In this document: positions 1-64,000 of the stretch, one piece after another
Layout: each line of letters begins with the position of its first letter
How positions within the stretch are numbered: the first letter of the stretch is position 1
Source of the DNA: an uncultured virus (IMG/VR IMGVR_UViG_2061766007_000596)
Taxonomy: Duplodnaviria > Heunggongvirae > Uroviricota > Caudoviricetes
Length of the DNA stretch: 64,000 bases
Virus record (IMG/VR): IMGVR_UViG_2061766007_000596
Strand: one strand, 5' to 3'
Notes under the pieces: model-generated
Seen by the model: only the letters and a program-made list of their open reading frames with translations
What the model was told of the DNA's origin: nothing
Databases searched by the model: none
Made by a program: the position numbers and the translations under genes

Positions 1-590
1 TCAATGTTTATCAGCTTTTCACAAGCTACCGTCCATAAATCACACATGGGATATTGTTTGCCCCTAAACTCAAAAATAGGTGTTAAAAAGTCGGGATTAT
101 CACTTTCATCATTTCCATTTATAATATCAATACATCTACTTTTTTGTTGTGCCTCCCATATATTATAATCTTCATTGTAAAGATGATAAATATATTTTTC
201 AGTGAATGGAATTGCTTTTTTAAAATCAAAGCAGGCATTATAGGCAGTCACCATATCACACAATTCGAGGTCGGCGGAAAGTTCTTCCGCAATTTTATTC
301 CATGTTTTTGCAAAAATCTGTTCATTGTCTAAAAGATTTATATAAATAGGTCTTTTTTCACGATAATAAGCAGTATTGAAAACACTAGGGACAAAAAATG
401 TTTCTTGCACAAGATAATTGACTTTTTTCATTATATTACCTTGTCTATCAATAATTACCCAGCCTATATCATATATAAGTGGTTTTGCGATAGCTATTTT
501 CTGTTTCTGTTTTGCGTCTTTGCAAAGGTCGTTTGCAAAAGGCAAAGTTGCGGTTTCTGTGTCAAGTACTAAATAAAATTTCTTTTTCAT
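1..590 (-). CDS. DEDDh/DnaQ-like 3'-5' exonuclease (runs off the window edge; absent from the ORF track)
   Basis: Manual translation from ATG at 590: MKKKFYLVLDTETATLPF...MVTAYNACFDFKKAIP..., open to position 1. ExoI (DTE) and ExoII (YNxxFD) motifs; AGGAG RBS and promoter at 631-659. Confidence 0.8.
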   Translation of the reverse strand, partial: MKKKFYLVLDTETATLPFANDLCKDAKQKQKIAIAKPLIYDIGWVIIDRQGNIMKKVNYLVQETFFVPSVFNTAYYREKRPIYINLLDNEQIFAKTWNKIAEELSADLELCDMVTAYNACFDFKKAIPFTEKYIYHLYNEDYNIWEAQQKSRCIDIINGNDESDNPDFLTPIFEFRGKQYPMCDLWTVACEKLINI

Positions 591-630
591 ACCTTTTGGT
601 ATCTCCTTTTCTGTTTTAATTTATATAGGT

Positions 631-659
631 ATTATAACAGATGATATACGCATAAGCAA
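631..659 (-). promoter_or_regulatory. sigma-A-type promoter
   Basis: TTGCTT-17-TATAAT upstream of the exonuclease. Confidence 0.7.
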
Positions 660-718
660 GCATCAGATTGCATAAAATTCCGGGACTTTTTTTGTGCAAT
701 CTGACAAGTAATTTTTTC

Positions 719-747
719 TTGACAAAATACCTGGAACATAGTATAAT
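719..747 (+). promoter_or_regulatory. consensus sigma-A promoter pointing into a type-I hairpin (candidate small-RNA promoter)
   Basis: TTGACA-17-TATAAT; no plus-strand ORF follows. Confidence 0.7.
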
Positions 748-755
748 GCAAAGCT

Positions 756-784
756 CGGTGCGTCTTGAACTGCAGACGCACCGC
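756..784. repeat. type-I intergenic hairpin, copy 1
   Basis: CGGTGCGTC-TTGAACTGCA-GACGCACCG. Confidence 0.9.
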
Positions 785-821
785 CAAAGAAAGAGAGGCA
801 GGGGCTTTTAGCCCCCACCTC

Positions 822-1286
822 TTAAACATTTGCGGAAGATATTAAATTTAATAGGGCGGTGATAATACTTTCATTTGCATTGATTGTGTCACCAAGTGTC
901 CACCCCTTGCGGACATTATCATTATCATCTATCAAAATTTGCAATCCACCTAATTTTCTAGTGCAATCAGCTTTAGTTGTGCCATATTTTACTAGATGAA
1001 TTTCATCATAAGGAAAATTATATTTTTCTAACCAAGCTAATTTTGCTTGTCTAACTAGATTATCATATTCTTTTGAACTTCCTTTAGATAACCAAGTTGT
1101 AACAATTATTTTCCACCCCTGTAATTTAAGAAATAGTAAAATTTCATTTAAAATTTCTGGGTCGTATATGGGTTCTGCTATTTCATAAGGTCGTGGATTT
1201 TCACTCCTTAAATCTTCAAGCCAATTTTCTACACCATATAAATCTGCGATTGTTCCGTCCATGTCAAAAACTAAAATTTTGTCCAT
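822..1286 (-). CDS. HAD-superfamily phosphatase / 5'-nucleotidase-like protein
   Basis: N-terminal FDMDGTIAD (DxD motif I), motif II Thr (IVTTW), LIDD motif IV. Confidence 0.8.
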   Translation of the reverse strand: MDKILVFDMDGTIADLYGVENWLEDLRSENPRPYEIAEPIYDPEILNEILLFLKLQGWKIIVTTWLSKGSSKEYDNLVRQAKLAWLEKYNFPYDEIHLVKYGTTKADCTRKLGGLQILIDDNDNVRKGWTLGDTINANESIITALLNLISSANV

Positions 1287-1400
1287 TTGTATCCCTTCCT
1301 TTCATATACTAATAATACTCTTTTTTTAGGATTTTGCATAGTGGCAAAATAGCCAAATATTCAATTAAATTTTTGTGCAAGTTGCCCTGGAAAAAAAAAT

Positions 1401-1430
1401 GCGGTGCGTCTTGAACTGCAGACGCACCGC
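1401..1430. repeat. type-I intergenic hairpin, copy 2
   Basis: GCGGTGCGTC-TTGAACTGCA-GACGCACCGC. Confidence 0.9.
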
Positions 1431-1484
1431 TCAATAAAAAGGGGCAAAGCTGTTACACTTTGCCCGTTTTATCAGAAACGTCGA

Positions 1485-1883
1485 TTATTTTTTCAGCGGT
1501 CTGCACTCAATTATGTCAATTTTGAACGTTTTTTCACCAATTTTTACTGAAATTAGTTTATTTTCATTTAAAATAGTGACTTTTTCTTGATAAATACTCT
1601 TTAAATTGTTTAAAATCCCATTAAAAAGCGTTTTTTTCTCATCAGATACCTTTTTTTCTCGTGGTTTTTCTGATTTTTTTCTAGGTTTTTGCACTGTTTC
1701 ATGCTCAATCCCAGCTTTTTTAGCTTTTTCGTCAAGTTCCTGAGCAATTTCATTAACTTTATAGCCATTATCATCTAACCATAGGTCAATAGCATCAGCC
1801 ATTGATATATCTAAAGTAGATACTAATTTATCAAGTTCTTTATCTGGGATAATAATTGTTTTATCATTTAGTGTGTATTTCAT
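1485..1883 (-). CDS. hypothetical protein, paralog of 3856-4203
   Basis: 132 aa; Lys-rich linker and a C-terminal segment that aligns by eye with 3856-4203. Confidence 0.75.
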   Translation of the reverse strand: MKYTLNDKTIIIPDKELDKLVSTLDISMADAIDLWLDDNGYKVNEIAQELDEKAKKAGIEHETVQKPRKKSEKPREKKVSDEKKTLFNGILNNLKSIYQEKVTILNENKLISVKIGEKTFKIDIIECRPLKK

Positions 1884-1924
1884 GCAACCCCCTTAGAGGG
1901 GAGGGCGTTTCCGCCCTCAACAAC

Positions 1925-2308
1925 TTAGTCAGTAGTTACGGAGAAATATGCTTTTCTCTTATCAACAGTTCGTGTGACTGTCTGTTCCTTAACAAGAGAA
2001 GTCAGCATAGATGTAACTTTTGGAAGTGAAGTTCCATTAGGGATACGGTTATCAGCCAAAACCTCACTTGCAGTTACAGGAGTGCCAAGTTCGGTCAGAA
2101 TATCAACAATAGTTGACTTCAATTCTTCATTGGCTTCGTCCTTTTTGCTAGGCTTTTTGTTTGCGGACTTCTTATCAATCTGAGTGATACGACTTTCAAT
2201 AAAAGTCACCATATCTTCTACAGAAATTTCAGTGTCCTCACCATTCAGCTTAGCGATAATTGCATTGTAGTACTCTTTCATTGTGGTTTTCTTTTCCATT
2301 TGCATCAA
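1925..2308 (-). CDS. putative winged-helix DNA-binding protein, paralog of 4433-4831
   Basis: C-terminal TASEV...SLPKVTSMLTSLVKEQTVTRTVDKRKAYF fits a wHTH pattern; start codon uncertain by a few codons. Confidence 0.7.
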   Translation of the reverse strand: MMQMEKKTTMKEYYNAIIAKLNGEDTEISVEDMVTFIESRITQIDKKSANKKPSKKDEANEELKSTIVDILTELGTPVTASEVLADNRIPNGTSLPKVTSMLTSLVKEQTVTRTVDKRKAYFSVTTD

Positions 2309-2331
2309 CCCTTTCTTTATTTGATATAATA

Positions 2332-2360
2332 ATTATAACATATTTTTTATAAAAGGTCAA
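2332..2360 (-). promoter_or_regulatory. sigma-A promoter
   Basis: TTGACC-17-TATAAT. Confidence 0.75.
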
Positions 2361-2480
2361 GAGCTTTTTAAAAAAATTTGCAACTTTTTTTAAGAGCGGT
2401 ATCAGTTACGTTTCCGATGTCCACTAGGTTGTTTCTGTCAACTACCTCAACAGGCTCAACTCTTGACCTCTTATGTACTA

Positions 2481-2509
2481 ATTATAAGCTATGTTGATAA
2501 TAAATGCAA
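2481..2509 (-). promoter_or_regulatory. sigma-A promoter (tandem, upstream of a ~90-nt non-coding segment)
   Basis: TTGCAT-17-TATAAT. Confidence 0.65.
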
Positions 2510-2556
2510 GTACAAAAATGGGAAAATTAGACCCAGAATTTTGTTCAAATTGCCGA

Positions 2557-2585
2557 TTGACAAAAACCCTGGCCTGTGGTACAAT
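2557..2585 (+). promoter_or_regulatory. sigma-A promoter pointing into type-I hairpin copy 3
   Basis: TTGACA-17-TACAAT with TG extension. Confidence 0.65.
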
Positions 2586-2592
2586 GCGAAAC

Positions 2593-2622
2593 TCGCAGCG
2601 TTTTGAACTGCAAACGCTGCGA
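2593..2622. repeat. type-I intergenic hairpin, copy 3
   Basis: TCGCAGCGTT-TTGAACTGCA-AACGCTGCGA. Confidence 0.9.
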
Positions 2623-2631
2623 CAAAAGAGG

Positions 2632-2922
2632 TCAACTATCGTTGACCTCAAAAAAAGTGTCAATATTTTCATCTAACCCTAAATTAAAAGCAACCCAATC
2701 TGCATCAAAATCATTTAAGATATAGAAATCAATAAGGTTTTTTAGGGGAAGATATTTAATTTCTTCTTGATATTCCTCGTCCCAGCCATTTTCTTCAGAA
2801 TATAGATTTAAAAGTTTTTCTCTTAATGTCTTTTCATCTTTTACATAAAAATTTTGTTGTCTAGTTATTTTAATCATTTTCTGATACTCCATTCTTATCA
2901 TAAAATTCTTGAAAACTTTCAC
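2632..2922 (-). CDS. hypothetical protein (true start probably MIKITR at ~2877, coupled to the upstream stop)
   Basis: ORF track; acidic phage-like composition. Confidence 0.6.
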   Translation of the reverse strand: MKVFKNFMIRMEYQKMIKITRQQNFYVKDEKTLREKLLNLYSEENGWDEEYQEEIKYLPLKNLIDFYILNDFDADWVAFNLGLDENIDTFFEVNDS

Positions 2923-3382
2923 TCATGCGAAGTGCCATGTTTTTAATTTTTCGTGGGTGCTTTTTTGCATAATTAACTGCCCATTGGGTAGCCATTATTT
3001 CATCAGGTAATGAAAAATATTGAAATTCATATTTCTTCCATGTTTCTTCATCATCTGTATTATTTATATCTTCATCTATTCTGATTTTTTCTTCATCACA
3101 AAATTTTTGTACTCCATAAGAAATACTTTGTATTGTTTTGTGGTGTCCTATCTCATGTAAAAACAAGAGAATGAAAGGATATTCAAAAGAATAGTCAAAA
3201 CGGTCTTTTACAAAATCAATTAACCATTCATATTCTATCGGTAAATTAATTCCAAAAGTAATACCATATTCACTAGGTAAATAAGAATATTCACCTGTTA
3301 ATTCTGCGGAAATGATGCCAAAAGGGGATAGTTCTTTAAGAATAGCACTATTTAATTTTTTCTTACCTTTAACTTTACTCAT
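2870..3382 (-). CDS. putative zincin-like metallopeptidase-domain protein
   Basis: HEIGH (HExxH) motif plus a downstream Glu (PDEIMA). Confidence 0.55.
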   Translation of the reverse strand: MSKVKGKKKLNSAILKELSPFGIISAELTGEYSYLPSEYGITFGINLPIEYEWLIDFVKDRFDYSFEYPFILLFLHEIGHHKTIQSISYGVQKFCDEEKIRIDEDINNTDDEETWKKYEFQYFSLPDEIMATQWAVNYAKKHPRKIKNMALRMSESFQEFYDKNGVSEND

Positions 3383-3496
3383 AATTATTACCTCTCTATA
3401 TTGAATATTATACTCTCATTTTAGGAGAATACAATAGTTGAAAATATACAAAAATCCAGGGCAAAAATTGTGCAATAATACTAATCTAGTGAAATT

Positions 3497-3526
3497 GCGT
3501 GGCGTTTTGAACTGCAAACGCCACGC
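3497..3526. repeat. type-I intergenic hairpin, copy 4
   Basis: GCGTGGCGTT-TTGAACTGCA-AACGCCACGC. Confidence 0.9.
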
Positions 3527-3590
3527 CAAGTAAAAGACCAGCCAAAAGGCTGGTCAAAGAGAGAAGGGGGGCGAACATTTAGATAAAAAA

Positions 3591-3663
3591 TGCGGTCGAG
3601 GAGGTTCGAACTCCCGACAACCTGATTAAAAGTCAGGTGCTCTGCCAACTGAGCTACGACCGC
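3591..3663 (-). tRNA. tRNA-Lys (anticodon UUU), CCA not encoded
   Basis: GCGGTCGTAGCTCAGTTGGCAGAGCACCTGACTTTTAATCAGGTTGTCGGGAGTTCGAACCTCCTCGACCGCA folds as a canonical cloverleaf. Confidence 0.95.
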
Positions 3664-3677
3664 TTGTGTGGCAAGGG

Positions 3678-3851
3678 TTACTGAACCCTTGTGTCAGCCA
3701 CCTTTCCGTTTGGGAACACCACGTTCTCAAACACAACGCGGAAGCCTGCAAGCTCCGCCTTGGCGCGGAATACTCCATCAGAGTTCCACTTCTTTACGAA
3801 CTCTGCACGGGTGTTGGGACAATCGTTACGGGTAAGTTTAAGATTAGTCAT
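3678..3851 (-). CDS. hypothetical protein (57 aa, MTNLKLTRNDC...)
   Basis: Start reassigned to ATG 3851 after an AAGGA RBS. Confidence 0.65.
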   Translation of the reverse strand: MTNLKLTRNDCPNTRAEFVKKWNSDGVFRAKAELAGFRVVFENVVFPNGKVADTRVQ

Positions 3852-3855
3852 AGCT

Positions 3856-4203
3856 TTAGTTTCCTTTCTTTTTCCTGTGTTTGATAAGTGATAGTGAGTA
3901 ATCATCATTCCCAATGCGGAAAGTGATTTCCTTTACTTCATTTACTATTTTAACATCTGTTACAGTAGTTGTCAAGAGTAAATTTTCAAGTTTTTTAATA
4001 AACTCTACTTTGATGGGGTCTTTCTTGACTTCACGTTTTTTACGTTCTTTAGGCTCTTCCGCTTGAGCATAGTCGGTGATACCTTTAGCTTTAATTTCCA
4101 TTTCCGCCATTTCTTCAGCTTCTTCTCTTGTTACAGGTTCACCATCTAATTCAGCTTGTTTCATAATTGAGTTAATCAGTTTTTCTTTTTTCTTCTCGTC
4201 CAT
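3856..4203 (-). CDS. hypothetical protein, paralog of 1485-1883
   Basis: 115 aa; own promoter TTGCAA-17-TATAAT at 4233-4261. Confidence 0.75.
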   Translation of the reverse strand: MDEKKKEKLINSIMKQAELDGEPVTREEAEEMAEMEIKAKGITDYAQAEEPKERKKREVKKDPIKVEFIKKLENLLLTTTVTDVKIVNEVKEITFRIGNDDYSLSLIKHRKKKGN

Positions 4204-4344
4204 ATTTAATTCCCCTTCTTTTTTATATAAATATTATAACAAAATTTTTTAAAATTTGCAAGTACAAATTTTGGGGGTCCAGGGCTTTGGTTTTTGTGCA
4301 ATTTTACTAATAAAAAATCTTGAGCCAGAGGTCTAACGTAAAAA

Positions 4345-4374
4345 TCGGCGCGTCTTGAACTGCAGACGCGCCGA
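4345..4374. repeat. type-I intergenic hairpin, copy 5
   Basis: TCGGCGCGTC-TTGAACTGCA-GACGCGCCGA. Confidence 0.9.
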
Positions 4375-4432
4375 CAAAGCAAAAGGGCTAGGAAACTCAG
4401 CCCTAGCCCTTGATACAAGGAACATTTACCGA

Positions 4433-4831
4433 TTAGGTTTCTTCGTCCTCACTTTCAGTGATGGAGAAGTAAGCCTTGCGCTTATCCACAACCCTAGTTA
4501 CGACCTGCTCCTTTACAAGTGCAGTAAGCATTGAAGTCACTTTAGGAAGTGAAGTACCATCAGGGATACGATTGTCCGTAAGGATTTCAGATGCGGTAAC
4601 AGGGTTTCCAAGCTCTGTGAGAATGGTTACGATGGTTGACTTCAAAACCTCGTTTTCCTCATTCTTCTTTGTGGGTTTCTTGTTTGCAGACTTCTTATCA
4701 ATCTGTGAAATACGGCTCTCAAGAAACTGCACGCTATCCTCAAGAGGAATAGTAGGCTCTCCGCCATTCAGTACGTTGATAATGTCTGTGTAATACTCTT
4801 TCATTGTGGTTTTCTTTTCCATAAGCAACAC
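4433..4831 (-). CDS. putative winged-helix DNA-binding protein, paralog of 1925-2308
   Basis: Closely similar to 1925-2308 (MEKKTTMKEYY...SLPKVTSMLT.LVKEQ...VDKRKAYFS). Confidence 0.75.
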   Translation of the reverse strand: MLLMEKKTTMKEYYTDIINVLNGGEPTIPLEDSVQFLESRISQIDKKSANKKPTKKNEENEVLKSTIVTILTELGNPVTASEILTDNRIPDGTSLPKVTSMLTALVKEQVVTRVVDKRKAYFSITESEDEET

Positions 4832-4872
4832 CTCTTTCTTAAAAATGTTTTTTGGTTTCTTTTGATATATTT

Positions 4873-4901
4873 ATTATATCAAATTATTATTCAGTTGTCA
4901 A
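4873..4901 (-). promoter_or_regulatory. consensus sigma-A promoter (second promoter TTGACT-17-TACAAT at 5025-5053)
   Basis: TTGACA-17-TATAAT. Confidence 0.8.
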
Positions 4902-5147
4902 GAAAAATTATAACTTTTTTTTATTGAGGTTTTCTCCTCGGAATTGACTGCCCAAGTTTGCCGTCTAGTGCGCGCCCTAGCGAGGTTGTCTTGATACTGT
5001 TAAGTCGTTTCCTTTGATAATAAGATTGTATCAAAAAAAGTAATTAAAGTCAACAAAATAATAAACAAAGTTCCAGGATTTCCGGGGCTTGTTTTTGTAC
5101 AAAATGCACAAACAAAAAATTTCTGAGGTCTGTGTTGTAGTGAAAAT

Positions 5148-5177
5148 GCGCGGCGTTTGGCACTGAAAACGCCGCGC
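5148..5177. repeat. type-I intergenic hairpin, copy 6 (variant loop)
   Basis: GCGCGGCGTT-TGGCACTGAA-AACGCCGCGC. Confidence 0.85.
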
Positions 5178-5196
5178 CCAAAGGCCCGGCAATTTT

Positions 5197-5523
5197 CTAT
5201 GTTTTTATAATTTCCATAGGTGGCAATTCAATAGGACAATTTGCTAAAAATTTTTCAAAAGTATAATCTTTGTTTCGTTTTAATCCTTTTGGCACTTCAT
5301 ACCATTCTGTGTTTTTAACCTGTGTGTATCCTAGTCGTTTATAGTAAGAATGTATAGCACCTTCCGCAATCGAGTCAAAACCATCGGCAATATTTGCAAT
5401 TTCAATACATTTTGCTAGCGGATTATGTGTTTTGTAAGTGTTCATTCTTTTTTGTAGGTCTTTTGTTATTCCTACTTTTACAAGAGTTTTTGCTCCTCTA
5501 CTATCTTTTATTAAGTATAGCAT
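5197..5523 (-). CDS. GIY-YIG-superfamily (T5orf172/MUG113-like) nuclease-domain protein
   Basis: LYLI...VKVGITKDLQKRMNTYKTHNP...AEGAIH...TEWY pattern. Confidence 0.7.
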   Translation of the reverse strand: MLYLIKDSRGAKTLVKVGITKDLQKRMNTYKTHNPLAKCIEIANIADGFDSIAEGAIHSYYKRLGYTQVKNTEWYEVPKGLKRNKDYTFEKFLANCPIELPPMEIIKT

Positions 5524-5804
5524 TACTCAATTGCTCCCTTCGCAGTTTCCGCCATTTTATTTATTGCTTCTTTAAAATCATTATAAGGATTGTTAATATC
5601 TTCATATTTAACACCCAAGGATTGAACGAACATTACAACTCCCATACCTCTATCTAAAGTAGCCTTGCGACTCATTTCAATTAGTTTTCTTTCATCTTCT
5701 CTTGATGGAATAGATGGAGCGGAAGTTTGACGAGATATAAAAGCTCTAAAATCTTTGTGCTCAGTATTAAGATAATCAAGTGTTTTTTCAAGTATTGTAT
5801 TCAT
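5523..5804 (-). CDS. hypothetical protein
   Basis: 93 aa, AAGGAG RBS, coupled to the downstream gene. Confidence 0.7.
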   Translation of the reverse strand: MNTILEKTLDYLNTEHKDFRAFISRQTSAPSIPSREDERKLIEMSRKATLDRGMGVVMFVQSLGVKYEDINNPYNDFKEAINKMAETAKGAIE

Positions 5805-5816
5805 AATAATATCTCC

Positions 5817-5987
5817 TTAAATAAAAATAAATAAAAATTTGCTAGTTACTTTGTACCCTTTAACAGGCTTATCCATGTAGAACATTAACATATCGCCTAC
5901 ACCTTTGTGAGTGGCACTATCTATAATACGGATAGTTCTACCATAGATAAGTTTAGTATTTTTGTCAATCCAATCATTAACTGTCAT
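5817..5987 (-). CDS. small hypothetical protein (56 aa; below the ORF-track cutoff)
   Basis: MTVNDWIDKNTKLIYGRTIRIIDSATHKGVGDMLMFYMDKPVKGYKVTSKFLFIFI; GAGAGG RBS; TATAAT just upstream. Confidence 0.65.
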   Translation of the reverse strand: MTVNDWIDKNTKLIYGRTIRIIDSATHKGVGDMLMFYMDKPVKGYKVTSKFLFIFI

Positions 5988-6102
5988 ACCTGGTACCTCT
6001 CTTCTTATATACTATTATACTCTAATATGGGAAGAATACAATTGTTCAAAATAGATAAAAATCGGGGTATAAATTTATGAAAGGTGCATAATAATGGAAA
6101 AT

Positions 6103-6132
6103 GCGTGCCGACGCGGAGCATTGTCGGCACGC
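6103..6132. repeat. type-I intergenic hairpin, copy 7 (different 10-nt loop)
   Basis: GCGTGCCGAC-GCGGAGCATT-GTCGGCACGC; same size and context. Confidence 0.8.
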
Positions 6133-6151
6133 TCAAAGAGAAAGAGAGGGC

Positions 6152-6385
6152 TTAACCCTCTCTTTTATATACTCTTACTTTGTAAGTAGCATAACCGTAT
6201 TTAGATAAATCATTGAGTTGCCATCTTCTTTGCTGACATATTTTTTTGATGCCATCTTTTTGAAGTTCTTTTTTGAAATTCTTATTCGTTGAATAATCGG
6301 CATCTGTGTACTGTTCACGTTTAACTATGCAACTTACAGGCTTATAAGCCTTACTATATAAAGTTACTTGATATTCTTTAATCAT
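6152..6385 (-). CDS. hypothetical basic protein
   Basis: 77 aa, coupled to the upstream gene. Confidence 0.7.
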   Translation of the reverse strand: MIKEYQVTLYSKAYKPVSCIVKREQYTDADYSTNKNFKKELQKDGIKKICQQRRWQLNDLSKYGYATYKVRVYKREG

Positions 6386-6659
6386 TGACAGTCACCTCTT
6401 TTACTTTCAAAATAATGTCATCATTTCGGGTATAGTCTGTACAGTTATTATCAAAATAGAGTTTTACTGTTTGACCTCTATAATAATTTGTATCAGATAC
6501 ACCCCATAAATATCCTGCTCCATCTACAAAAGTAGTACCTGTTTCATCAACTGTATAAACATCAGCTATTACACTGTAATGAGTATCAGCATAACCGCCG
6601 ATAATCAATAGACCTAAAATAAAGATGATTGCTAAAAGTCCTGTAAAAAAGTTTTTCAT
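6378..6659 (-). CDS. small membrane-anchored protein
   Basis: N-terminal hydrophobic helix FFTGLLAIIFILGLLIIGG. Confidence 0.7.
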   Translation of the reverse strand: MKNFFTGLLAIIFILGLLIIGGYADTHYSVIADVYTVDETGTTFVDGAGYLWGVSDTNYYRGQTVKLYFDNNCTDYTRNDDIILKVKEVTVND

Positions 6660-6689
6660 TTTGTTTTCCCTCTTTTCTCTTTTTATAAA

Positions 6690-6774
6690 GGAGAGACCGC
6701 TAAGTTTATAGGCGGTAGATACCTAGGGCCGTTCTTCGTTTATAGGAACGGGATAAACCTCTTGCCCTCTCTCC
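6690..6774 (-). ncRNA. candidate structured 5' leader RNA
   Basis: Outer stem GGAGAGA/TCTCTCC encloses two hairpins, both with loops starting CTATAAAC; promoter TTGATT-17-TATAAT at 6783-6811. Confidence 0.55.
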
Positions 6775-6905
6775 ATGATTTAATTATACGCTCATAGTTT
6801 TTAAAAATCAACCTGGAACTTGCACAAATTTAAGGAAAAAAATGCCCCGGTTCTTGTGCAAAATGCACAAACAAAAAACCCTAAAGCCATTTGCTTAGTT
6901 AAAAT

Positions 6906-6935
6906 GCGCTGCGTTTTGAACTGCAAACGCAGCGC
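6906..6935. repeat. type-I intergenic hairpin, copy 8
   Basis: GCGCTGCGTT-TTGAACTGCA-AACGCAGCGC. Confidence 0.9.
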
Positions 6936-6939
6936 TCAA

Positions 6940-7224
6940 CAAAAGGGAGAGTCTTCTATACTCTCCCTGGCGATTTTATGAAGTTGGTAGCCGACCCTGC
7001 TCGGCAAACACCTTAGGTATCCATTTCCACTCTAGTAGGAAATCGCTGCTAATCTACTGTGCAAGCTCACCCCTGTGCACAAGGTACGACAGACTTAAAG
7101 GGCACTAAATGTTATTTAAGAGTAGCTTACTAGAGGCTCACGCACTCTCCGCCCGATTGGCTTGTCGGTCTATCCAAATGGAAGTTTCTCGCTCCCTCAT
7201 AGGAGTGTCAGTCATCTCCTCGAC
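6940..7224 (-). ncRNA. candidate ~285-nt structured non-coding RNA
   Basis: Promoter TTGTGC-17-TATCAT (7231-7259); intrinsic terminator GGGAGAG/CTCTCCC+T-run (6940-6967); many short stems; no ORF of 60 aa or more. Confidence 0.55.
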
Positions 7225-7355
7225 ATAATTATGATAACATATCTAGGGTAATGGCACAATAGTAATAATGCACAAAAATACGGGATTCTGATTGTGCATT
7301 TTGCTAGTTAGTTTTCAAATAAAAAAAGACCCGGCTATTCCAGTAAAGCAAAATA

Positions 7356-7382
7356 CGTCGCGCAACGTCCCATCGCGCGACG
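7356..7382. repeat. degenerate type-I hairpin (another at 8219-8258)
   Basis: CGTCGCGC-N11-GCGCGACG in the same position next to a terminator. Confidence 0.6.
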
Positions 7383-7448
7383 CTCAGACAAAAGGAGAGC
7401 CCCCAATTTCTTGGGGGCAATGGGAATATAAGAGGTAAAATAAAATTG

Positions 7449-7643
7449 TTAGACCCTAGCTACAAGGCGGTGAAGAGGTTTTATAGGGTTTTCATCAATC
7501 TCCTTGTTAGTATAAACAGGAACTACTGTGCAACCGCCCATCTCTTCAGCTTTTTTCTTTGCTTCGGGATAAGAAGTAATTCCCTCAGCTACGATAATAG
7601 AATTATGTCTGTTACTAACTATATTGTAGGTTAATTTTGTCAT
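7449..7643 (-). CDS. hypothetical protein
   Basis: 64 aa, GAGGAG RBS, promoter TTGACA-17-TATAAT at 7671-7699. Confidence 0.7.
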   Translation of the reverse strand: MTKLTYNIVSNRHNSIIVAEGITSYPEAKKKAEEMGGCTVVPVYTNKEIDENPIKPLHRLVARV

Positions 7644-7720
7644 TTTAAAATATCTCCTCTCTTTTTTTCTATTATATCAAAAATTTAATAATTTGTCAAC
7701 ATTTAGGGGCAGGAGCTCTA

Positions 7721-7951
7721 TTAAAAGAGCTCCATAGTTCCTTCAACTCCATATTCCGCAGTTTCTACAGGGTATTCCTCAGTGATATACTGCTCAAGAG
7801 TATGATAGCCTGTGCGGATATATAGAACGCTTTCAAGAACGTGTGTCCAAGAATTACCTACTAAATTGAAGGCTAGATTTAATTCCTCGGCAGTGGCTAT
7901 TGAGTCCTCTACCATAAAATCGTACATTCTCATTTCTTCGGGTGTCATCAT
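7721..7951 (-). CDS. hypothetical protein (start reassigned to MMTPEE)
   Basis: GAGAGG RBS upstream of ATG 7951; promoter at 8096-8124. Confidence 0.65.
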   Translation of the reverse strand: MMTPEEMRMYDFMVEDSIATAEELNLAFNLVGNSWTHVLESVLYIRTGYHTLEQYITEEYPVETAEYGVEGTMELF

Positions 7952-8359
7952 AGTAATTGTCCTCTCTCTCTTTATTATTGCGGTTTCCACTAGGTTATTG
8001 TTCTCCAATAATCAGCTTTGTCAAGTTGAAAATCTAAACATTAAGAGCTAGTTATCTCACTGAGAAGCTCCACCGCCTTGCTCCTCTGTAAGTATAGAAT
8101 ACCATATCTTAATAAGGATTGCAAGCTAAATACTGCACAAAATTTTGGGAACCTGGCGCCCCGGTTTTTGTACAAATTGCATAAATCAAACATTTGAGAA
8201 AGGTCTAATAATCAAAAAGCGGCGCGCTTCCTTGATAACGCATTCGTAACCGCGCCGCCGCCCTAACGAAATTACGTATATTTTTGTGCGGTATTGCGTA
8301 TACGCTATTTTGATAAAAAAGAGCGGTATTTAGATAACCGCCCTTTATTGAGTTAACTA

Positions 8360-8548
8360 TTAGCCGTACAATGCTGTCGAAATTCTGTCAATCAGATTGA
8401 ACATCCATTCTATTTGGTCTTCGTTCATTTCTACCCGGTCTCGCGTATAGTCCTCATACAAGGCGTCAATCTTTTTGTCGGCTACATGAAACAGCCTAAA
8501 ATTGCAAAGCTCTGTGATTTCCTCTAATCTGTTGTTTATATCTCTCAT
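8360..8548 (-). CDS. small helical protein, paralog of 12131-12319
   Basis: Shared pattern KKID.LYE.YT...M......M..LID.IST.LYG. Confidence 0.75.
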   Translation of the reverse strand: MRDINNRLEEITELCNFRLFHVADKKIDALYEDYTRDRVEMNEDQIEWMFNLIDRISTALYG

Positions 8549-8562
8549 TTTTTCACCTATGT

Positions 8563-8590
8563 GGGCGGTTTAACCACCTACCGCCAAGGC
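8563..8590 (-). repeat. type-II junction hairpin (other copies 8815-8851, 9175-9203, 10778-10813, 12326-12361; divergent 11053-11080)
   Basis: Minus-strand consensus CCTTGGCGGT-RGGTGGTYAA-ACCGYCA between a stop codon and the next RBS. Confidence 0.9.
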
Positions 8591-8597
8591 AATTAAA

Positions 8598-8810
8598 TTA
8601 TCTTACATATTCTACATTTATACCCATTTCTCTAGCTAATCTTAAAGGGTGATGTCTTACATTTCTCTCTATTGTGGTAGTACAGAGTAAATGTACTAAG
8701 GTTTCAGAAGACTCATTATCTTCATATATTCTCTGAATTAAAAAGTCTTCAAAATCACGTCTTGTAAATCCTATAACTCCATCTACTATGTAACTAATCG
8801 GTATGTTCAT
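8598..8810 (-). CDS. hypothetical protein (start reassigned to MNIPISY)
   Basis: GGAGA RBS just after a type-II hairpin. Confidence 0.65.
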   Translation of the reverse strand: MNIPISYIVDGVIGFTRRDFEDFLIQRIYEDNESSETLVHLLCTTTIERNVRHHPLRLAREMGINVEYVR

Positions 8811-8857
8811 GTTATCTCCAATCTGAAGGTCTAACCACCTACCTACAGGGCGATATG

Positions 8858-9145
8858 TCAATCCATTATATCTTCGAGTTTTTCAAGAGTTTCCCACCAC
8901 TCTTCGAAGTACTTACCGTATGCTTCATCATTGCATATCTCTTCATAGACTTCGCCATACTCTTCTTCAGCTTCATCAAGTGTAGCCTTAATTACTGCGA
9001 ATTTCTGAACTATCTCATCTAACTGCGCCCAAAGGTTCTCTGTCTCACAGGCGATAAAGTCAGTGGCATCACCGTCCATATGATTAGATATAAGTGCCAT
9101 ATTATTAGCTACTGCGTCCATAAGCTCCTGTTTCATTCTACCCAT
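8858..9145 (-). CDS. acidic hypothetical protein (start reassigned to MGRMKQ)
   Basis: AAGGAG RBS. Confidence 0.7.
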   Translation of the reverse strand: MGRMKQELMDAVANNMALISNHMDGDATDFIACETENLWAQLDEIVQKFAVIKATLDEAEEEYGEVYEEICNDEAYGKYFEEWWETLEKLEDIMD

Positions 9146-9210
9146 TTTTATTACATCTCCTTTGTTTTTTATAGTTAACGGTTTGACCACCCACCGCCAA
9201 GGCAATATAT

Positions 9211-9489
9211 TTAGTTGTTAGCGAGGTCAGCGTTGAAAAACTTTTCTTCAAAAGTGCTGTATTCACACTTGTTATCCTCATTGAAATCAGGCATATATAC
9301 TGTAATATCATGCCAATCCTCACGGATAACTCCCTCTGCGATAGCGTCCTGTATAAGGCTATAAGCATAATCCCTATAAGAACGGCTATTCCATTTCTCA
9401 CTTTCCTGTATATAGGCAAACATATCACAATCATCTTCATAGTTTACCTTTACAAGGTTAGTTGCGTCATAAGCATACATTTTAGCCAT
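9211..9489 (-). CDS. acidic hypothetical protein
   Basis: 92 aa, GAGAGG RBS; first gene after promoter TTGACA-17-TAAGCT (9585-9613). Confidence 0.7.
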   Translation of the reverse strand: MAKMYAYDATNLVKVNYEDDCDMFAYIQESEKWNSRSYRDYAYSLIQDAIAEGVIREDWHDITVYMPDFNEDNKCEYSTFEEKFFNADLANN

Positions 9490-9516
9490 AATCTTTACCT
9501 CTCTTTATAAAGTTGT

Positions 9517-9581
9517 CATTGTGCGTGTCTGTTATTGGAGCTAGGGACTTATTTCGGTGATGCCCTGTCCTTCAAGACACT
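9517..9581 (-). ncRNA. conserved structured leader, copy 1 (copy 2 at 11415-11478)
   Basis: Stem GTGTCT/AGACAC versus GTGTCC/GGACAC; shared ATAAGTCC and GACACGCACAATGA. Confidence 0.5.
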
Positions 9582-9619
9582 TATAGCTTATCACATCATA
9601 CCTAAAATGTCAAATTTGA

Positions 9620-10225
9620 ACTTCCGCATGGTTACTGGGTTTGAGGGGTGTCAAAATCCTGGAAGGCGCATGGTTGACAGGAAAATCGTAGGTCCAAACC
9701 CGCAATCCTGCATGGTTGAGCCATTTCAGAATCTTCTACGTTTTGCACAAAAATTTTTCATTTTTTTGTACAAAATGCACAAGAGGGTCTCAATACGCAT
9801 GAATACTGAATTTGCAGGGTCTCAAGTCCTGAGATCCGCTTAAATAGGGGCTTTCAAGGCTCTACCCCTTGGAATTCCGCATGTTTACTGGCTTTGCAGA
9901 CCATGGGTTGGAAAACCGCATGAATACTGTGTTCTGAAACCCGCATGAATACTGCGTTTGAGGCCTGTCTGCAAACCCACTGTTCATGCGGCTTCTGAAA
10001 CCCGCATGGATACTGAGGTTGCTCGCAAAGCTGCATGAATACTGGGTTTGCAGACACCCCTGGAACCCGCATGAATACTGGGGTTGCGCAAAGCCGCATG
10101 GGATCTGTGTTTGAGGGGTGTCCTGCAACTCGCATGGATACTGGGTTTGCATTGTGGGACCCCGCAAACCCGCATGAATACTGAGTTTTCGATCGCCGGA
10201 AACCCGCATGGTTACTGGGTTTGGG
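9620..10225. repeat. array A of AAACCCGCATGRATACTG(GGTTT) motifs
   Basis: About 16 copies by hand count, irregular spacing (mostly 25-42 bp), at least one inverted. Confidence 0.9.
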
Positions 10226-10410
10226 AACACGCCGCTCGTCGAAACGCTACGCTGGCGCTCGCGGCGCGATGACCAATAGGATTGCTTTTATTTTAGGATT
10301 AAAAAATTTTATTTGAAACAGTTTAGCAAAATTTTAAAACAAACAAAGCAAACAAACAAATCACATTGCGACTGTTATGATCTGTGTACGATCCACGCAG
10401 ATCATAATAT

Positions 10411-10437
10411 AAAAGAGAGGATAAATCCTCTCTTTTT
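10411..10437. terminator. bidirectional intrinsic terminator
   Basis: AAAAGAGAGGAT-AA-ATCCTCTCTTTT. Confidence 0.7.
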
Positions 10438-10482
10438 TAGATTACTCAGTGATGAATAAATCACTGTAGTAATATATTTTAT

Positions 10483-10773
10483 TTATATTTGAAATTCATA
10501 GAAATTCATTTCATTACAAGAGCGTATTAACATCTCCTTATAATACATTTTTGGAATATAAAACTCTTTATTGAGTCTTATTCCTTTACTATCTACTTCC
10601 ATACCCAGTCCCCATATATCCTCACATTTACACATAATTACATAGGTATTATATGGTGAATAGTATTCTTTTTCATAGCGAAGAATTTTAATATTTTCAC
10701 ATGAAAGATATATTGATAAATCCTCCGCCATCATATCATTAAGTCCTCTGAAAATGATTATTGATTGATCCAT
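10483..10773 (-). CDS. hypothetical protein
   Basis: 96 aa, GGAGA RBS after a type-II hairpin. Confidence 0.7.
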   Translation of the reverse strand: MDQSIIIFRGLNDMMAEDLSIYLSCENIKILRYEKEYYSPYNTYVIMCKCEDIWGLGMEVDSKGIRLNKEFYIPKMYYKEMLIRSCNEMNFYEFQI

Positions 10774-10820
10774 GTTTTCTCCAATCTGACGGTTTAACCA
10801 CCCACCGCCAAGGTTGTTAA

Positions 10821-10994
10821 TTAGTAGTTATTTTGTGTTTGGTTATAATAGTTAAAATCCCTAATAATAGCCCTTCTATTTTCAGGGGTATCAGGAAGAT
10901 TATACCCACTACGGTTATCTCCTAAAAACAGCTCACCAAAATCATTAACTCCACAAGATAAACCTGTCTTTTTGTTTTCTTTAAAAATTTCCAT
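10821..10994 (-). CDS. hypothetical protein (start reassigned to MEIFKE)
   Basis: AAGGAG RBS. Confidence 0.65.
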   Translation of the reverse strand: MEIFKENKKTGLSCGVNDFGELFLGDNRSGYNLPDTPENRRAIIRDFNYYNQTQNNY

Positions 10995-11104
10995 TATTGC
11001 TCCTTTCTTATGAAAGGGGGACTTCCTTGTCCCCACTTATATGTTAGATAGGTGGCGGACTTTGAGCCGTCCGCCATGGCAAGATATTCAGTTAAAGTAT
11101 TTCA

Positions 11105-11383
11105 TTAGTCGAAATACTTATGATAAGAAGAACAGCCAATCAATCCCTGGTTGAAATTGATTCTAGTTATAGTATGTTCGCTAAAGTGGCTTTCAATTGC
11201 AATTCCATAAGAACTAGAGAATACCCTTGCTCTAGGCATTTCAATCCATAATGTTGTAGGCATGAGTATAGTAGATTTACCACTATCAATTATATAACTG
11301 CCTTTTGGAAATACATGAGCTATTTTAGCCTTTGCTATCCTTTTTGAAGATAAGTCATCAAAACTAAGTTGTATTGTTACCAC
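11105..11383 (-). CDS. hypothetical protein
   Basis: 92 aa, GTG start, GAGGG RBS; promoter TTGACA-17-TAATCT at 11482-11510. Confidence 0.6.
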   Translation of the reverse strand: MVTIQLSFDDLSSKRIAKAKIAHVFPKGSYIIDSGKSTILMPTTLWIEMPRARVFSSSYGIAIESHFSEHTITRINFNQGLIGCSSYHKYFD

Positions 11384-11513
11384 TCTTTTTCCCTCTTTTC
11401 TCTTATTTAGTTTTCATTGTGCGTGTCCATTTTGGAAACGAGGACTTATGTCTGTGGTGCCTTGCCCCTCGGGACACTTATAGATTACTACTTTTGCAAC
11501 CTTTTGTCAACCT

Positions 11514-11925
11514 CAATGTTTATGCGGTTTTCAAGCCCCGGCTTTTCTGAAACCCGCATGAATACTGCATTTCAGGAGCATAAAATTTCTTTTTGTATCT
11601 TTTGCACAAAGTTGTCATATCAAAATCTCATTTTGATTGTGAATTTTGCACAAAACCCACATCTGTTCTAAAGGTGCCCGCAAACCCGCATGAATACTGC
11701 ATTTGCGAGAAATGGCTCAACCATGCGGCCTGGCCCGCAAACCCGCATGAATACTGCATCCTAGAACGCAGGCGTGGTGCGGTTTTCCGGCTCAGGCCGC
11801 ATGGTTACTGCGTTTGCAAAAAGGGGTACTCGCAAAGCCGCATGGTTACTGCATTTCAGGACTTGAGAGCCCGCAAACCCGCATGAATACTGCGTTTGCA
11901 AACCCGCATGGATACTGGCTTTGCG
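11514..11925. repeat. array B of AAACCCGCATGAATACTG motifs
   Basis: About 9-10 copies, both orientations. Confidence 0.9.
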
Positions 11926-12130
11926 AAATTTAGGGCCGTAATTGGGCTCGACCCACAGGGTACCCCGACCCATAACGGCCCAAGCAACTAATATATCAAC
12001 ATTCAACATCTAAACAAACAATTGTGCAAACAAACAATTAAATCACATTGTGATATTGTTATATTGTTATGATCTGTATATGATCTATGTAGATAGCATA
12101 GGCAAGGGGCCTTATTCAGGCCCCTTTGTA

Positions 12131-12319
12131 TTAGCCATACAGTTTGGTACTTATCCAATCTATAAGAATATACATATAATCCTCTTCCTCTTTTGTCATT
12201 CGAATCTTGCTTTGTGTATATTCCTCATACAGCTCATCAATTTTCTTGGCTGCATATTCATAATGGTGTCCTGCAGCTGCTGCCCTAACTAAGTTTAACC
12301 TATCCATTATTGTCATCAT
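12131..12319 (-). CDS. small helical protein, paralog of 8360-8548 (start reassigned to MMTIMD)
   Basis: AGGAGA RBS after a type-II hairpin; terminator at ~12104-12128. Confidence 0.75.
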   Translation of the reverse strand: MMTIMDRLNLVRAAAAGHHYEYAAKKIDELYEEYTQSKIRMTKEEEDYMYILIDWISTKLYG

Positions 12320-12370
12320 ATTATCTCTCCTAACTGACGGTTTAACCACCCACCGCCAAGGTTATTTGTT

Positions 12371-12637
12371 TTAGTAAATGTATTCAATATCATTGAAATC
12401 TATTTCAACTTCAGTTTCTTCATTGATTATGATTTTAATAACTTTATTGATATAATCAATGATGAACTGCTGCTCATCAGCATCGAGTACTAACGTTCTA
12501 TACGAGTCTCCATACACGCTATCACTTATGCCTAATTCCTTGCGCAATTCCCTTTGAGTCTGTACAAATCCTATTAACTGCAATCTGTACTTCCTTATAG
12601 CTTCTTTTTTTACTAATACATAGATAGTTGTTTCCAT
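12371..12637 (-). CDS. hypothetical protein
   Basis: 88 aa, AGGAG RBS; promoter TTGACA-17-TAAGGT at 12686-12714. Confidence 0.7.
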   Translation of the reverse strand: METTIYVLVKKEAIRKYRLQLIGFVQTQRELRKELGISDSVYGDSYRTLVLDADEQQFIIDYINKVIKIIINEETEVEIDFNDIEYIY

Positions 12638-12789
12638 TCCTTTTCTCCTTTTCTGTTTTTGTTTGTTCCCTCTTGGGATAATACTACCTTATCAAAAAAT
12701 GTTTTCATTGTCAACACCTTTTTTCAAAAAAAGTTTTTTTTCTTTCAACTTTGCATGAAATCTGACTTTGTTAGCTCAATACCTCAAGA

Positions 12790-13045
12790 TCCTGATGAAT
12801 ACTGTGTTTTTTAACATGCCCTCTCAGGAATGGCTCAACCATGCGGGGTTTCCCGCAAACCCGCATGAATACTGCGTTTGCAAATGCAGCAACCATGCGG
12901 CTTTCAGCGCCAGGCCGCATGAATACTGACTCCGCAAATGAAGGTGCCTTAGAGCCCGCATGAATAGTGGGTTTCGGGAGTTCAGACGCCGCAAACCCGC
13001 ATAAACACTGGGCTCGCAAACCCGCATAGATACTGGCTTTGCGGA
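12790..13045. repeat. array C of AAACCCGCATGAATACTG motifs
   Basis: About 8 copies, both orientations. Confidence 0.9.
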
Positions 13046-13615
13046 ATCTCGGGCCCTGTGGCTCGGCCAGGGGTTTGATGGGCACTCGCCTACGGGCCCA
13101 GCAAAGGTCCTATGTCCCATGCCTGGTCGGACCCGCGCACCCGCATGTCCTTTAGTCTTTTACCTTTATATCTTCTCTTGTTTTCTCTTTTATTATTAAA
13201 ACTCATTGTGTTGTTCTTTGTCCTTTCTCTCTCATCTCACAACAATCGATTGAACAACACTGTCTCTCTTGTCCCATCAATCTTATCAATTCTTCTCTTT
13301 TGTTCTTTTGTGGCGGTTCTTTTGTGGAGGGTAGGCAGCAGATCGCTTGGCTCTACGCAGCGTTTGTCTACAGAGCATTCGGGGGGTATATTTCAGGATT
13401 TTCGTCTATTGAAAGAGTAGAGTGCTTTTGGCTCATACTCCCCCACACCAAAAATTTTTCTCTTTTTTCCATATCCCTTTCTATCCCAAAAATTTTTCTC
13501 TTTTTCCCATATCCCTTTTTAAGGAAAACCGCTTCCCGCATTTATCTCCATCACCCAATTTTAAAAATACCTATACGCATGACCAAAACCGCCTTCCTCT
13601 TCCTCTTAATCGTAC

Positions 13616-13644
13616 TTGACAAGTAAAAAATTTTATGCTATACT
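13616..13644 (+). promoter_or_regulatory. sigma-A promoter for the packaging operon
   Basis: TTGACA-17-TATACT with TG extension. Confidence 0.75.
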
Positions 13645-13695
13645 ATTAATAGAAGAAAGCAGTTCAAACACTGTAAAAACAAAAACAAAAGACAA

Positions 13696-14853
13696 ATGGA
13701 GATTAGACACATGGAAAATGAAAATAATAAAACTCAATCTTCTCCTAGTGAAGGCGAAGCCTTCACCTATATTAAAATGGATTATTCATTAGAAACTGCA
13801 GAAGAAAGAGTTAAGAAAGTAGAAGAAATTATAGCTAATACTCCAGAAGAAAAACTTACCCCCTATTACTTAGAAAAATTAGGAGAATACATAGTAATAC
13901 CAGCAAATAAAAAAGAACGATTAGAGAACAAATATTTAACAACAAATCACATGGTAACTGTAAATAAAAGGGAACTTTCTTTTGAGGGTTTAATAGAAAA
14001 AATTTCAGGTGAAAATGGAGAAAACCGCGATGCTATTCATAGCATGATAGCCAATGATAAAAACATCATCTTCTCCCCCAAAATAGGAATAACACAAGAA
14101 GACATAGAAGAAATACCAGGGATGCGGGAATTGGTTGATGCAATCAAGGAAGTAGAAGCCCAGAAAAAAGCAGCTACCGGCCGCCGCGCTCTCCTTTTAG
14201 GAAAACAACTTATTCAGATGCGGGAAGACCAATACGTACTAAAGGCCGCTTACCGCAAGCCCATCCGCATGATGAATATAAAGAAAACTTATTCCTTCTT
14301 AGACCTTAGTGAAAAAATAACAATAGATGAACAAGGGGTTCCCGCAAGTACAGGTTATCTTAATCTTTTTACACCAACTCATATCTCTCTCTTGTTGTGT
14401 AACTATTCTAGAATTAAAGAAGAGAGTTGGGATAGATTTGAAAGTGATATTCGTTGGATGATGGAAGATCTTGATGCTCTTGTTGACAAGACATTCAAGG
14501 ACAAATTCCCTTTATATTACGACCTAATCATCTATAAAATAGATGGAAAGTCAAATGCGGAAATCCAAGATAAATTAGCGGTTGACCATGGTATTCGTCA
14601 TTCAGTAGAATATATAAGTGCATTATGGCGTAATAAAATACCTAAAATGATTGCAGAAACCGCAATTAAAGATTGGTTAGTTTGGCACTATACATTTGAA
14701 GAACGCGGGAAGTGGAAACGTTGTTCAAAGTGTGGACAAATTAAATTAGCTAGTAACTACTTTTTTTCAAAAAATAATACAAGTAAAGATGGTTGGTATT
14801 CTATTTGTAAAGAATGTAGAAATTCTAAGAATAAAAAAATACAACCTAGATAA
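13696..14853 (+). CDS. DNA-binding protein with a sigma-region-4-like HTH and a C-terminal Zn ribbon
   Basis: LIIYKIDGKSNAEIQDKL...SVEYIS segment; CSKC...CKEC. Confidence 0.5.
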   Translation: MEIRHMENENNKTQSSPSEGEAFTYIKMDYSLETAEERVKKVEEIIANTPEEKLTPYYLEKLGEYIVIPANKKERLENKYLTTNHMVTVNKRELSFEGLIEKISGENGENRDAIHSMIANDKNIIFSPKIGITQEDIEEIPGMRELVDAIKEVEAQKKAATGRRALLLGKQLIQMREDQYVLKAAYRKPIRMMNIKKTYSFLDLSEKITIDEQGVPASTGYLNLFTPTHISLLLCNYSRIKEESWDRFESDIRWMMEDLDALVDKTFKDKFPLYYDLIIYKIDGKSNAEIQDKLAVDHGIRHSVEYISALWRNKIPKMIAETAIKDWLVWHYTFEERGKWKRCSKCGQIKLASNYFFSKNNTSKDGWYSICKECRNSKNKKIQPR

Positions 14854-14867
14854 AAAGGAGGTACTAG

Positions 14868-16106
14868 ATGGGAGAACAACATTTTTGTCCTAAATGTCGT
14901 AGGACTATGGATGAAAAAAATTTTTATACATATAAAGATGGTACCAAATGTGAATTATGCAAAGCTTGTTTAACTATGCATATTAATAATTTTGATCCTT
15001 CTACTTTTATGTGGTTACTTGAAAAATTTGATGTTCCTTATATAGAGCATGAATGGAATGTTCTTAGAGATAGAGCATATGCTAAAGATCCTTACAAAAT
15101 GACTGGTATGAGTGTATTTGGTAAATATCTTTCAAAAATGAAACTAAAACAATGGAAGATGTATACGTGGGAAGATACAGAAAGATTAAAGGCGGAAGCT
15201 GAAGAAAAAGCTAAATTGTATGGTAAACCACAAGATATTGCTCAACAACAGTTAGAAGATATGAAAGCAGCTTATGAAAATGGAGAAATTTCAGAGGCTC
15301 AATACTTAACATATGCGGAAACCCATGCTCCAGAACCTGTTGCATCACCGGAAGTAACGAGTGCGGAAACTCATTTAAATAAATCCAGTTCCCAGTCATC
15401 TCCATATCCAGTAAATAATACAGAATTTGAAGTTGTAGAATTGCCGGATGTAGGAAATGAATTAACTGAAGAAGATAAAATTTATCTTGCTATGAAATGG
15501 GGAAGGTTGTATCGTCCTGATGAATGGGTTACATTAGAGCAAACTTATAATGATTTTATGAATTCATTTGATATACAAGGGGCGGCACGTATTGATACAT
15601 TAAAGATGATATGTAAAACATCTTTAAAAATGAATCAAGCTATAGACTGCGGGGATGTGGAATCTTATCAGAAACTTTCAAGAGTTTATGATGCTATGAT
15701 GAAATCCGCAAAGTTTACAGAAGCTCAGCGTAAGGAAGAAAAATCTGGAGATTTTGATGCGGTTGGTCAAATTGTTTTCTTTGCTGAAAAAGAAGGCGGG
15801 AAGATTGATCGTTATAAATTAGATACTCCATTAGATAAAATAGATGAAGCTATTTTGGATTTAAAGAAATATAATCATGATTTGATTGTAAATGATCCAG
15901 GTATCTCACAAATGCTTGAAAATCTCATCAAGAGAAGAGATAGTGCAATAAGTCAAAAGGAAGATTTAAAGGCTGCGGAGGCGGAAGGCCTTGATTATGT
16001 TCCTATTAATGATGAAGATTATGAAGAATTTAATAAGTTATTAGAGGAAAGAGACCAAGTATCCGCAATGGAGGTAGAAGAAGATGAGCCTACAGAATCT
16101 GCTTGA
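14868..16106 (+). CDS. Zn-finger protein, possible terminase small subunit
   Basis: N-terminal CPKC...CKAC; overlaps the terL start; functional call is positional. Confidence 0.45.
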   Translation: MGEQHFCPKCRRTMDEKNFYTYKDGTKCELCKACLTMHINNFDPSTFMWLLEKFDVPYIEHEWNVLRDRAYAKDPYKMTGMSVFGKYLSKMKLKQWKMYTWEDTERLKAEAEEKAKLYGKPQDIAQQQLEDMKAAYENGEISEAQYLTYAETHAPEPVASPEVTSAETHLNKSSSQSSPYPVNNTEFEVVELPDVGNELTEEDKIYLAMKWGRLYRPDEWVTLEQTYNDFMNSFDIQGAARIDTLKMICKTSLKMNQAIDCGDVESYQKLSRVYDAMMKSAKFTEAQRKEEKSGDFDAVGQIVFFAEKEGGKIDRYKLDTPLDKIDEAILDLKKYNHDLIVNDPGISQMLENLIKRRDSAISQKEDLKAAEAEGLDYVPINDEDYEEFNKLLEERDQVSAMEVEEDEPTESA

Positions 16107-17826
16107 TTTATCATCATCTCGTTCTATTGTTAAAGAAGAGGTATCAGAAGAACGTCTTAGACAAAATTTAGATGCTATTAGACAAGAAATTGCTTTTTAC
16201 AGAGAATATCCAGATATATTTGTAGATACTGTAAAAGGTCCAGATTGTACTTTTAAATTTAGAGATACACAAAGAATTTTCCTTAGGTCAATAATGAGAC
16301 ACCGCTATGTTTATTGTACTTTTACTCGTGGTTTCAGTAAATCATTTTTGGCTATTATGGGGTTGATGTTGAAGGCTGTTCTTTTCCCTGGTAGTAAAGT
16401 ATTTGTTACTACTGGCGGAAAGGAGCAGGCGGCAATGATTACTATTTCTAAAGTAGAAGAAATATGTAAGTTAATTCCTTTCTTCCAGAATGAAATAAAT
16501 TGGGATAGAGGTGTTTCTACTAAATCTAAGGATAATGTTAAATATGTATTTAAGAATGGTTCTGAATTAGATATTTTGGCGGCAAGGGAATCTTCCAGAG
16601 GTCAGAGACGTAATGGAGGAGTAATGGAGGAGGTTATCCTTATTGAAGAAACTCCTTTGAATGAAATTATTCTTCCTACCATGAACGTTGATAGATTGCT
16701 TCCTGATGGGACATCAGATCCTGATGAAGTGGTAAATCAATCTCAGGTTTATATTACATCTGCGGGATGGAAGAATTCTTTTGCTTATGGTAAGTTAATT
16801 GAAATATTACTTAACTCTGTTATTTATCCAGATAGATATATGACATTAGGTGGGGATTATAAATTAGCTATTCTTGAAGGTGCTGTTAAGGAAGATATGG
16901 TAGATGAAATGAAACTTAATGGTACTTATAATGAAGCATCATTTGATAGAGAGTATGGAAGTGTTTGGTCAGGTGATGTAGAAAATGCTTATTTCTCAAA
17001 TGATGTATTTGAGAAGCATAGAATATTATTACAACCTGAGTATGAATATAGCGGGAGGTCGTCCAAATCCGCATATTATGTTATAGGAGTCGACGTAGGT
17101 AGAAAAGGTTGTAATTCTGAGGCTTGTATTATTAAAGTAACGCCTCAACCGCAAGGTGACGCTCTCAAGACTCTTGTTTGTATTCATTCACTTGCGGCAG
17201 AGCATTTTGAAACTCAAGCTATTCATTTAAAGAAATTGTATTTTAAGTATAAAGCTAGGGCTCTTGTTATAGATGCTAATGGTATCGGTGCGGGTTTGGT
17301 CGATTATATGGTTAAAGCTCAAATTGATCCTGAAGATGGTTCTACTCTTGTTCCTTTTGGAGTAGAGGGCGGAAGTTATGAAGAGGCTATTTCAGATTAT
17401 AAAAAATTTAGAACTGATGATATGGAAGCTAATGCTATGTATTTAATTAAAGCTAATGCGCCTTTTAATACAGAAGCTCATGCTTATGTTCAAACTCAAA
17501 TGGCTAGTGGTAAAATTAAATTTTTAATAGATGAGCAAACTGCGAAAGCAAAATTACTTAGCACAAAGAAGGGTCAGAATATGACTCCAGATGAACGTAA
17601 TGAATATTTAATGCCTTTTCAACAGACTAGTATTCTTAAAGACCAGATGCTTAATCTTGTTGAATCAAATGAAGGTATTAATATTATATTAAAACAAAAT
17701 AATAAAAGTATCCCTAAAGATAAATTTTCTGCTTTTGAATATGGAATGTCATATATAAAACAAGAGGAAGAAAAGAGAAAGAAAAGAAAAGGTAGGGATA
17801 TTAGTAAAATGTTATTTTTCTCTTAA
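16084..17826 (+). CDS. terL: terminase large subunit
   Basis: Walker A-like TRGFSKS, Walker B-like RG...GVMEE, coupling motif ITSA, nuclease IGVDVGR and KDKFSA. Confidence 0.9.
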   Translation: MSLQNLLDLSSSRSIVKEEVSEERLRQNLDAIRQEIAFYREYPDIFVDTVKGPDCTFKFRDTQRIFLRSIMRHRYVYCTFTRGFSKSFLAIMGLMLKAVLFPGSKVFVTTGGKEQAAMITISKVEEICKLIPFFQNEINWDRGVSTKSKDNVKYVFKNGSELDILAARESSRGQRRNGGVMEEVILIEETPLNEIILPTMNVDRLLPDGTSDPDEVVNQSQVYITSAGWKNSFAYGKLIEILLNSVIYPDRYMTLGGDYKLAILEGAVKEDMVDEMKLNGTYNEASFDREYGSVWSGDVENAYFSNDVFEKHRILLQPEYEYSGRSSKSAYYVIGVDVGRKGCNSEACIIKVTPQPQGDALKTLVCIHSLAAEHFETQAIHLKKLYFKYKARALVIDANGIGAGLVDYMVKAQIDPEDGSTLVPFGVEGGSYEEAISDYKKFRTDDMEANAMYLIKANAPFNTEAHAYVQTQMASGKIKFLIDEQTAKAKLLSTKKGQNMTPDERNEYLMPFQQTSILKDQMLNLVESNEGINIILKQNNKSIPKDKFSAFEYGMSYIKQEEEKRKKRKGRDISKMLFFS

Positions 17827-17832
17827 TTTTTT

Positions 17833-17876
17833 GGGCGCACAAAGTTAAAGAAATAAGAAGTAAATTTAAGTATAAT
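17833..17876 (+). promoter_or_regulatory. putative phage-specific late promoter motif (also 30968, 39630, 46874, 54900 truncated, 60137)
   Basis: GGDC-N9-TAR-N17-TTAWDT with invariant spacing. Confidence 0.6.
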
Positions 17877-17904
17877 TAGTAAGAAAGGTAGGATAATAAA
17901 GAAA

Positions 17905-18261
17905 ATGAAGTCAAGTAGAGGAGAGATTAAAATTTGTGATATATTAAATGCTGCTGGCGTTTCTTATCAAGAAGAATATTCTTTTCCTGATTTAGTTGCT
18001 GAAAGTGGTCGAGCTCTTAGATTTGATTTCGCTGTTTTTGATGATGATGGTAATATTGATTTTTTAATCGAATATCAAGGTATTCAACATTTTGAAGCTA
18101 AATCAAAATTTGGTGGAGTAAAGGGTTTATATCAACAAAAGCATAATGATGCTAAAAAAAGAAATTATTGTCTTACACATGGATATACGCTTGTTGCTAT
18201 TCCTTATTGGGATGAGTCTATAATGGATTATGATTATATATTCAAGGCGGCAGGCTATTAA
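17905..18261 (+). CDS. PD-(D/E)xK / Vsr-DUF559-like endonuclease
   Basis: SRGE...LRFDFAV...LIEYQGIQH...DAKKRNYC...LVAIPYW. Confidence 0.75.
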   Translation: MKSSRGEIKICDILNAAGVSYQEEYSFPDLVAESGRALRFDFAVFDDDGNIDFLIEYQGIQHFEAKSKFGGVKGLYQQKHNDAKKRNYCLTHGYTLVAIPYWDESIMDYDYIFKAAGY

Positions 18262-18286
18262 TAATGAGCATTAATTTGGCAAAGAC

Positions 18287-18315
18287 TTGACTTTTTGCCA
18301 AATTTTTGTTATAAT
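18287..18315 (+). promoter_or_regulatory. sigma-A promoter for the portal/head genes
   Basis: TTGACT-17-TATAAT. Confidence 0.75.
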
Positions 18316-18349
18316 AATATAGATGAAGGATTTAAAGGAGGTATCTTTT

Positions 18350-19972
18350 TTGCGTAATCGAATAGAAGATATTAAAGCTAAAGGTTTTAATATGCAAACC
18401 CAGTTAGATACCAATCAAAATCAACCTTCAGGATATGCGGGAATCCCTACCTTAGACTTTTCGAAGATTAAGGTAGGTGCAAAAACTCTTGATGATGCTA
18501 TTTTACAATTAGGTGATTATAAAAATATTAATCCAAGATTAGCTGATAAAGCCAATGTATTAAGAGCTATTGATACAGGCGATATAAAATTAATGAGAGA
18601 AATATCAGATTTCTTTTATAAGACAAGTGGTATTTATTCTAGAATCTTAAGATATATGGCTTTTATGTATAGGTATGATTGGATGGTTACTCCTTATGTA
18701 AATGATGAAAAAGTAAAACAAGAAAAATTATTAGATGGTTTTCATAAAAGTTTAAGAATGTTAGATAATTATGGAGTTAAAAAACATCTAGGTGAAATTG
18801 CTTTAAAAGTTTTACGTTATGGTGTATATTATGGATATAAAGTACCTTTTAATAATAGTATAACTCTTCAAGAGTTACCACCCAATTATTGTAGAACTAG
18901 ATATTTTTGTGGAAATAAACCAGCAGTTGAATTTAATATGAGGTTCTTTGATGAACAATATAGAAATACTGCACAAAGAATGAAAATATTAGAACTATTT
19001 CCTGATGAATTTAAGAAGGGATATATCCTTTATAAAAAAGGGAAGTTACCTCCAGATTTTCAAGGAGATACAAGTGGTTGGTATTTATTAGATCCTAAGC
19101 AAACAGTTAGATTTACTGTAAGTGGTGAAGAATATCCAGCTTTTATTTCAGTTATACCTCTTTTAATTGACCTTGATGAAGCACAAGCTTTAGATAGGAA
19201 AAAGACTTTACAAAGGCTTTTAAAAATTGTAATACAGAAAATGCCTTTAGATAAAAATGGTGAATTAATATTTGATATTGATGAAGCACAAGCTTTACAT
19301 AATAATGCAGTACAAATGTTAAGTAGAGCAATAGGTGTTGATGTATTGACTACTTTTGCAGATGTTGATGTTGCGGATATGCAAGATACACGCGGAACCG
19401 CGCAGACTGATGATTTACAGAGAGTAGAAAGACAAGTCTTTAATGAAGCTGGAGTATCTCAAATGCAATTTAATACTGATGGTAATATTGCATTAGAGAA
19501 ATCAATTTTAAATGATGAAGCGACCATGTATAATATGTTGCTTCAATTTGAAGAGTTTTTAAATGAACTCTTAGAACCTTATAATACTAATGTTAAAAAA
19601 GTAGAATATAGAGTTCAACTCTTAACTACTACAATTTATAATTACAAAGATTTAGCTAAGTTATATAAGGAACAAATGCAAGTGGGCTTCTCTAAGATGC
19701 TTGCTCAAATTGCTTTAGGGCAGAGTCAGAGTAGTATTTTAGCAAACGCTTACTTCGAGAATGATATTCTTGATTTGGTTAATGTATTTATTCCTCCATT
19801 AATGAGTTCTACTATGAATGAGAATATTCTTAATAGAGTAAAAAGTAATGGCGGGCAGGCGGGATCTGGAGATCCTAGTAAGTCAGGCTCAGGAGAAGGA
19901 GCTGGTAGAAAAGAATTGCCAGATGATCAAAAGTCTGCAAAAACAATAGCTAATAAAGAAAGTCAAAGTTAA
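18350..19972 (+). CDS. portal protein (probable TTG start at 18350)
   Basis: ~540 aa between terL and the protease; C-terminal G-rich tail with GRKELPDDQKS; AAGGAGG RBS. Confidence 0.8.
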   Translation: MRNRIEDIKAKGFNMQTQLDTNQNQPSGYAGIPTLDFSKIKVGAKTLDDAILQLGDYKNINPRLADKANVLRAIDTGDIKLMREISDFFYKTSGIYSRILRYMAFMYRYDWMVTPYVNDEKVKQEKLLDGFHKSLRMLDNYGVKKHLGEIALKVLRYGVYYGYKVPFNNSITLQELPPNYCRTRYFCGNKPAVEFNMRFFDEQYRNTAQRMKILELFPDEFKKGYILYKKGKLPPDFQGDTSGWYLLDPKQTVRFTVSGEEYPAFISVIPLLIDLDEAQALDRKKTLQRLLKIVIQKMPLDKNGELIFDIDEAQALHNNAVQMLSRAIGVDVLTTFADVDVADMQDTRGTAQTDDLQRVERQVFNEAGVSQMQFNTDGNIALEKSILNDEATMYNMLLQFEEFLNELLEPYNTNVKKVEYRVQLLTTTIYNYKDLAKLYKEQMQVGFSKMLAQIALGQSQSSILANAYFENDILDLVNVFIPPLMSSTMNENILNRVKSNGGQAGSGDPSKSGSGEGAGRKELPDDQKSAKTIANKESQS

Positions 19973-19985
19973 AGGAGATTAGAAT

Positions 19986-21428
19986 ATGGCTACGAATAGA
20001 TTAAGTGTTGCTACTATTTCTTCTCCAGAGTTTATTAATATTGAAGGAATCAGTCCTTTCGCCTCTAAATGTGAAGTTAAAGTACTTTACGTGGGCGGGA
20101 ATCGGAATGGTTCTTATATCACTAAAGAAGTAGCTACTCAAATGGCACAAACTCTTCCAGGTTGTCCTATTGTTGGTTATTATAGTGAGAATCAAGATGA
20201 TTTTCGTGACCACGGAGATCAAATGATTATAGATGGAGATGGGGTTAAATTTAAATGTTTAACTACTCCTTATGGTTTTGTTGCTCCTAATGCTAAAGTT
20301 TGGTTTCAGGAGTTTGAAGATACAGACGAATTTGGTAATACGATACTTCGTACTTATTTAATGACTGAAGGGTATCTTTGGACTGAACAATACAAAGCGG
20401 CTCAAAAAGTTATTAGTGAAGGTCGTCCACAATCAATGGAATTGGATGAAAAAACTTTAAAAGGTCATTGGTCAACAGACGTTAATCGTGGTATTGATTT
20501 CTTCATTATTAATGACGCTATTTTTTCTAAACTTTGTATTTTAGGAGAAGATGTAGAACCTTGCTTTGAAGGTGCTAGTGTTACTGCTCCACAAGTTAGT
20601 TCTACTTTTAGCAAAAATGATAAGTTTACTCATACATTATTTACAATGATGAATGAATTAAAAGAACTTATGTTAAATGATAAAGGAGGAGAATCAATGT
20701 CTGTTAGTAAGGAATATGTTGTTCTTGACAGTGGTGAACCTGCAAAGGTTGAAGAACCAATTGTTGAGGTTGAAGTTCCTGCAGCTGAACCAGTTGTAGA
20801 GACAGCACCAGCTCCCGCAGAAGAAAAAATTGAAATTTCTTTAAAAGCTGAGGACAAAGCTGATTTAGAGAATAGCATTGAAAATGAAGATATTACAGAA
20901 GACTTCGTAAAAAAGAATTCTGATGATGAAGAGAAGAAAGAAACCGATGAAGAAGATGCTAATGCAGAGGATTCAGAAGGTGAGGAAAAGAAGTCAGAAG
21001 ATTCAGAAGAAGAAGATGATAAAAAGAAACCGTCTAAGAATTCTTTGGAAGAGAAGTATGCTCTTCTTGAGCAGCAATATAATGAACTTCAAGAGAAGTT
21101 TAATGCTTTAGAAGAAGAGAATTCCGCTCTTGTTACTTTTAAGAAGACAGTAGAAGATGAAAAGAAAGATGCTTTAATTAATAGTTTCTATATGCTTTCT
21201 GATGAAGATAAGAAGAACGTAATTAATAATAAGTCTAATTATACATTAGATGAAATTGAAAAAGAACTTTCAGTAATTTGTGTTAGAAAGAAAGTTAATT
21301 TTAATCTTGACGAAGAAAATGCTACTGAAAAAGAAGTAGTACCTACAACCTATAATATTAATGAGGTAGAGGATGATAATCTTCCCGCATGGTTAAAGGC
21401 TGTAGAAGCGAGAAAAAACGCTGAATAA
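19986..21428 (+). CDS. prohead protease/scaffold protein
   Basis: NRNGS, PQSMEL and LCILG..VEPCFEGA motifs followed by an acidic coiled-coil scaffold region. Confidence 0.75.
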   Translation: MATNRLSVATISSPEFINIEGISPFASKCEVKVLYVGGNRNGSYITKEVATQMAQTLPGCPIVGYYSENQDDFRDHGDQMIIDGDGVKFKCLTTPYGFVAPNAKVWFQEFEDTDEFGNTILRTYLMTEGYLWTEQYKAAQKVISEGRPQSMELDEKTLKGHWSTDVNRGIDFFIINDAIFSKLCILGEDVEPCFEGASVTAPQVSSTFSKNDKFTHTLFTMMNELKELMLNDKGGESMSVSKEYVVLDSGEPAKVEEPIVEVEVPAAEPVVETAPAPAEEKIEISLKAEDKADLENSIENEDITEDFVKKNSDDEEKKETDEEDANAEDSEGEEKKSEDSEEEDDKKKPSKNSLEEKYALLEQQYNELQEKFNALEEENSALVTFKKTVEDEKKDALINSFYMLSDEDKKNVINNKSNYTLDEIEKELSVICVRKKVNFNLDEENATEKEVVPTTYNINEVEDDNLPAWLKAVEARKNAE

Positions 21429-21449
21429 TAATTAGGAGGAAATAAGAAT

Positions 21450-22100
21450 ATGGCTTTTACAAGAGTAGGATACGGCCAGGTAGAGCCTAACCAGTTATCA
21501 GCCCAAAAGACAGGTCAGATTTATGCAAGTCTTCCACTTGATACTGATGTAAATGTACTTCAGAATGGTGAATTCATGTATTATGATTATGTTTCTGGAA
21601 CAGTTTCAGCTGATGATTCAACTGGTATTGCTGAACCTATGCTCGTATTTAATGAAATTAAGCTTTATGAGCCTTTCTGGAGAAGGTCTTACAAAGATTT
21701 TGCTATGATTAGAGTTGGTGATAATTATGTTACTTCTACATTAGCAGTTAATGGACCTATTGAAGGAAGATATGATGATGGTGCTCTTACAACTGGTATT
21801 CCAGCTAATCCTGCACATCCTGATTATCCATATAGAATGGATGGTATTGCACCTCGTCTCTTTAAGACAAATATTGGTGATATTTACACAACAAACATGG
21901 TAGAGGCTGATGATCCTGTAGCTGGTACAACTGTTACTTATGCAGTAGGTAATCTCCTTGAGCCTGTTAAGAATACTACAACAAACACACTCCAGCTTAA
22001 GAAAGCAACTGGAACACCTACAGGTATGGCATGGGCAGTTGTTAAGGTTTATACAATGCCAGATGGTCAGGATGCCCTTAAGCTTCAGAGAGTACAGTAA
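21450..22100 (+). CDS. capsid decoration/stabilising protein
   Basis: 216-aa beta-rich protein between scaffold and capsid. Confidence 0.55.
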   Translation: MAFTRVGYGQVEPNQLSAQKTGQIYASLPLDTDVNVLQNGEFMYYDYVSGTVSADDSTGIAEPMLVFNEIKLYEPFWRRSYKDFAMIRVGDNYVTSTLAVNGPIEGRYDDGALTTGIPANPAHPDYPYRMDGIAPRLFKTNIGDIYTTNMVEADDPVAGTTVTYAVGNLLEPVKNTTTNTLQLKKATGTPTGMAWAVVKVYTMPDGQDALKLQRVQ

Positions 22101-22118
22101 GATAGGAGGAAATAGATT

Positions 22119-23165
22119 ATGGCATTACAGTTTAATGATCTTTTAAAGTTAGCTAAGACTGTTGCAAAAGCTAATCCTTCTGCTCCTACTGCCTATAGTT
22201 TTGGAGATAAAAGTTTTGGATATAGCGAGATGCAAGAGACTCTTAGAGATGAGTTTAAAGAAATCGCTGGAACATATGCTCTTTACAGACAGAACAGAAA
22301 TACTGTTTTTGAACTTTTAGAGCAGACTATTGACGATGTACTTCCTCAGAAAGTAATGCAGAATTATTCTTCATTTGCTGAGATTAAGACATTCGCACAG
22401 GGTGACAAGCCCATTTTTACACAGAAAATTACATTAGCTTCTAAGACACGTGCTAAACAGTTCATCGGTAAGGTTGGACTTGCAGGTCTTTATGAAGTAT
22501 TCAAGCTTGATGGACAGAGTTATGAAGTAACAACAAATGCTATCGGCGGAGCTGCTCAGATTGGATTTGAGGAATGGCTTGATGGTAGAGTAGATTTTGC
22601 TGATGTGCTTGATATTGTTATGCAGGGTCTCGACGAGTGTATTTATGTTGAGATTGAGAAACAGCTCTCTGGTGCTGTAGCTAGCATTAATCCTAATAAC
22701 TTTGTTTCAACAACAGGTTTCAATGAGGCAGCATTTGATAAATTACTTAGTAAAGCTGATTCTTATGCTAAGTCAGCAATTTACTGCACATATGAATTTG
22801 CAGCAGCTATGCTTTCTTCTGTAAGTTCAAACTGGATTTCTGATGATATGAAGAATCAGAGATGGAATAATGGTTACATTGCTAACTATAAAGGACACCA
22901 GGTTATCGTTCTTGCTCAGTCTTGGGAGCCTAATAATGTAGGTCCTAATGGAACAAGAGTTATTTATCCAGGTTATGCTTACATTATTCCTGTAGGTGCT
23001 GATAAGCCTGTTAAGATTGCTTTTGAAGGACAGACCATTGTTGATGATTACACAAATTTTGATAGATCAAGAGAAGTTCAGATCTATAAGAAGGTTGGCG
23101 TTCGTGCTATCTTCTCACAGGCTATTTGTGTATATGAAAATGATGCTTTAACAAGGACTGCTTAA
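22119..23165 (+). CDS. major capsid protein
   Basis: 348 aa; position, strongly biased codon use, terminator immediately downstream. Confidence 0.8.
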   Translation: MALQFNDLLKLAKTVAKANPSAPTAYSFGDKSFGYSEMQETLRDEFKEIAGTYALYRQNRNTVFELLEQTIDDVLPQKVMQNYSSFAEIKTFAQGDKPIFTQKITLASKTRAKQFIGKVGLAGLYEVFKLDGQSYEVTTNAIGGAAQIGFEEWLDGRVDFADVLDIVMQGLDECIYVEIEKQLSGAVASINPNNFVSTTGFNEAAFDKLLSKADSYAKSAIYCTYEFAAAMLSSVSSNWISDDMKNQRWNNGYIANYKGHQVIVLAQSWEPNNVGPNGTRVIYPGYAYIIPVGADKPVKIAFEGQTIVDDYTNFDRSREVQIYKKVGVRAIFSQAICVYENDALTRTA

Positions 23166-23180
23166 TTTATATAGGAAATA

Positions 23181-23212
23181 ATGGGGGAGAGTATTCTTCC
23201 CCCATATTTCTT
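23181..23212 (+). terminator. intrinsic terminator after the capsid gene
   Basis: ATGGGGGAG...TTCCCCCAT followed by a T-rich tract. Confidence 0.7.
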
Positions 23213-23235
23213 TATTATGAGATAAAAGGAGATAT

Positions 23236-23826
23236 TTGAATATGGCAATTAAGGATGATGATTTAATCGTTGTTCGTAATAGAAATAGAGGAGAAACTTG
23301 GTTTGAGGTTGATGAAAAATGGACTTCATTTGCAATTAATGAAGTAAAGAAAATTCCATTTAAAACTCTCCAGGCTTTGACTTATGTTCCTGGTGGACAA
23401 TATACATTAGATAACTACTTAGTAGTTGAAAATGAAGAGGCTTTAGATCTTTTAAACATGAAAGTAGAGCCAGAATATTTTTACACAGATGATAAAATTA
23501 GACAAATTCTTTTTGAAGCTAGTTATGATGAGTTTGCGGATTTCCTTGATTTTGCTCCTAAAGGAGCTCTTGAAATCGCAAAGAATATTGCAGTTTCAGA
23601 AGAAATGCCTGATATGAAGAAAAGAGAAATGCTGGGTAAAAAGACAGGTTTAAACATCACAAGTGCAATTATGATTAATCATATGTCAGATGATGATGAA
23701 AATGAGAACAATGAGGCGGAAGCCCCTAAACAGCGTAGAGTTCAGGTTGAGAAACCTGCAGTTGAAACTAAAACTCGTAGAGTTGAGGTTCCCGCTGATA
23801 AAGATAAAATAGTAATTAAAAAGTAA
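23236..23826 (+). CDS. hypothetical virion-module protein
   Basis: 196 aa, AAGGAG RBS. Confidence 0.6.
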   Translation: MNMAIKDDDLIVVRNRNRGETWFEVDEKWTSFAINEVKKIPFKTLQALTYVPGGQYTLDNYLVVENEEALDLLNMKVEPEYFYTDDKIRQILFEASYDEFADFLDFAPKGALEIAKNIAVSEEMPDMKKREMLGKKTGLNITSAIMINHMSDDDENENNEAEAPKQRRVQVEKPAVETKTRRVEVPADKDKIVIKK

Positions 23827-23848
23827 TTAACAACAGAAGGAGGTTTAT

Positions 23849-24463
23849 ATGGCACAACAAAATGCTACTACCTCTTTCATAACCATATATGATAGCTTTT
23901 GGGGTCGAGTGACAGATGATATGTTTTTAGAACTGACTGAGTTAGATACATTAGAAATGTTACAAGACCTATTGCTAAACGGACTACCTCGTTTTGAGTT
24001 TCCTAGATTTGATATTTTTGATTATGAGCTTGGCACATGGCAAGGGCTAGGAACTTATTGTGGAGTAGAAAGTGATAATAAAGAGGTGCCTATTACCGGC
24101 TGGGTAGGAGGCGCCTTTAATTATGCCTTGACCGATGAAGAAATTAATATTATAGCTTTAAATATGGTTATAGAGTGGTTAAGCCAACAGTTAGATACTA
24201 CTGAGAATACTAGAGAAAAGTACAGCGGAAGCGACTTTAAATTTACTTCTCAAGCTAACCACATGGCAAAATTAAAAGTTCTTATAGATGCACAGAAACA
24301 AGATTCTGTTCATCTTCAAAGAATATATAAAAGAAGAAGGTTCACTACTAATGGTGCCCAATCCGCTATGGGAGATATTATATCTAAACCCAGTTATGGT
24401 GTGACTGAGAGAGATATAAATAGAGCTGGATTTTGGAATAGGCGGGCATCACATGGTTTTTAA
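23849..24463 (+). CDS. putative head-tail adaptor
   Basis: Position after the capsid; DFKFTSQANHM segment. Confidence 0.5.
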   Translation: MAQQNATTSFITIYDSFWGRVTDDMFLELTELDTLEMLQDLLLNGLPRFEFPRFDIFDYELGTWQGLGTYCGVESDNKEVPITGWVGGAFNYALTDEEINIIALNMVIEWLSQQLDTTENTREKYSGSDFKFTSQANHMAKLKVLIDAQKQDSVHLQRIYKRRRFTTNGAQSAMGDIISKPSYGVTERDINRAGFWNRRASHGF

Positions 24464-24773
24464 ATATGATTTAGAGTTTGATATTGAAGCAATCGTTAAA
24501 AACATTGAACGATTGACTAATCAAATTTTTAAATTATTGCCAAGTAGAGAAGAAGGAGAAGATTGGGAAACTCCTTTACAGAACTTGATTTTAGAAATAA
24601 CTGGAATGAAAGCTTTATGGGTCGATCAAATAAAGCTGTTTTCTTTATTATGTAGATTGGAGGCGTTGTTGTCTTTAACTGATGAAGAAGATTTCTTAGC
24701 TTTTAGAAAACTTATTTTTGAATGTTTAAGGACAATGAATGAGATTAAAGAAGAATGTTTGAATCAGAATTAA
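24453..24773 (+). CDS. hypothetical protein
   Basis: 106 aa, coupled. Confidence 0.6.
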   Translation: MVFKYDLEFDIEAIVKNIERLTNQIFKLLPSREEGEDWETPLQNLILEITGMKALWVDQIKLFSLLCRLEALLSLTDEEDFLAFRKLIFECLRTMNEIKEECLNQN

Positions 24774-25364
24774 ATTATACTATTTATATGCATAGAAATA
24801 AAATTAATAATAAAATTTATATAGGTCAAACAAGTCGTTCAGTAGAAGAACGTTGGAGAAAGAATGGTTATGGATATAGAACTCAACCTAAATTTTATAA
24901 CGCCATTTTAAAATATGGTTGGGATAATTTTGAACATATTATTTTAGAACGAAATCTTTCTAAGGAAGANNNNNNNNNNNNNNNNNNNNNNNNNNNNNNN
25001 GATTTGTTATTATAATAGCATTGAAAATGGTTATAATTTATGTTCTGGAGGAAATAAAAATAAAACTTTTTCTGAAGAAGTAAAACAACATTTAAGTGAA
25101 GTTAAAAAAGGAAAAAGAAGTAATTTTTATGGGCATAAACATACTGAAGAAGCTAAAGCAACTATGAATGATAAAAAGAAAAAATATGTTTTATGTAAGA
25201 ATACTGGACAGATTTTTTTTGGCTTAAAAGAAGCGGCTGAGTGGGCGGGCATTAACAAAGGTCCAATTGGAGAGTGTTGTAGAGGAAAAACAAAGACTTC
25301 AGGAACTCACCCTATTACTGGTGAACGTTTATCTTGGCAGTATGTAGAGGAGCCAATATTATGA
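24755..25364 (+). mobile_element. GIY-YIG homing endonuclease with NUMOD-like C-terminus, split by an N-gap
   Basis: YTIYMHRNKINNKIYIGQT...RW; after the gap NGYN...FYGHKHTEEAK (NUMOD3-like) and IFFGLKEAAEW...IGECCRGK (NUMOD1-like). Confidence 0.8.
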
Positions 25365-26317
25365 ATAGCTATGAGAGAATGATAAAGCGCGCCGGTTATG
25401 AAGGTTATGACATTTCTGATGAAAGAAACGTAAGCGGGAAGTATAAATCTTTTTTAGCAGCTCTAAAAAACGCTTACCAAGCTGAGTGGATTACCATGAA
25501 TAAGGGCAAAGATACCGAAGCCCGCTGGCGTTGCTTAATTAACCCTAGTCGTTTGACTGAACAATTTGATAAAAAAGTAATATCAATAGATTTTGATTCT
25601 GGTATGACAGAAGGAACTGTTTTTTATTGGGATAGGACTGAAAAATATTGGATAGTAGATTTACAACAACATACAGAAGAAGCCTATTTTAGAGGAACAA
25701 TCACAAGATGTGATTATGAAATAGATATTGATGGTGATAGTTATTGGATTAGTTTGACCGGTCCAACCGAAACAAGTACAGTTTGGAATCAAAAACATGG
25801 TATTGCTTGGAATGATTTGAATTATAAAATAAAAGCTGTTATTACAAAGAATAGTCAAACAGTTAATTATTTTACAAGACATGAAGTAATTAAAGTTAAA
25901 TTATCTTATCCTGATGTAGAAACAGGAGAATCAATAGAAGAATGGCATAGATGGAAAGTCGTAGCTACTGATAAATATTCTTCTGATAGTGTAATGGAAG
26001 TTTATTTAGATGAATGGTATGATAATCCTGCGGAAGATGCAATGCAACCGGTAGAGGTACTTGAACCTGATCCTATGAAGCCATATATCTCGGGTCCCGC
26101 CATCTGTCATGTTTTTGATACTGATTTATCTTATTCTATTGTTGGATTAAGCAATGGAGAGTTTGTAGTTAATTCTAATAAAGTTAAAATTAAAAATGCG
26201 ACTTCTTCATCATGTTCTATAGATATATTAACTACAAAAGCTTCTAATTTTGAAATTAATTATAAAGTTAATGGAGAAGTAAAAGCTAGTTTGAATGTAA
26301 TAATTCAATCATTTTGA
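25361..26317 (+). CDS. putative head-closure/neck protein
   Basis: Position; start reassigned to ATG 25361 after GAGGAG. Confidence 0.5.
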   Translation: MNSYERMIKRAGYEGYDISDERNVSGKYKSFLAALKNAYQAEWITMNKGKDTEARWRCLINPSRLTEQFDKKVISIDFDSGMTEGTVFYWDRTEKYWIVDLQQHTEEAYFRGTITRCDYEIDIDGDSYWISLTGPTETSTVWNQKHGIAWNDLNYKIKAVITKNSQTVNYFTRHEVIKVKLSYPDVETGESIEEWHRWKVVATDKYSSDSVMEVYLDEWYDNPAEDAMQPVEVLEPDPMKPYISGPAICHVFDTDLSYSIVGLSNGEFVVNSNKVKIKNATSSSCSIDILTTKASNFEINYKVNGEVKASLNVIIQSF

Positions 26318-26342
26318 TTTAAGGAGATAAAAGGAGGTAACT

Positions 26343-26933
26343 ATGAGAGGTTCTAGAATGAATGGATATATAGGAGAGTTTAAATCTTCTTTCCTCTCTT
26401 GTGAAAAGGATGCTGAAGCAATAGTTAAGAAATTATTTGTAGATAGTAGACCTTATAGTGATATGTTAAAAAGATTGCTTTTAATTAATACTCCTGATTG
26501 TCTTAATGATATGACCAATCCTAAATATTTGGAGATTATAAAAAATACTTCAATACAAGATTTAAAGGAAAAAGGATATTTAAGATTTGGACCTAAAATA
26601 GCTTTAGGAGAAAATGAGGAAGTGAAATCTTATATTAGAATTTCATTTGATCACTTTACTCCAAATGAACATAATCCTTATTTTAGAGATTGTATAGTTG
26701 AAATAGATATTTTTTGTCATCCAGAATATTGGGATATTGGTAATTTTAGACAAAGACCACTTAAAATTGCGGGATACATTGATGGTATTCTTAATGAGAA
26801 TAAACTATCAGGTATTGGAACATTAGATTTTGTTGGGGCTAATGAATTGCTTCTTGATGAAAATCTAGCTGGCTATTGTTTAATGTATACTGCAACTCAT
26901 GGAAATGATGATTTAATAGAGAATGAAAATTAA
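26343..26933 (+). CDS. putative tail terminator/completion protein
   Basis: Position; IVEIDIFCH...RP..IA..ID..LN pattern. Confidence 0.45.
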   Translation: MRGSRMNGYIGEFKSSFLSCEKDAEAIVKKLFVDSRPYSDMLKRLLLINTPDCLNDMTNPKYLEIIKNTSIQDLKEKGYLRFGPKIALGENEEVKSYIRISFDHFTPNEHNPYFRDCIVEIDIFCHPEYWDIGNFRQRPLKIAGYIDGILNENKLSGIGTLDFVGANELLLDENLAGYCLMYTATHGNDDLIENEN

Positions 26934-27651
26934 TAAATTACTCTTGCAAACTGGAGAGGATATACCGTTCCTTGCCGCAGGGGTAACTATCCATACTCCA
27001 ACTTTAAAAGAGATTGGATTTATTGGAGAAAAAGAATTCTTAATAGGTTGTCATTTTTTTAATTTTAATAAAAATATGTTGTCTGAAGAGGACAAAAAAG
27101 GTTTAGAGAATAAAAGTGATTTTGAAATATTTATGTCAGTAATGAATAGTCGAGAAAAAGCTATTTATAAAACTGATGCAATGATGGTCTTAGCTCTATT
27201 GTTTCCACAATATGAGATTAAGATAAATAAAGATAAGATACTTCTTCAGTCAGAAAAAAATTCGTCAAGTATTAATGAACAAAATTTTAATGATTTTAAA
27301 GAAATCATTAATCAATTATTTTGTTTAGAAGAGGCGGAAGATGAATATAATCCCGCCGATAGTCTTGCAGCTAAAATAGCAGAAAAAATTAAAAAGGGAA
27401 AAATGAAACGTAACAAAAAGGATATTGAAGATGAAGAAAATTTTTCAGTATATGAAAATTTTATTTCTATATTAGCAGTTGGTTTACAAAAAAATAAAAA
27501 TGAATTAGCTAATTATACAATATACCAAATTAGAGACGAGTTCGAAAGATTTATTAAAAAGGAAAATTATGATATTTATATCAAGGCTAAATTAGCTGGG
27601 GCACAAGATTTAGAAGAAGTTGAAAATTGGATGGAGAAAATTCATCCTTAA
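26923..27651 (+). CDS. hypothetical tail-module protein
   Basis: 242 aa, coupled. Confidence 0.55.
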   Translation: MKINKLLLQTGEDIPFLAAGVTIHTPTLKEIGFIGEKEFLIGCHFFNFNKNMLSEEDKKGLENKSDFEIFMSVMNSREKAIYKTDAMMVLALLFPQYEIKINKDKILLQSEKNSSSINEQNFNDFKEIINQLFCLEEAEDEYNPADSLAAKIAEKIKKGKMKRNKKDIEDEENFSVYENFISILAVGLQKNKNELANYTIYQIRDEFERFIKKENYDIYIKAKLAGAQDLEEVENWMEKIHP

Positions 27652-27686
27652 ATAATTTAGCTAAATATATTAAGGAGGAAAAATAT

Positions 27687-29084
27687 ATGAAGTTTGGTGT
27701 TCGTGAGATCGTTGACGTAGTATTTAAAGCTACTGCCAATGGTCAAAGAATTGGTAACAGAACTTTTAGGAAATACCAACCAGTATTTATGATTGATACT
27801 GCTACAACTTCATCTCTTGAACAAGCTACTACAACTGTATATGCTCAGGGTGGTAAAGGTTATGCTAGATTGATTGCTTGGGAAGGTGAAAAAACAATGA
27901 CCTTTACAGTAACAGATGCTCTTATGTCTCCTATGGGTCTTGCAGTTCTTACAGGCGCTGGTCTTGTAAATCCTTCCAAGGGAGAAGAAACTCACGTTCA
28001 TGTTACTGTTAATGCAGCAACAGATGGAGAAGGTGTAGCTAAAGTATCTGTAGAAGATTTAAATGAAGAATTTGGTCTTACAGCAAATGATTATGTAATT
28101 TGTGATCAGATTGATGCTTTTGCAACTGAACTTGATGGTTCTGGAGCTGGAATTACATGGTTTGATGATATTGATATTACAAATCCTCATGTAAAAGATG
28201 ACACTTATGATGGTGGTCCTGTTGTGGCAGAATTTAAGATTAATGATGATAAAGCTAAGAATACTACAGTTCAGCTTGATTTCTATGTACTTATGAATAA
28301 TAGTGTAACAGAAGTTAATATTGAACCTTCTAGTTTTGGTGGATATTTCTATGTTGAAGCTCAGACATTGTTCAGACGTGAAGATACTGGTAAGGATATG
28401 GCTGCAGAAATTATTATTCCTAAAGCTAAAGTTCAATCTGCTTTCACATTTACAATGGCTGCATCTGGAGATCCTTCGACATTTGATTTTGTTATGGATG
28501 CATTCCCTGGCTATGTAAGATTTGATGGTACAAAGAAGTACATGTGTAAGATCCAAGTAGTTGGTGATGATAAGAAAGCTGAAGGAGAAGAAGGTATTCA
28601 CATTCATGATGGTGAAGTACCTGATTCACCGTCTTTTCAGAAAACCCTTGATGTAAGCGGGAGCACCAAGGTTAGTACAGCAGACATTCCCGTAACATTC
28701 CCATATGCTACAGAGTTAGCAGAGAACCAGAATAAGGCAACTATTAAGACAACAAAAGGTAAGATTGATATTACAGTTGATGGTGGAGTTGATTCACTTA
28801 ATGTATGGACATCTACTGATGCTGGACAAGCTGCATTTGGTGATAAGCCTTGGCTTGCACTTGATATTGATACTGGAACTGATGATATTACTAAGGTTAA
28901 GTATAATGGATATCAACTTAGTGCAGATGATGTTGCAGATGCAACAGCTTGGGGTCTTGATGCAGGTCACTTTATTCTTTGGATTAAAGCTGATGATGTT
29001 AAGGCTGAGTCTAAGACATTTACTCTTAGTGTTGATGGATATGAAGATGTTGAGGTTACTATTACAGTGGCCGATGCAGCTTAA
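27687..29084 (+). CDS. major tail (tube) protein with a C-terminal accessory domain
   Basis: MKFGVRE start after AAGGAGG; YAQGGKG and FTFTMAASGDPSTFDF motifs; hairpin terminator at 29101-29133. Confidence 0.7.
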   Translation: MKFGVREIVDVVFKATANGQRIGNRTFRKYQPVFMIDTATTSSLEQATTTVYAQGGKGYARLIAWEGEKTMTFTVTDALMSPMGLAVLTGAGLVNPSKGEETHVHVTVNAATDGEGVAKVSVEDLNEEFGLTANDYVICDQIDAFATELDGSGAGITWFDDIDITNPHVKDDTYDGGPVVAEFKINDDKAKNTTVQLDFYVLMNNSVTEVNIEPSSFGGYFYVEAQTLFRREDTGKDMAAEIIIPKAKVQSAFTFTMAASGDPSTFDFVMDAFPGYVRFDGTKKYMCKIQVVGDDKKAEGEEGIHIHDGEVPDSPSFQKTLDVSGSTKVSTADIPVTFPYATELAENQNKATIKTTKGKIDITVDGGVDSLNVWTSTDAGQAAFGDKPWLALDIDTGTDDITKVKYNGYQLSADDVADATAWGLDAGHFILWIKADDVKAESKTFTLSVDGYEDVEVTITVADAA

Positions 29085-29156
29085 TTTAATTTTAAAAATA
29101 TGCGGGAGGCGGTTGGCGCCTTCCGCTTTATTTTGTTATATAGGATGGTGGTGTTT

Positions 29157-30374
29157 ATGAATGCTTATACTAAAGTTAGTATTAAATTAGATAATAAGAA
29201 TGTAAAAGGAGCTTTAAGTAACGAAGATATAAGAGATATTATAAAAAGAAGTAGTGATTATTTTTTAAAAAATGAACAAGGAAATTTTTTAAATTTATTA
29301 ACTTTAAATAGGAGATTAAAACAAATTGGGCAGGCTATACAAGATAATTATAATATATATATTTCTTCTAAAGGAGTTTTAAGTTCAAGTAAAGTTAGCA
29401 TGAGGCAGGGATATACTTTAAATGTTAAAGATGCAGAATCTTCAAAATTAGCTAACTATTTTGAAAGTAAAACTAAAAAAACTGGTATGGATAAATCTAA
29501 ATTAAATAAATTAGTTGCAGAAGGTTATTTTTTAGTAATGCGATTTAGAAAAGAATTATTGGAAGAAAATATTGATTATATGATTTATATTGGAGAAAAT
29601 AATGATCCAGGAAATGCAATTGCTTTAAGAGTACAAGAAGAAAATATTTTAAAACTTTTAACTGTAAATAGTCAAGCCTTAAGTATCAGACAATTAACAG
29701 GAAATGTTTTAAAAGAAGTAAAAGACTCTAATAAAGAAACTGGTTATGAAATAGATAATAATAAAACTATTTTTTATCAAAAATTTATTCCTTTTATTCT
29801 GGCAAAAGATTTTGAGGTAAAAATTGATAATGGAACTAGATATAGTGTTTATTGGAAATTAGTTAGGGGACAATTAAAAACTTATCAAAATTCTTTAATA
29901 AAGAAAGAGACCCTTGGAAAATCTAGAAGAAAACAACATAGAAATAGATTTACAATGGGACATATTTCAGAAGCTTTTGATATAGGATATGATTATATGC
30001 AAGCAAAAAATATTTCTTATAATTATGAATTTTTAAGAGAAAAATTTTATGAAAACTTGAATTTTGATGCTATAAAAGCAACTAAAGGAGGAGATAATGC
30101 TGTTGATTTAAAAAATCAATTATCAGTAAAAGCTTTTAGTGCTACTTTATATAATATAGCTACAGTATATGGAGATATGGTACAATTAACTGAAATGATA
30201 GATGATATTTTATTAGGAAGTCATTATGTAGAAAGAGCTAAAATGCAATTAGAAACAATGTTTTTTGAACAATCAAAATATAATAATGCTATTGAAAATG
30301 TAGGAACTAAATCTATGAATGAAATAATAGATGAAAGTTTTAAGAAAGTTGTAGATTCTGTTACAATGTCTTGA
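29157..30374 (+). CDS. hypothetical protein (very AT-rich)
   Basis: Long ORF; start reassigned to ATG 29157. Confidence 0.6.
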   Translation: MNAYTKVSIKLDNKNVKGALSNEDIRDIIKRSSDYFLKNEQGNFLNLLTLNRRLKQIGQAIQDNYNIYISSKGVLSSSKVSMRQGYTLNVKDAESSKLANYFESKTKKTGMDKSKLNKLVAEGYFLVMRFRKELLEENIDYMIYIGENNDPGNAIALRVQEENILKLLTVNSQALSIRQLTGNVLKEVKDSNKETGYEIDNNKTIFYQKFIPFILAKDFEVKIDNGTRYSVYWKLVRGQLKTYQNSLIKKETLGKSRRKQHRNRFTMGHISEAFDIGYDYMQAKNISYNYEFLREKFYENLNFDAIKATKGGDNAVDLKNQLSVKAFSATLYNIATVYGDMVQLTEMIDDILLGSHYVERAKMQLETMFFEQSKYNNAIENVGTKSMNEIIDESFKKVVDSVTMS

Positions 30375-30399
30375 CAAATTAAAAAATTTATGTTATACT
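30371..30399 (+). promoter_or_regulatory. sigma-A promoter
   Basis: TTGACA-17-TATACT. Confidence 0.7.
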
Positions 30400-30433
30400 A
30401 TAATTAGTATAAAAGGATATAAAGGAGGCTATT

Positions 30434-30976
30434 ATGGCAAATTTTAATGATATGAAAATAAACTTAAATAAAAGTTTAAAAATAATTAAAATTAATGGTA
30501 AAGATGTAAATGTAAAACAATATCTTCCAGCAGAAGAAAAAAATGCTATTTTAGAAAATGTTATTCAGCAAGCAGATCAAGGAACTATACTTAATACATT
30601 TTTACTTGATTGTATATTTGATATGTATGTAATTTTTGAATATACAGATATTAATTTTACTGATGAACAAAAAAATGATATATTAAATACTTATGATTTA
30701 TTAGAAAGTAATAATTTTATTAATATTATTATTGCAGCTATTCCAGAAGAAGAATATAAAGTATTAAGGGATAATCTTGAAGATATGGTAGAAGATTATT
30801 TAGGATACAGAAATTCAGCTAGAGCTTTACTTAAACAATTTGAGTTTTTTGCTCCAGATGCAGCAGAAAAATTGCAACAAGCAACAGAGAATATGGATAA
30901 AGAAAAATTAGATACTCTTGGAAATGTTATAAAATTAGCTAATGCTACAGGTATAGATAATGTTATTGGTCAATAA
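30434..30976 (+). CDS. putative tail assembly chaperone
   Basis: Immediately upstream of the tape measure gene. Confidence 0.5.
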   Translation: MANFNDMKINLNKSLKIIKINGKDVNVKQYLPAEEKNAILENVIQQADQGTILNTFLLDCIFDMYVIFEYTDINFTDEQKNDILNTYDLLESNNFINIIIAAIPEEEYKVLRDNLEDMVEDYLGYRNSARALLKQFEFFAPDAAEKLQQATENMDKEKLDTLGNVIKLANATGIDNVIGQ

Positions 30977-31064
30977 TAATTAATTTATAAAACCTTACTA
31001 TTAAATAATAATAGTAAGGTTTTATTTTTTTGTTTAAAAAAAGAGATAGAAGGAGGGCCGGGAT

Positions 31065-34000
31065 ATGGCTAGGAGTGGTAAAAATCGAATTGATTTTGAG
31101 TTAAATTTTCAAAAGGGCGATATGACTGCCCTTGAAAGTTTAAAAAGAGAATTAATTTCTGTAAAAAAATTGGCTTCTAGTGCTGATTTTGGATTAAATA
31201 ATGCACAAATTAATCAAGCAGTAACTGGAATTACTGCAATAGAAAGAGCATTAGATCAATCTTTTAATACTAGTTTAAATACTATAAATGTTCAAAAATT
31301 TAATCAATCTTTAGTTCAAAGTGGTTTTAATTTAAAAACTTTGCAACAAAACTTGTCTATTTTAGGAACAGAAGGTAATAAAGCTTTTTTGCGTTTAAGT
31401 GCGCAATTAATGCAATTTAATGGAGCCGTTAAACAATCTAATGGTTTTGTAGATAAATTAGCTATGTCATTTTTAAATACTGCTAAATATGTAGTTTTAA
31501 ATAGAATGATTAATTCTACAGTAGCTTCGGTACAAAAAGCTTATTATTATGTAAAAGATTTAGATAGATCATTAAATGATATTCGGATTGTAACAGGTAA
31601 AAATAGTGATGAAATGTCTCGTTTTGCAGAAGAAGCAAATAATGCAGCAAAAGCATTGGCTGTTACAACAGAAGATTATACTAAAGGTTCTCTTCTTTAT
31701 TATCAACAGGGTCTTGATGATGAAACAGTAAAAACATTAACTAATATTACTGCTATGACTTCTAATGTTACTGGTCAATCAATGGAAAATGTTTCACAAG
31801 AATTGACTGCGGTTTGGAATGGTTATCAAGTAGCCAATCAAGCTGCAAAAGAAGGCATGAATGTTTATCAAGAGTATGTTGATAAAATGGCAGCAGTTGG
31901 TGCAACGACTGCATCTAATTTACAAGAGTTAGCTTCTGCTATGAGTAAAGTGGCATCAGCCGCTTCTTCAATGGGAATAAATTTTGATGATTTAACTGCT
32001 CAAATTGCTACTATTGTTTCTGTTACAAGACAAGCTCCAGAATCAGTTGGTACTGCATTAAAAACTGTATATGCTAGATTAGGTGATTTAAAAGTTGATG
32101 GAGTTGATGAATTTGGTACTAAATTAGGTGAAGTATCTGCTCAATTAAAAGTAATGGGAATTGACATTCTTGATGTAAATGGAGATATGAGAGATATGTC
32201 ATCTGTTATGGCAGAGGTTGCTGAAAAATGGGATACTTGGACAAGTGCTCAAAAACAAGCAGCTGCAATTGCTATGGCAGGAAAAAGACAATATAATAAT
32301 TTAGTAGCTTTATTTGATAACTGGGATATGTATGGAGAAGCTCTTGAAACATCTATGAATGCTGCTGGAACTCTTGAAAAACAGCAAGAAATTGCATTAG
32401 ATTCTTTAGCTAATAAATTAGATATTTTAAAATCTACTTCAGAAGATTTATATGATAGTTTATTTGATGAAAATACTCTTAAAGGATTTGTTACAGGATT
32501 AACTAAAATTATTCAATCAATAACAACTTTTACGGATGCTGTAGGTGGATTAAATACATTATTACCTTTATTAGGGGCTACTGCATTTAGAGTATTTAAT
32601 CAACAAATTGCTCAAGGATTAGGAACTATTATTACAAATTTAAGAAATGCAAGGGCTGAAAAAGAATTATTAGTACAAAATGAAATGGCAATAAGGCAAA
32701 TGTTTTCAGATTCTTCTTTATATAATTATACTTCTAATGATGCACAAGGGCAAGCTAGAGCAGAAGGATTAAGACAATTAGTACAAACATATTCTCAATT
32801 AAGTCCTTACTTATCTTTAATGACACAAGAAGAGAAAGAACAATATGATTTTATTTTAAAACAAACAGAACAAACTGCTGTTTTAAAAAGTGAAATAGCT
32901 GGGCAAGTTGAGATTTGGGAAAATATAAATAATAAAATTCAAATTTTTGATAAAAATTTACTTACGAATTTATCTGATGTAAATAAAATTTCTCAAGGAA
33001 TAAATGAAATAAATAAAGTAGTTAGAACATTAGAAACATTAAAACTTCCTTCAATATCAGATAACCTCCATGGAATGGCAAAAGTTAATTCAGAATGGAA
33101 AAAATTAAGTAATATTTTATCAGATCCTTCTTTAGGAATAAATATTAATTTACAAAAATTGGAAGCTCGATTTAAAAAAATTAGTGCTGAAACTTCTTTA
33201 GAAAATAAAATAAAAATTATTATTCAAGAATTGAAAGATCTTGGAATTAGTACTAATGAAATTGTAAAATTAGATACTAAAATGAAACATGCAGCTTCCA
33301 CCGCCGATTCTTTAAAAAATTCATTATTAGAAGGATTAAGTACTAAACAATTAATTTCTGGAATTTCTAATACTGTAGGTGCAATTGGGCAATTAGCTAC
33401 AAGTTTGTCAATGATATCTAATATAGTTAATATAGTCTTTAATGATAATATAAGTGGAATAGATAGATTTACTCAAATTGTAATGAATTCAATTTTTAGT
33501 TTATCAATTTTGAGTTCTTCTTTCCAAAAATTAGGTTCTGCTGTTAGTACTTTTATGATAACACAAGAAGGAGTTACAGCAATTGAAGAAGCTCATGTTG
33601 CATCTCAAACTGCAGCAATAGCTCTTAATGAAGTAGATGTTGCATCTCTTGAACAATTAGAAAAAGAGATGTATGATATTATTGCAGCAGATGAACTTTA
33701 TTATTTGGATCAAGAAAAAAATAATAAAGTAAATGCAAATGCAAGTGCAATTCGTGAAATAAATAATAAATTATTACAAAAAGAAATTACAACAAAACGA
33801 GAAGCTGCATTAATGAGTCAACGAAGTATTATAAATGCTATTAAAGAGTTTATTGCTATTAAACAAGGAACAAGTGCTCTTCAAATTTATAATAAGGAAT
33901 TAACAGAAGAACAAATAAAAGAAAATGAAGCTGCTATTGCAGCCATTACACATAAAGTAGCTGTTTTAGGAGTTACTGCTGCATTAGCTGCTGCTGCTTT

Positions 34001-37000
34001 GGTTATTGGAATTGTAGTTAAAATTAGAGAAAAATATGTTGAACAAATTATAGAAGAGAATAAAAAAGAATTAGAAAATATTAAAACAAAAGAAGAAAAA
34101 ATAAAAGCAAATCAAGAACTTTTAAAATCTTATCAAGATCTTTTAGCTCAACAGAAAAAAGAAGGTAAGGTTGAAGATGAATTAATTAAAAAAGCTTTTG
34201 AAGTAGCACAAGCTTATAAATTATTAGGTAAAACTATTTTAACTACAGCTGGTTATTATCAAGAGTTAGAAAATGCAGCTAAAGCAGCGGCTTTAAAAGA
34301 ATCTGAAAATAATATTAAATTAGCAAATGAAGGAGCTAAAAATGCTGCCGAAACAATGGGATTGCAAGTTTCTGGTGGAACAAAGGCGGGATGGGTTCAT
34401 CAAGGAGTAGTAGATTATAAGGCTACGCCTACTTGGGGAGTAGCAGGTACGGCCGCTATGGGAGCTTTAAATCCTACACAAACATTTTCTGCATTGGCTA
34501 ACTTAGGAGCGGGTTATGTAGGTGGAGCTAGATGGATGTCAGGTGACACCATTAAAGAAGCTGAAAAACAGGGTTTAGGAAATGGTTTTCAATGGCGAGT
34601 AGATTATACAGATCCTAAAGCAGTTGCAGAATATGTTAAACAAGTTGATTATATGGTAGAGTATACTGAACGTATTGGAGATAGTTTTGGTCATAAGGAA
34701 TTTTTAAGACAAAAACAAGCCCTTGCAGAAACTTTACCTGAGTTAGAAGAACAATTAGATACATTTTATACAGAAACGACTAATGTTGCTTTTGGAACGA
34801 TTGATTTAGCAGCAGAAGAAACTACTGCTGATGTATATAGAAAAATTGAAGAAATTAAAGGAAATATTTTAGCTTCAGGGGAAATTCCTGCAGATGAAGT
34901 AGATAAATATATAGATAAATATTTATCTGGTATTAGTTCTATTCAAGAAGGACTTGATAAAATAGATATCGCTAAAACTTTAGGAGCAGGAAAAACCGAA
35001 GATGAAATTGCAGATATAATAGCAGATCTTAATGAATATAATACTTCTGAATTAGCTTATTTAAGCATTCATTTAAATACAGAATTATTAGATGAAGATT
35101 ATAAGACTTGGATAGATAAACATGAACCAATTATTTCTTTATTGGGTGAGCAAGGAGCTTCTAATATTTTTAAAAATACATTATCTAATTTTGATGATAA
35201 AAAGGGTTTTTCTGATGATACTATAACCAGTTTATTTACTAAAGACTCTGCTACTTCAGCATTTTTACCTTCTAAGGAAGAATTTTTGTTATCTGATATA
35301 TCTACTCAATATGATTTAGTAACTCAGGCTATGATAAAAAGTACTCAAGCAGCCGTTGAACATAAAGATAAAGTTATTGAAATGTTAGATATAGAAAAAA
35401 CTAGATTAGAAGGACTACAAGATGGGTACGATGAAGAAAAAGAATCTGCTGAGACTAATATTACAGCTTTAACTGAAGGCAATAAAAAATTAAAAGATGA
35501 TTATGAAGATATTTATCAATTAGCTGTCCATTTAGCTGAGGGAGAAGATAAAGTATCTGATAGTGACAAAGCATTACTTTCTCAAATAGAAAATTTAAAA
35601 GTGGCAAATCAAGATGAATTAAAACTTTGGGGTCAACAAATTATTAAAGCAGAAGAAAATGAAAAAGCAATACATGAACTAGAAGAAGAAAGAAAAAGAG
35701 CTAATAATTTAACAGTAGATCATAAGAAAAATATAGAAGAATTAAATAAAACTCTTAGTTTACAAAGTTCAGTTATGGATTCTATTCAGTCTGCTTATAG
35801 CACTCTTGAAAAGGCAGTTGATGATTATAATGAAAAAGGTCATTGGACTGTTGATAACATTCAAAAAATAATTGAACTTGATGATAAATATATTGCTACA
35901 TTAGATTTAACTAGTGATAAAGTTTCAATAGGAGAAGAGGCTTTTCAGAAATTAGCTATTGCTAAATTAGAAGATATGCGGGCTTCAGTAATGGATACTG
36001 CATATGAAAAATTAGAAACAATAGCATTAAAAGATACAGGAGAAACTGCTCTTCTTGCGGCTGAAGCTGTTATTCAAGCTGCTATTGCGACAGGAGAATT
36101 AACAGATGCTGCAACTAATTCACTTCCTGCATTAGAAGCATTAAATTCTAAATTAGCTGAAATATCTAATAAATTTGGAGCTAATAGTTTAGAAACAAAA
36201 GCGGCTGAAAATATTATACAAGCTGCAAAAAATGTTTCTTTAATGATTGATGATTCTATATCTGCTATTAAAGAAGGTGGAGATTCAATGAAAAACGTTC
36301 TCCACACTGGAAAAGATAATAAAAGTGGTAGCAAAAAGAAAGATAAAGATGAAAAATTATATCAAGAAGAATTTGATAGGTATCATGATTTAAAGAAAGC
36401 TATTGATGCTGTTGATAGAGCTATTAATAAATTAGATAAAGATCAAGAAAATCTATATGGCAAAGAATTAATTCGTTCACTTAAAGAAGAAAATGTACTT
36501 CTTGAACAACAGACTGAGCATTATAAACAGTTGGCGGAAGCTCAAAGGGCGGAAGCTGCTGAACTTCAAGGTATACTTGGAGGTTATGGTGTTACATTTG
36601 ATGCCACTGGAGCAATTTTAAATTATGCTGAAGCAACAGTAGCAGCATTGAAAACGTATAATGATGCTGTTGCTCAATATAATGCTGGATTATTAGATGA
36701 ATCTGCTTTTGAAATTTATGAAAAAAACTATGAAAAATTTAAAAAATATTTAGAAAGATATGATACTCTTTTCTATCAAGAAATGCAAGAAACTCAAGAA
36801 AAATTAGATGAAATTAGAAGAAAAGAATTAGCTAATAATCTTAAAGCATGGGAAGTAGAAGTTAAATTAAAACTTGATTGGCAAGAACTTAAACGTGGAT
36901 GGAATGATTTCTTAAAAGATATTTCGACTGATTTTAAGAAAGTATTTAAAGATCTTAACGTTGAAGTTAAAAATATGTTTAAAGATGCTCAAACATATAT

Positions 37001-39557
37001 AGGTAAAGAAGGCACAATAGGAACTATTATTAGTGCTGTTAAAGATGTCACTAAAGAAATTGATAAAATGATGAATGGTGGCGAATCTGATATGTTTGAG
37101 TCAGTGTCTCAAGCACAAGAAAAATTAAAAGAACTTAATGACCAGTTGCAAGACTCTGCGAAAGCTTTGCATGATTTATGGGAAGAAGCTTGGGATGCTT
37201 ATCTTGAAGGAATTGATCAAGCTAAAGATAAATTTGATAATTTAATGGATCGGTTTGAGCGAATAGATAATGAACTTGAATTCCAAGGTAAATTAATTGA
37301 GTTACTTTATGGTGATGAAGCTTATGGAATGATGAGCAAACTCTATGAAGGTCAATTAAAAAGTACAGATGCTCAAATAGACTCTTTAAAACAACAAGCT
37401 GATATGTGGAAACGTTTATTTGATGAATCTGGTGCCACAATGGAAAATCAATCTGAGTGGAATGAAGATCAGCAGAAGTATTATGAGAATTGGCTTGAAG
37501 CTCAAGATTCATTAAATGATAAAGTTATTGAATATATTGAATTACTTCAAAAAGATTATTTAAATACTATTAAAGATATTCTTAAAGAACTTGAAAATGC
37601 TGTTACAGGAAGTTCATTAGACAATATTGCCACTGAATGGGAAAGAATTAGTGCAGATGCTGATAAATATTATGATAATGTAGAAGGTGCTTATCATATT
37701 CAAACTTTAGCTAATAAAATGGATCAAGATATAGCTAAAACTACTAGTCTTAAAGCACAACAAAAATTAATGGATTTAAGAGAAAAAGAAATTAATTATC
37801 TTAGAGAGAAAAAAGATTTAACTGAATATGATATTAAGGCAGCTGAGTTGAGATATCAAGCAGCATTAAAAGAAATTGCTCTTGAAGATGCTCAACAAAA
37901 TAAAACTGCTATGAAACTTACTCGTAATGAGCAAGGAAATTGGAGTTATCAATATGTAGCTGAAGAAGAAGATATAATAACTAAAAGGCAAGAATTACTT
38001 GATACTTATAATGAATTATATCAATTAGCTAGTGATGCTTATGAAAAAAATCTTGAATCTTTACAACAATTAAATCAAACGTATTTTGAAAAATTAGCTG
38101 AAATTGAAGAATTATCATTAACGAATAAAGAAGAGGCTGATACTCAAAGAGCTGCTTTAGATGAATGGTATTTTGATCAATATGAAAAATTATCTACTGA
38201 AAATACATTATTAAGAGATGATTTAGCCACTTCGTCTGCCGCATTATTACTTGAATTATATGAACAAGATACAGAAAATTATGAAGCAATGACTGATACT
38301 GAAAAAGAATTAATTCAAAGTTTAAAAGAGGCGGGAATTGAAGATTATCAAAGATTAAGAGAGGCTGTCCAAAATAATTATAAAGATATTGGTGATACAG
38401 CTAAGCAAGTTATGAGTGACACTAGAAAAGATTGGAATAGTGGAGCTCAAGAGATTGCTAATAAATGGAATGGTGATAATGGAAGTAGTGTAAGAGTTCA
38501 AGTAACAAAAGCATATGATTCTATTATGGCAGCCAATACTAAATATCAAAATGCGGTTGATGCTTGTGCTGAAAAAGTAGGAAGAGATTTTGATAATATT
38601 GAAGAAGCTATTCAAGATGCGGAAGATGCTGTTGATAGTTTAAAAGATGCAACTACTGAATTAGTTAATCAATCTGAATCTGATTTAAATAATTTAAGAA
38701 ATTATGTTAATAAGATTGAAGATGCTTGGAAGAGTGTTCAGCAAAGTATTAGAGATGCTATTAGCTTGATTGAAGAGTATTTGCGGAAGGTCGGTGAAGC
38801 AAATGCAGCAGCTCAACAACAAGCAGCTGCCGCTGCAGCACAACAAGCTGCTACACAAGCTAGTGATAAGAATGGATCTAAAAATGGTTCGAGCACTAAA
38901 AAATCTTCTGATTATTATACTGATCCATATGGAGTATCTGGAACTAAAATGGTAATAGATGAGAATGGCAATAAAACTATAGTAGGAGGATATACTCCTT
39001 CAACTAAGCCAACTTATGATACAGTAGAATTTACAAATATGTATAAATCAACTCTTGGAGCGATACCGCAAGAACAATCAAAGAATGCTAATTCTTATTA
39101 TAATAGTGGTAATTATTCATCTTCATCAACAGGATGGAATGAACTAGTAAAAGAAGTTAAAAAATTATTTACTGGAAGTTATGCAACAGGTGGCTATACT
39201 GGTGAATGGGATGATTCAGGTAGATTAGCTATGCTTCATCAAAAAGAACTTGTCCTTAATGCTGATGATACTAAGAATTTCTTATCTGGTATTTCTATGA
39301 TACGTCAACTTAGTTCTGGATTAAATGGTTCTATTGAAAATGCAGTATTAAAGGCAGTTGCCAATACAGCATTAAGTCTCGGTGGTATGAGTTCTAATCC
39401 GAGTTTAGGTGGTACAATAAGTAATAATAATAGTACAGATAATGTATTTAATATTACAGCAGAATTTCCTAACGCAAATGATGTAAATGAAATAAGAGAA
39501 GCAATTTTAAGTTTACCTAATTTAGCTAGTCAATATATACATTCTAATTTAAAATAA
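31065..39557 (+). CDS. tail tape measure protein (2830 aa)
   Basis: TP901-type core (YYQQG, ESVGTALKTVYAR, AGKRQYNNLVAL), long helical region, C-terminal YATGGYTG...LAMLHQKELVLN. Confidence 0.9.
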   Translation: MARSGKNRIDFELNFQKGDMTALESLKRELISVKKLASSADFGLNNAQINQAVTGITAIERALDQSFNTSLNTINVQKFNQSLVQSGFNLKTLQQNLSILGTEGNKAFLRLSAQLMQFNGAVKQSNGFVDKLAMSFLNTAKYVVLNRMINSTVASVQKAYYYVKDLDRSLNDIRIVTGKNSDEMSRFAEEANNAAKALAVTTEDYTKGSLLYYQQGLDDETVKTLTNITAMTSNVTGQSMENVSQELTAVWNGYQVANQAAKEGMNVYQEYVDKMAAVGATTASNLQELASAMSKVASAASSMGINFDDLTAQIATIVSVTRQAPESVGTALKTVYARLGDLKVDGVDEFGTKLGEVSAQLKVMGIDILDVNGDMRDMSSVMAEVAEKWDTWTSAQKQAAAIAMAGKRQYNNLVALFDNWDMYGEALETSMNAAGTLEKQQEIALDSLANKLDILKSTSEDLYDSLFDENTLKGFVTGLTKIIQSITTFTDAVGGLNTLLPLLGATAFRVFNQQIAQGLGTIITNLRNARAEKELLVQNEMAIRQMFSDSSLYNYTSNDAQGQARAEGLRQLVQTYSQLSPYLSLMTQEEKEQYDFILKQTEQTAVLKSEIAGQVEIWENINNKIQIFDKNLLTNLSDVNKISQGINEINKVVRTLETLKLPSISDNLHGMAKVNSEWKKLSNILSDPSLGININLQKLEARFKKISAETSLENKIKIIIQELKDLGISTNEIVKLDTKMKHAASTADSLKNSLLEGLSTKQLISGISNTVGAIGQLATSLSMISNIVNIVFNDNISGIDRFTQIVMNSIFSLSILSSSFQKLGSAVSTFMITQEGVTAIEEAHVASQTAAIALNEVDVASLEQLEKEMYDIIAADELYYLDQEKNNKVNANASAIREINNKLLQKEITTKREAALMSQRSIINAIKEFIAIKQGTSALQIYNKELTEEQIKENEAAIAAITHKVAVLGVTAALAAAALVIGIVVKIREKYVEQIIEENKKELENIKTKEEKIKANQELLKSYQDLLAQQKKEGKVEDELIKKAFEVAQAYKLLGKTILTTAGYYQELENAAKAAALKESENNIKLANEGAKNAAETMGLQVSGGTKAGWVHQGVVDYKATPTWGVAGTAAMGALNPTQTFSALANLGAGYVGGARWMSGDTIKEAEKQGLGNGFQWRVDYTDPKAVAEYVKQVDYMVEYTERIGDSFGHKEFLRQKQALAETLPELEEQLDTFYTETTNVAFGTIDLAAEETTADVYRKIEEIKGNILASGEIPADEVDKYIDKYLSGISSIQEGLDKIDIAKTLGAGKTEDEIADIIADLNEYNTSELAYLSIHLNTELLDEDYKTWIDKHEPIISLLGEQGASNIFKNTLSNFDDKKGFSDDTITSLFTKDSATSAFLPSKEEFLLSDISTQYDLVTQAMIKSTQAAVEHKDKVIEMLDIEKTRLEGLQDGYDEEKESAETNITALTEGNKKLKDDYEDIYQLAVHLAEGEDKVSDSDKALLSQIENLKVANQDELKLWGQQIIKAEENEKAIHELEEERKRANNLTVDHKKNIEELNKTLSLQSSVMDSIQSAYSTLEKAVDDYNEKGHWTVDNIQKIIELDDKYIATLDLTSDKVSIGEEAFQKLAIAKLEDMRASVMDTAYEKLETIALKDTGETALLAAEAVIQAAIATGELTDAATNSLPALEALNSKLAEISNKFGANSLETKAAENIIQAAKNVSLMIDDSISAIKEGGDSMKNVLHTGKDNKSGSKKKDKDEKLYQEEFDRYHDLKKAIDAVDRAINKLDKDQENLYGKELIRSLKEENVLLEQQTEHYKQLAEAQRAEAAELQGILGGYGVTFDATGAILNYAEATVAALKTYNDAVAQYNAGLLDESAFEIYEKNYEKFKKYLERYDTLFYQEMQETQEKLDEIRRKELANNLKAWEVEVKLKLDWQELKRGWNDFLKDISTDFKKVFKDLNVEVKNMFKDAQTYIGKEGTIGTIISAVKDVTKEIDKMMNGGESDMFESVSQAQEKLKELNDQLQDSAKALHDLWEEAWDAYLEGIDQAKDKFDNLMDRFERIDNELEFQGKLIELLYGDEAYGMMSKLYEGQLKSTDAQIDSLKQQADMWKRLFDESGATMENQSEWNEDQQKYYENWLEAQDSLNDKVIEYIELLQKDYLNTIKDILKELENAVTGSSLDNIATEWERISADADKYYDNVEGAYHIQTLANKMDQDIAKTTSLKAQQKLMDLREKEINYLREKKDLTEYDIKAAELRYQAALKEIALEDAQQNKTAMKLTRNEQGNWSYQYVAEEEDIITKRQELLDTYNELYQLASDAYEKNLESLQQLNQTYFEKLAEIEELSLTNKEEADTQRAALDEWYFDQYEKLSTENTLLRDDLATSSAALLLELYEQDTENYEAMTDTEKELIQSLKEAGIEDYQRLREAVQNNYKDIGDTAKQVMSDTRKDWNSGAQEIANKWNGDNGSSVRVQVTKAYDSIMAANTKYQNAVDACAEKVGRDFDNIEEAIQDAEDAVDSLKDATTELVNQSESDLNNLRNYVNKIEDAWKSVQQSIRDAISLIEEYLRKVGEANAAAQQQAAAAAAQQAATQASDKNGSKNGSSTKKSSDYYTDPYGVSGTKMVIDENGNKTIVGGYTPSTKPTYDTVEFTNMYKSTLGAIPQEQSKNANSYYNSGNYSSSSTGWNELVKEVKKLFTGSYATGGYTGEWDDSGRLAMLHQKELVLNADDTKNFLSGISMIRQLSSGLNGSIENAVLKAVANTALSLGGMSSNPSLGGTISNNNSTDNVFNITAEFPNANDVNEIREAILSLPNLASQYIHSNLK

Positions 39558-39559
39558 AG

Positions 39560-39614
39560 TGCGGGCGCGGGCCCTAGGTAGAATTAACCTAGGTTCCCGC
39601 GCTTTTTCTTTTTT
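39560..39614 (+). terminator. intrinsic terminator after the tape measure gene
   Basis: GCGCGGG-CCTAGGT...ACCTAGG-CCCGCGC followed by a T-run. Confidence 0.75.
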
Positions 39615-39701
39615 ATATGGCTTCCCGCAGGTCAAATTCAATTAATTTTTCTTCTATTGTTTTTATTTATAATAAATAAGAGAAAAAGGAGGAAGTTTAG
39701 T

Positions 39702-42700
39702 ATGGGTGCAAATGATATAGTACAATCACTAGTTGAATCAATACGTTTAATTAGTGATGATTCTGCAAATAATATTAATGCCCCTGTTACTATTAAAGGA
39801 GAGATAGTAGAAGAGATAGATAAGAGTACTCATGAGTATAGCGTTAAATATGGTGGAAATATTTATAAAGGTGTCTATGCTAATTCAAATGTATCCTACT
39901 CACCTTCTACTGTTGTTTGGATTTTAATTCCAAATGGAAATTTTGATAATAGTGCAACAATTTTAGGTGCGGTTACTCCAGTGGCTACAGAGTATGTTAC
40001 TGAAGAACAAATTGATAAATATATATCTTTAAGTGAAAATTTATTTGGAGAAAATAATTATTATATAGATTTAAAATCTTGGGTAAATGGTACTTTTATA
40101 GATTTTTTACCAGATAAACCTATTCCCGTAGATGAAGGAGATTTAGGTAGATTTAATTTAATTTTATCTGAATATTTTTCAAAAAATAAAAATTTTACAT
40201 TTACTGCTAATATAAAAACTGAAATAGATGAAGATCATCGTACTAAAGGTAATTATGGATTAATTTTAAATCTTCCATTTATTACAGTAGATGAAAATGG
40301 AAATACTCTTAATCATATAATGAAAAGTTTTGTTATGGATGTTGATACCATAGAAGGTAGTCCATATAGTTTTTTAGAATATAATAAAGTAAATCTTTAT
40401 TATGAAATTGATGATACATTAGTTTATGATGTTGCTGGCACTCCATCATTAGTTGCTTTTGTTGAAGATTTTGAATATTATAATACAGAAGGATATACAG
40501 ATGCTGATATTCATATTAAGGATATTGGTATTAATATGGTTAAGGTTTTAACAGATGATGATATTAATGGTTATAATCTTACTATTGTTCCTAGTGATGG
40601 TCATTACTTTTTAGAAGGCAAATATGTTCAAGATAAAATTTTAACACCAGTATTAAAAATTAATGGTAAGCAAAGTGATATTAAAAAATGGGATTGCTAT
40701 TGGTTTGTGAAAGATTCCTCAATAGATACTTCTAGTGAAGGATATGTTTCTACTATTGGTGGATTAGGTTGGAGATGTTTAAATAAAAAAACTAGTACAG
40801 ATACATCTTTTCAATATGTAGTTAATTCATATAAATATACAGTTAAACCTGAAGATGTTGTTCATATTCTTGAATATAAATGCGTATTAGTTAAAGACAC
40901 TAATATAGTTAGTGGTATTATTGAATTAAAGAATTTAAATACTAGTTATGAAATAGAATTAGTCACTGAAACAGGGAAATTAGTTTTTCCAGAAAAAATT
41001 GGTAAAGTAACTTTAATAGCTAGATTATATTCTAAAATTCCTAATAATATATTTTTTACATATTGGCAAAGATTTGATAAAGATGGAAATTATTTAGATA
41101 GTGATTTTTATGATTTAGAAGAAAATAGTATGACAATAGCAGAACGAGGTGGAGAAAACTATTATTGTAATGAAACTAAAATTTCTTATTCTTGTTCTAA
41201 GTTAGAGAAAATGAATACTATTAATTGTACTTTCTATTCTCAATATATTGATGAAGAAGAAATAAAGAAGAATAATATAGGTACAACTTCTATTGTTGTA
41301 AGAACCTCTAAAGAATTAACTTATAGTATTGCTATCACAGGTGGAGATGTTATTTATAAATATGATCCAGAAGGTGATTCTCCTTTTGTTGCAGACTATG
41401 ATGGACCAATATCTTCTAGAATGAATGTAATTCAACCTATTAGTTATAAAGTATTTAAACCAGAAGGTAATGAACTTACTGATTTAGAATATTTAGAATG
41501 TTATTATACATGGTATTTTCCTAAAAATTCTATGATGAAGATTATTCTTCCAGAATCTTATGATNNNNNNNNNNNNNNNNNNNNNNNNNNNNNNNNNNNN
41601 NNNNNNNNNNNNNNNACTTATAATAAGAAGAAAAGTAATAATACGATTTTATTAGAAATTCAATTTGATGGAAATAAAATTACATCAAGTGTTACTCCTA
41701 AATTTTTAAAAGATGGTGAAAGTGGTACTAATGGTTCTAAATACACTGTTGTACTTACATATAAAGAACCAGAGGATGATAGAGATTATGGATATGGAGA
41801 ACTTGATGGAGAGGGCAAAATAAGAAAACTTCAATTTATTTATTTAGCCAATAAAAATGAAACAGAAGAAAACCCTGGTGAATGGAAACGTTATTCTGTT
41901 AGAGAAAATAAAATAGTAGATTTTGAAACACCTCAATTAAATGTTAATTTATATCGAGATGGAGCAAAATTAAATTTAGATTCTCCTTCTATATCTACTT
42001 CAATTAGCTGGAGTATGTTTGATAATCTTACTACAGACCCATGTTTTTCTGTTAGTAATGGTATTATTAATAAACATATTAATTGGACAGATGCAAGTAA
42101 AAATTATTGTAATATAGTTGTTTGTTCTGTTACTATTAATTCAGATAATGAAGAAGAAATTCCACAAGTTATTTATGCTTATTATCCTATTGAAATTACT
42201 CGTTTAATTAAACCAGAAGATTTTGATTTAAGGAATAATTATATTGTACCTTCATTAACTGGCGGTTTTGATGAAGTACTTTATGCTTTTGATGGAACTA
42301 ATCCTCAATATGATAATACTAATCCTTTTGTTTTTACAAATGAATTGTATCAAAACGAAGAAGAAATTTTATATTATGCATGGAAAACTTCAGAAAATTC
42401 TAAAGTAATATATTACTATACTTCAAAAGATATAGATACTATACAAATAGGTGATATTGTATATGAAGATAAATTTGGACAAGAGAGTGAATATTTGGTT
42501 GAATCTATTGATAGAGAAAATAATCAAATTATTATACATTCTTTAGTTTGTGAAAGATTTTCTGAAGAAGATGTTTTTAAATATGGATATGTATGGGGCG
42601 GTAGTAAAAATTTAAGTTTTTCTAAAACTGATTATCCTTATATTCAAGGGGTTAAACCAATAACTAAATATATTAATGGATTAACTAAAAATTTTGTTAA

Positions 42701-45700
42701 AGTATTATTAACATTAAATGATGCACAAATAACTGATATTAAAGAAAGAAAAGCTAATTTAGCTAGTCAAATTGAAGATATTAATAAATTAATGATTTCT
42801 TACAATAAGATTTTTAGACAAGAAGGAGATGAAGAAAATCTAGAATATAAAGGATATTTAGTTGACTTTTTAGAAAAATTTAGTTATAATAATAGTAAGG
42901 AAAAATTAGATATTGCAGCAGTTAATGTTTTATATAATAGAGAAAAAGTATTATTATCATTAAGTGATTTATTTATTGCACTTGAAAATTTTATTAATTA
43001 TTGTAAAGGTTTANNNNNNNNNNNNNNNNNNNNNNNNNNNNNNNTTTTAAATTTATGAATACAACTACTTTATACAATATTGATGAAATTTCTACTATTT
43101 GTGATAATATGCTTATAGAAGTTTATCAAGATTTTTATCTTTTTGGAAATAAAAGAAATAGTGATGAACGTTATGATTTTAATTATATTAAAGAAAATTG
43201 TCAATTATTTAATTGCAGAGTTGAAATTGCAAATGAAAGTTTAATTGATGAAGATTCATTTAAAATTAAAGAAGCAGAGAATCTTATTAATATTTGGAAT
43301 GAAGTTATTGTTAAAAAATATTATCCATATTATAAAGATTTAATTACAGAAGATTCTGCTATTGAAGGTGATTTTATTTACCAAGAACAATATAATAATT
43401 TATGTAGTTTATTAGATGATATATTAAATCTTTATATTAATATGGAAACTTTAACTAATAATGAAAAAGTATTAGATGAAGATTTACTTCAAGAATTTAC
43501 TACNNNNNNNNNNNNNNNNNNNNNNNNNNNNNNNNNNNNNNNNNNNNNNNNNNNNNNNNNNNNNNNNNNNNNNNNNNNNNNNNNNNNNNNNNNNNNNNNN
43601 NNNNNNNNNNNNNNNNNNNNNNNNNNNNNNNNNNNAAAAAACGTTTTGATGAAAAAATTTTAAAAGCACAATCTAATTTAGAAGAAGTTCAAGCAGAATA
43701 TGATGAAGTATCTAAAAATCTATTACCAGATGCTACTGATGTTATTATTCATATTAAACCTATTGTAATGATATATAATATATATGGTTTCAGTGCAATT
43801 AATGGTTGGGATGGTTGTAAATTATATACCGGAGGAGAAAATGAAGAATATCTTTATGCCCCTCAAATTGGAGCTGGTAAAAAAGAAAATGGTCAGTTTA
43901 CTGGCTTAGTTATGGGGATGGAGAATCTTAATACAAATGTTTATGAGAAAATTGGTTTGTTTGGACTTTCTGAAGGTGTTCAAAGTTTATTTTTAAATGC
44001 TAAAGATGGTTCTGCTATATTTGGTAAATCTGGTACAGGTCAAATAATTATTGATCCGAATAATAATGGTAATAAGGCTTTGTTATATAGTTCAAATTAT
44101 TGGACTGATTACGAAAGAGATGGAAAACCAAAAGGTTATGGAACTATGAATGAAGCTGGACAAGGTATGTTAATTGATTTGACTACTCCAGAAATTAAAT
44201 TTGGTAATGGTAATTTTAAAGTTAATTCTGATGGACATATAACTGCGGTTGGTGGTGGAACTATAGGTGGTTGGAAAATTACAGATACTCAGATACATAG
44301 TAATATTTCACCTTCTAATGGTAGAATTACTTTAGATTCAGGAGTTCGTTGTTATTCTATTTATAAGAGTTATTTATATANNNNNNNNNNCTATATATGA
44401 TTTTTGTACTTTATATTGTACTGTTTCTTCTAATGGACGAGAAGAAGGTACAATTGAAGAAATTCATTATATTAATAATGAAGAAATTGAAGAAGTATTT
44501 ACAGATTATGAATGTGTATATAATGAAGAACAACAAATTTATAATTTAATATTAGAAANNNNNNNNNNNNNNNNNNNNNNNNNNNNNNNNNNNNNNNNNN
44601 NNNNNNNNNNNNNNNNTTGTATTGAAAAAGATTTTAAAGAATTTGCATCTGGTAAAATTTATTCTCATAGTCATACAAAAATAGATTCTTATAATACAGG
44701 ATTTTATTTGTCTGAAAATGGTTTATCTATTGGAGATTCTATTGAAATTGATTCTANNNNNNNNNNNNNNNNNNNNNNNNNNNNNNNNNNNNNNNNNNNN
44801 NNNNNNNNNNNNNNNNNNNNNNNTGAAGTAGCAACAGTATCTTATATTAAATATGGGACTCCAAAAGCAAATAATTCTGTTTATATAGGTACTGATGGAA
44901 TTACTTTAGGTAAACAAGTTTATATAACTGATAATGGGATAGCTCGTTTTGGTAGAGATGCTGTTACTGATGGAAATAAATGTTGGACTATTGATGCAAC
45001 AAAAACAGAAAATAATCATTCTTATATAGGATATAATGCTAGTGATTTTAGCTGTTCTAATTTAGATACTGAAAATTATGATATTGGAGGAGATTCTAAT
45101 ANNNNNNNNNNCAAGGAGCAAATAATTCTATTTATATAGGAACCGAAAAAATTACTTTAGGTAAACAAGTTTATATAACTGATAATGGAATAGCTCGTTT
45201 TGGTAGGGATGCTGTTACTGATGGGAATAAATGTTGGACTATTGATGCAACAGAAAATAGCCATTCTTATATAGGATATAATGCTAGTGAATTTGATTGT
45301 GATAATTTAGATAAGGAAAATTATGAGATTGGAGGAGTTCCTAGTAGTGTTTATTTAGGTACTAATGGTATTAGATTAGGTAAAAAATTTGCAGTTGATT
45401 ATAATGGAAATTTAGTTGCAGAAAATATTATTGCTAATGATAGTGGCTATATTGCTGGTTGGAAAATTACTTCTACTTCTTTAAAAAGTGATTCTAATAG
45501 CATGGAAATAAAAGCCGAAGGTTCTTTATATGGTCCTAATGAAATGTGGCATATTGATAAAAATGGGAATGCTGTTTTTAATAATATTGAAGCAAATTCA
45601 AGTGGTAGAATAGGTGGTTGGTATATAAAAGGTAATCAACTTCAATATCAAGATGGAAATACTAGTACTATGATATTAAATGGTACTAATGGTTCTATTA

Positions 45701-46325
45701 CTTCAACGAATAGTAGTGGTAGTACAATTACTTTTAGTCCTAGTGGAATTAATTTATCAGGTGCAGCGACTGGATTAGGATTTGCATTAGGAGCTAATGG
45801 TTTATCATTTCAAAATGGAGCTATAAATCTTACTGCTGGAACGGATGGGACTGCTACTTTTACTGAAAATNNNNNNNNNNCACTATGATATTAAATGGTA
45901 CTGATGGTTCTATTACTTCAACGAATAGTGGTAGCACAATTACTTTTAGTCCTAGTGGGATTAATTTATCAGGTGTGGCAGCTGGATTAGGTTTTTCATT
46001 AGGGTATAATGGTTTATCTTTCCAAAACGGAGCTATAAATCTTACTGCTGGAACAAGTGGAATTGCTACTTTTACTGAAAATAATACTAAAGTTCAATAT
46101 AGTAAAGGAACTAAAGGATTAGGTACTTATGTTGGAGATATTGTAGCGGATACAATTAAAACTACTAATTTAGTAGTAGATAAAATTGCTGATGTTAATA
46201 TTCTTAATGTAAAAGGATTAAGAGTTAAATCTGCAAATAATTTTTTTGTAGGTTCTGGTTCAGGAGGAGATAATTATCAATTAACTCTTGGTAATGATAA
46301 CCTTGTGCATTGGCATGCTATTTAA
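39702..46325 (+). CDS. large tail/baseplate or spike protein, probably one gene fragmented by N-gaps
   Basis: ORF fragments at 39702, 43055, 43768, 44708, 45502 and 45885 break at N-runs with no internal RBS; G.IGGW.I repeats typical of tail spikes. Confidence 0.6.
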
Positions 46326-46345
46326 AATAAAAAGGAGATAAAAGG

Positions 46346-46507
46346 ATGGAAGAATTAAAACAAAAATTAATAGATTTATGTAATAACAGCGGGCTCCCGC
46401 TTGAGGCAATCTATTTCGTGACTAAGGATGTTTGGCGTGATGTAGAAGCAACATTAAGAGCAGCTCAAGAAAAAGTTATTAAAGAAAATAAGGAGGAGAA
46501 TAAATGA
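46346..46507 (+). CDS. small hypothetical protein (53 aa)
   Basis: MEELKQKLIDLCNNSGLPLEAIYFVTKDVW...; AGGAG RBS; overlaps the holin start. Confidence 0.6.
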   Translation: MEELKQKLIDLCNNSGLPLEAIYFVTKDVWRDVEATLRAAQEKVIKENKEENK

Positions 46508-46833
46508 GCACAGGAGTAATTATTGGATTAATTATACTAATTCTTTTAGTTGGAATTGAAATTTATCATTTTGCTAAATTAGATAGAAAACAAAAAATAG
46601 AAAATGTAAAAGAATGGTTAAAATTAGCTGTTATTGAAGCAGAGAAAGCTTTAGGTGGAGGTACTGGAGCACTTAAACTTAGATATGTATATGATTTAGC
46701 AGTTGCTCAATTTCCTTGGCTTGTTTCTTTAGTGGCTTTTGATTTATTTAGTTCTTGGGTTGATGAAGCTCTTGAATGGATGAAACAACAACTTGATCAA
46801 AATAAAAATATTAATAATTACGTAAAGAATTAA
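46504..46833 (+). CDS. holin (LL-H-family-like)
   Basis: Single N-terminal TM helix; WLKLAVIEAEKALGGGTGALKLRYVYD motif. Confidence 0.7.
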   Translation: MSTGVIIGLIILILLVGIEIYHFAKLDRKQKIENVKEWLKLAVIEAEKALGGGTGALKLRYVYDLAVAQFPWLVSLVAFDLFSSWVDEALEWMKQQLDQNKNINNYVKN

Positions 46834-46835
46834 AA

Positions 46836-46873
46836 TATGCGGGAAGGTGTAAAAGCCTTCCCGCATTCTTTTT
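46836..46873 (+). terminator. intrinsic terminator
   Basis: ATGCGGGAAGG...CCTTCCCGCAT followed by a T-run. Confidence 0.8.
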
Positions 46874-47038
46874 GGTCTATTTTGATTAGTGTTTTTAAAT
46901 AAAAACTTAAATATATAAGAAGATTATATTAATAAAAAATTNNNNNNNNNNNNNNNNNNNNNNNNNNNNNNNNNNNNNNNNNNNNNNNNNNNNNNNNNNN
47001 NNNNNNNNNNNNNNNNNNNNNNNNNNNNNNNNNNNNNN

Positions 47039-49540
47039 TAGTTCAGATTTCAAATCTGTTCATGCTACTGTTGTAAGACAGAATACTGGAATGAATGTTG
47101 TTAAATTAACAGAAAATCGAACAACAGGAATTATTTTAAATTTGTCTAAACAAGCAGTTGAAGGACAAGAAAATTTATATTATATAGAAATTACCAATAA
47201 TGATTTATCATCAGAAGTTGATGGATATCAAGGATGGATTCCTGGATGGGTTTATAAAATCCAATTAAGATTAAGTGATGCTATATATGATGGAACAGAA
47301 GGACAGGAACAATGGTTAAATAATAATTCAAATTCTTTTTCTGAATGGTCAACTATTTGTACCGTAAAAGCAACTAGTAAAATAAAATATGAAATTTCAG
47401 GATTACCAATAGATACTAGAGAAGAAAGTTCAATCTCAGAAGGTATTTATACAGTTGGAACTTCTACACTTCAGTTGCCAGGGCATTTTTATAGACAGGA
47501 TTTAACTGAATTAATTTATTCATATAATTTTAAACTCTATGACTCAAATGATAATATCATTGAAGACAGTGGAGATATTTATGCTAATAAATATCAAGAT
47601 TGTGATAGTTTTAATTATACCTTAAAAACTGAATTAATTAATGATAATGATTATTCATTAGCTTTTAAATTTATAACTGTTAATAAATATGAAGATGGTT
47701 TTTATCTATTTGATGAAGATAAAGATGATAGATTTAAATTTACTTGCTCATTGGTAGTTAAAGAAGAACCCCCTTGTTCTTTACTTTCAATAGAAAATGA
47801 TGAGCAAATATCAACACCTACAATGATTAATCAATGGGTAATGAAAGATATTGTTAAAACTTCTAGAGAAGAAGAAGAGGATGAAGGTAGAATAGCTTTA
47901 AAGTTTTTTAAAGATGGAAATCCAATTATTAGTTGTAATTTATGTGTTAGAAGAGCTAGTTCATTAGACAATTTTTCTACTTGGACAGATATATATTTAT
48001 ATACAGCAAGACAAGAATATGTTAATAATATTCCTGTTTTTTATGATTATACTGCGGAAAGTGGTGTATGGTATAAATATGGAGTTCAAGAAATTACTAT
48101 CAATGGAAATAGAGAAAAATTAAATGTAATGAGTAAAGCTGTAATGAGAAATTACAGTTATTCATTTTTATTAGGAAAAGATAATCAACAATTAAAATTA
48201 ATGTTTGATAATGTAATTAATAATTTTAAATATCAAATTTATGATAGTAAAGTTGATCCTATTGGTTCTAAATTTACCAATATAACTAGAAATGCAGCTA
48301 CTTATTATAGAACTTTTCCTATTAATGGATTGATTTCATTTTGGATGGATNNNNNNNNNNNNNNNNNNNNNNNNNNAGATATTTATAAATATCTTAATGT
48401 TATTGATTTATATGATGAATATAATTTTAATAATAATATTATAAATGAAGATGGAGAACATATTTCTCAATATGATTATATATATGAACGAGATTNNNNN
48501 NNNNNNNNNNNNNNNNNNNNGATGGAGAATATAAATTATTTAAATCTCCAACTGAAGGAAATATTATAGTTCGATTAACAGATGTAAATTGTATTCCTAA
48601 TCAACCATTAGATAGAATGATATATAGTTTTAATGCAAACGCTCATGAAGTAGATGCACCTACAATGGAAAACTATTTAAAATATGGATTTTATAAAGTT
48701 GATAAATATTCTGATAACTTTGCTGTTTATGAAACTAAATTAGGACAGATATCTTTAAATTGTCCAGTTGGAACTAATATTTTTGATTTAATTAAGTCTA
48801 AGTATGATGGAGGTAGTCAGAATATAGCTGGATATATTAGAAAAGTTATGAATATCCATCATATTAAAATTACTTTTGATGGGAAACCTTTAAAAGTATA
48901 TAATAATGCTATAAATTNNNNNNNNNNNNNNNNNNNNACTGTATTAGGAAATAATTTTGAATTAAATGGAAAATTATTTACAGTATATTATCCAAATAAT
49001 ATATATGAATTTGATAGTAGATTGAATTATAAATTAGATGAACAATTAATTATCAAAGGTGATGTAGATGGATTTATTAGTTATGTGCCAATTACAGTTG
49101 ATTTTTTATATGATTTTTCATCTGATAAGTATATTGGAAAACGAATTAAAAGTGAAGTGGTTAAAAGTTGCATTGGACAATTTAGTAAAGAGTGCGTTCC
49201 TAATGAAAATGTTTATAAAGAAATTTATTTGAAATATAAAACAGATTGGGCATTTACATTTAGAAAAATGCTTAATTTGTCATCAATAGAGATAGAAGCA
49301 AATCCTGGAGCTGCTTTTAGAATTAGAAGTTTATCAGAAGATTATGGTGATGTTCATATTATAGGAGAGACTGGACAGTTGAGATTATATGAATTAGAAA
49401 ATATTAATTCTATTATTTATTTAGGAATGGCTACTTCTAAATCTCCTAGTGAACTTAACGCATTTGAACAAAAGAATACAGACGTATTAATAAATTATAT
49501 ATATCTTATAGATGAAGGTATATATCAGGAAGAGGTATAA
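47039..49540 (+). CDS. baseplate/tail structural protein; start lies in an N-gap and the ORF is split by gaps
   Basis: Fragments 47091-48569 and 48617-49540 are bridged by an open frame after the gap (KLFKSPTEGNIIVRL). Confidence 0.55.
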
Positions 49541-49545
49541 GGAGT

Positions 49546-51621
49546 ATGGGAACTTTTAGTTATTTACAAGATAAGGACTTTTTAAAAGCTTTAGATAATT
49601 ATACTAATAAGTTCTTTTGGGTTAAAATAGAAGTTCTTGATTCGAATGAAATTCCTATAAAAAATATAGAGGGGCGGGTTCAGCCTGGCTCCTCTATTAG
49701 TTTGAGCGGGAGCTCCTCAGTCAGAAGAACTTGTACTATAAATTTTATTGCAGAAGAAGAAGAAACTGATTTAACTGATATTGATAATCTTCTTTCTGCA
49801 AATAAAAGAATTAAAATTTTTGAAGGAATTAGAAATGATATAAGCGGAAATTATGATAAGATAATCTGGTTTCCGCTTGGGGTCTTTGTTATTGTGCAAC
49901 CTAGTATTACACATAATTCAAATGGTTGTATTATTTCATTAAATTGTAAAGATAAAATGTGTTTACTTAATGGAGAGTGTGCAGGTGGGCTTCCTACCTC
50001 TATTACTTTTCATGAGTATGACCAGGTTATCGGATCTCGTGATGTAGATGGCGATCCCCGCACATTAATATTAGAACCTAATAATTATACAGTATATTAT
50101 GATATTAAAAATGATAATTATTGGTCATGGACTAAAGAGTTTGGATGGCAGTCTGCTAATGAAAATGATATAGGAGATATAATTTCTATTCCACAACGTT
50201 TTTATGATATTATTCAGACTCTTGTTTGTAATTATGGTGGAGAAAGTTTAGATAAAATTTTTATAAATGACATTCCGCTTGAAATTAAACAAATTGTTAG
50301 ATATGTAGGAAGTGGAAGTTTATATTATAATACTAGTACAGGGATGTATACTTTAGATGAATCTTATGTAACAGAAGATGGGTTATGGAGAAGCTTCAGT
50401 TATAATGAAGATGTAGGATATGTATATACTGATTTTACTTATCCTGGTTCTCTTGTTTCTTCTATTGGAGAAAATGTATGTTCTGTATTAGATAAAATTA
50501 AAAATACTTTAGGTAATTATGAATATTTTTATGATATAGAGGGAAATTTTATTTTTCAAGAAATAAAAAATTATCTTAATAATTCTTATAATCAAGCAGA
50601 AGATAATGCTTATAGATTAGATGATAATAGAAAGATTGCAGTTGCTAGTAATGGTCTTTCTATTCTTGACGATGTTAATTATGAGATAGATTTTTATGGT
50701 AACACTAAATCAGTTTATTCTTTTGAGGAAGGAAGCGGATTAATTACTTCTTATGCTAATACTCCTAATTATACTAATTTAAAAAATGATTTTCATATAT
50801 GGGGAGAAAATGAAGATGGTTATGCTATACATTATCATTTAGTTATAAAAAATAAACCTATAATTATGAATAAGTATAATGTAGTATTTTTACAAGATAA
50901 AGATGGAGAATACACTGGCGGTTTGCGATTAGCAAATGATGGAGAAGAATTTGAATTATATACTCCTGCAGATTGGAGAGCTGAATTATATCTTCAAGGA
51001 TTAATTAAAAATAAAATACAACAAAGACCTGATGTATATGAACAAGAATTATTAGATTTGTTTGATAATATTTATGATTTTAAAAAAAAGGAATTTAAAA
51101 CTGATTTAGTTTTAAAACCTAATAATTTAGCTTATTTTTTTGATTATTTGGAACCTGTTAATAAATTGTATGATTGTTCTGTTGATGTTTTAGGAACTAA
51201 AATTTATTCTTATCAACAAGATAAAATTAATAGATTATATAATACAGATATTCCAGATATGATTATGATAAATTTAGGAATAGATGAACAGACTCGTAAG
51301 AAAATTATTTCTAGATGTGAGCGGGAAGGGCAATCTTATTCAAATGTTAATTCAGCTGTTTATTCTAAAGTCGCAATTGGAACAGCTGGGTATACTGCTC
51401 AAGAGACTGCTCGTGAATTACTTTATCAATATACTAATTATAATGAGAGTATTTCTATATCTAGTATTCCTATTTATTATTTAGATGTTAATACAAGAAT
51501 TACAGTTCAAGATAGAAAAACTGGGATTTTTGGTGATTTTATTATTAATAGTATCTCCTTACCTCTTGATGCGGGAGGCACTATGAATATCACAGCTTCA
51601 AGAGCACTAGAGAGAATTTAA
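49546..51621 (+). CDS. tail/baseplate hub-like protein
   Basis: SSSVRRT, WFPLGVF, DKMCLLNG and IPIYYLDVN.RI motifs; position in the tail module. Confidence 0.6.
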   Translation: MGTFSYLQDKDFLKALDNYTNKFFWVKIEVLDSNEIPIKNIEGRVQPGSSISLSGSSSVRRTCTINFIAEEEETDLTDIDNLLSANKRIKIFEGIRNDISGNYDKIIWFPLGVFVIVQPSITHNSNGCIISLNCKDKMCLLNGECAGGLPTSITFHEYDQVIGSRDVDGDPRTLILEPNNYTVYYDIKNDNYWSWTKEFGWQSANENDIGDIISIPQRFYDIIQTLVCNYGGESLDKIFINDIPLEIKQIVRYVGSGSLYYNTSTGMYTLDESYVTEDGLWRSFSYNEDVGYVYTDFTYPGSLVSSIGENVCSVLDKIKNTLGNYEYFYDIEGNFIFQEIKNYLNNSYNQAEDNAYRLDDNRKIAVASNGLSILDDVNYEIDFYGNTKSVYSFEEGSGLITSYANTPNYTNLKNDFHIWGENEDGYAIHYHLVIKNKPIIMNKYNVVFLQDKDGEYTGGLRLANDGEEFELYTPADWRAELYLQGLIKNKIQQRPDVYEQELLDLFDNIYDFKKKEFKTDLVLKPNNLAYFFDYLEPVNKLYDCSVDVLGTKIYSYQQDKINRLYNTDIPDMIMINLGIDEQTRKKIISRCEREGQSYSNVNSAVYSKVAIGTAGYTAQETARELLYQYTNYNESISISSIPIYYLDVNTRITVQDRKTGIFGDFIINSISLPLDAGGTMNITASRALERI

Positions 51622-51638
51622 AAAGGAGGTAGAAGGAA

Positions 51639-52517
51639 ATGGCATCGTCTTATGTAATAGACCAATACAATAAAGTTAAAAATAAAGATGATGAATTATT
51701 TATGACTTTTTTAGAGAATGCAGGAGTTGCAGATAGAAAACAGGTTCCTGTAGATGAATATGATGTTATAGGTACTCAAGATGAAGATGAATTATTATGG
51801 GATGAATGTTTTAAATTAAATGGAAATTTTAGTACTGCAACTACTTATTATTTTCATTGTCAAATAGAAAGAATGCCTGAAAGTACTCAAGTTTTTAATA
51901 TTAAATTAATTGATTCAACCGCTAGAAAAGAGGATGAAGTGGTAGAACAATATATTAAAACTATTACTATAGCTGGAGGAAATTATTCAGATTGGGTAGA
52001 TATTGAATTTACATTTACTCCTTTAAACAATGGTTTTGATAGTATTCTTTTTGAAATGAGAAGAGGAGTAAGTGATTATAGATTACGTCGTAGATTTGCT
52101 CATATAGCTTATTTAGAGTTAAGTATAGTAAATAATTTTCTTGATCAAATAAATAGTAATGGAATAAAATTAATAAAATTGGGAGTTCAAAGTCATCCTA
52201 GTTTAGTTATGTGTATTAATAGAGATGAAATTAGAACTTGTAGAACTGGGATTTATGAATTAAAAAATGGCATTATTACAGTTAATTTTTTCTCTGTTGT
52301 TAATGGGATAAAATTTACAGCAGTAGGAGAACAACAGTTTAAAGCATGGGAAGATCAAATAGCAAATGACATAATTGCTATTGAAGCGTCAAGTATGACT
52401 GATAAAGAAAAAGAAATAGCTATAGGAAATATACATAGTGAATATATCAATTATGCAAGAGAACCTCGTAGTATAGATAATTTTACTTTAGATTATATGT
52501 ATAGAAAGGAGACATAA
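51639..52517 (+). CDS. hypothetical tail-module protein
   Basis: 292 aa, AAGGAGG RBS. Confidence 0.6.
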   Translation: MASSYVIDQYNKVKNKDDELFMTFLENAGVADRKQVPVDEYDVIGTQDEDELLWDECFKLNGNFSTATTYYFHCQIERMPESTQVFNIKLIDSTARKEDEVVEQYIKTITIAGGNYSDWVDIEFTFTPLNNGFDSILFEMRRGVSDYRLRRRFAHIAYLELSIVNNFLDQINSNGIKLIKLGVQSHPSLVMCINRDEIRTCRTGIYELKNGIITVNFFSVVNGIKFTAVGEQQFKAWEDQIANDIIAIEASSMTDKEKEIAIGNIHSEYINYAREPRSIDNFTLDYMYRKET

Positions 52518-52519
52518 GG

Positions 52520-54865
52520 ATGAGTTTTGAGTCATTTTATGGAGGTCGTCAAGGTGCCTCCTTTATTATAGTTCATCATTTTGATGGAATTAATATTCCT
52601 GAAGGTACTTGCAAAACTAAATTTTATGCAATTGATTCTATTGAAAATGAGAATCCAATATATAAGTTTATTATAAATAGTTCAACAGGAGCTAAAGAAT
52701 TAATTGAAAAAAATCAAGATACTCAAGATCATTATACTTGGTATTTAACTGAATTAAATGGAGAAGCAGTTACTCTTACTGATGGCACTCAATTAACACG
52801 TAGTAGAGAAGAAGCTGAAGGTATGGTTCAATGCTTTAAACAAGGTGGTAAAACTACTGATATAGTTAATTATGGTGAATATGTTATTATAGATACTGTT
52901 TTTGGATTTAGTGATACTTCTGATGTAGATAATGGTAAAGTTTTTAGAAGAGGAATGAACTATGATTATAGCGATAGTAATCCTTTGGCGGGAGCTGAAT
53001 ATATTGGTCAGATAGTTGGTCCTAAAGGAGAAACAGCTTCTTTAGGAATGGATACAGTTTCAACAATTATAGATGCTGGTGGAGCAACTGGAACTTATGG
53101 TGGAGAAGATTTAGTTCCTGGAAAAGATGGCGATACTTATAATGATAGTATTCAATATGCTTGGGTTAATGTTCGTAATCAAGCAGGAGACATTGAAAAA
53201 GCATTAATTGGTTTTAAATTTCCTTATTTAGTTGAAGAATTTACTGCTAAAGTAAGAAGTCCTTATCAAAATGGAGTACCTATTGATAGTAACGTTCAAT
53301 TAGCTACTAAAATAGATGATGGTAATCATCCTTTCTATGGAAAATGGGAAATTGAAGTTCCTAAAGGTATTCATGGTATAGATTCTGGTAATTTTGATAT
53401 AGTACATACTAAAACTAAACCGGCGGGATATGGAGAAGATAGTTATGCGGGAACCGCAGTCTGGGAAGATGAAGCTTGTACTATTCCTTTAATGGAAGAG
53501 GGTAGTCAAGTGGTTCTTACGGCAGCCGCAATTATTCTTAGAGAAACTCCTAATCATAATTATACTCCGAGTGAAAGACAAAGTAATTTTCCTATTTATA
53601 ACCAATCTACTGTCTCTTGTAAAATTATGTATAATGGAATAATTAGATACGTTAAGAAAGTAGATTGTTATATAGATCAGGTTAGATATAAGGAAATTAG
53701 TTATGATGATTATGAAGCTGGAACATTTACTTTTATTGATGTTGATATAAAGTTTGTAGAAAATATAGAAATACAAACAGAAGATAATACAGGTATTGAA
53801 GGTAGTGGAAATCAAAGAGTTTATATTACATATAATACAGATGTTTCTGCTCCTGTTGAAGTTGGAAAACCTTTAAATTATGTTGTTGATACATATGTAG
53901 TTCCTCAAAGTGATAGGAATGGAATTCAAGGTCATTTATTAGTTTATTATAGTGATCCAGTACGCAGAAATGCTAGTTCTATTAAAGATTTAATATATCC
54001 TTCTGCTAGATTAGGACAAAATATTAATGGATGGACTGATTTAGGTGATGTTAAGGGTAGTTCAGAACCTCATTTAGCTTTTACAGAAAAATCAAGTTGG
54101 GCTGAAGTTCAAGCATTAGGCGCTCCAGAAGATGAAATGCATAATGATAAATATGCAGGTTGGGGAGTTATATATCCTAAAGGTAATATTAGGTGGGTAG
54201 CTCAATATGATTATGTTGCTCAAGAATGGAAAGATGGAGTTCCTTATGATATAGGAATGACTGACCCAATACAAGTTATTAATTATGATTCTGCAAATTT
54301 ATATCCTAATGGATTTAGAATTGATACTGAAAATAGAACAGTTGCAAATGAAATATTAACTAAAGGAGTTATTTATCAAGTAGCTCAAAAAGATAATAAC
54401 TCTAATTTTTCTCCAGTTCCTATTGGCCCAGAAGTTAGGTATGTAAGTGCTCAACAAAATTCTCATACTCGTAATTTAGAAGAACAGTTAATGATAGGAA
54501 CAGATACATTAACTCGTAAAAAATATTCCATTATTAATAATGATACGCTTAAAATAATAGAAGATATTGATTATTTTGCAGATCAAAATAAAAAAAGGTA
54601 TAATTTAGTTAAAGAATATAGTATGGATATTCCAGTTAAATTTGAATCCAATAAATTAACTTTGAATTTAAATTCAAATATTACTGATAAAGTAGAACGC
54701 TTAAATTATATTCCTGATGTGCATAATCGTGAAAATGTTATAGATCTTCTTTATAAAAATCTTGTATATGAAGAAGAGCTAGATGGAACTTTATATTTTA
54801 GAGAATATATTTCAGATACACCACCAAGTGTACAGCATCCAAATATACCACCAAGTGCACAATAA
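52520..54865 (+). CDS. tail-associated structural protein
   Basis: 781 aa, SFYGGRQG N-terminus; terminator at 54864-54894. Confidence 0.55.
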   Translation: MSFESFYGGRQGASFIIVHHFDGINIPEGTCKTKFYAIDSIENENPIYKFIINSSTGAKELIEKNQDTQDHYTWYLTELNGEAVTLTDGTQLTRSREEAEGMVQCFKQGGKTTDIVNYGEYVIIDTVFGFSDTSDVDNGKVFRRGMNYDYSDSNPLAGAEYIGQIVGPKGETASLGMDTVSTIIDAGGATGTYGGEDLVPGKDGDTYNDSIQYAWVNVRNQAGDIEKALIGFKFPYLVEEFTAKVRSPYQNGVPIDSNVQLATKIDDGNHPFYGKWEIEVPKGIHGIDSGNFDIVHTKTKPAGYGEDSYAGTAVWEDEACTIPLMEEGSQVVLTAAAIILRETPNHNYTPSERQSNFPIYNQSTVSCKIMYNGIIRYVKKVDCYIDQVRYKEISYDDYEAGTFTFIDVDIKFVENIEIQTEDNTGIEGSGNQRVYITYNTDVSAPVEVGKPLNYVVDTYVVPQSDRNGIQGHLLVYYSDPVRRNASSIKDLIYPSARLGQNINGWTDLGDVKGSSEPHLAFTEKSSWAEVQALGAPEDEMHNDKYAGWGVIYPKGNIRWVAQYDYVAQEWKDGVPYDIGMTDPIQVINYDSANLYPNGFRIDTENRTVANEILTKGVIYQVAQKDNNSNFSPVPIGPEVRYVSAQQNSHTRNLEEQLMIGTDTLTRKKYSIINNDTLKIIEDIDYFADQNKKRYNLVKEYSMDIPVKFESNKLTLNLNSNITDKVERLNYIPDVHNRENVIDLLYKNLVYEEELDGTLYFREYISDTPPSVQHPNIPPSAQ

Positions 54866-55025
54866 AAGAGAGGATATTATATCCTCTCTTTTTTCTTTTG
54901 GACAATAATAANNNNNNNNNNNNNNNNNNNNNNNNNNNNNNNNNNNNNNNNNNNNNNNNNNNNNNNNNNNNNNNNNNNNNNNNNNNNNNNNNNNNNNNNN
55001 NNNNNNNNNNNNNNNNNNNNNNNNN

Positions 55026-58000
55026 TGAGATAAATGTTCCAGGAATTCCACAGGTATCTGGAGAAATTGGAGCAGAAGCTCAAAATATAGATGTCGGTCT
55101 TGATGCTAATGGAGAAGTTATTGAAGATATATATGAAACTCCTCCTACTACTGTTATAAGTTTATCTTCTGCTTTAAAAGATAATATAGGCAATAAAAAG
55201 ATGAATATTGATGGTAGTAATGCTGCTGAAACAGTTACTTTTGAAGGGAATTTTCAACAAGGATTAGAAACAACTGCAATTGGTGATTCTTCTCATGCTG
55301 AAGGTCTTAGTACATCAGCTGGAGCTGAAGGCGCTCATGCAGAAGGTGGTTTAACAGTAGCTTTTCAATCAATATCTCATGCAGAAGGAAACAGAACTAC
55401 CGCAAGAGGTCTTGCAGCTCATTCAGAAGGAGTTGATACATCTGCAGTTGGAAATGGTTCTCATGCAGAAGGAGTTGATACATCTGCAATTGGAGACTAT
55501 TCACATGCTGAAGGTAAAAATACATTAACTAATGGAAATTATTCTCATTCTGAAGGAGAAAATACAACGGCGATTGGAAATGGTTCTCATGCAGAAGGTA
55601 TTGCTACAACAGCTAGTGGAGAAGGATCTCATACAATGGGATATCAAACATGTGCTATTGGTAGATATTCTCATGCAGAAGGTATTAATACTGTTGCAGG
55701 GCATGAATATGAAGATAATGGACAATTAACGACTGATATAAGTTGTCATGCAGAAGGATATGAAACTTTTGCCTTATCTGATCATGCTCATGCAGAAGGA
55801 CAAAATACAACTGCATCTGGTTATGCTAGTCATTCTGAAGGTGCTTTGACATTCGCACAAGGAGAAATGTCTCATGCAGAAGGATCATTAACAACTGCAG
55901 GGCATTCATATGAACAAATATTTTATAATCATCAGTATGAAATTTATGATATTAATTATACTCCAATAATATCGCAGGAACCTTTTCAAAAAACGTTTTC
56001 TGGAATTGGAGAACAAATAATTTCATTTGAATTTAGTCCTATTAACTCTATACAAGAGGAAATTTATTTACGACCAGATATATATAATCATCAAGCTCCT
56101 TCATTAAATAATAGTTTTATAACAAATTATAATAATAATACAATAAGATGCACTATTAATATAAGAACAGATAATATTGTTTTTCAGTCTGTTAATTCTT
56201 CAACATATAATTTTATTGGAGAATATAAAGATGGTTTTACCATTTATAAATATAATGGACCGCAAGAATTTTTTATAGATAATGAAGAAAATATTGTTGG
56301 TTCAATATCTCAAATAATTATAGAACAAAAACCTATTGTTTCTGCTACTTATATAGGAAATGATGTTTATAAATATGGACCGCCTGTTTATGAAGTTACA
56401 ATATTAGGAGATATGAATATATCTTCTGAAGTTGTTTTTGATATTATTTTAAATCCAAATAATTTTACTATTACATATCCTACTCAAACTTATTTTTATC
56501 CAACAGGAGAATTAACTACTGATTCTTCTGTGCATACAGAAGGTACTGCAACAAAAGGATATTATGATAATAGTCATGCAGAAGGACAAAATACAATAGC
56601 TATTGGGGATTGCTGTCACGCAGAAGGTATGGCAACATCTGCAGGTTCTGAAACGATAACTCATATTATAGGTACTTATGATATACCACAATTTTATTAT
56701 ACACCAAATATAGAATCATTTCGTATAAATTTATCTTCTTCTGATGAAAGTCCTACTCATTTATCACTTAATAATAATTATTTAATGAAATTAGAATTAA
56801 AAAATGCTGATAAAGATGAGATTCCTCCATTAATTTATTCTAATATAAGATTATTAGATCAAGGATATTTTATATGTTCTATTACAATAGCAAATGATGA
56901 TTATTGTTTTGAAAATGGTTCTCAAACTTTTGATTTTCAAGGATTTTATCAAAATGAAATGACAATTTATAGATATTCTGGAGATGTTGAAATTATAGAT
57001 AAAAATGAAAATCCTGTTGGTATAATACATGAAATAATAATATACCAAGAATATAGTAATATGCCCCCTGAAGATTTAAATAATGATATTTATGGTTTTA
57101 AGCCTAATTATATATTTGATTTAAATATAGATTATTTCACCGAAAATCTTACTCTTGATATTAGTTTTAATTTAGATCATTTTAAATTGGTATATCCTCA
57201 AAATAGATTTGAATATCCAATACAAACTTTTGGTAGTAGTTGTAGAGGAGCTCATACAGAAGGGTATAAAACAATAGCTTTAAATAACTATGCCCATGCA
57301 GAAGGTTATATGACGACTGCCTCTGGATCTTATTCTCATGCAGAAGGATATCACACAAAAGCACAAAGAAGTTCACAAACTGTTGTTGGAATATATAATA
57401 ATAATAAATCCGCGACATTATTTGAAGTCGGTAATGGGAATTCTAATAGTGAAATATCAAATGCTTTTGAAGTTTATAAAAATGGAAGACTTTCACAAGA
57501 TGATGGTGTCACACAATATAAATTTACTAAAGATAATAATGGTAATAAAGGTTATTATGATGAAAATAATAATTTTAATAAATTTTCTGCAGGAGTTCAA
57601 CAAACTCCAACTAATACTAATGAAAATTATGAAATTTTATTTAGTAATTCCGCAAATAATGAGCTAGAACAAAATGATATAGTTAGAAAAGATGATGGAT
57701 TAAGATATAATCCTAGTTTAAATGCTTTAATGGAAGGTACTGGAACTTCTGCTTTAGGAGAAAATTGTCATGCGGAAGGAAATAATACATTAATATATGG
57801 TTCTTCCAATCATGGAGAAGGAAAAAATTCAGTTATTGGAATTTATGAAGAAGTTTCTGCCGAACATGAGAATATAGTAAGNNNNNNNNNNNNNNNNNNN
57901 NNNNNNNNNNNNNNNNNNNNNNNNNNNNNNNNNNNNNNNNNNNNNNNNNNNNNNNNNNNNNNNNNNNNNNNNNNNNNNNNNNNNNNNNNNNNNNNNNNNN

Positions 58001-59290
58001 NNNNNNNNNNNNNNNNNNNNNNNNNNNNNNNNNNNNNNNNNNNNNNNNNNNNNNNNNNNNNNNNNNNNNNNNNNNNNNNNNNNNNNNNNNNNNNNNNNNN
58101 NNNNNNNNNNNNNNNNNNNNNNNNNNNNNNNNNNNNNNNNNNNNNNNNNNNNNNNNNNNNNNNNNNNTGTTAATATATCTTCTTCTACTATATCTTTTAA
58201 TAATATTGATACGACAATATCTTTAACTGATATAATTTCTACATCTCAAACTATTGATATTGGAATTATTGATATAACTTATACTCGTACAGGATCGACA
58301 GAAACATATCGTTGTAGTGGAAAAATTAGAATTACATTATCTTGGGATGATGAAAATAAAGCAATTAAAACATCGTTATCTATGATTAGTTATGGACCTC
58401 CCTTATTTTATCCTCAGAATGATGAAGGAGCTGATGCTGATTTAGGTTTTATTAGTCCTATAAACCCATTTATCGCAATAAATATTGAATCATTTAAATA
58501 TTTAAATGAAAGCATAAGTAATAATTTGCATAGTTCTCATATAGAAGGATCTAATAATTTAATTTCTTCAAATTATTCTCATGCCGAAGGTCAATATACT
58601 ACAGCCCTTGGAGAAGGATCTCATGCTGAAGGATATGTTACAATAGCATCTGGTGATTATTCTCATGCAGAAGGTTATGGAGAACGAGGAGATGAACTAT
58701 ATCCTGACATGCCTACTATAGCATCTGGTGATTATTCTCATGCAGAAGGAGAACAAACTGAAGCTAGAGGGACTAGTTCTCATGCAGAAGGTTTTCAATC
58801 ATTAGCTAGAGGTGATTATTCTCATGCTGGAGGATTTGGTGGAATAACATATTATGAAGGCCAATTTGTTCAAGGAGGTGTAGGAGGAACTTTTGGAGTA
58901 TCTCCTTCTACAGAAACTATTGTTTGGGATGCAGGATCTATTACAACAGTTACTAATAGTGAAAATGGATATTCTGCAAATTTTAATAATGGTGGAACGA
59001 CTGCTGGGAATAGAGAAATGTATATGCAATTATCTTTAGATCCAAGTATATATTTATTATGTTTTTCAGGAATGGATGAGACTTTTAAAGTAAAATATAC
59101 AAATACTTTTATTGTAGGGTGTGGAAAATCTACAGGAGCTTTAACTATAGAAGAAATTTCTAAAATTTCTCCTTTGGGAACTACTGCTAGTGGAACAACG
59201 ATGGCAGCAAGAAGTGATAATAAATTAAGAATAGCATTATCAAATAATACATATCCAAATGCTAAATTTCATTTAATGAGAATACTTTAA
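55026..59290 (+). CDS. tail fibre/adhesin with SHAEG (YadA-head-like) repeats; start in an N-gap, interrupted by a gap
   Basis: Many 14-aa A.G..SHAEG..T repeats in both fragments. Confidence 0.75.
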
Positions 59291-59651
59291 AAAATANNNN
59301 NNNNNNNNNNNNNNNNNNNNNNNNNNNNNNNNNNNNNNNNNNNNNNNNNNNNNNNNNNNNNNNNNNNNNNNNNNNNNNNNNNNNNNNNNNNNNNNNNNNN
59401 NNNNNNNNNNNNNNNNNNNNNNNNNNNNNNNNNNNNNNNNNNNNNNNNNNNNNNNNNNNNNNNNNNNNNNNNNNNNNNNNNNNNNNNNNNNNNNNNNNNN
59501 NNNNNNNNNNNNNNNNNNNNNNNNNNNNNNNNNNNNNNNNNNNNNNNNNNNNNNNNNNNNNNNNNNNNNNNNNNNNNNNNNNNNNNNNNNNNNNNNNNNN
59601 NNNNNNNNNNNNNNNNNNNNNNNNNNNNNNNNNNNNNNNNNNNNNNNNNNN

Positions 59652-60130
59652 NTATTTCAGTGTTTGACAATCAAAAGCTAGTTCATTATGAATGTATTAC
59701 TGCGGGAAGCGCAAATTTATACAAGAGAATAGATAAAATGATTACTGAATTAGAGCGCATTCTTATCGAGTATAAAATTCAATATGTGTATATTGAAGAT
59801 GTATATCCAGAAGATGTTCATAATAATTTAAATGTTTTTAATGCTTTAAAATATCTTCAAGGTTTTATTTTACATTTATTAAATAAATATGAGATAAAAC
59901 ATACTTTTTTTACCCCCTCTGAATGGAGAGCTAAATGTGGAATTCGTACAGGGCCGGGTATTAAAAGAGATACATTAAAACCAAAAGATATAGAATTTGT
60001 TAAGAATCAATTTGGTATAGAAGTCAATGATGATATAGCAGATGCTATTTGTATTGGCTTTGTAGGCACGGGCAGTAGCCCAATTAAACCACATATCGAG
60101 AAAACAGAAGATGGTTTCGAGTTTGGTTAA
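59652..60130 (+). CDS. RuvC-like Holliday junction resolvase (N-terminus in an N-gap)
   Basis: VYIED, PSEWR and NDDIADAICIG motifs. Confidence 0.75.
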
Positions 60131-60346
60131 TACTTTGGACAAACATAGATAATTGTCCTTGTAAATTTTTTATATTTAATAGAAATAAAATAAATGCGCA
60201 TTATTTTATTATATATCTATACTGTTCTAGTATAGGTTCAATTTTATTCTTATTTTTCAAGTATCAGTCTGATACACAAAAACCCAATTTTTTATTTTAA
60301 ACGAGATTCTTAGTGAATACTATCTTTATGTTTAAAAGGAGTAACT

Positions 60347-60769
60347 ATGAATAATTTTAATCAAAATCAAATGAGACCTCAGTTCTCCTCACCTTACTAT
60401 AACCCTACTTCGGGAGTGAGTACTCCAACGAATAATATACTTTGGGTTAATGGCATAGAGGGAGCAAAGGCCTGGCAATTAGCACCAAATAGTATGGCAA
60501 TTTTACTTGACAGTGAAGTAGAAGGAAAAATGTATATTAAAGTAAGTGACAACATTGGTATTTCACAGTTAAGAATCTTTAATTATGTAGAAGAATTACC
60601 TTCTACGAAAGTAACTAATAACGATTTGGATTTATCCCAATATGTTAAAAAAGATGAATTAGGAATACTAATAAAGGAGCTTTTAGCTAATGAACAGTCT
60701 ATTTCAACAACTGCAGCCTCAAGCGCAGTTGACGACACAAAATCTAGGGTCATTACCATCACGAAATGA
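60347..60769 (+). CDS. hypothetical protein (Asn/Gln-rich N-terminus)
   Basis: WVNGIEGAKAW...LLDSE...MYIK..D..G pattern. Confidence 0.7.
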   Translation: MNNFNQNQMRPQFSSPYYNPTSGVSTPTNNILWVNGIEGAKAWQLAPNSMAILLDSEVEGKMYIKVSDNIGISQLRIFNYVEELPSTKVTNNDLDLSQYVKKDELGILIKELLANEQSISTTAASSAVDDTKSRVITITK

Positions 60770-60965
60770 CCTTCTTAAAAAAATTCTCAACAGTTCCAAT
60801 CCAACGGAACTTCTTAATTCTTTAATCTCAAATAATCCCAAAATGCAAAATGTTTTACAACTTATGCAGTCTAGCGGAATGACCCCTAAGGACTTTTTCT
60901 ATTCCTATGCAAAACAGAATGGGGTAGATCCAAATCAATTTCTTAGCTCATTAAACAAGAGCTGA
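60690..60965 (+). CDS. small Asn/Gln-rich helical protein
   Basis: AAGGAG RBS; NPKMQNVLQLMQ...GVDPNQFL. Confidence 0.7.
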   Translation: MNSLFQQLQPQAQLTTQNLGSLPSRNDLLKKILNSSNPTELLNSLISNNPKMQNVLQLMQSSGMTPKDFFYSYAKQNGVDPNQFLSSLNKS

Positions 60966-60978
60966 AAGGAGATTAATT

Positions 60979-61744
60979 ATGGGTGAAAGTGGAACACTCA
61001 GTGCTAGTGATATTGCTTTATTAAGTGATAAAGGCGGAATGGGATGGGGAGACTCATCATTCTTTTGGATTTTCGCATTATTAATTCTTGCGGGCGGCGG
61101 CTTCGGCGGATTAGGCTGGGGCAATAATGGTTTTGCCAATGCAATTGGTTATGAAAACCTTGCTACTTCTAATGAAGTTCAAAGAGGATTTGATAATCAG
61201 AATTCTATGGCTAACCAAAGAGATATTTTAGCAGCAGTAAATGTAGCTTCCGCACAGGGAGTAGCTGCAACTAATCAGGTTTATCATGATGTGGNNNNNN
61301 NNNNCAGCTTCCGCACAGGGAGTAGCTGCAACTAATCAGGTTTATCATGATGTGGTTGGTTACATTGGAGATAAATATAGTGAGCTTGATAGAGATATTC
61401 TTGGAGTTGGCTCAGCAGTGCAACAAAGTATTGCTAATCAGAATGAGTGCTGCTGCTCTACAAAAATGCTTGTTCAAGGTGTGGCATCTGATATTAATGC
61501 TGGCATTGCTCAGAATAGATATGATGCAGCTCTTAATACAGCAGCTATTAATGCAACTACAACAGCTCAGACTCAGAAGATTCTTGATGCTATCACAGGT
61601 AATCGTATGGCTGAAATGCAGCAACAGATTAACGCATTGGAACTTCAGAATCAATTAGCTAGCGTAGTAAGATATCCAAATAACACTTTCTACGCTGTTC
61701 CTAGTCCTTGCTTTAACACAGGATGCGGATGCGGGAATATTTGA
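60979..61744 (+). CDS. Gly-rich TM + coiled-coil + Cys-rich protein (one gene split by a gap artefact)
   Basis: FFWIFALLILAGGGFGG...NECCCS...PCFNTGCGCGNI; duplicated flanks around the N10 gap at 61295. Confidence 0.75.
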
Positions 61745-61818
61745 TTGAATAATGCGGTTCCCGGCTAGAGATCTCTAACCGGGTTCCCGCATACCTTATA
61801 TTAAGGAGGATTAAACAA

Positions 61819-62226
61819 ATGAGCAAATCTGCTATATATATTGCAAATCCTTCAACTCAATTAATTGCAGTTGATGGAGTAATTACACCTGGTACAATTA
61901 TTAGACGTTTTGGACCTAATCTTACACTCTCTGGAAATGGAATTCAAATAGATGGCGTCGGTTATTATGACATAGATGCTACATTTACAATGGCTCCTAC
62001 AGAGGTTGGTGAAGTAACAGTCACCGCATACCTTGATGGAGTAGCAATACCTGGAGCTGTAGCAACATCGACTGCAGCTGCTGCAGGTGATTATGTAAAT
62101 TTATCTATTTCTTCTATTGTTAGAGAGAATTGTGCTTGCTGCTCAGGACTTAGGACATTAACCTTTGTACTTACAGGACTCTCGGCTAATGTCACTAATG
62201 TTGCTATTGTCGTAGAAAAATTATGA
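61819..62226 (+). CDS. beta-sandwich protein, BclA-C/C1q-like pattern
   Basis: GIQIDGVGYYDIDATF...YLDGVAIPGA...LSISSIV...NVAIVVEKL. Confidence 0.5.
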   Translation: MSKSAIYIANPSTQLIAVDGVITPGTIIRRFGPNLTLSGNGIQIDGVGYYDIDATFTMAPTEVGEVTVTAYLDGVAIPGAVATSTAAAAGDYVNLSISSIVRENCACCSGLRTLTFVLTGLSANVTNVAIVVEKL

Positions 62227-62783
62227 CAGTAGATGAACTTTTTAGTCAATTAGCAGCACATATGATTGAAGGTTTAATGGTACATTCACAAATGTCTGAT
62301 TATTTTGGATTTTTGAGTTTGACGGGTTATCAAGAATGTCATAAATATCATTATTTTGAAGAAAATGCCAATTATAGAAAAATAAATAAATATTACCTTC
62401 ATCATTATAATAAGATAGTTCCAGAAATGCCTTTTAATAATCCTAATATAATTCCAGAATCTTGGTATAAATATACTAGACAAGATGTTAATGCAACTAC
62501 AAGAAAAAATGCTATTCAAAGTGGAATGGATAAATGGATTAAGTGGGAAGAAGAAACAAAAAAATTGTATCAATATATATATCAAGAATTAATTGCTTTA
62601 AAAGAAATTGCTGCTGCTGAAGAAGTAGCTAAATATATTATTGATGTAGATTATGAACTTGCAGAAGCCATACAAGAAGATCTTGAACTTAAAGCAATTG
62701 ATTATGATATAACTATAATTATAGATAATCAAAATAAAATATATAAACAATATGAAAAAAAATTAAAGGAGATAGATTTATGA
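62223..62783 (+). CDS. ferritin-like four-helix protein
   Basis: Helical; H/E spacing (GYQECHKYHYFEE, WIKWEEET, DVDYEL). Confidence 0.5.
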   Translation: MTVDELFSQLAAHMIEGLMVHSQMSDYFGFLSLTGYQECHKYHYFEENANYRKINKYYLHHYNKIVPEMPFNNPNIIPESWYKYTRQDVNATTRKNAIQSGMDKWIKWEEETKKLYQYIYQELIALKEIAAAEEVAKYIIDVDYELAEAIQEDLELKAIDYDITIIIDNQNKIYKQYEKKLKEIDL

Positions 62784-62954
62784 TAAGCATTGATGAAATC
62801 AATAAAGAAATTAATAATTTAGAAAATAAAGATTGTACGACCTATGATATATGTAAAAAATTAGCTATTCTTTATACAGTCAAAAATAATTTTAAACCTA
62901 TTCAAAAAAATATAAATAATATGGAATTAGATATGTCTAAACCTATTATGAAAT
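62780..62954 (+). CDS. small hypothetical protein (end lies in an N-gap)
   Basis: AAGGAG RBS, coupled start. Confidence 0.55.
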
Positions 62955-62994
62955 NNNNNNNNNNNNNNNNNNNNNNNNNNNNNNNGCTATTTTT

Positions 62995-64000
62995 TTATTG
63001 TATTTTTGCTACTGTATAAATAAAATCTTTAAAAGATATTTCTGGTACAAAAGGTCCAGAAAATAATTCACTATTCCTTAAAACATTATTATATTTGATT
63101 GGGTCTGAAGATACAAAATCTACTATATATTTTAAACTTAATTCCGGAAAAGTATTAATTAATTTATGAATATAATTACTAATTAATTTAAGCACATCAT
63201 CATAATTATAATTTTTATCATAATATATTCCGCCTTCATAATAAAAATAAGCATGAAGTAAAGCCATTAAAAGTTGATTTAAAAATACTTTCTCTCTTGT
63301 TTCTTCATAACTATCCCAATATGGGTCTGAACAAGATATTAAATAATCATTAAAGTTTTCAAATAGATAACCTCTATTATCAGTAATAGTTCTTGATAAA
63401 GAATTCGGATTATCATACCAACAATAAGTATTTATATTTAAGTAATGCCAATCTTTTTTTAATCTAAATAAATAATTTAAAATTGAACTATTAAAATATA
63501 TATCTTCATGAGTGTATAAATCTTTTTTGAAATTAATATTATAAGGTCTAATTAAATTATCTATTGAATACCATTTTCCATGTAACCATGTTGGTTGATG
63601 TCTATATTCTTGATGATAACCTATTTTGTCATTATATCCTCTCATAATTGTACTAACAACATATATAGTTTCATTAGAATGGTCATTAATGTATTCTTTT
63701 ACTTGTTTTAAAGAATCTGGTTCAAAGAAATCATCTTGGTCACAGAAAAATAACCATTTACCATTTATAAATTCCATGCCTTTTCTTCGAGTATTACCTG
63801 GACAATGCATTTCTACATTTGTTTCAGTGAAGAGTATATTAAAGTCATACTCTTTTAATTTTTCTCTATAATTGAGATTATCTGAATTATCATCAACTAC
63901 AATAATAAGTAAATCATCTTTAGGAATATTTTGTTTTGTTAAACTATCAAATAGTCTATGAATTAATCCTTCAGGATTATGACAAGGAACTATTAAATTA
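62995..64000 (-). CDS. family 2 glycosyltransferase (5' end outside the window)
   Basis: The frame extends upstream of 63810: LIVPCHNP...LFDSL..Q...IIVVDDNS...PGNTRRKG...WLFFCDQDD (DxD), HED motif. Confidence 0.85.
   Translation of the reverse strand, partial: NLIVPCHNPEGLIHRLFDSLTKQNIPKDDLLIIVVDDNSDNLNYREKLKEYDFNILFTETNVEMHCPGNTRRKGMEFINGKWLFFCDQDDFFEPDSLKQVKEYINDHSNETIYVVSTIMRGYNDKIGYHQEYRHQPTWLHGKWYSIDNLIRPYNINFKKDLYTHEDIYFNSSILNYLFRLKKDWHYLNINTYCWYDNPNSLSRTITDNRGYLFENFNDYLISCSDPYWDSYEETREKVFLNQLLMALLHAYFYYEGGIYYDKNYNYDDVLKLISNYIHKLINTFPELSLKYIVDFVSSDPIKYNNVLRNSELFSGPFVPEISFKDFIYTVAKIQ

Follow-up and report, generated by a model that had tools for sequence, protein, structure and literature searches.

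The window analyzed here, a stretch of 64,000 nucleotides (nt) from an uncultured rumen phage, raises the question of what the ten GC palindromes that lie between its early genes are for. At all eight sites where the first-pass annotation had listed hairpins with kept stems, perfect Watson-Crick hairpins were confirmed. The stem comprises 10 bp at 756-783, 11 bp at 1401-1430, 2593-2622, 3497-3526, 4345-4374, 5148-5177 and 6906-6935 (with an 8-nt loop in these six if the closing T-A pair is counted) and 10 bp with a 10-nt loop at 6103-6132. The sites at 7356 and 8219 had been called degenerate. The former (7356-7382) is also a perfect hairpin, with 8 bp and an 11-nt loop, and the latter is not simply decayed: it is a 38-bp long member (8220-8257) in which the phased boxes described below are kept and only the interior is poorly paired (fold z -2.1). 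The identical loop reported for six of the ten copies was found as well, since the decamer TTGAACTGCA occurs exactly six times (765, 1411, 2603, 3507, 4355 and 6916), always on the plus strand and nowhere else in the 64 kb. In first-order Markov simulations of positions 1-8300 (n = 60) neither such hairpins, of which nine were observed, nor the loop decamer appeared. The covariance model that had been suggested as a check, whose training rows include the nine window copies themselves, recovered these nine hairpins and a weak match at 8214-8266 in the window, and no others. Searching Rfam 15 at gathering score matched only the tRNA-Lys and none of the hairpins.

Table 1. Junction elements and associated genes in the window, ordered from 5' to 3'.
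Feature	Position	Strand	Remarks
Gene-unit host-type promoters	162-189, 2332-2360, 3947-3975, 4233-4261	-	back to back with dyads
Gene-unit host-type promoters	4873-4901, 5025-5053, 6783-6811, 7671-7699	-	back to back with dyads
TTTGTGCA half of upstream dyad	691..698	.	partner half at 669
Gene-less backward promoter	719..747	+	TTGACA-17-TATAAT, 12/12
28-bp palindrome	756..783	.	common loop; pair of CG-N3-CG boxes at spacer 14; begins 8 nt past the 12/12 promoter
Intrinsic-terminator-like site	794..822	-	HAD-phosphatase unit (822-1286)
28-bp palindrome	1402..1429	.	common loop; no promoter left; short junction, with the dyad half (1372) 22 nt away
Terminator-like site	1442..1465	-	
Winged-helix-like protein (predicted)	1925..2299	-	paralog of 4433-4822
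Gene-less backward promoter	2557..2585	+	TTGACA-17-TACAAT, 11/12, extended -10
28-bp palindrome	2594..2621	.	common loop; dyad half (2540) 46 nt away
Terminator-like site	2628..2649	-	
28-bp palindrome	3498..3525	.	common loop; no promoter left; short junction, with the dyad half (3467) 23 nt away
Terminator-like site	3536..3555	-	closes unit carrying tRNA-Lys (3591-3663)
28-bp palindrome	4346..4373	.	common loop; promoter hexamers decayed; dyad spacing kept, 45 nt
Terminator-like site	4383..4411	-	
Second winged-helix-like paralog (predicted)	4433..4822	-	
28-bp palindrome	5149..5176	.	different loop; decayed promoter, dyad spacing still 47 nt; lies just past gene 5197-5523 and scores by itself as a minus-strand terminator
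28-bp palindrome	6104..6131	.	third loop; promoter decayed; then terminator-like hairpin 6141-6165
28-bp palindrome	6907..6934	.	common loop; promoter decayed; spacing kept, 46 nt
Terminator-like site	6944..6968	-	
27-bp palindrome	7356..7382	.	spacer 13, modal family length; loop type common to L052, L066 and L035; terminator-like site 7399-7418
38-bp 'long' palindrome	8220..8257	.	spacer 24; boxes paired, interior poorly paired

The layout of promoters, terminators and genes (Table 1) supports the earlier view of the arm as a string of self-contained units. It also confirms the placement of the hairpins between the terminator of one minus-strand unit and the promoter region of the next, with no separate terminator found at 5148. 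Two features had been overlooked, namely plus-strand promoters directed into the hairpins and, upstream, the TTTGTGCA half-site of a dyad. The order at the junctions is forward promoter, TTTGTGCA dyad, backward promoter, palindrome and terminator. The palindromes start 7-8 nt after a backward-pointing host-type promoter that serves no gene and lie beside the terminator of the oncoming unit. In the window, these backward promoters score 12/12 at 719 and 11/12 at 2557 and are decayed in the other eight copies, in which the palindrome is intact. Hairpins were found downstream of 267/376 strong backward promoters as compared to 115/1069 forward promoters with a hairpin that folds equally well, and an element with four CG steps after 128/376 and 19/1069, respectively; all four CG steps at spacer 13-14 are present in only 128 of the 267 promoter-linked hairpins. 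Dyad and palindrome lie 45-47 or 55-57 nt apart where a promoter is present, and 21-23 nt apart in deleted forms. Promoter-less copies (231/252 and 75/75) are paired equally well as those bearing a promoter (335/381).

Judged by their sequences, the window hairpins are copies of a palindrome that is present in many related large gut and rumen phages. What is kept across relatives is its geometry: it has two CG-N3-CG boxes, the N3 of one box pairing with the N3 of the other. Paired boxes are 13-14 bp apart in 199 cases and 23-24 bp apart in 25, the 8219 copy included, and rarely in between. By spacer, the paired dyads number 179 (13), 20 (14), 13 (11, register-shifted forms), 12 (23), 13 (24) and 0 (26 and above), with 0, 0, 2, 1, 0, 0, 0 and 2 at spacers 15-22; because loci L133-L251 were fetched by the spacer-13 pattern, the peak at 13 is inflated in the pairing, length and dyad-by-spacer counts, which leaves the 23/24 peak and the intervening gap unaffected. 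The step between the short and the long class is one helical turn, and the spacers set the halves of the palindrome mostly two DNA turns apart and in some cases three. The long class (25 sequences from about 11 records) may descend from few insertions. In a sequence-only scan of loci fetched by protein homology, three fetched by the loop and the window's own arm, the unique cases numbered 94 at spacer 13 and 21 at spacer 14, with none on the 489 kb of the structural-gene side; here, pairing was not required, and the N3 positions were Watson-Crick in 316/345. In each box, the second CG was kept in 91-93 of 98 hairpins for which the scan did not demand it, and with CG not imposed lengths of 23-26 made up 77/245. 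The phage records E3, H1, KKP_3916 and Phass-1 had no clear element (0, 0, 1 and 5 matches vs 0, 0, 2 and 3 in controls). Literature searches covering sources other than supplements yielded no description of the palindrome; a motif in PMC3547956 was rejected as the same element, being an unrelated Lactococcus motif.

Selection on the pairing, as originally proposed, is supported by stem changes on both sides (97 vs 32 in shuffles) and by the mutual information of partner columns (1.0-1.2 bits vs at most 0.18 for slid columns). The loop did not hold up as a conserved signal. Its decamer had no match in IMG/VR, and true copies were present in 3/18 metagenome loci, all rumen contigs, and in 0/50 host-genome loci, the other matches having stems of at most 5 bp (15/18 and 50/50). 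Loop identity is 0.45 within a locus vs 0.38 between loci. A universal signal was likewise rejected, as the loop recurs only in three other rumen contigs; the common loop is found with new stems in other phages (L052, L055 and L066). We infer that the identical loop of the window reflects a local lineage spread by duplication, with a weak pyrimidine-purine constraint at positions 11-12. The reverse complement of the window loop is present in some relatives, though the loop profile is strand-asymmetric. G-U wobble pairs, counted as a test of RNA versus DNA, amounted to 10/708 vs 15/810 (p = 0.55) under a sequence-based definition, under which an apparent difference in an initial fold-based comparison (30/515 in terminators) disappeared. 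Other candidates were also rejected: mimicry of a tRNA minihelix or T-loop (the stem is followed by variable bases, and T-arm pairs are absent), a CRISPR-repeat mimic (no known resemblance to repeat types, no Rfam match) and Z-DNA (the CG steps are out of alternating phase, and the winged-helix profile matches ZBP1 only weakly, at E 0.13 or worse).

The first-pass annotation had considered an attC/REP-like site at which gene units move as cassettes by site-specific recombination. Self-contained units whose order differs among relatives, and kept pairing with few wobbles on either strand, would fit such a site. Profile searches, in which the controls matched, found PF00589 (tyrosine recombinase), PF00239 (serine recombinase) and PF01797 (Y1 HUH) in none of five near-complete relatives. 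Ends of gene gain or loss do not map to the hairpins either: 4/78 fall no more than 25 nt from an element (null 3.1, p = 0.35), as opposed to 29/78 near forward promoters (null 20.6, p = 0.02; the events are not independent). Since none of these recombinases was found in the five relatives and the ends lie elsewhere, this proposal is not supported. Moreover, the nine short stems of the window have no extrahelical bases, and none of the 15 listed of 73 joints, which have short sides and unread middles, is a clean hairpin-to-hairpin joint. Site-specific recombination is hence highly improbable in our estimate, and the units would instead be reshuffled by ordinary homologous exchange in the repeated junction.

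Halves that lie two or three DNA turns apart make it likely that the palindromes dock a putative protein. With chances that we put slightly below even, the palindrome of 27/28 bp, sometimes 37/38 bp, would therefore be a transcription boundary whose phased CG-N3-CG boxes are read by a putative DNA-binding protein and whose RNA hairpin is read by the host polymerase. A polymerase launched from the backward promoter would begin at the foot of the hairpin and run into its oncoming counterpart at the terminator, and in copies with a decayed promoter read-through would be stopped either by the palindrome-bound protein or by the hairpin itself. Head-on collision of polymerases at a palindromic hairpin blocks read-through according to the part of bioRxiv 2022.10.23.513370 cited here. 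A binder of duplex DNA leaves the pairing of the N3 bases and of the inner stem unexplained, and the length of the RNA-DNA hybrid fits the 10-nt step as well. The polymerase might suffice without a further protein, the hairpin protecting the 5' end of the backward transcript and acting as a second terminator or pause on the forward one, with CG steps 10 nt apart as pause signals set by the hybrid. Such signals would agree with the pause consensus, G-10 Y-1 G+1, and with the mostly pyrimidine-purine, strand-asymmetric positions 11-12. The palindrome starts 7-8 nt past the -10 box in 43/49 promoter-linked cases, and five window copies and part of 8220 pass a scan for minus-strand terminators, which those at 756, 2593, 3497 and 6103 fail. 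An A-rich 5' flank, i.e. a U-tract for the oncoming polymerase, is more frequent in promoter-less copies (34/69 vs 11/45, p = 0.011), and RNA is stabilized by 5' stem-loops (PMC3997798, in the part cited). However, ordinary terminator hairpins of the same arms vary continuously in length over 17-32 nt, with neither a fixed length nor fixed CG steps, and the copy at 8220 keeps phased boxes despite its interior, so that we consider a device of the polymerase only unlikely.

Perfect, dyad-phased promoters without a gene, together with the common loop on new stems, could also point to stable small RNAs (a 5' hairpin plus an antisense terminator) with a trans-acting role as decoys or regulators, the loops serving as variable seeds, and small RNAs are reported from the phage K terminal repeat in the part of PMC9241854 cited here. 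A plus-strand U-tract is present in only 9/62 adjacent terminators, and a defined 3' end is therefore lacking; with the element kept in the 8/10 window copies that have no promoter, and no Rfam match, small RNAs are improbable. A neutral relic, in which template switching maintains the perfect palindrome of a duplicated junction, would account for the 18 central bases common at most positions to the six window copies and for the higher loop identity within a locus. This is scarcely to be expected given a length that is quantised though the loop bases are near saturation, and a palindrome that is perfect beside decaying promoter hexamers. The position in the genome bears on a further reading, in which backward promoters in a terminal repeat point inward, host polymerase pulls in the DNA as known from T7 and T5, and the palindromes are extruded or protein-bound checkpoints. 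The elements are confined to one block of the genome, with 9-21 copies in one orientation in 4/5 near-complete relatives, and this block is probably a long terminal repeat. Contig depth halves near 12,860 (26-35 vs 15.9; 23-27 vs 13.9), as measured in one sample that is probably the source and with values that are not copy numbers, and of 51 related contigs, 16 have an end in the 1.7 kb upstream of the sigma gene match, as opposed to 0/51 downstream. Repeat arrays may break contigs near there, and the promoters are decayed in 8/10 window copies; DNA entry as the function is thus very improbable.

If a protein does bind the transcription boundary proposed above, the predicted winged-helix-like products of 1925-2299 and 4433-4822 are possibly its candidates. 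Their gene is a core multi-copy gene of these early arms, and the best match of its profile is Hop2 (E 0.0012); a single-protein scan for relatives confirmed none, and the gene is also present in 9/13 loci of at least 8 kb that lack the strict element. In a wider reading, which is possible although rather doubtful, a widespread clade of large gut and rumen phages would possess a dedicated insulator, a gene-less counter-promoter plus a helically phased palindromic operator. Its reader would be a host protein or one encoded by the phage, possibly the multi-copy winged-helix protein, and the insulator would partition, and maybe time or help to draw in, the first-entering terminal repeat. If true, each early-operon boundary in these phages is equipped with a phage-borne opposing promoter and a phased operator, a natural device of programmed collision and roadblock whose recognition code, two CG-N3-CG boxes separated by two or three turns, would be new; a unit of about 150 bp would then allow the natural use of polymerase collision to be tested directly. 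The element would also mark the early block, which is probably terminally repeated, in an abundant group of uncultured phages.

Among known systems, integron attC sites and REP/RAYT hairpins likewise combine variable sequence with kept pairing between gene units. The attC sites carry R''/R' boxes (RYYYAAC/GTTRRRY). The elements described here differ in having perfect stems bounded by CG steps without an R-box or GTAG motif, no cognate recombinase (neither an IntI-type nor a Y1 HUH enzyme) in the five relatives, no cassette ends inside the site, and units that carry their own promoters. Unlike REP or IS200-type elements with many host-chromosome copies, 27/30 fully paired matches in GTDB genomes lie beside early proteins of this phage group. 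The virion polymerase of N4 uses DNA hairpins in the early region as promoters, with short stems and 3-nt loops, in place of sigma-type promoters; here, loops of 3-13 nt or more follow perfect sigma-A-type promoters, and a search with PF05183 for an N4-type polymerase had no match anywhere, the controls likewise being without a match. The SPO1 host-takeover module and the Kayvirus terminal repeats (PMC6873191, PMC9241854) resemble the arm in their many short early operons, strong host promoters and a terminal region of about 12 kb; the cited parts of these reports describe no such palindrome or backward promoter, and for a terminal repeat there are only hints here. In E. coli, collision-driven bidirectional terminators (bioRxiv 2022.10.23.513370; PMC13082048) likewise place a palindromic hairpin at the boundary of genes, where polymerases converge, as they would here. 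In the parts cited, both promoters serve distant genes, whereas the predicted opposing promoter found here is dedicated, about 40 nt from the terminator and often decayed. Similar in layout are the promoter-early stem-loop (PeSL) cassettes of T4-type phages (PMC2839356, PMC4122927, as far as cited), in which a strong host-type promoter and a stem-loop are repeated between small early genes of a variable region, as they are here, and ends of gain and loss cluster near promoters, a pattern that the non-independent events counted above may follow, mini-circles and measured promoter and terminator activity being further marks of PeSLs; the exchange proposed here for the units would be analogous. 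In PeSLs, according to the same parts, promoter and stem-loop face the downstream gene and the position of the stem-loop is variable, whereas the hairpin described here comes after a second promoter, which serves no gene and points the opposite way, and has a quantised length, fixed CG boxes and a separate terminator.

Nine of the hairpins that the first-pass annotation had placed between positions 756 and 8258 were confirmed, each with 8-11 perfect pairs, as was the identical loop decamer in six copies, all on the plus strand and none elsewhere in the window. Simulated sequence yielded 0 such hairpins and 0 loop decamers in 60 runs. In the window, a model built from 30 copies found the nine hairpins and one weak match at 8214; the copy at 8220-8257 has only 7 paired bases and belongs to the class with a spacer of 24 bp (see below). 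The element is real and, by its conservation, functional.

Related loci were fetched by the sigma gene (51), by the phosphatase gene (13), by the loop pattern (18 metagenome, 50 host-genome) and by a promoter-plus-dyad pattern for which pairing was not required (119 viral, 58 host-genome). These loci overlap and kin among them are not independent; element counts refer to unique sequences. In loci not selected for the dyad, the commonest length of CG-bounded hairpins was 27 nt (98 cases), followed by 28 nt (27), and no other length had more than 13; 125 lay in 591 kb of early arm versus 3 in 489 kb of the structural side. Of the 98 hairpins, 91-93 retained the second CG of a given arm. The palindrome thus described consists of two CG-N3-CG boxes whose N3 positions pair with each other across a spacer, which measured 13 bp in 94 cases and 14 bp in 21 in a scan by sequence only, with 316 of 345 N3 positions paired. 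All three N3 pairs occur in 82 of the 107 viral matches to the promoter-plus-dyad pattern. Stem covariation, also proposed at first, is strong under controls that leave kinship in.

In an extended scan, paired dyads had spacers of 13 (179, a peak inflated by the retrieval of relative loci L133-L251), 14 (20), 11 (13), 23 (12) and 24 bp (13), the long class comprising about 11 records whose origins may be few. Spacers of 15-22 bp accounted for five in all, and none of 26 bp or above was found. In the spacer-11 forms the pairing is slipped by two, and the CG at 26-27 is still present in most. Two length modes also appeared when CG was not required (n = 245: 77 at 23-26 nt, 113 at 27, 20 at 28-29, 5 at 30-34 and 23 at 35-38), and adjacent terminators spread smoothly over 17-32 nt. 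Of 267 promoter-linked hairpins, 139 (long forms included in the 139) lack at least one of the four CG steps at spacer 13-14.

The loop did not hold up as a conserved signal. Its pattern had 0 matches in IMG/VR, and true hairpins, all with new stems, were present in only three of the loci it retrieved (L052, L055 and L066). Loop identity in the family is 0.38 between loci and 0.45 within, and the profile is weak (pyrimidine at 11, purine at 12, T almost never at 16).

Near-perfect plus-strand promoters at 719-747 and 2557-2585, oriented against the genes and without a gene of their own, precede two palindrome copies. In aligned junctions, copies 4345, 5148 and 6906 retain the spacing with both promoter hexamers decayed, and copies 1401 and 3497 have a shortened junction. 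Upstream of the palindrome lies a TTTGTGCA half-site belonging to a dyad common to the forward promoter, and downstream the terminator of the oncoming unit. The distance from dyad to element is 45-47 or 55-57 nt, a one-turn step; the dyad is phased to the backward promoter in such steps. A hairpin follows 267 of 376 strong backward promoters, starting 7-8 nt past the -10 box, about at the start site. Since 109 of 236 elements are promoter-less and equally well paired, the element is not merely a 5' cap. A U-tract could stop the backward transcript at only 9 of 62 adjacent terminators. At 26 of the 236 elements the palindrome adjoins a gene-less forward promoter instead of a terminator and is thereby flanked by two promoters directed towards each other (L066 at 2040-2095, also L045, L126 and L127). 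Between the end of the T5orf172/GIY-YIG-like nuclease gene (5197-5523) and the 5148 palindrome lie 20 nt, and no separate terminator was found there.

Beyond the observed geometry, covariation, junction order and distribution, host polymerase starting at the backward promoter would enter the hairpin and meet the oncoming polymerase at its terminator. In E. coli such collision stops read-through, according to bioRxiv 2022.10.23.513370 and PMC13082048. In addition, the pair of phased boxes may serve as a roadblock or operator that a protein reads on duplex DNA. From the spacer classes, box centres are 20-21 or 30-31 bp apart. As 5 bp added to the stem would turn the loop to the other face, a hairpin alone would predict no 10-nt step; duplex DNA read from one face would predict it. 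The main rival is that polymerase alone suffices and hybrid length sets the step, a reading based on the pause consensus. Counts of wobble pairs did not discriminate between RNA and DNA as the form that is read. Survival of the element without a promoter would be explained by a protein that reads the duplex boxes. For this protein a winged-helix family, encoded twice in the window and in 113 other loci, is a candidate; it is also present in loci without a strict element, with no observed tie to the site. The winged-helix-like paralogs at 1925-2299 and 4433-4822 have a predicted recognition helix that departs from the family consensus, and the elements of their genome are mostly 28 bp, not 27 bp.

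An attC- or REP-like recombination site, as the first-pass annotation had suggested, is not borne out. In five near-complete relatives PF00589, PF00239 and PF01797 had no match, and controls gave matches; the model had 21, 12, 12, 9 and 2 matches there, which in every genome are confined to a single block and share one orientation. In 62 close pairs, 39 gain/loss events (some common to several pairs) gave 78 ends, of which 4 lay within 25 nt of an element, long elements being excluded by definition, versus 3.1 under the null; near the forward promoter lay 29 versus 20.6 (p = 0.02). Of 30 fully paired matches in host genomes, 27 adjoin early proteins of these phages, and the element is therefore phage-borne.

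The window comes from the genome of a large tailed phage. Its terminase is 41-45% identical to Firmicutes phages among the best named annotated matches. Small minus-strand genes, mostly of unassigned function, occupy the region to the left of about 13 kb, together with a single tRNA-Lys, the only family in an Rfam search of the window. The early genes of unknown function at 3-590, 822-1286, 1485-1883 and 3856-4203 each occur in about 100 related loci, forming a conserved core in a variable arm.

Junction dyads and first genes of the structural arm
Feature	Position	Strand	Remark
TGCACAAA/TTTGTGCA dyad	669-698, 1372, 2540, 3467, 4293, 5094, 6821-6860, 7269-7298, 8134-8174		between back-to-back promoters
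Sigma-factor-like gene	13696-14853	+	opens structural arm with terminase and portal
Terminase	16084-17826	+	start of structural arm
Portal	18323-19972	+	start of structural arm

In the two runs that contain 99% of left-arm words, both from one bovine gut sample, probably the source, contig depth was 26-35 left of 12,881 versus 15.9 in the contig that begins at 12,855 (first run), and 23-27 left versus 13.9 right (second run). Of 51 related contigs, 16 terminate no more than 1.7 kb upstream of the sigma match, and 0 equally close downstream. The two-fold depth step and the clustered ends hint at a long direct terminal repeat with its right boundary possibly at about 12855-13300; it would resemble the terminal region of SPO1, given as 12.4 kb in PMC6873191. 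Three GC-richer intergenic blocks at 9616-13050, adjoining the suspected boundary, contain a CGCATGAATACTG-type repeat in about 23 copies, for which a role in replication origin, packaging or entry stop is possible. A second dispersed repeat (five copies of about 41 nt at 8554, 8815, 9167, 10778 and 12326) marks the beginnings or ends of genes in the outer early arm, a stretch in which the palindromes no longer occur. AT-richer hairpins at 10375-10436 and 54864-54892, 44 kb apart, have a common 11-base arm.

No description of the palindrome was found in Rfam or in the literature searched, which covered few subscription journals. What appears new is the phased CG-N3-CG code with its one-turn step, within boundary cassettes of promoter and stem-loop. 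The recombination results are consistent with homologous shuffling of units as described for the PeSL (promoter-early stem-loop) cassettes of T4-type phages in PMC2839356 and PMC4122927, not with attC or REP action.

Follow-up and report, generated by a model that had tools for sequence, protein, structure and literature searches.

The early region around the orphan unit

On the minus strand of a phage genome fragment from the bovine gut, a stretch of ~285 nt from position 7224 to 6940 lies between an early promoter and an intrinsic terminator. The fragment analysed as a whole (the window, 64,000 nucleotides) is part of a large tailed phage with PHROG matches for a sigma factor (13696-14853), a large terminase (16084-17826), a portal (18323-19972) and structural proteins. 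Among the GenBank phages, the terminase is nearest to that of an unannotated human-faecal phage fragment with 65.5% identity, followed by Geobacillus virus E3, the Enterococcus phages VRE9_4 and H1, Alicyclobacillus phage KKP_3916 and phAss-1 with 41-45% identity. The source phage is a large siphovirus of Bacillota and kin of Geobacillus E3, Enterococcus VRE9_4 and phAss-1. According to the SRA word index, the stretch is present in four DNA runs only, all of one bovine-gut sample and one study, and no sequence variants of it were found across the contigs from these four runs. Since bases 1-13,600 carry small minus-strand genes, the unit has to be read on the minus strand.

The promoter expected from the sequence-only reading was found upstream of 7224 on the minus strand, and it belongs to the same family as the early promoters of the phage. 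An alignment of eight early promoter regions (A1) showed that the ~70 nt upstream of the unit are laid out like the gene promoters, element by element, in the order TGCACAA box, CCCG/CCGG box, TTTTGT, -35-like hexamer and TGnTATNAT. The first element of this shared module, the TGCACAA box at 7292-7300 (AATGCACAA on the minus strand, repeat family D20), forms an inverted repeat with 7267-7275 (I4). The promoter core at 7231-7259 (repeat family D10) comprises a -35-like TTGTGC (7259-7254), a 17-nt spacer, an extended TG (7239-7238) and the -10 element TATCAT (7236-7231), and aligns with TGTTATAAT of the gene promoters; an overlapping reading, GTGCCA-18-CATAAT at 7257-7228, was obtained from the promoter scan. 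Based on this geometry, transcription would start 6-8 nt past the -10 element at 7222-7226. An SD-like GAGGAG (7221-7216) occupies the same position as the Shine-Dalgarno sequence of the gene cassettes in A1.

Single TGCACAA boxes are located ~70 nt upstream of the early -10 elements at most early promoters of the window. In addition, the palindrome TGTGCA-N4-TGCACAA is found at 5095-5111, 6854-6870, 9766-9782 and 11637-11653; by its sequence it looks like a candidate operator for a regulator.

Downstream of the promoter, the GAGGAG directly adjoins the ATG at 7215 (spacing 0) of a 25-codon ORF at 7138-7215 (MTDTPMRERETSIWIDRQANRAESA), while the second in-frame ATG at 7200 is 15 nt away from it. 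Both the MFE and the centroid fold predict a 5' hairpin at 7201-7221, in which AGGAG (7220-7216) pairs with CUCCU (7205-7201) and the first AUG lies in the loop. The following body (6969-7200) has a GC content of 48%, short hairpins and an AU-rich middle, and it holds the palindrome TGTGCACA at 7074-7081 and a TGTGCA at 7058. Direct-repeat families are absent within 6900-7310, the window contains no paralogue of the unit, and the complementarity of the unit to the rest of the window nowhere exceeds 11 nt.

The unit is closed by an intrinsic terminator at 6939-6968 (AGGGAGAGU / ACUCUCCCU), which consists of a perfect 9-bp stem with a 7-nt loop (6968-6944) and a subsequent TTTTG (UUUUG in the transcript). 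Adjacent to it is a so-called type-I hairpin at 6935-6906 with an 11-bp stem and a loop within TTGAACTGCA, followed by ATTTTAAC; both elements had been described beforehand and are indeed present. The type-I hairpin occurs in seven copies in the early region, comprising six members of family D6 and the copy at 2557-2626 in family D9, and it appears to act as a second, conserved terminator-like boundary element. The gene upstream of the unit (7643-7449) ends with two terminator-like hairpins at 7418-7399 and 7383-7355. With these two upstream and two more downstream (6968-6944 and 6935-6906), the unit is insulated on both sides.

Type-I hairpins are also associated with promoters on the opposite strand. 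Consensus-grade plus-strand promoters at 719-747 (TTGACA-17-TATAAT) and 2557-2585 (TTGACA-17-TACAAT) point antisense into a type-I hairpin and the 3' end of the preceding minus-strand cassette. The corresponding motif TTTTGTCAA...ATTATA is conserved in relatives, namely in the loci L066 (~3360-3395 and 2960-2990), L024 and L035. The copy beside the unit (~6866-6905, the 6901 copy) is degenerate. Judging from their arrangement, such promoters could drive antisense RNAs or a control of the early cassettes by convergent transcription.

The unit is GC-richer than its surroundings, as had been stated before, with 48.4% GC compared to 30.9% for the window, which places it in the top 1.46% of all 285-nt windows. 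The same level is reached by the region of the tRNA-Lys and by three repeat arrays. The tRNA-Lys(UUU) at 3591-3663 is the only tRNA in the window (found by ARAGORN) and also the only Rfam match in it at gathering score. Directly upstream of it lies a minus-strand ORF for 56 aa (3680-3850), whose 50.9% GC is unmatched by a wide margin among the 24 early ORFs and which is probably a recent import. The three GC-rich arrays between 9616 and 13050 (9616-10232, 11546-11932 and 12783-13050) comprise 22-23 copies of a hairpin-forming repeat of ~20-37 nt (CGCATGAATACTGCGTTTGC-like, with GCAAAC...GTTTGC arms), and the ORFs called in them may be spurious. They may represent origin, iteron or protein-binding arrays; at comparable places, L034, L024 and L072 contain arrays of different palindromic repeats.

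Several other elements of the early region attracted attention. A 41-nt element (TCTCCAATCTGACGGTTTAACCACCCACCGCCAAGG-like) is present in five copies (8554-8594, 8815-8855, 9167-9207, 10778-10818 and 12326-12366), four of which directly adjoin minus-strand gene starts. On the RNA, every copy is a hairpin beside the SD; from this position, the element could be a shared translational operator. The gene 6659-6378 has a 5' UTR of 123 nt (6660-6782, minus strand), in which the motif CCUAUAAAC occurs twice (6704-6712 and 6738-6746). Visual inspection of the sequence places both copies in the loops of small hairpins, with a GGAGAGA/UCUCUCC helix around the pair; in the MFE fold of this UTR, the outer helix and the first hairpin are retained, and the fold is thermodynamically unremarkable with a z of -0.55. 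Tandem promoters ~120 nt apart (2385-2505 and 4905-5035, minus strand) stand ahead of both paralogous genes, 2308-1925 and 4831-4433. The ORF-less spacers between these tandem promoters would be transcribed and thus represent putative further non-coding early transcripts.

Fold, known RNA families and relatives of the body

The description of the unit as structured was not borne out, as the thermodynamic tests remained at chance level on both strands and in sub-windows. The minus strand showed an MFE of -83.7 kcal/mol compared to -81.0±5.7 kcal/mol for 200 dinucleotide shuffles, corresponding to a z of -0.48, and 56 of the 200 shuffles folded equally well. For the plus strand a z of -1.11 was determined. 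Without the terminator z rose to +0.62, and the lowest of eight 100-nt sub-windows was not under -0.71. Every stem pair of the series listed in the sequence-only reading is present in the sequence, but the series could not be confirmed as more than chance. Perfect local stems of at least 5 bp with loops of 3-12 nt numbered six compared to 2.4±1.9 in 300 shuffles, of which 5.3% reached this number; for stems of at least 4 bp, 16 were counted compared to 9.7±3.8, with 8% of the shuffles reaching 16. This excess of short local stems is marginal at best. A long-range 8-nt complement of 7030-7037 with 7128-7135 is close to the chance expectation, estimated at 0.6 such pairs in 287 nt.

Neither a tRNA nor a tmRNA was found in the unit by ARAGORN, which agrees with the earlier remark on missing tRNA and tmRNA ends. 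Likewise, no family of Rfam 15 matched the unit, either at gathering scores or at E up to 10 in a search of a 901-nt slice with permissive filters. In the latter search, two junk matches were obtained outside the body, namely mir-7918 (E 9.5) on the type-I hairpin and STnc550 (E 4.4) at 6653-6707. Accordingly, tmRNA, tRNA, 6S, SRP, RNase P, T-box and other riboswitches, ROOL, GOLLD, C4 and pRNA were rejected for lack of an Rfam 15 match. A ToxI-like type III antitoxin or a CRISPR-repeat mimic RNA is excluded, since the unit contains no tandem or direct repeats. Type I toxins were rejected as well, because the 25-aa product is charged and hydrophilic instead of a hydrophobic membrane peptide, and a 39-aa plus-strand ORF shows charged residues throughout. 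The same holds true for a type I antitoxin layout, since the promoter scan found no plus-strand promoter reading into 6940-7224.

The search for relatives of the body covered phage, metagenome and host sequences. Sensitive ('distant') blastn against 50,697 GenBank phage records gave no match. In 51 sigma-factor-anchored IMG/VR loci with 10-kb flanks, no match to the body was obtained with blastn or nhmmer; only the promoter segment (~7305-7224) resembles other early promoters, and tblastx of these loci with a query including the promoter region gave a best E of 0.015, within the promoter part. For a set of 78 loci (989,859 nt) the best blastn E of the body was 2.7, with no nhmmer match at E up to 10, and tblastx with the body alone against all 90 loci (1.03 Mb) gave a best E of 0.71. 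The pattern of the type-I hairpin, with which the metagenome contigs were screened, occurs in no IMG/VR locus and in 18 metagenome loci; three of them (L052, L055 and L066) are related cassette regions, none of which contains the body. The body was also absent from nine MAG contigs carrying the sigma factor, and an 18-mer from it had no match in IMG/VR. With the flanking proteins (6378-6659 and 7449-7643) as anchors, no relatives were found in IMG/VR, and the one relative sharing the gene 7721-8008 (L004) is cut at that gene. For fragments of host origin, five genomes holding relatives and 399 + 399 further genomes of two classes were scored (803, Bacillota-side), with 2 + 2 more left unscored. 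The 803 scored genomes, which are a sample, showed only matches of 17-47 nt with a best per-genome E of 5.5e-4, corresponding to chance over ~800 genomes. As no homologue of the body was found in anything searched, there is no sign of selection on its sequence or structure.

In the related loci, 41 ORF-poor GC islands were observed, two of which hold a tRNA-Lys according to ARAGORN. Ten islands were read and consist of small ORFs (<50 aa), palindromic-repeat arrays or stretches at intergenic boundaries, apart from the one in L077 with its tRNA-like element; neither these nor the two with tRNA-Lys resemble the unit. Rfam applied to eight island-bearing loci found only one tRNA and two group I introns. 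The introns (RF00028, 58 and 66 bits) are adjacent to each other in the late region of a related Bacilli-MAG phage contig (L072:12725-13383, plus strand). The ORF-free island of L077 (1128-1262, minus strand), on an Acutalibacteraceae MAG contig of a distant relative, has a tRNA-like end made up of a 7-bp acceptor stem, a T-arm (GUGGGUUCGACUCCCAC) and ACCA. It was recognised by neither ARAGORN nor Rfam (E up to 1) and may be an unusual tRNA-like or mini-tmRNA-like element. A literature search found no comparable descriptions of a unit like the one at 7224-6940.

Cassette exchange and comparison with known systems

In what is read as the same slot of the relative L066, two type-I hairpins bracket an ordinary unit of promoter, SD, 59-aa ORF and terminator, which has the same size as the orphan unit. 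Since a normal gene cassette is found there between two such hairpins, the orphan unit appears to fill a full expression slot. A contig of a second related phage in the same sample, present in two of the DNA runs, keeps the hairpin 7349-7379 and the promoter 7671-7699, with 490 nt between them and not 291 nt. These two elements flank the gene 7643-7449 and thus delimit the slot neighbouring the unit, not its own. As read from the contig, this joint is direct evidence of cassette replacement, and differing payloads between the same boundaries are seen for the neighbouring slot only (joint 7379/7671).

Such exchange fits the model of the PeSL cassettes of T4-type phages, for which composite motifs of terminator/stem-loop and early promoter with small-ORF payloads are described (PMC2839356, PMC4122927). 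The likeness comprises small early units, repeated boundary motifs and contents that vary between close relatives, the last seen here for the neighbouring slot. A repeated terminator/stem-loop and an early-promoter motif are also found at the edges of the cassettes in the window, and the layout in L066 is the same. In contrast, the phage group and the motif sequences are different, and the payloads portrayed there are small ORFs, while the payload of the unit contains none. Stand-alone sRNAs derived from phages have been reviewed as a class (PMC12197685), and in the outline given there the unit resembles them in being phage-encoded, in having its own promoter and intrinsic terminator and no translated frame, and in its presumed action as RNA. 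Unlike for these sRNAs, no sequence or structural relative was found for the unit. Furthermore, its ~285 nt are more than the length of most described base-pairing sRNAs.

Phage morons are independent inserts of promoter, gene and terminator. The unit has its own promoter and terminator and is a self-contained expression unit inside a phage genome like a moron, but its payload is not a gene. ROOL and GOLLD (Rfam RF03087 and RF01998) are GC-rich, ORF-less RNAs of Bacillota phages and prophages as well, rumen sources included. The unit has about half their length or less, no Rfam 15 match, and an ornate conserved fold is not in evidence. The type I toxin-antitoxin RNAs of SPbeta-type prophages (bsrG/SR4 and similar) are ~200-300 nt long, show a sequestered SD and belong to large Bacillota phages. 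While the unit shares all three properties, its 25-aa peptide is hydrophilic and an overlapping antisense promoter is missing.

Possible nature of the unit

Judged by its sequence features, the early transcription unit is real, has clear limits and lacks an ORF. The sequence-only reading had seen no credible protein gene in it, and this can be upheld: stops occur in all six frames, and on the transcribed strand an ATG opens no other ORF than the 25-aa one at 7215-7138. Over all six frames, the longest open stretch (55 codons, plus strand) has no start codon and showed no protein relative among proteins of near or greater length. Tests for recoding, for a pseudogene, for a captured gene fragment and for a conserved micro-peptide brought no support for any of them. 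That the unit is the mRNA of a micro-peptide of 25 aa (ATG 7215) or 20 aa (ATG 7200) with a long 3' UTR is improbable in our view. Such an ATG ORF behind an SD-like GAGGAG at the usual SD position of the cassettes would be in line with the very small cassette genes of the relatives (42-59 aa), but the SD lies 0 nt from the first ATG and 15 nt from the second, and the predicted 5' hairpin ties it up by pairing with CUCCU. Moreover, no six-frame match was found in the 90 loci (1.03 Mb, best E 1.1), the 39-aa plus-strand peptide being likewise without match, and this reading offers no explanation for ~170 nt of GC-rich RNA without translation. It is hardly to be expected that stop-codon reassignment conceals a protein gene here or that the unit is a recent pseudogene. 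Reading through TGA and TAG results in a frame of 79 codons, which starts at the SD-linked ATG and closes with a TAA 9 nt ahead of the terminator, and TAG suppression is among the features reported for the phAss-1 group (PMC10607447), to which this phage is kin. However, one TGA and two TAG, and thus two different stops, would both have to be read through. TGA ends seven and TAG three of the 51 ORFs in the window, a stop-reassignment scan of the whole window revealed no real gene that is meaningfully lengthened or fused by read-through of TAG or TGA, and the only tRNA of the window is Lys-UUU. The read-through product (TGA=W, TAG=Q) matched only two tandem-repeat proteins among 1.84 billion representatives, with six weak repeated stretches each at 25-28 bits per stretch, which are spurious. 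The four stops in 96 codons correspond to chance at this composition (estimate ~4.8). That a former gene has slowly decayed is improbable as well, because the three nonsense codons in 79 sit beside an intact 70-nt promoter module and a perfect 9-bp terminator.

Among the non-coding readings, we tentatively favour a stand-alone early phage sRNA in a swappable cassette, to which we give somewhat less than an even chance. In its favour are, at the level of sequence, the insulation by terminators on both sides, the early-class promoter, the high GC content and the pairing of the SD in the 5' hairpin. It is opposed by the chance-level fold, the lack of a homologue, a GC content that is not specific to RNA, and the absence of complementarity above 11 nt in the window. 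In addition, the shared modules of promoter and SD and of terminator and hairpin are repeats where recombination could insert a meaningless payload. Such a payload without function, the main rival, is rather doubtful as an explanation but accounts for the facts almost as well as an sRNA: recombination at the boundary modules would have exchanged a small gene or cut it short, and what remains would be a foreign, GC-rich piece of non-coding DNA, transcribed simply from its position between intact boundary modules. This would fit the SD-like GAGGAG at the cassette SD position without a start codon at usable distance, the repeated boundary modules (seven type-I hairpins and shared promoter families), the exchange in the second phage contig (490 nt compared to 291 nt), the non-significant fold and a body unique to one sample. 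On the other hand, no source of the fragment was found in the phage database, the 90 loci or the 803 scored genomes, the 55-codon plus-strand frame has no protein relative of near or greater length, and phage genomes usually shed useless DNA fast, a general expectation that we count against this explanation. For a non-coding stretch to be so GC-rich in an AT-rich phage, either constraint or recent import is required; GC-richness is not specific to RNA genes and does not decide between sRNA and payload, because the early protein ORF 3680-3850 reaches 50.9% as well. Very improbable is a DNA-level element, in which the TGTGCA/TGCACA motifs of the body, i.e. the TGTGCA at 7058 and the palindrome TGTGCACA at 7074-7081, would be candidate sites for a regulator recognising the early-promoter boxes. 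The TGCACAA boxes do cluster early, with 11 of 16 copies in the first 14 kb, and the full palindrome TGTGCA-N4-TGCACAA occurs four times (eight strand matches compared to 0.29 expected). Spacing and arrangement in the body are unlike those of the promoter-linked palindromes, though, two short motifs in 285 nt are a post-hoc observation, and promoter and terminator would be left unexplained.

The designation as a non-coding RNA of unknown class is therefore retained in part: a phage origin, an own promoter and terminator, the absence of a gene and the absence of a known RNA family stand, while the attribute structured is not supported. Nothing but composition and context speaks for the designation. 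For the preferred sRNA, we infer the following course. A host RNA polymerase of the sigma-A type would start at ~7224 from the early-type phage promoter, and transcription would stop at the terminator 6968-6944, yielding an untranslated RNA of ~285 nt. The 5' hairpin would bury the leftover Shine-Dalgarno sequence and, together with the terminator hairpin at the 3' end, could stabilise and protect the ends of the RNA. The AU-rich middle (~7130-7085) and the hairpin loops would remain free for pairing with, or binding by, a host or phage partner early in infection. As a speculative extension, to which we attach little weight, the unit could represent a new class of GC-rich, phage-encoded RNAs of ~285 nt, sampled in this one case. 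Its RNA, expressed from an early promoter of the host-takeover region, would act as a decoy or sponge for a host factor, e.g. a component of defence or RNA decay; the unit would have been recruited into a gene-cassette slot, whose leftover SD would now serve as a protective 5' hairpin.

If the unit is a working RNA, it would be an addition from a Bacillota gut phage to the small set of phage-encoded stand-alone RNAs, and the swappable early cassettes of large siphoviruses would carry RNA genes besides tiny proteins. As a single orphan from one sample, it is useful mainly as a candidate to follow by RNA-seq of rumen phages and their hosts. The conserved cassette boundaries, comprising a terminator, a conserved hairpin, an antisense consensus promoter and an early promoter with TGCACAA box, may be the more general finding; they are common to relatives from several gut metagenomes.

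Follow-up and report, generated by a model that had tools for sequence, protein, structure and literature searches.

The small genes of three minus-strand operons in the stretch analysed here (the window, 64,000 nt) are separated, at five of the six junctions, by copies of a conserved hairpin. Judged from its sequence and context, the hairpin is a small structured element belonging to early transcripts of phages, and no match to it was found in RNA catalogues or papers. The explanation we prefer, at a probability of roughly 35%, is an mRNA element that would fold beside the terminating ribosome, shield or feed the neighbouring cistrons in a stabilising or coupling role, and serve passively as a recombination joint. 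The element would act as RNA within the polycistronic message, presumably with the ribosome as its partner: a ribosome terminating on the upstream gene would halt just short of the element, leaving the fold to persist, the G/U-rich loop could pair with the 3′ tail of 16S rRNA, the parked small subunit or the compact fold may shield neighbouring cistrons from exonucleases, and ribosomes would be kept at hand for the next start. A small gene with its element would make a self-sufficient expression cassette, and homologous recombination between copies could delete, insert or swap such cassettes, since the element is the only sequence common to otherwise unrelated genes.

The window holds five copies of the family, all on the minus strand and where the earlier note had placed them, each between two co-directional small genes, 7–9 nt past the upstream stop codon and 14–31 nt ahead of the next start (Table 1). 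The core GGTRGGTGGTYARACC is matched five times against 0.04 expected from shuffles, and a 25-mer has four copies when up to 3 mismatches are allowed (0.00 expected). Run on the whole window with filters off, a covariance model of 75 family members returns exactly the five copies (44.7–51.1 bits, E 3e-13 to 3e-11), the next-best match reaching 9.2 bits. The best-scoring copy reads CCTT plus TGGCGGT / GGGTGGTTAA / ACCGTCA, with the stop codon ending 9 nt before CCTT and the start 16 nt past the stem; its 25-nt core hairpin stretch, TTGGCGGTGGGTGGTTAAACCGTCA, recurs without a change in the copy at 10781–10821, whose CCTT begins 7 nt past the end of the stop codon. The copy at 9170–9210 has the loop GGGTGGTCAA and the 3′ arm ACCGTTA, that at 8818–8858 is of the CCCT / A..G type with A-U in place of the stem pair C-G, and that at 8557–8597 has the loop AGGTGGTTAA. 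The hairpin had been read as marking all six junctions of the three operons, which holds for five; the sixth carries a separate local structure, TGGCGGAC / GGCTCAAA / GTCCGCCA, with a perfect 8-bp stem, a loop unlike that of the family and a second hairpin behind. We reject it as a divergent family copy on its covariance-model score (Table 1) and its different stem and loop. Searched in viral contigs, its core showed no family context, and all five extra stem pairs were formed in only 3 of 117 matches, which equals chance.

Table 1. Junction elements, operons and closing hairpins in the window
Feature	Position	Strand	Core match	Remark
Element copy, genes 12371-12637 / 12131-12319	12329..12369	-	12339-12354	covariance model 51.1 bits
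Element copy, genes 10821-10994 / 10483-10773	10781..10821	-	10791-10806	covariance model 49.5 bits
Element copy, genes 9211-9489 / 8858-9145	9170..9210	-	9180-9195	covariance model 45.3 bits
Element copy, genes 8858-9145 / 8598-8810	8818..8858	-	8828-8843	covariance model 44.7 bits
Element copy, genes 8598-8810 / 8360-8548	8557..8597	-	8567-8582	covariance model 46.8 bits
Different junction hairpin, genes 11105-11383 / 10821-10994; not a family member	11047..11087	-		covariance model 7.9 bits, E 6.5
Operon 1: four small genes 9211-9489, 8858-9145, 8598-8810, 8360-8548	8360..9489	-		no Pfam match
Operon 2: three small genes 11105-11383, 10821-10994, 10483-10773	10483..11383	-		
Operon 3: two small genes 12371-12637, 12131-12319	12131..12637	-		
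Ordinary terminator-like hairpin + T-run closing operon 1	8315..8343	-		read from sequence
Hairpin + T-run closing operon 2	10411..10435	-		read from sequence
GC-rich hairpin closing operon 3	12103..12124	-		read from sequence

On the mRNA-sense strand the element consists of CCYU, a 6-bp stem (three covarying pairs plus an invariant GGU/ACC) and the loop N-GGUGGU-Y-A-R, and the 75 members, when aligned, have a single 6-bp stem free of interruptions, a conserved loop and no second box pair. In an unselected family set, gathered by requiring nothing but the inner stem and the loop (58 unique viral matches), CC.T stands upstream in 48, and of these 35, 35 and 42 form the respective outer stem pairs (chance 37.5%). 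RNAalifold independently predicts the 6-bp stem, with double-sided changes at three pairs, and the covariation score is 0.27–0.34 versus 0.10–0.13 in shuffles. The unselected set contains ten G-U cells and no A-C cell; indeed, the stem changes among the window copies (GGC opposite GTC, GTT or GCC) pair through G-U on the mRNA-sense strand only, as had been proposed. Across the family, 136 of the 152 instances that could be tested have a same-strand upstream ORF whose end lies no more than 60 nt away; its stop codon, of any of the three kinds, ends 6–9 nt before CCYU in 80 of the 152 and 4–13 nt before it in 103, and lies closer than 6 nt in only 4 of the 136 with an upstream ORF. Furthermore, orientation is nearly always sense with respect to the flanking genes. 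Together, the sense-strand-only G-U pairs, the tight post-stop spacing and the near-exclusive sense orientation indirectly support a role at the RNA level.

About 172 distinct instances of the family were found in viral, metagenome and bacterial contigs, and a scan of genomes from 185,579 species gave 96 loci, 27 of them unique instances with family context; a search of 50,697 cultured-phage records found none. The Rfam 15 search of the whole window at the gathering threshold gave only a tRNA, and at E up to 10 the stretch 8300–12700 gave nine weak matches, none at a hairpin copy. The loop is invariant across phage records of Bacillota type, Bacteroidota type, Verrucomicrobiota, Chloroflexota and Cyanobacteria. 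The uncultured phages concerned thus span five or more bacterial phyla, and this sameness across phyla suggests a universal partner.

The preferred reading takes that partner to be the ribosome. Compared by eye with the rRNA motif, the loop may be complementary over about 7–8 nt, G-U allowed, to sequence at and beside the anti-Shine-Dalgarno core; one variant copy has GGGAGGTAAA in the same loop positions. The starts in the window lie 14–31 nt beyond the stem and thus more than 25 nt from the loop, too far for initiation, and a separate ribosome-binding site precedes each of them. A polypurine stabiliser of phage SP82 origin was reportedly described by Hue et al. in 1995. STAB-SD (Agaisse and Lereclus, 1996) is described as a Shine-Dalgarno-like sequence that binds 30S without initiating and blocks RNase J1 (PMC4113751). 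Like STAB-SD, the element has a putative Shine-Dalgarno-like stretch too far from a start, which could hold a 30S subunit and block 5′–3′ decay; STAB-SD is linear and lies in the 5′ UTR, whereas the element would present its stretch in the loop of a hairpin that follows a stop codon, accompanied by a conserved CCYU and an extra tertiary pair.

Several observations count against this ribosome-based explanation. At about −9.5 kcal/mol the hairpin is no more stable than shuffles (z −0.4 to +0.9 for four copies, −1.3 for one). For one family member (L001), the nearest cultured relatives of its family are Flavobacterium and Polaribacter phages (~45% protein identity), and these hosts generally rely little on Shine-Dalgarno pairing. 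A search for RNA runs covering the region found none. A start codon follows within 30 nt of the stem in 112 of 155 instances, which favours a tie to translation; on the other side, no start stands within 70 nt in 24 of the 155, two instances are followed by tRNA genes, one by a sigma-70-type promoter and some by a U-run. Of four complete phage genomes checked, three have one copy and the fourth has two, one a weak variant, against five in the window, and a copy number of mostly one is hard to square with a device for coupling cistrons in general. A further covariation links the Y of CCYU to the final base of the loop, the two being pairable in 171 of 172 instances, and this, the strongest tertiary signal, is left unexplained by the ribosome model. 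By reasoning, such a pair is hard to fit to a simple 6-bp hairpin, and a zero-linker pseudoknot or a switch might accommodate it. A bolder idea, which we consider doubtful, is that the element is a new minimal RNA fold whose 5′ extensions (the YU before the stem and the AR at the loop end) would pair across the deep groove as a zero-length-linker pseudoknot, positioned by phages of many phyla exactly where the front of a terminating ribosome comes to stand, and engaging machinery that is universal, be it the ribosome, an exonuclease or RNA polymerase. If so, the element would act as a 'punctuation mark' independent of the host, turning any gene in front of it into a portable, self-contained cassette and driving phage gene shuffling too.

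The same downstream contexts bear on a passive decay barrier, in which a compact fold stops exonucleases and protects the upstream cistron with no ribosome involved, the Shine-Dalgarno likeness being chance. Such a fold would be a 'positive retroregulator'. Stabilisation of mRNAs by 3′ stem-loops is known (PMC4113751). Such a barrier would suit every context (ribosome-binding site, tRNA, promoter, U-run) as well as the tie to the upstream stop codon, exonucleases are universal, and the additional covariation suggests tighter folding than a simple hairpin would have. The predicted stability is nevertheless ordinary, plain GC-rich hairpins would suffice for the task, and the invariant 8-nt loop and the CC would go unexplained; we regard this account as improbable.

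A nascent hairpin acting on RNA polymerase, which would pause, terminate or modify transcription and have to stay untranslated, is likewise given low odds. Lambda nutR and HK022 putR are single structured RNA sites behind the stop codon of the first early gene (nutR/putR behind cro) that must stay untranslated. The element resembles them in being a structured site just behind a stop codon, is often single-copy in the early region of a phage genome, and would find in RNA polymerase or NusA/NusG a universal partner able to explain the conservation across phyla; unlike them it has no boxA/boxB consensus and no N-like protein, and antitermination is a candidate role by analogy only. A terminator-like U-run stands behind 24 of 178 copies, a cultured Flavobacterium phage has a hairpin and T-run, read as an ordinary terminator, at the place of the element in the L001 family, and the hairpin closing operon 1 has stem arms like those of the element. 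On the other side, 154 of the 178 have no U-run, nor does any of the five window copies, in keeping with the absence of a U-tract reported in the earlier note; a 10-nt loop on a 6-bp stem makes a poor terminator; the domain scan of 70 window proteins shows no known antiterminator domain; and the data give no link to read-through of the strong operon-closing terminators. An intrinsic terminator is rejected on the 10-nt loop, the missing U-run in the window and the terminator scan, which listed none at the five copies.

The earlier note had compared the junctions with the RNase III sites between T7 early genes. Both are conserved structures in early-gene gaps of phage polycistronic mRNA, but each T7 site is an extended duplex of about two turns that contains internal loops, and the comparison fails on the stem, whose 6–7 bp fall short of what RNase III needs. 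Instead, a dedicated RNA-binding protein or endoribonuclease could use the element as a translational operator or make a Cas6- or RegB-type cut into single-gene messages. The invariant loop on a free stem recalls coat-protein and boxB operators, the element adjoins a ribosome-binding site in 98 of 178 instances, and in two phages tRNA genes come next, where processing is needed anyway. This proposal too we rate as unlikely: within 3 kb, 92 loci have no neighbouring protein family in common, the window proteins share nothing with those of the 92 loci, and identical loops in at least five phyla would require one protein everywhere.

Gene content does change at the copies. Breakpoints at the repeat had been set as a check by the earlier note, and cassette indels are found in two lineages. 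A 496-nt metagenome contig (X5), ~97% identical to the window, joins 8564 straight to 9179, with sides of 239 and 257 nt; relative to the window this is a clean 614-nt deletion, running from the copy at 8557–8597 on the left to that at 9170–9210 on the right, by which the two genes between copies 1 and 3 are gone. In contig X8 the stretch 8824–8856 is kept and the flanking genes are different. In an unrelated prophage lineage, L315/L357 have, compared with L071, cleanly lost a 73-codon gene and one copy, leaving a hybrid stem. The crossover between window and X5 lies in the 3′ half, between loop base 8 and the 3′ arm, and that between L071 and L315/L357 within the 5′ arm; the two different positions favour ordinary homologous recombination over integron-type exchange. 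Thus the proposal of integron-like junctions that let single genes be swapped stands as regards the breakpoints and falls as regards the mechanism. An integron attC is a hairpin site folded on one strand that closes each cassette at its 3′ end and points the same way as the genes; cassettes are gained and lost there. The element shares the hairpin behind the gene, the gene orientation and the cassette gain and loss, but has no R/L boxes, extrahelical bases, integron integrase, attI or common promoter, and conserves its loop rather than boxes. We reject attC because the two mapped events show no fixed crossover point, the 75-member alignment contains no paired core/inverse-core boxes with extrahelical bases, and none of the 70 window proteins has a Phage_integrase or other recombinase domain.

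More broadly, the sense strand might fold as single-stranded DNA for a recombinase, HUH enzyme or replication protein, with gene-plus-hairpin units being actively moved. DNA-level analogues are attC, REP/RAYT, IS200/IS605 and rolling-circle origins. Such a site would suit the cassette indels bounded by copies, the usual single copy per genome, and the attachment to the upstream gene's 3′ end in every downstream context, as in attC; a conserved tetranucleotide on the 5′ side of the hairpin foot, combined with a stem that varies and a loop that is conserved, is reminiscent of REP/RAYT and HUH origins, and the Y/R covariation might reflect guide-target pairing within an enzyme, as in IS608. Among 100 flanking proteins scanned, those with a Pfam match are rich in single-stranded-DNA and recombination genes (RecT 5, SSB 5, RusA 2, ERF 1, AAA_24 1, ArdA 1, ArdC 2), and an integrase is one of the 100 (at locus L050). 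Against a DNA site, the two crossovers fall in different parts of the element, the 70 window proteins include no integrase, transposase or HUH domain, the 92 loci have no common neighbour protein, the near-constant sense orientation argues otherwise, and the avoidance of stop codons closer than 6 nt (4 of 136) would be irrelevant to DNA; we think such a site improbable as well. REP elements are imperfect palindromes with a 5′ tetranucleotide, within ~15 nt of stop codons, that affect mRNA and are recombination substrates; they are repeated hundreds of times in the host chromosome, their stems are conserved and a RAYT gene is linked to them. The element is similarly a palindrome with a conserved 5′ tetranucleotide near stop codons, but it is phage-borne and low-copy, with variable stems and a conserved loop, and REP/RAYT is rejected on copy number, given the one or two copies in the four complete phage genomes checked and the 27 unique instances with family context in the scan of 185,579 species.

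The PeSL cassettes (promoter-early stem-loops) of T4-type phages offer another comparison. A PeSL combines a sigma-70-like promoter with an effective terminator stem-loop and is found in a hyperplastic region, flanked by small early genes that are non-essential, where recombination between copies inserts, deletes and replaces single genes (Arbiol et al., 2010, PMC2839356). In both cases short repeats lie between small genes and recombination between copies changes single genes; PeSLs are confined to one phage group, whereas the element occurs across phyla, usually in single copy, and has a conserved 10-nt loop. A PeSL is rejected here: the consensus scan shows no sigma-70-like minus-strand promoter at any of the five copies, the operon promoters lying elsewhere, and the predicted terminator U-run is missing as given above.

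Two genes of the operons are paralogues, namely the last gene of operon 1 (8360–8548) and 12131–12319 (40% identity over 62 aa, E 5e-14). The hairpin closing operon 1 is unlisted by the simple terminator scan, and its stem arms, GGGCGGT / ACCGCTC, are similar to those of the junction element. A look-alike of 11040–11081, at the sixth junction, stands at another junction in contig X8, with short sides.

Three small operons, with four, three and two genes, lie on the minus strand of the window at 8360-12637; an ordinary hairpin closes each of them, with a T-run behind it in operons 1 and 2. The earlier note had placed one hairpin element at all six gene junctions of these operons, and this holds for five of them: the core GGTRGGTGGTYARACC has five matches in the window against 0.04 expected, and a covariance model of the family, run over the 64 kb with filters off, finds exactly five copies at 44.7-51.1 bits, the next match scoring 9.2 bits. 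The sixth junction carries a different hairpin with a perfect 8-bp stem, which scores only 7.9 bits with the family model and for which no wider family was found when its relatives were sought elsewhere. Small early genes occupy the minus strand to ~13.1 kb, and large late genes, including that of a 2830-aa tape-measure protein, lie on the plus strand. No close cultured relative of this phage was found; 50,697 phage records contain no DNA similar to this region, to the late genes or to the element, for which BLAST gave only two 17-nt matches, due to chance, in the polymerase gene of a Pectobacterium phage, and Pfam searches of 70 window proteins gave almost no matches. The public runs containing the region are bovine gut metagenomes, with no RNA run among those listed.

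Coordinates of features in the window and in other loci that carry the element
Feature	Coordinates	Strand	Remark
Element copy 1	8557-8597	minus	
Element copy 2	8818-8858	minus	
Element copy 3	9170-9210	minus	
Element copy 4	10781-10821	minus	
Element copy 5	12329-12369	minus	
Sixth-junction hairpin	11047-11087		
Operon 1	8360-9489	minus	
Operon 2	10483-11383	minus	
Operon 3	12131-12637	minus	
Last gene of operon 1	8360-8548	minus	62 aa
Last gene of operon 3	12131-12319	minus	62 aa
Promoter and leader, operon 1	9490-9620	minus	
Promoter and leader, operon 2	11384-11545	minus	
Terminator-like hairpin	8315-8343	minus	end of operon 1
Non-coding repeat block	9640-10290	minus	
Non-coding repeat block	11560-12010	minus	
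tRNA-Lys (UUU)	3591-3663	minus	not adjoining element
T5orf172-domain gene	5197-5523	minus	domain typical of free-standing homing nucleases; not adjoining element
Small GIY-YIG-domain gene	24755-25015	plus	domain typical of free-standing homing nucleases; not adjoining element
Element as array spacer	L098:2990-3035		Clostridiales bacterium CHKCI001 contig
Element between cas genes	L360:1480-1562		metagenome contig, GC 0.60
Two element copies	L312:1501-2039		metagenome contig
Element and tRNA-Gln (UUG)	L041:1913-2018		
Element, tRNA-Met, then tRNA-Glu	L037:2915-3024		

In the mRNA sense, the element consists of an A/U-rich, G-poor spacer, C-C-Y-U, three variable bases, G-G-U, a 10-nt loop (N-G-G-U-G-G-U-Y-A-R), A-C-C and three bases complementary to the variable three, and RNAalifold independently predicts the 6-bp stem. 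The CC of CCYU and the GG of the loop, which might pair in a pseudoknot, are both invariant. Double-sided changes occur at all three variable stem pairs (the innermost is C-G in 68 sequences, G-C in 4, U-A in 2 and A-U in 1) in an alignment of 75 rows that were preselected for at least two of three outer pairs, one row being a CRISPR-like spacer. In the unselected set, the outer pairs are formed in 35, 35 and 42 of 48 sequences, against 37.5% by chance, with 10 G-U cells and no A-C cell, so there is selection for the structure on the sense strand. Weak variant copies differ in the middle of the loop (GGAAAGGTTAA, GGGAGGTAAA, GGTATAGGTAAA) and keep its ends, as well as CCYU and the length of the stem.

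A second covariation couples the Y of CCYU to the last loop base. Its mutual information is the third highest of any column pair, exceeded by two of the variable stem pairs and higher than that of the remaining one; the combinations among the instances listed are U-A (90), C-G (75), U-G (6) and C-A (1), and the pair is formed in all 75 rows of the alignment. Next to this pair stand an invariant U and an invariant A, which implies a helix of two base pairs, YU/AR. The first loop base tracks the last more loosely (A with G; G, U or A with A), and the U or C at loop base 8 varies independently of the coupling, which therefore does not reflect simple shared descent. By our reasoning, neither end of the 6-bp stem offers a place for the YU/AR pairs to stack, and they would form only as a mini-helix or as an alternative conformer; the mini-helix would span the deep groove like a rung from one 5' end of the stem to the other, giving a pseudoknot whose linkers have zero length. 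One of two copies lying 516 nt apart on contig L312, where ~35 nt downstream of each copy are also similar, has C as its first loop base, so all four bases are seen at that position.

The element is a widespread family with an unusually strong conservation pattern, and we found it undescribed: it has no match in Rfam at either threshold tried, and a full-text literature search found no description. A pattern scan of viral contigs that fixed only the inner stem and loop returned 79 loci, or 58 unique sequences, 48 of which are also immediately preceded by CC.T and pair at the outer stem positions. Further scans covered one genome per prokaryote species and metagenome contigs; with the counts from the second viral scan and the metagenome scan taken as lower bounds, the deduplicated family has at least 172 instances (viral, at least 53; genomes, 27; metagenomes, at least 87; window, 5). 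By an arithmetic estimate, most of the 96 prokaryote-genome matches are chance matches in coding DNA, and the 27 unique genome instances that have full context are labelled Lachnospiraceae, Oscillospiraceae, Ruminococcus, Bacteroidales, Prevotellaceae, Chthoniobacteraceae, Bellilinea and Limnoraphis. For the L001 family, a large viral lineage with a GC of about 30%, the closest phages in culture are those of Flavobacterium and Polaribacter (protein identity about 45%), and the element is absent from the homologous junction of the cultured Flavobacterium phage. Seventeen invariant positions are common to Clostridia, Flavobacteriia, Verrucomicrobiota, Chloroflexota and Cyanobacteria hosts, and such conservation in ~30 nt of intergenic sequence across distant hosts points to a universal machine as the contact.

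One bacterium carries the element in a CRISPR-like array (L098), as a 35-nt spacer between 32-nt direct repeats; the spacer includes the element's CCTT plus the following AGAAAGGA, suggesting that the host took it from this conserved phage sequence. A full-context copy also lies between cas7 and cas4 (Pfam E 1e-101 and 3e-24) on contig L360, and is either a chance match or an element within a cas operon.

The element keeps a narrow distance to the gene before it. Among the instances listed, 152 were testable against an upstream ORF (same strand, at least 40 codons), and the upstream stop codon, which may be TAA, TAG or TGA, lies 6-9 nt from CCYU in 80, 4-13 nt in 103 and less than 6 nt in only 4; 16 have no upstream stop within 60 nt. 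With a stop codon in the A site and a spacing of 6-9 nt, the front of the ribosome footprint falls roughly at the first C. Downstream, 112 of 155 listed instances have a start codon no more than 30 nt beyond the stem, and 24 have none within 70 nt; an SD-like sequence comes after the element in 98 of 178 listed, a U-run in 24 and neither in 56, and at one locus (L148) a sigma-70-type promoter follows. The tight stop spacing and loose downstream context indicate that the constant partner is the end of the upstream gene. At L041 and L037, tRNA genes follow within ~10-13 nt of the element; the first seven bases of the L041 tRNA-Gln (acceptor arm as read) equal the A-type loop start AGGTGGT, possibly by chance, and the ARAGORN start (1945) falls two bases inside this stretch.

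Two further readings of this arrangement were rejected. Recoding at the upstream stop, by read-through or frameshift, is contradicted by a read-through frame in the window that closes after 2 codons and by spacers of 6-9 nt, which leave the loop UAA/UAG in no fixed frame. Pairing of the CC with a downstream ribosome-binding site is present in 3 of the 5 window folds and was discarded as a universal role, because a nearby site of this kind is lacking in many members and no downstream column shares mutual information with the Y of CCYU. Resemblances to a G-quadruplex, k-turn, T-loop, tRNA-like arm, ops/RfaH site, Chi, dif, IHF site and SECIS were considered and dropped, since most members lack a base that is required or else the variable stem accounts for the likeness. 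The element is also not the same as the VIPR guide RNAs, which as summarised in 10.64898/2026.04.26.720920 have GGY/NN 5-nt repeats, whereas the element has only three GGU units at 4- and 3-nt spacing and no repeat tract.

A model search of five long phage records found the element in all five; four of these records are complete, three of them with one copy each and the other with two, of which one is a weak variant. Most loci have one copy within 3 kb, L064 and L071 have two strong copies, and the five copies in 4 kb of the window are unusual. Pfam matches were obtained for 24 of 100 flanking proteins, including RecT (5), SSB (5), RusA (2), ERF (1), AAA_24 (1), ArdA (1) and ArdC (2), which locates the element in early recombination and replication modules. 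That the element is a DNA hairpin recognised by an enzyme is a rival reading to which we give a low probability. An all-against-all BLAST of the ORFs of 92 loci and the window's first 14 kb revealed lineage-specific families only and no partner protein across lineages. A site for a dedicated protein or nuclease is a rival of similarly low probability.

Wobble pairs that work only on the sense strand, the orientation in the sense of the genes and the rarity of stops closer than 6 nt, which makes sense only if translation matters, argue that the element probably acts at the RNA level, and the mRNA role proposed in the earlier note is plausible on these sequence patterns. Our best reading, to which we give a probability of roughly one in three, is that the element would remain folded beside the terminating ribosome, that its G/U-rich loop would hold a small subunit via the 16S 3' tail near the anti-SD core (pairing judged by eye), or the fold by itself would form a barrier, and that adjoining cistrons would thereby be protected and the next start fed. 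The closest precedents are the SD-like stabiliser STAB-SD, as outlined in PMC4113751, and 3' 'retroregulator' stem-loops. Against this ribosomal reading stand the finding that most phages have only one copy, the tRNA genes, promoter or U-run that follow some instances, the presence in phages whose nearest cultured relatives infect Flavobacteriia, the ordinary predicted stability, and the extra Y/R pair, which it leaves without explanation. A pause or antitermination site directed at polymerase and a pure decay barrier are further rivals, each given an equally small chance. If the ribosomal reading is true, the element would be a widespread structured element of uncultured phages, not found catalogued, and a cheap direct test system would consist of one hairpin, one reporter and one compensatory mutation pair. 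Recombination at the copies would then be a passive by-product.

Such recombination is visible in related phages. Contigs of four other gut metagenome runs were aligned to window 7000-13700, and one of them (X5; 496 nt, 16 mismatches) runs from 8326-8564 directly into 9179-9435, so that both genes between copies 1 and 3 are missing and one hybrid element is left, with the crossover, inferred from copy differences, between loop base 8 and the 3' arm. In an independent set of loci, L071 has the order geneA, element, geneB (73 codons), element, and L315 and L357 have geneA, a single element and then the same downstream DNA as L071; the 5' arm of their hybrid stem changes parent between the first and third variable base. 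Gene-content breakpoints thus do occur at the repeat. The two clean events have differing crossover intervals, which fits homologous recombination and not fixed-point site-specific exchange; with n=2 this is suggestive, not proof. Such recombination between short repeats is described for the PeSL cassettes of T4-type phages (PMC2839356). The cassette-junction idea of the earlier note therefore survives in its outcome, cassettes being lost or gained between copies, and not in its integron-like mechanism. These events make the element usable as a cassette-boundary marker in viromes, and offer a concrete sequence-level answer for the movement of small early 'ORFan' genes between phages. A count of mosaic boundaries by ungapped extension, with 77 and 26 one-sided pairs, is too high on account of indels and of one large lineage, and only L071/L315/L357 were checked by eye among them.

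Two other contigs give hints only, their joint sides being 20-43 nt at 80% likeness. X8 retains 8241-8594 and 9224-10234 and matches between these blocks only the element 8824-8856 and the other hairpin 11040-11081, as if the intervening genes had been replaced. X6 omits 8025-12709 entirely (joint side 20 nt, weak); operons 1-3 and the repeat blocks may together form an accessory insert that relatives lack.

Furthermore, the genes that end operons 1 and 3 are paralogous to each other (40% identity, E 5e-14, both ending LYG, without Pfam match), and operons 1 and 2 have a common TTGACA promoter and a conserved leader (CTATAAGTGTC...GACACGCACAATGA) able to form its own stem, the promoter region of operon 3 being different. 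The paralogues and the common promoter and leader fit a region built by duplication and cassette exchange. The terminator-like hairpin at the end of operon 1 has arms (GGGCGGT/ACCGCTC) nearly equal to those of the element, with another loop and a T-run, and may be its relative. Upstream of the operon 1 and operon 2 promoters sit two non-coding blocks of ~0.5-0.7 kb, full of a ~20-nt repeat, CAGTATTCATGCGGGTTTGC, and its variants; these are probably the 'first hairpin family' of the earlier note, and X6 links 9729 to 11688 between them, with a short side.
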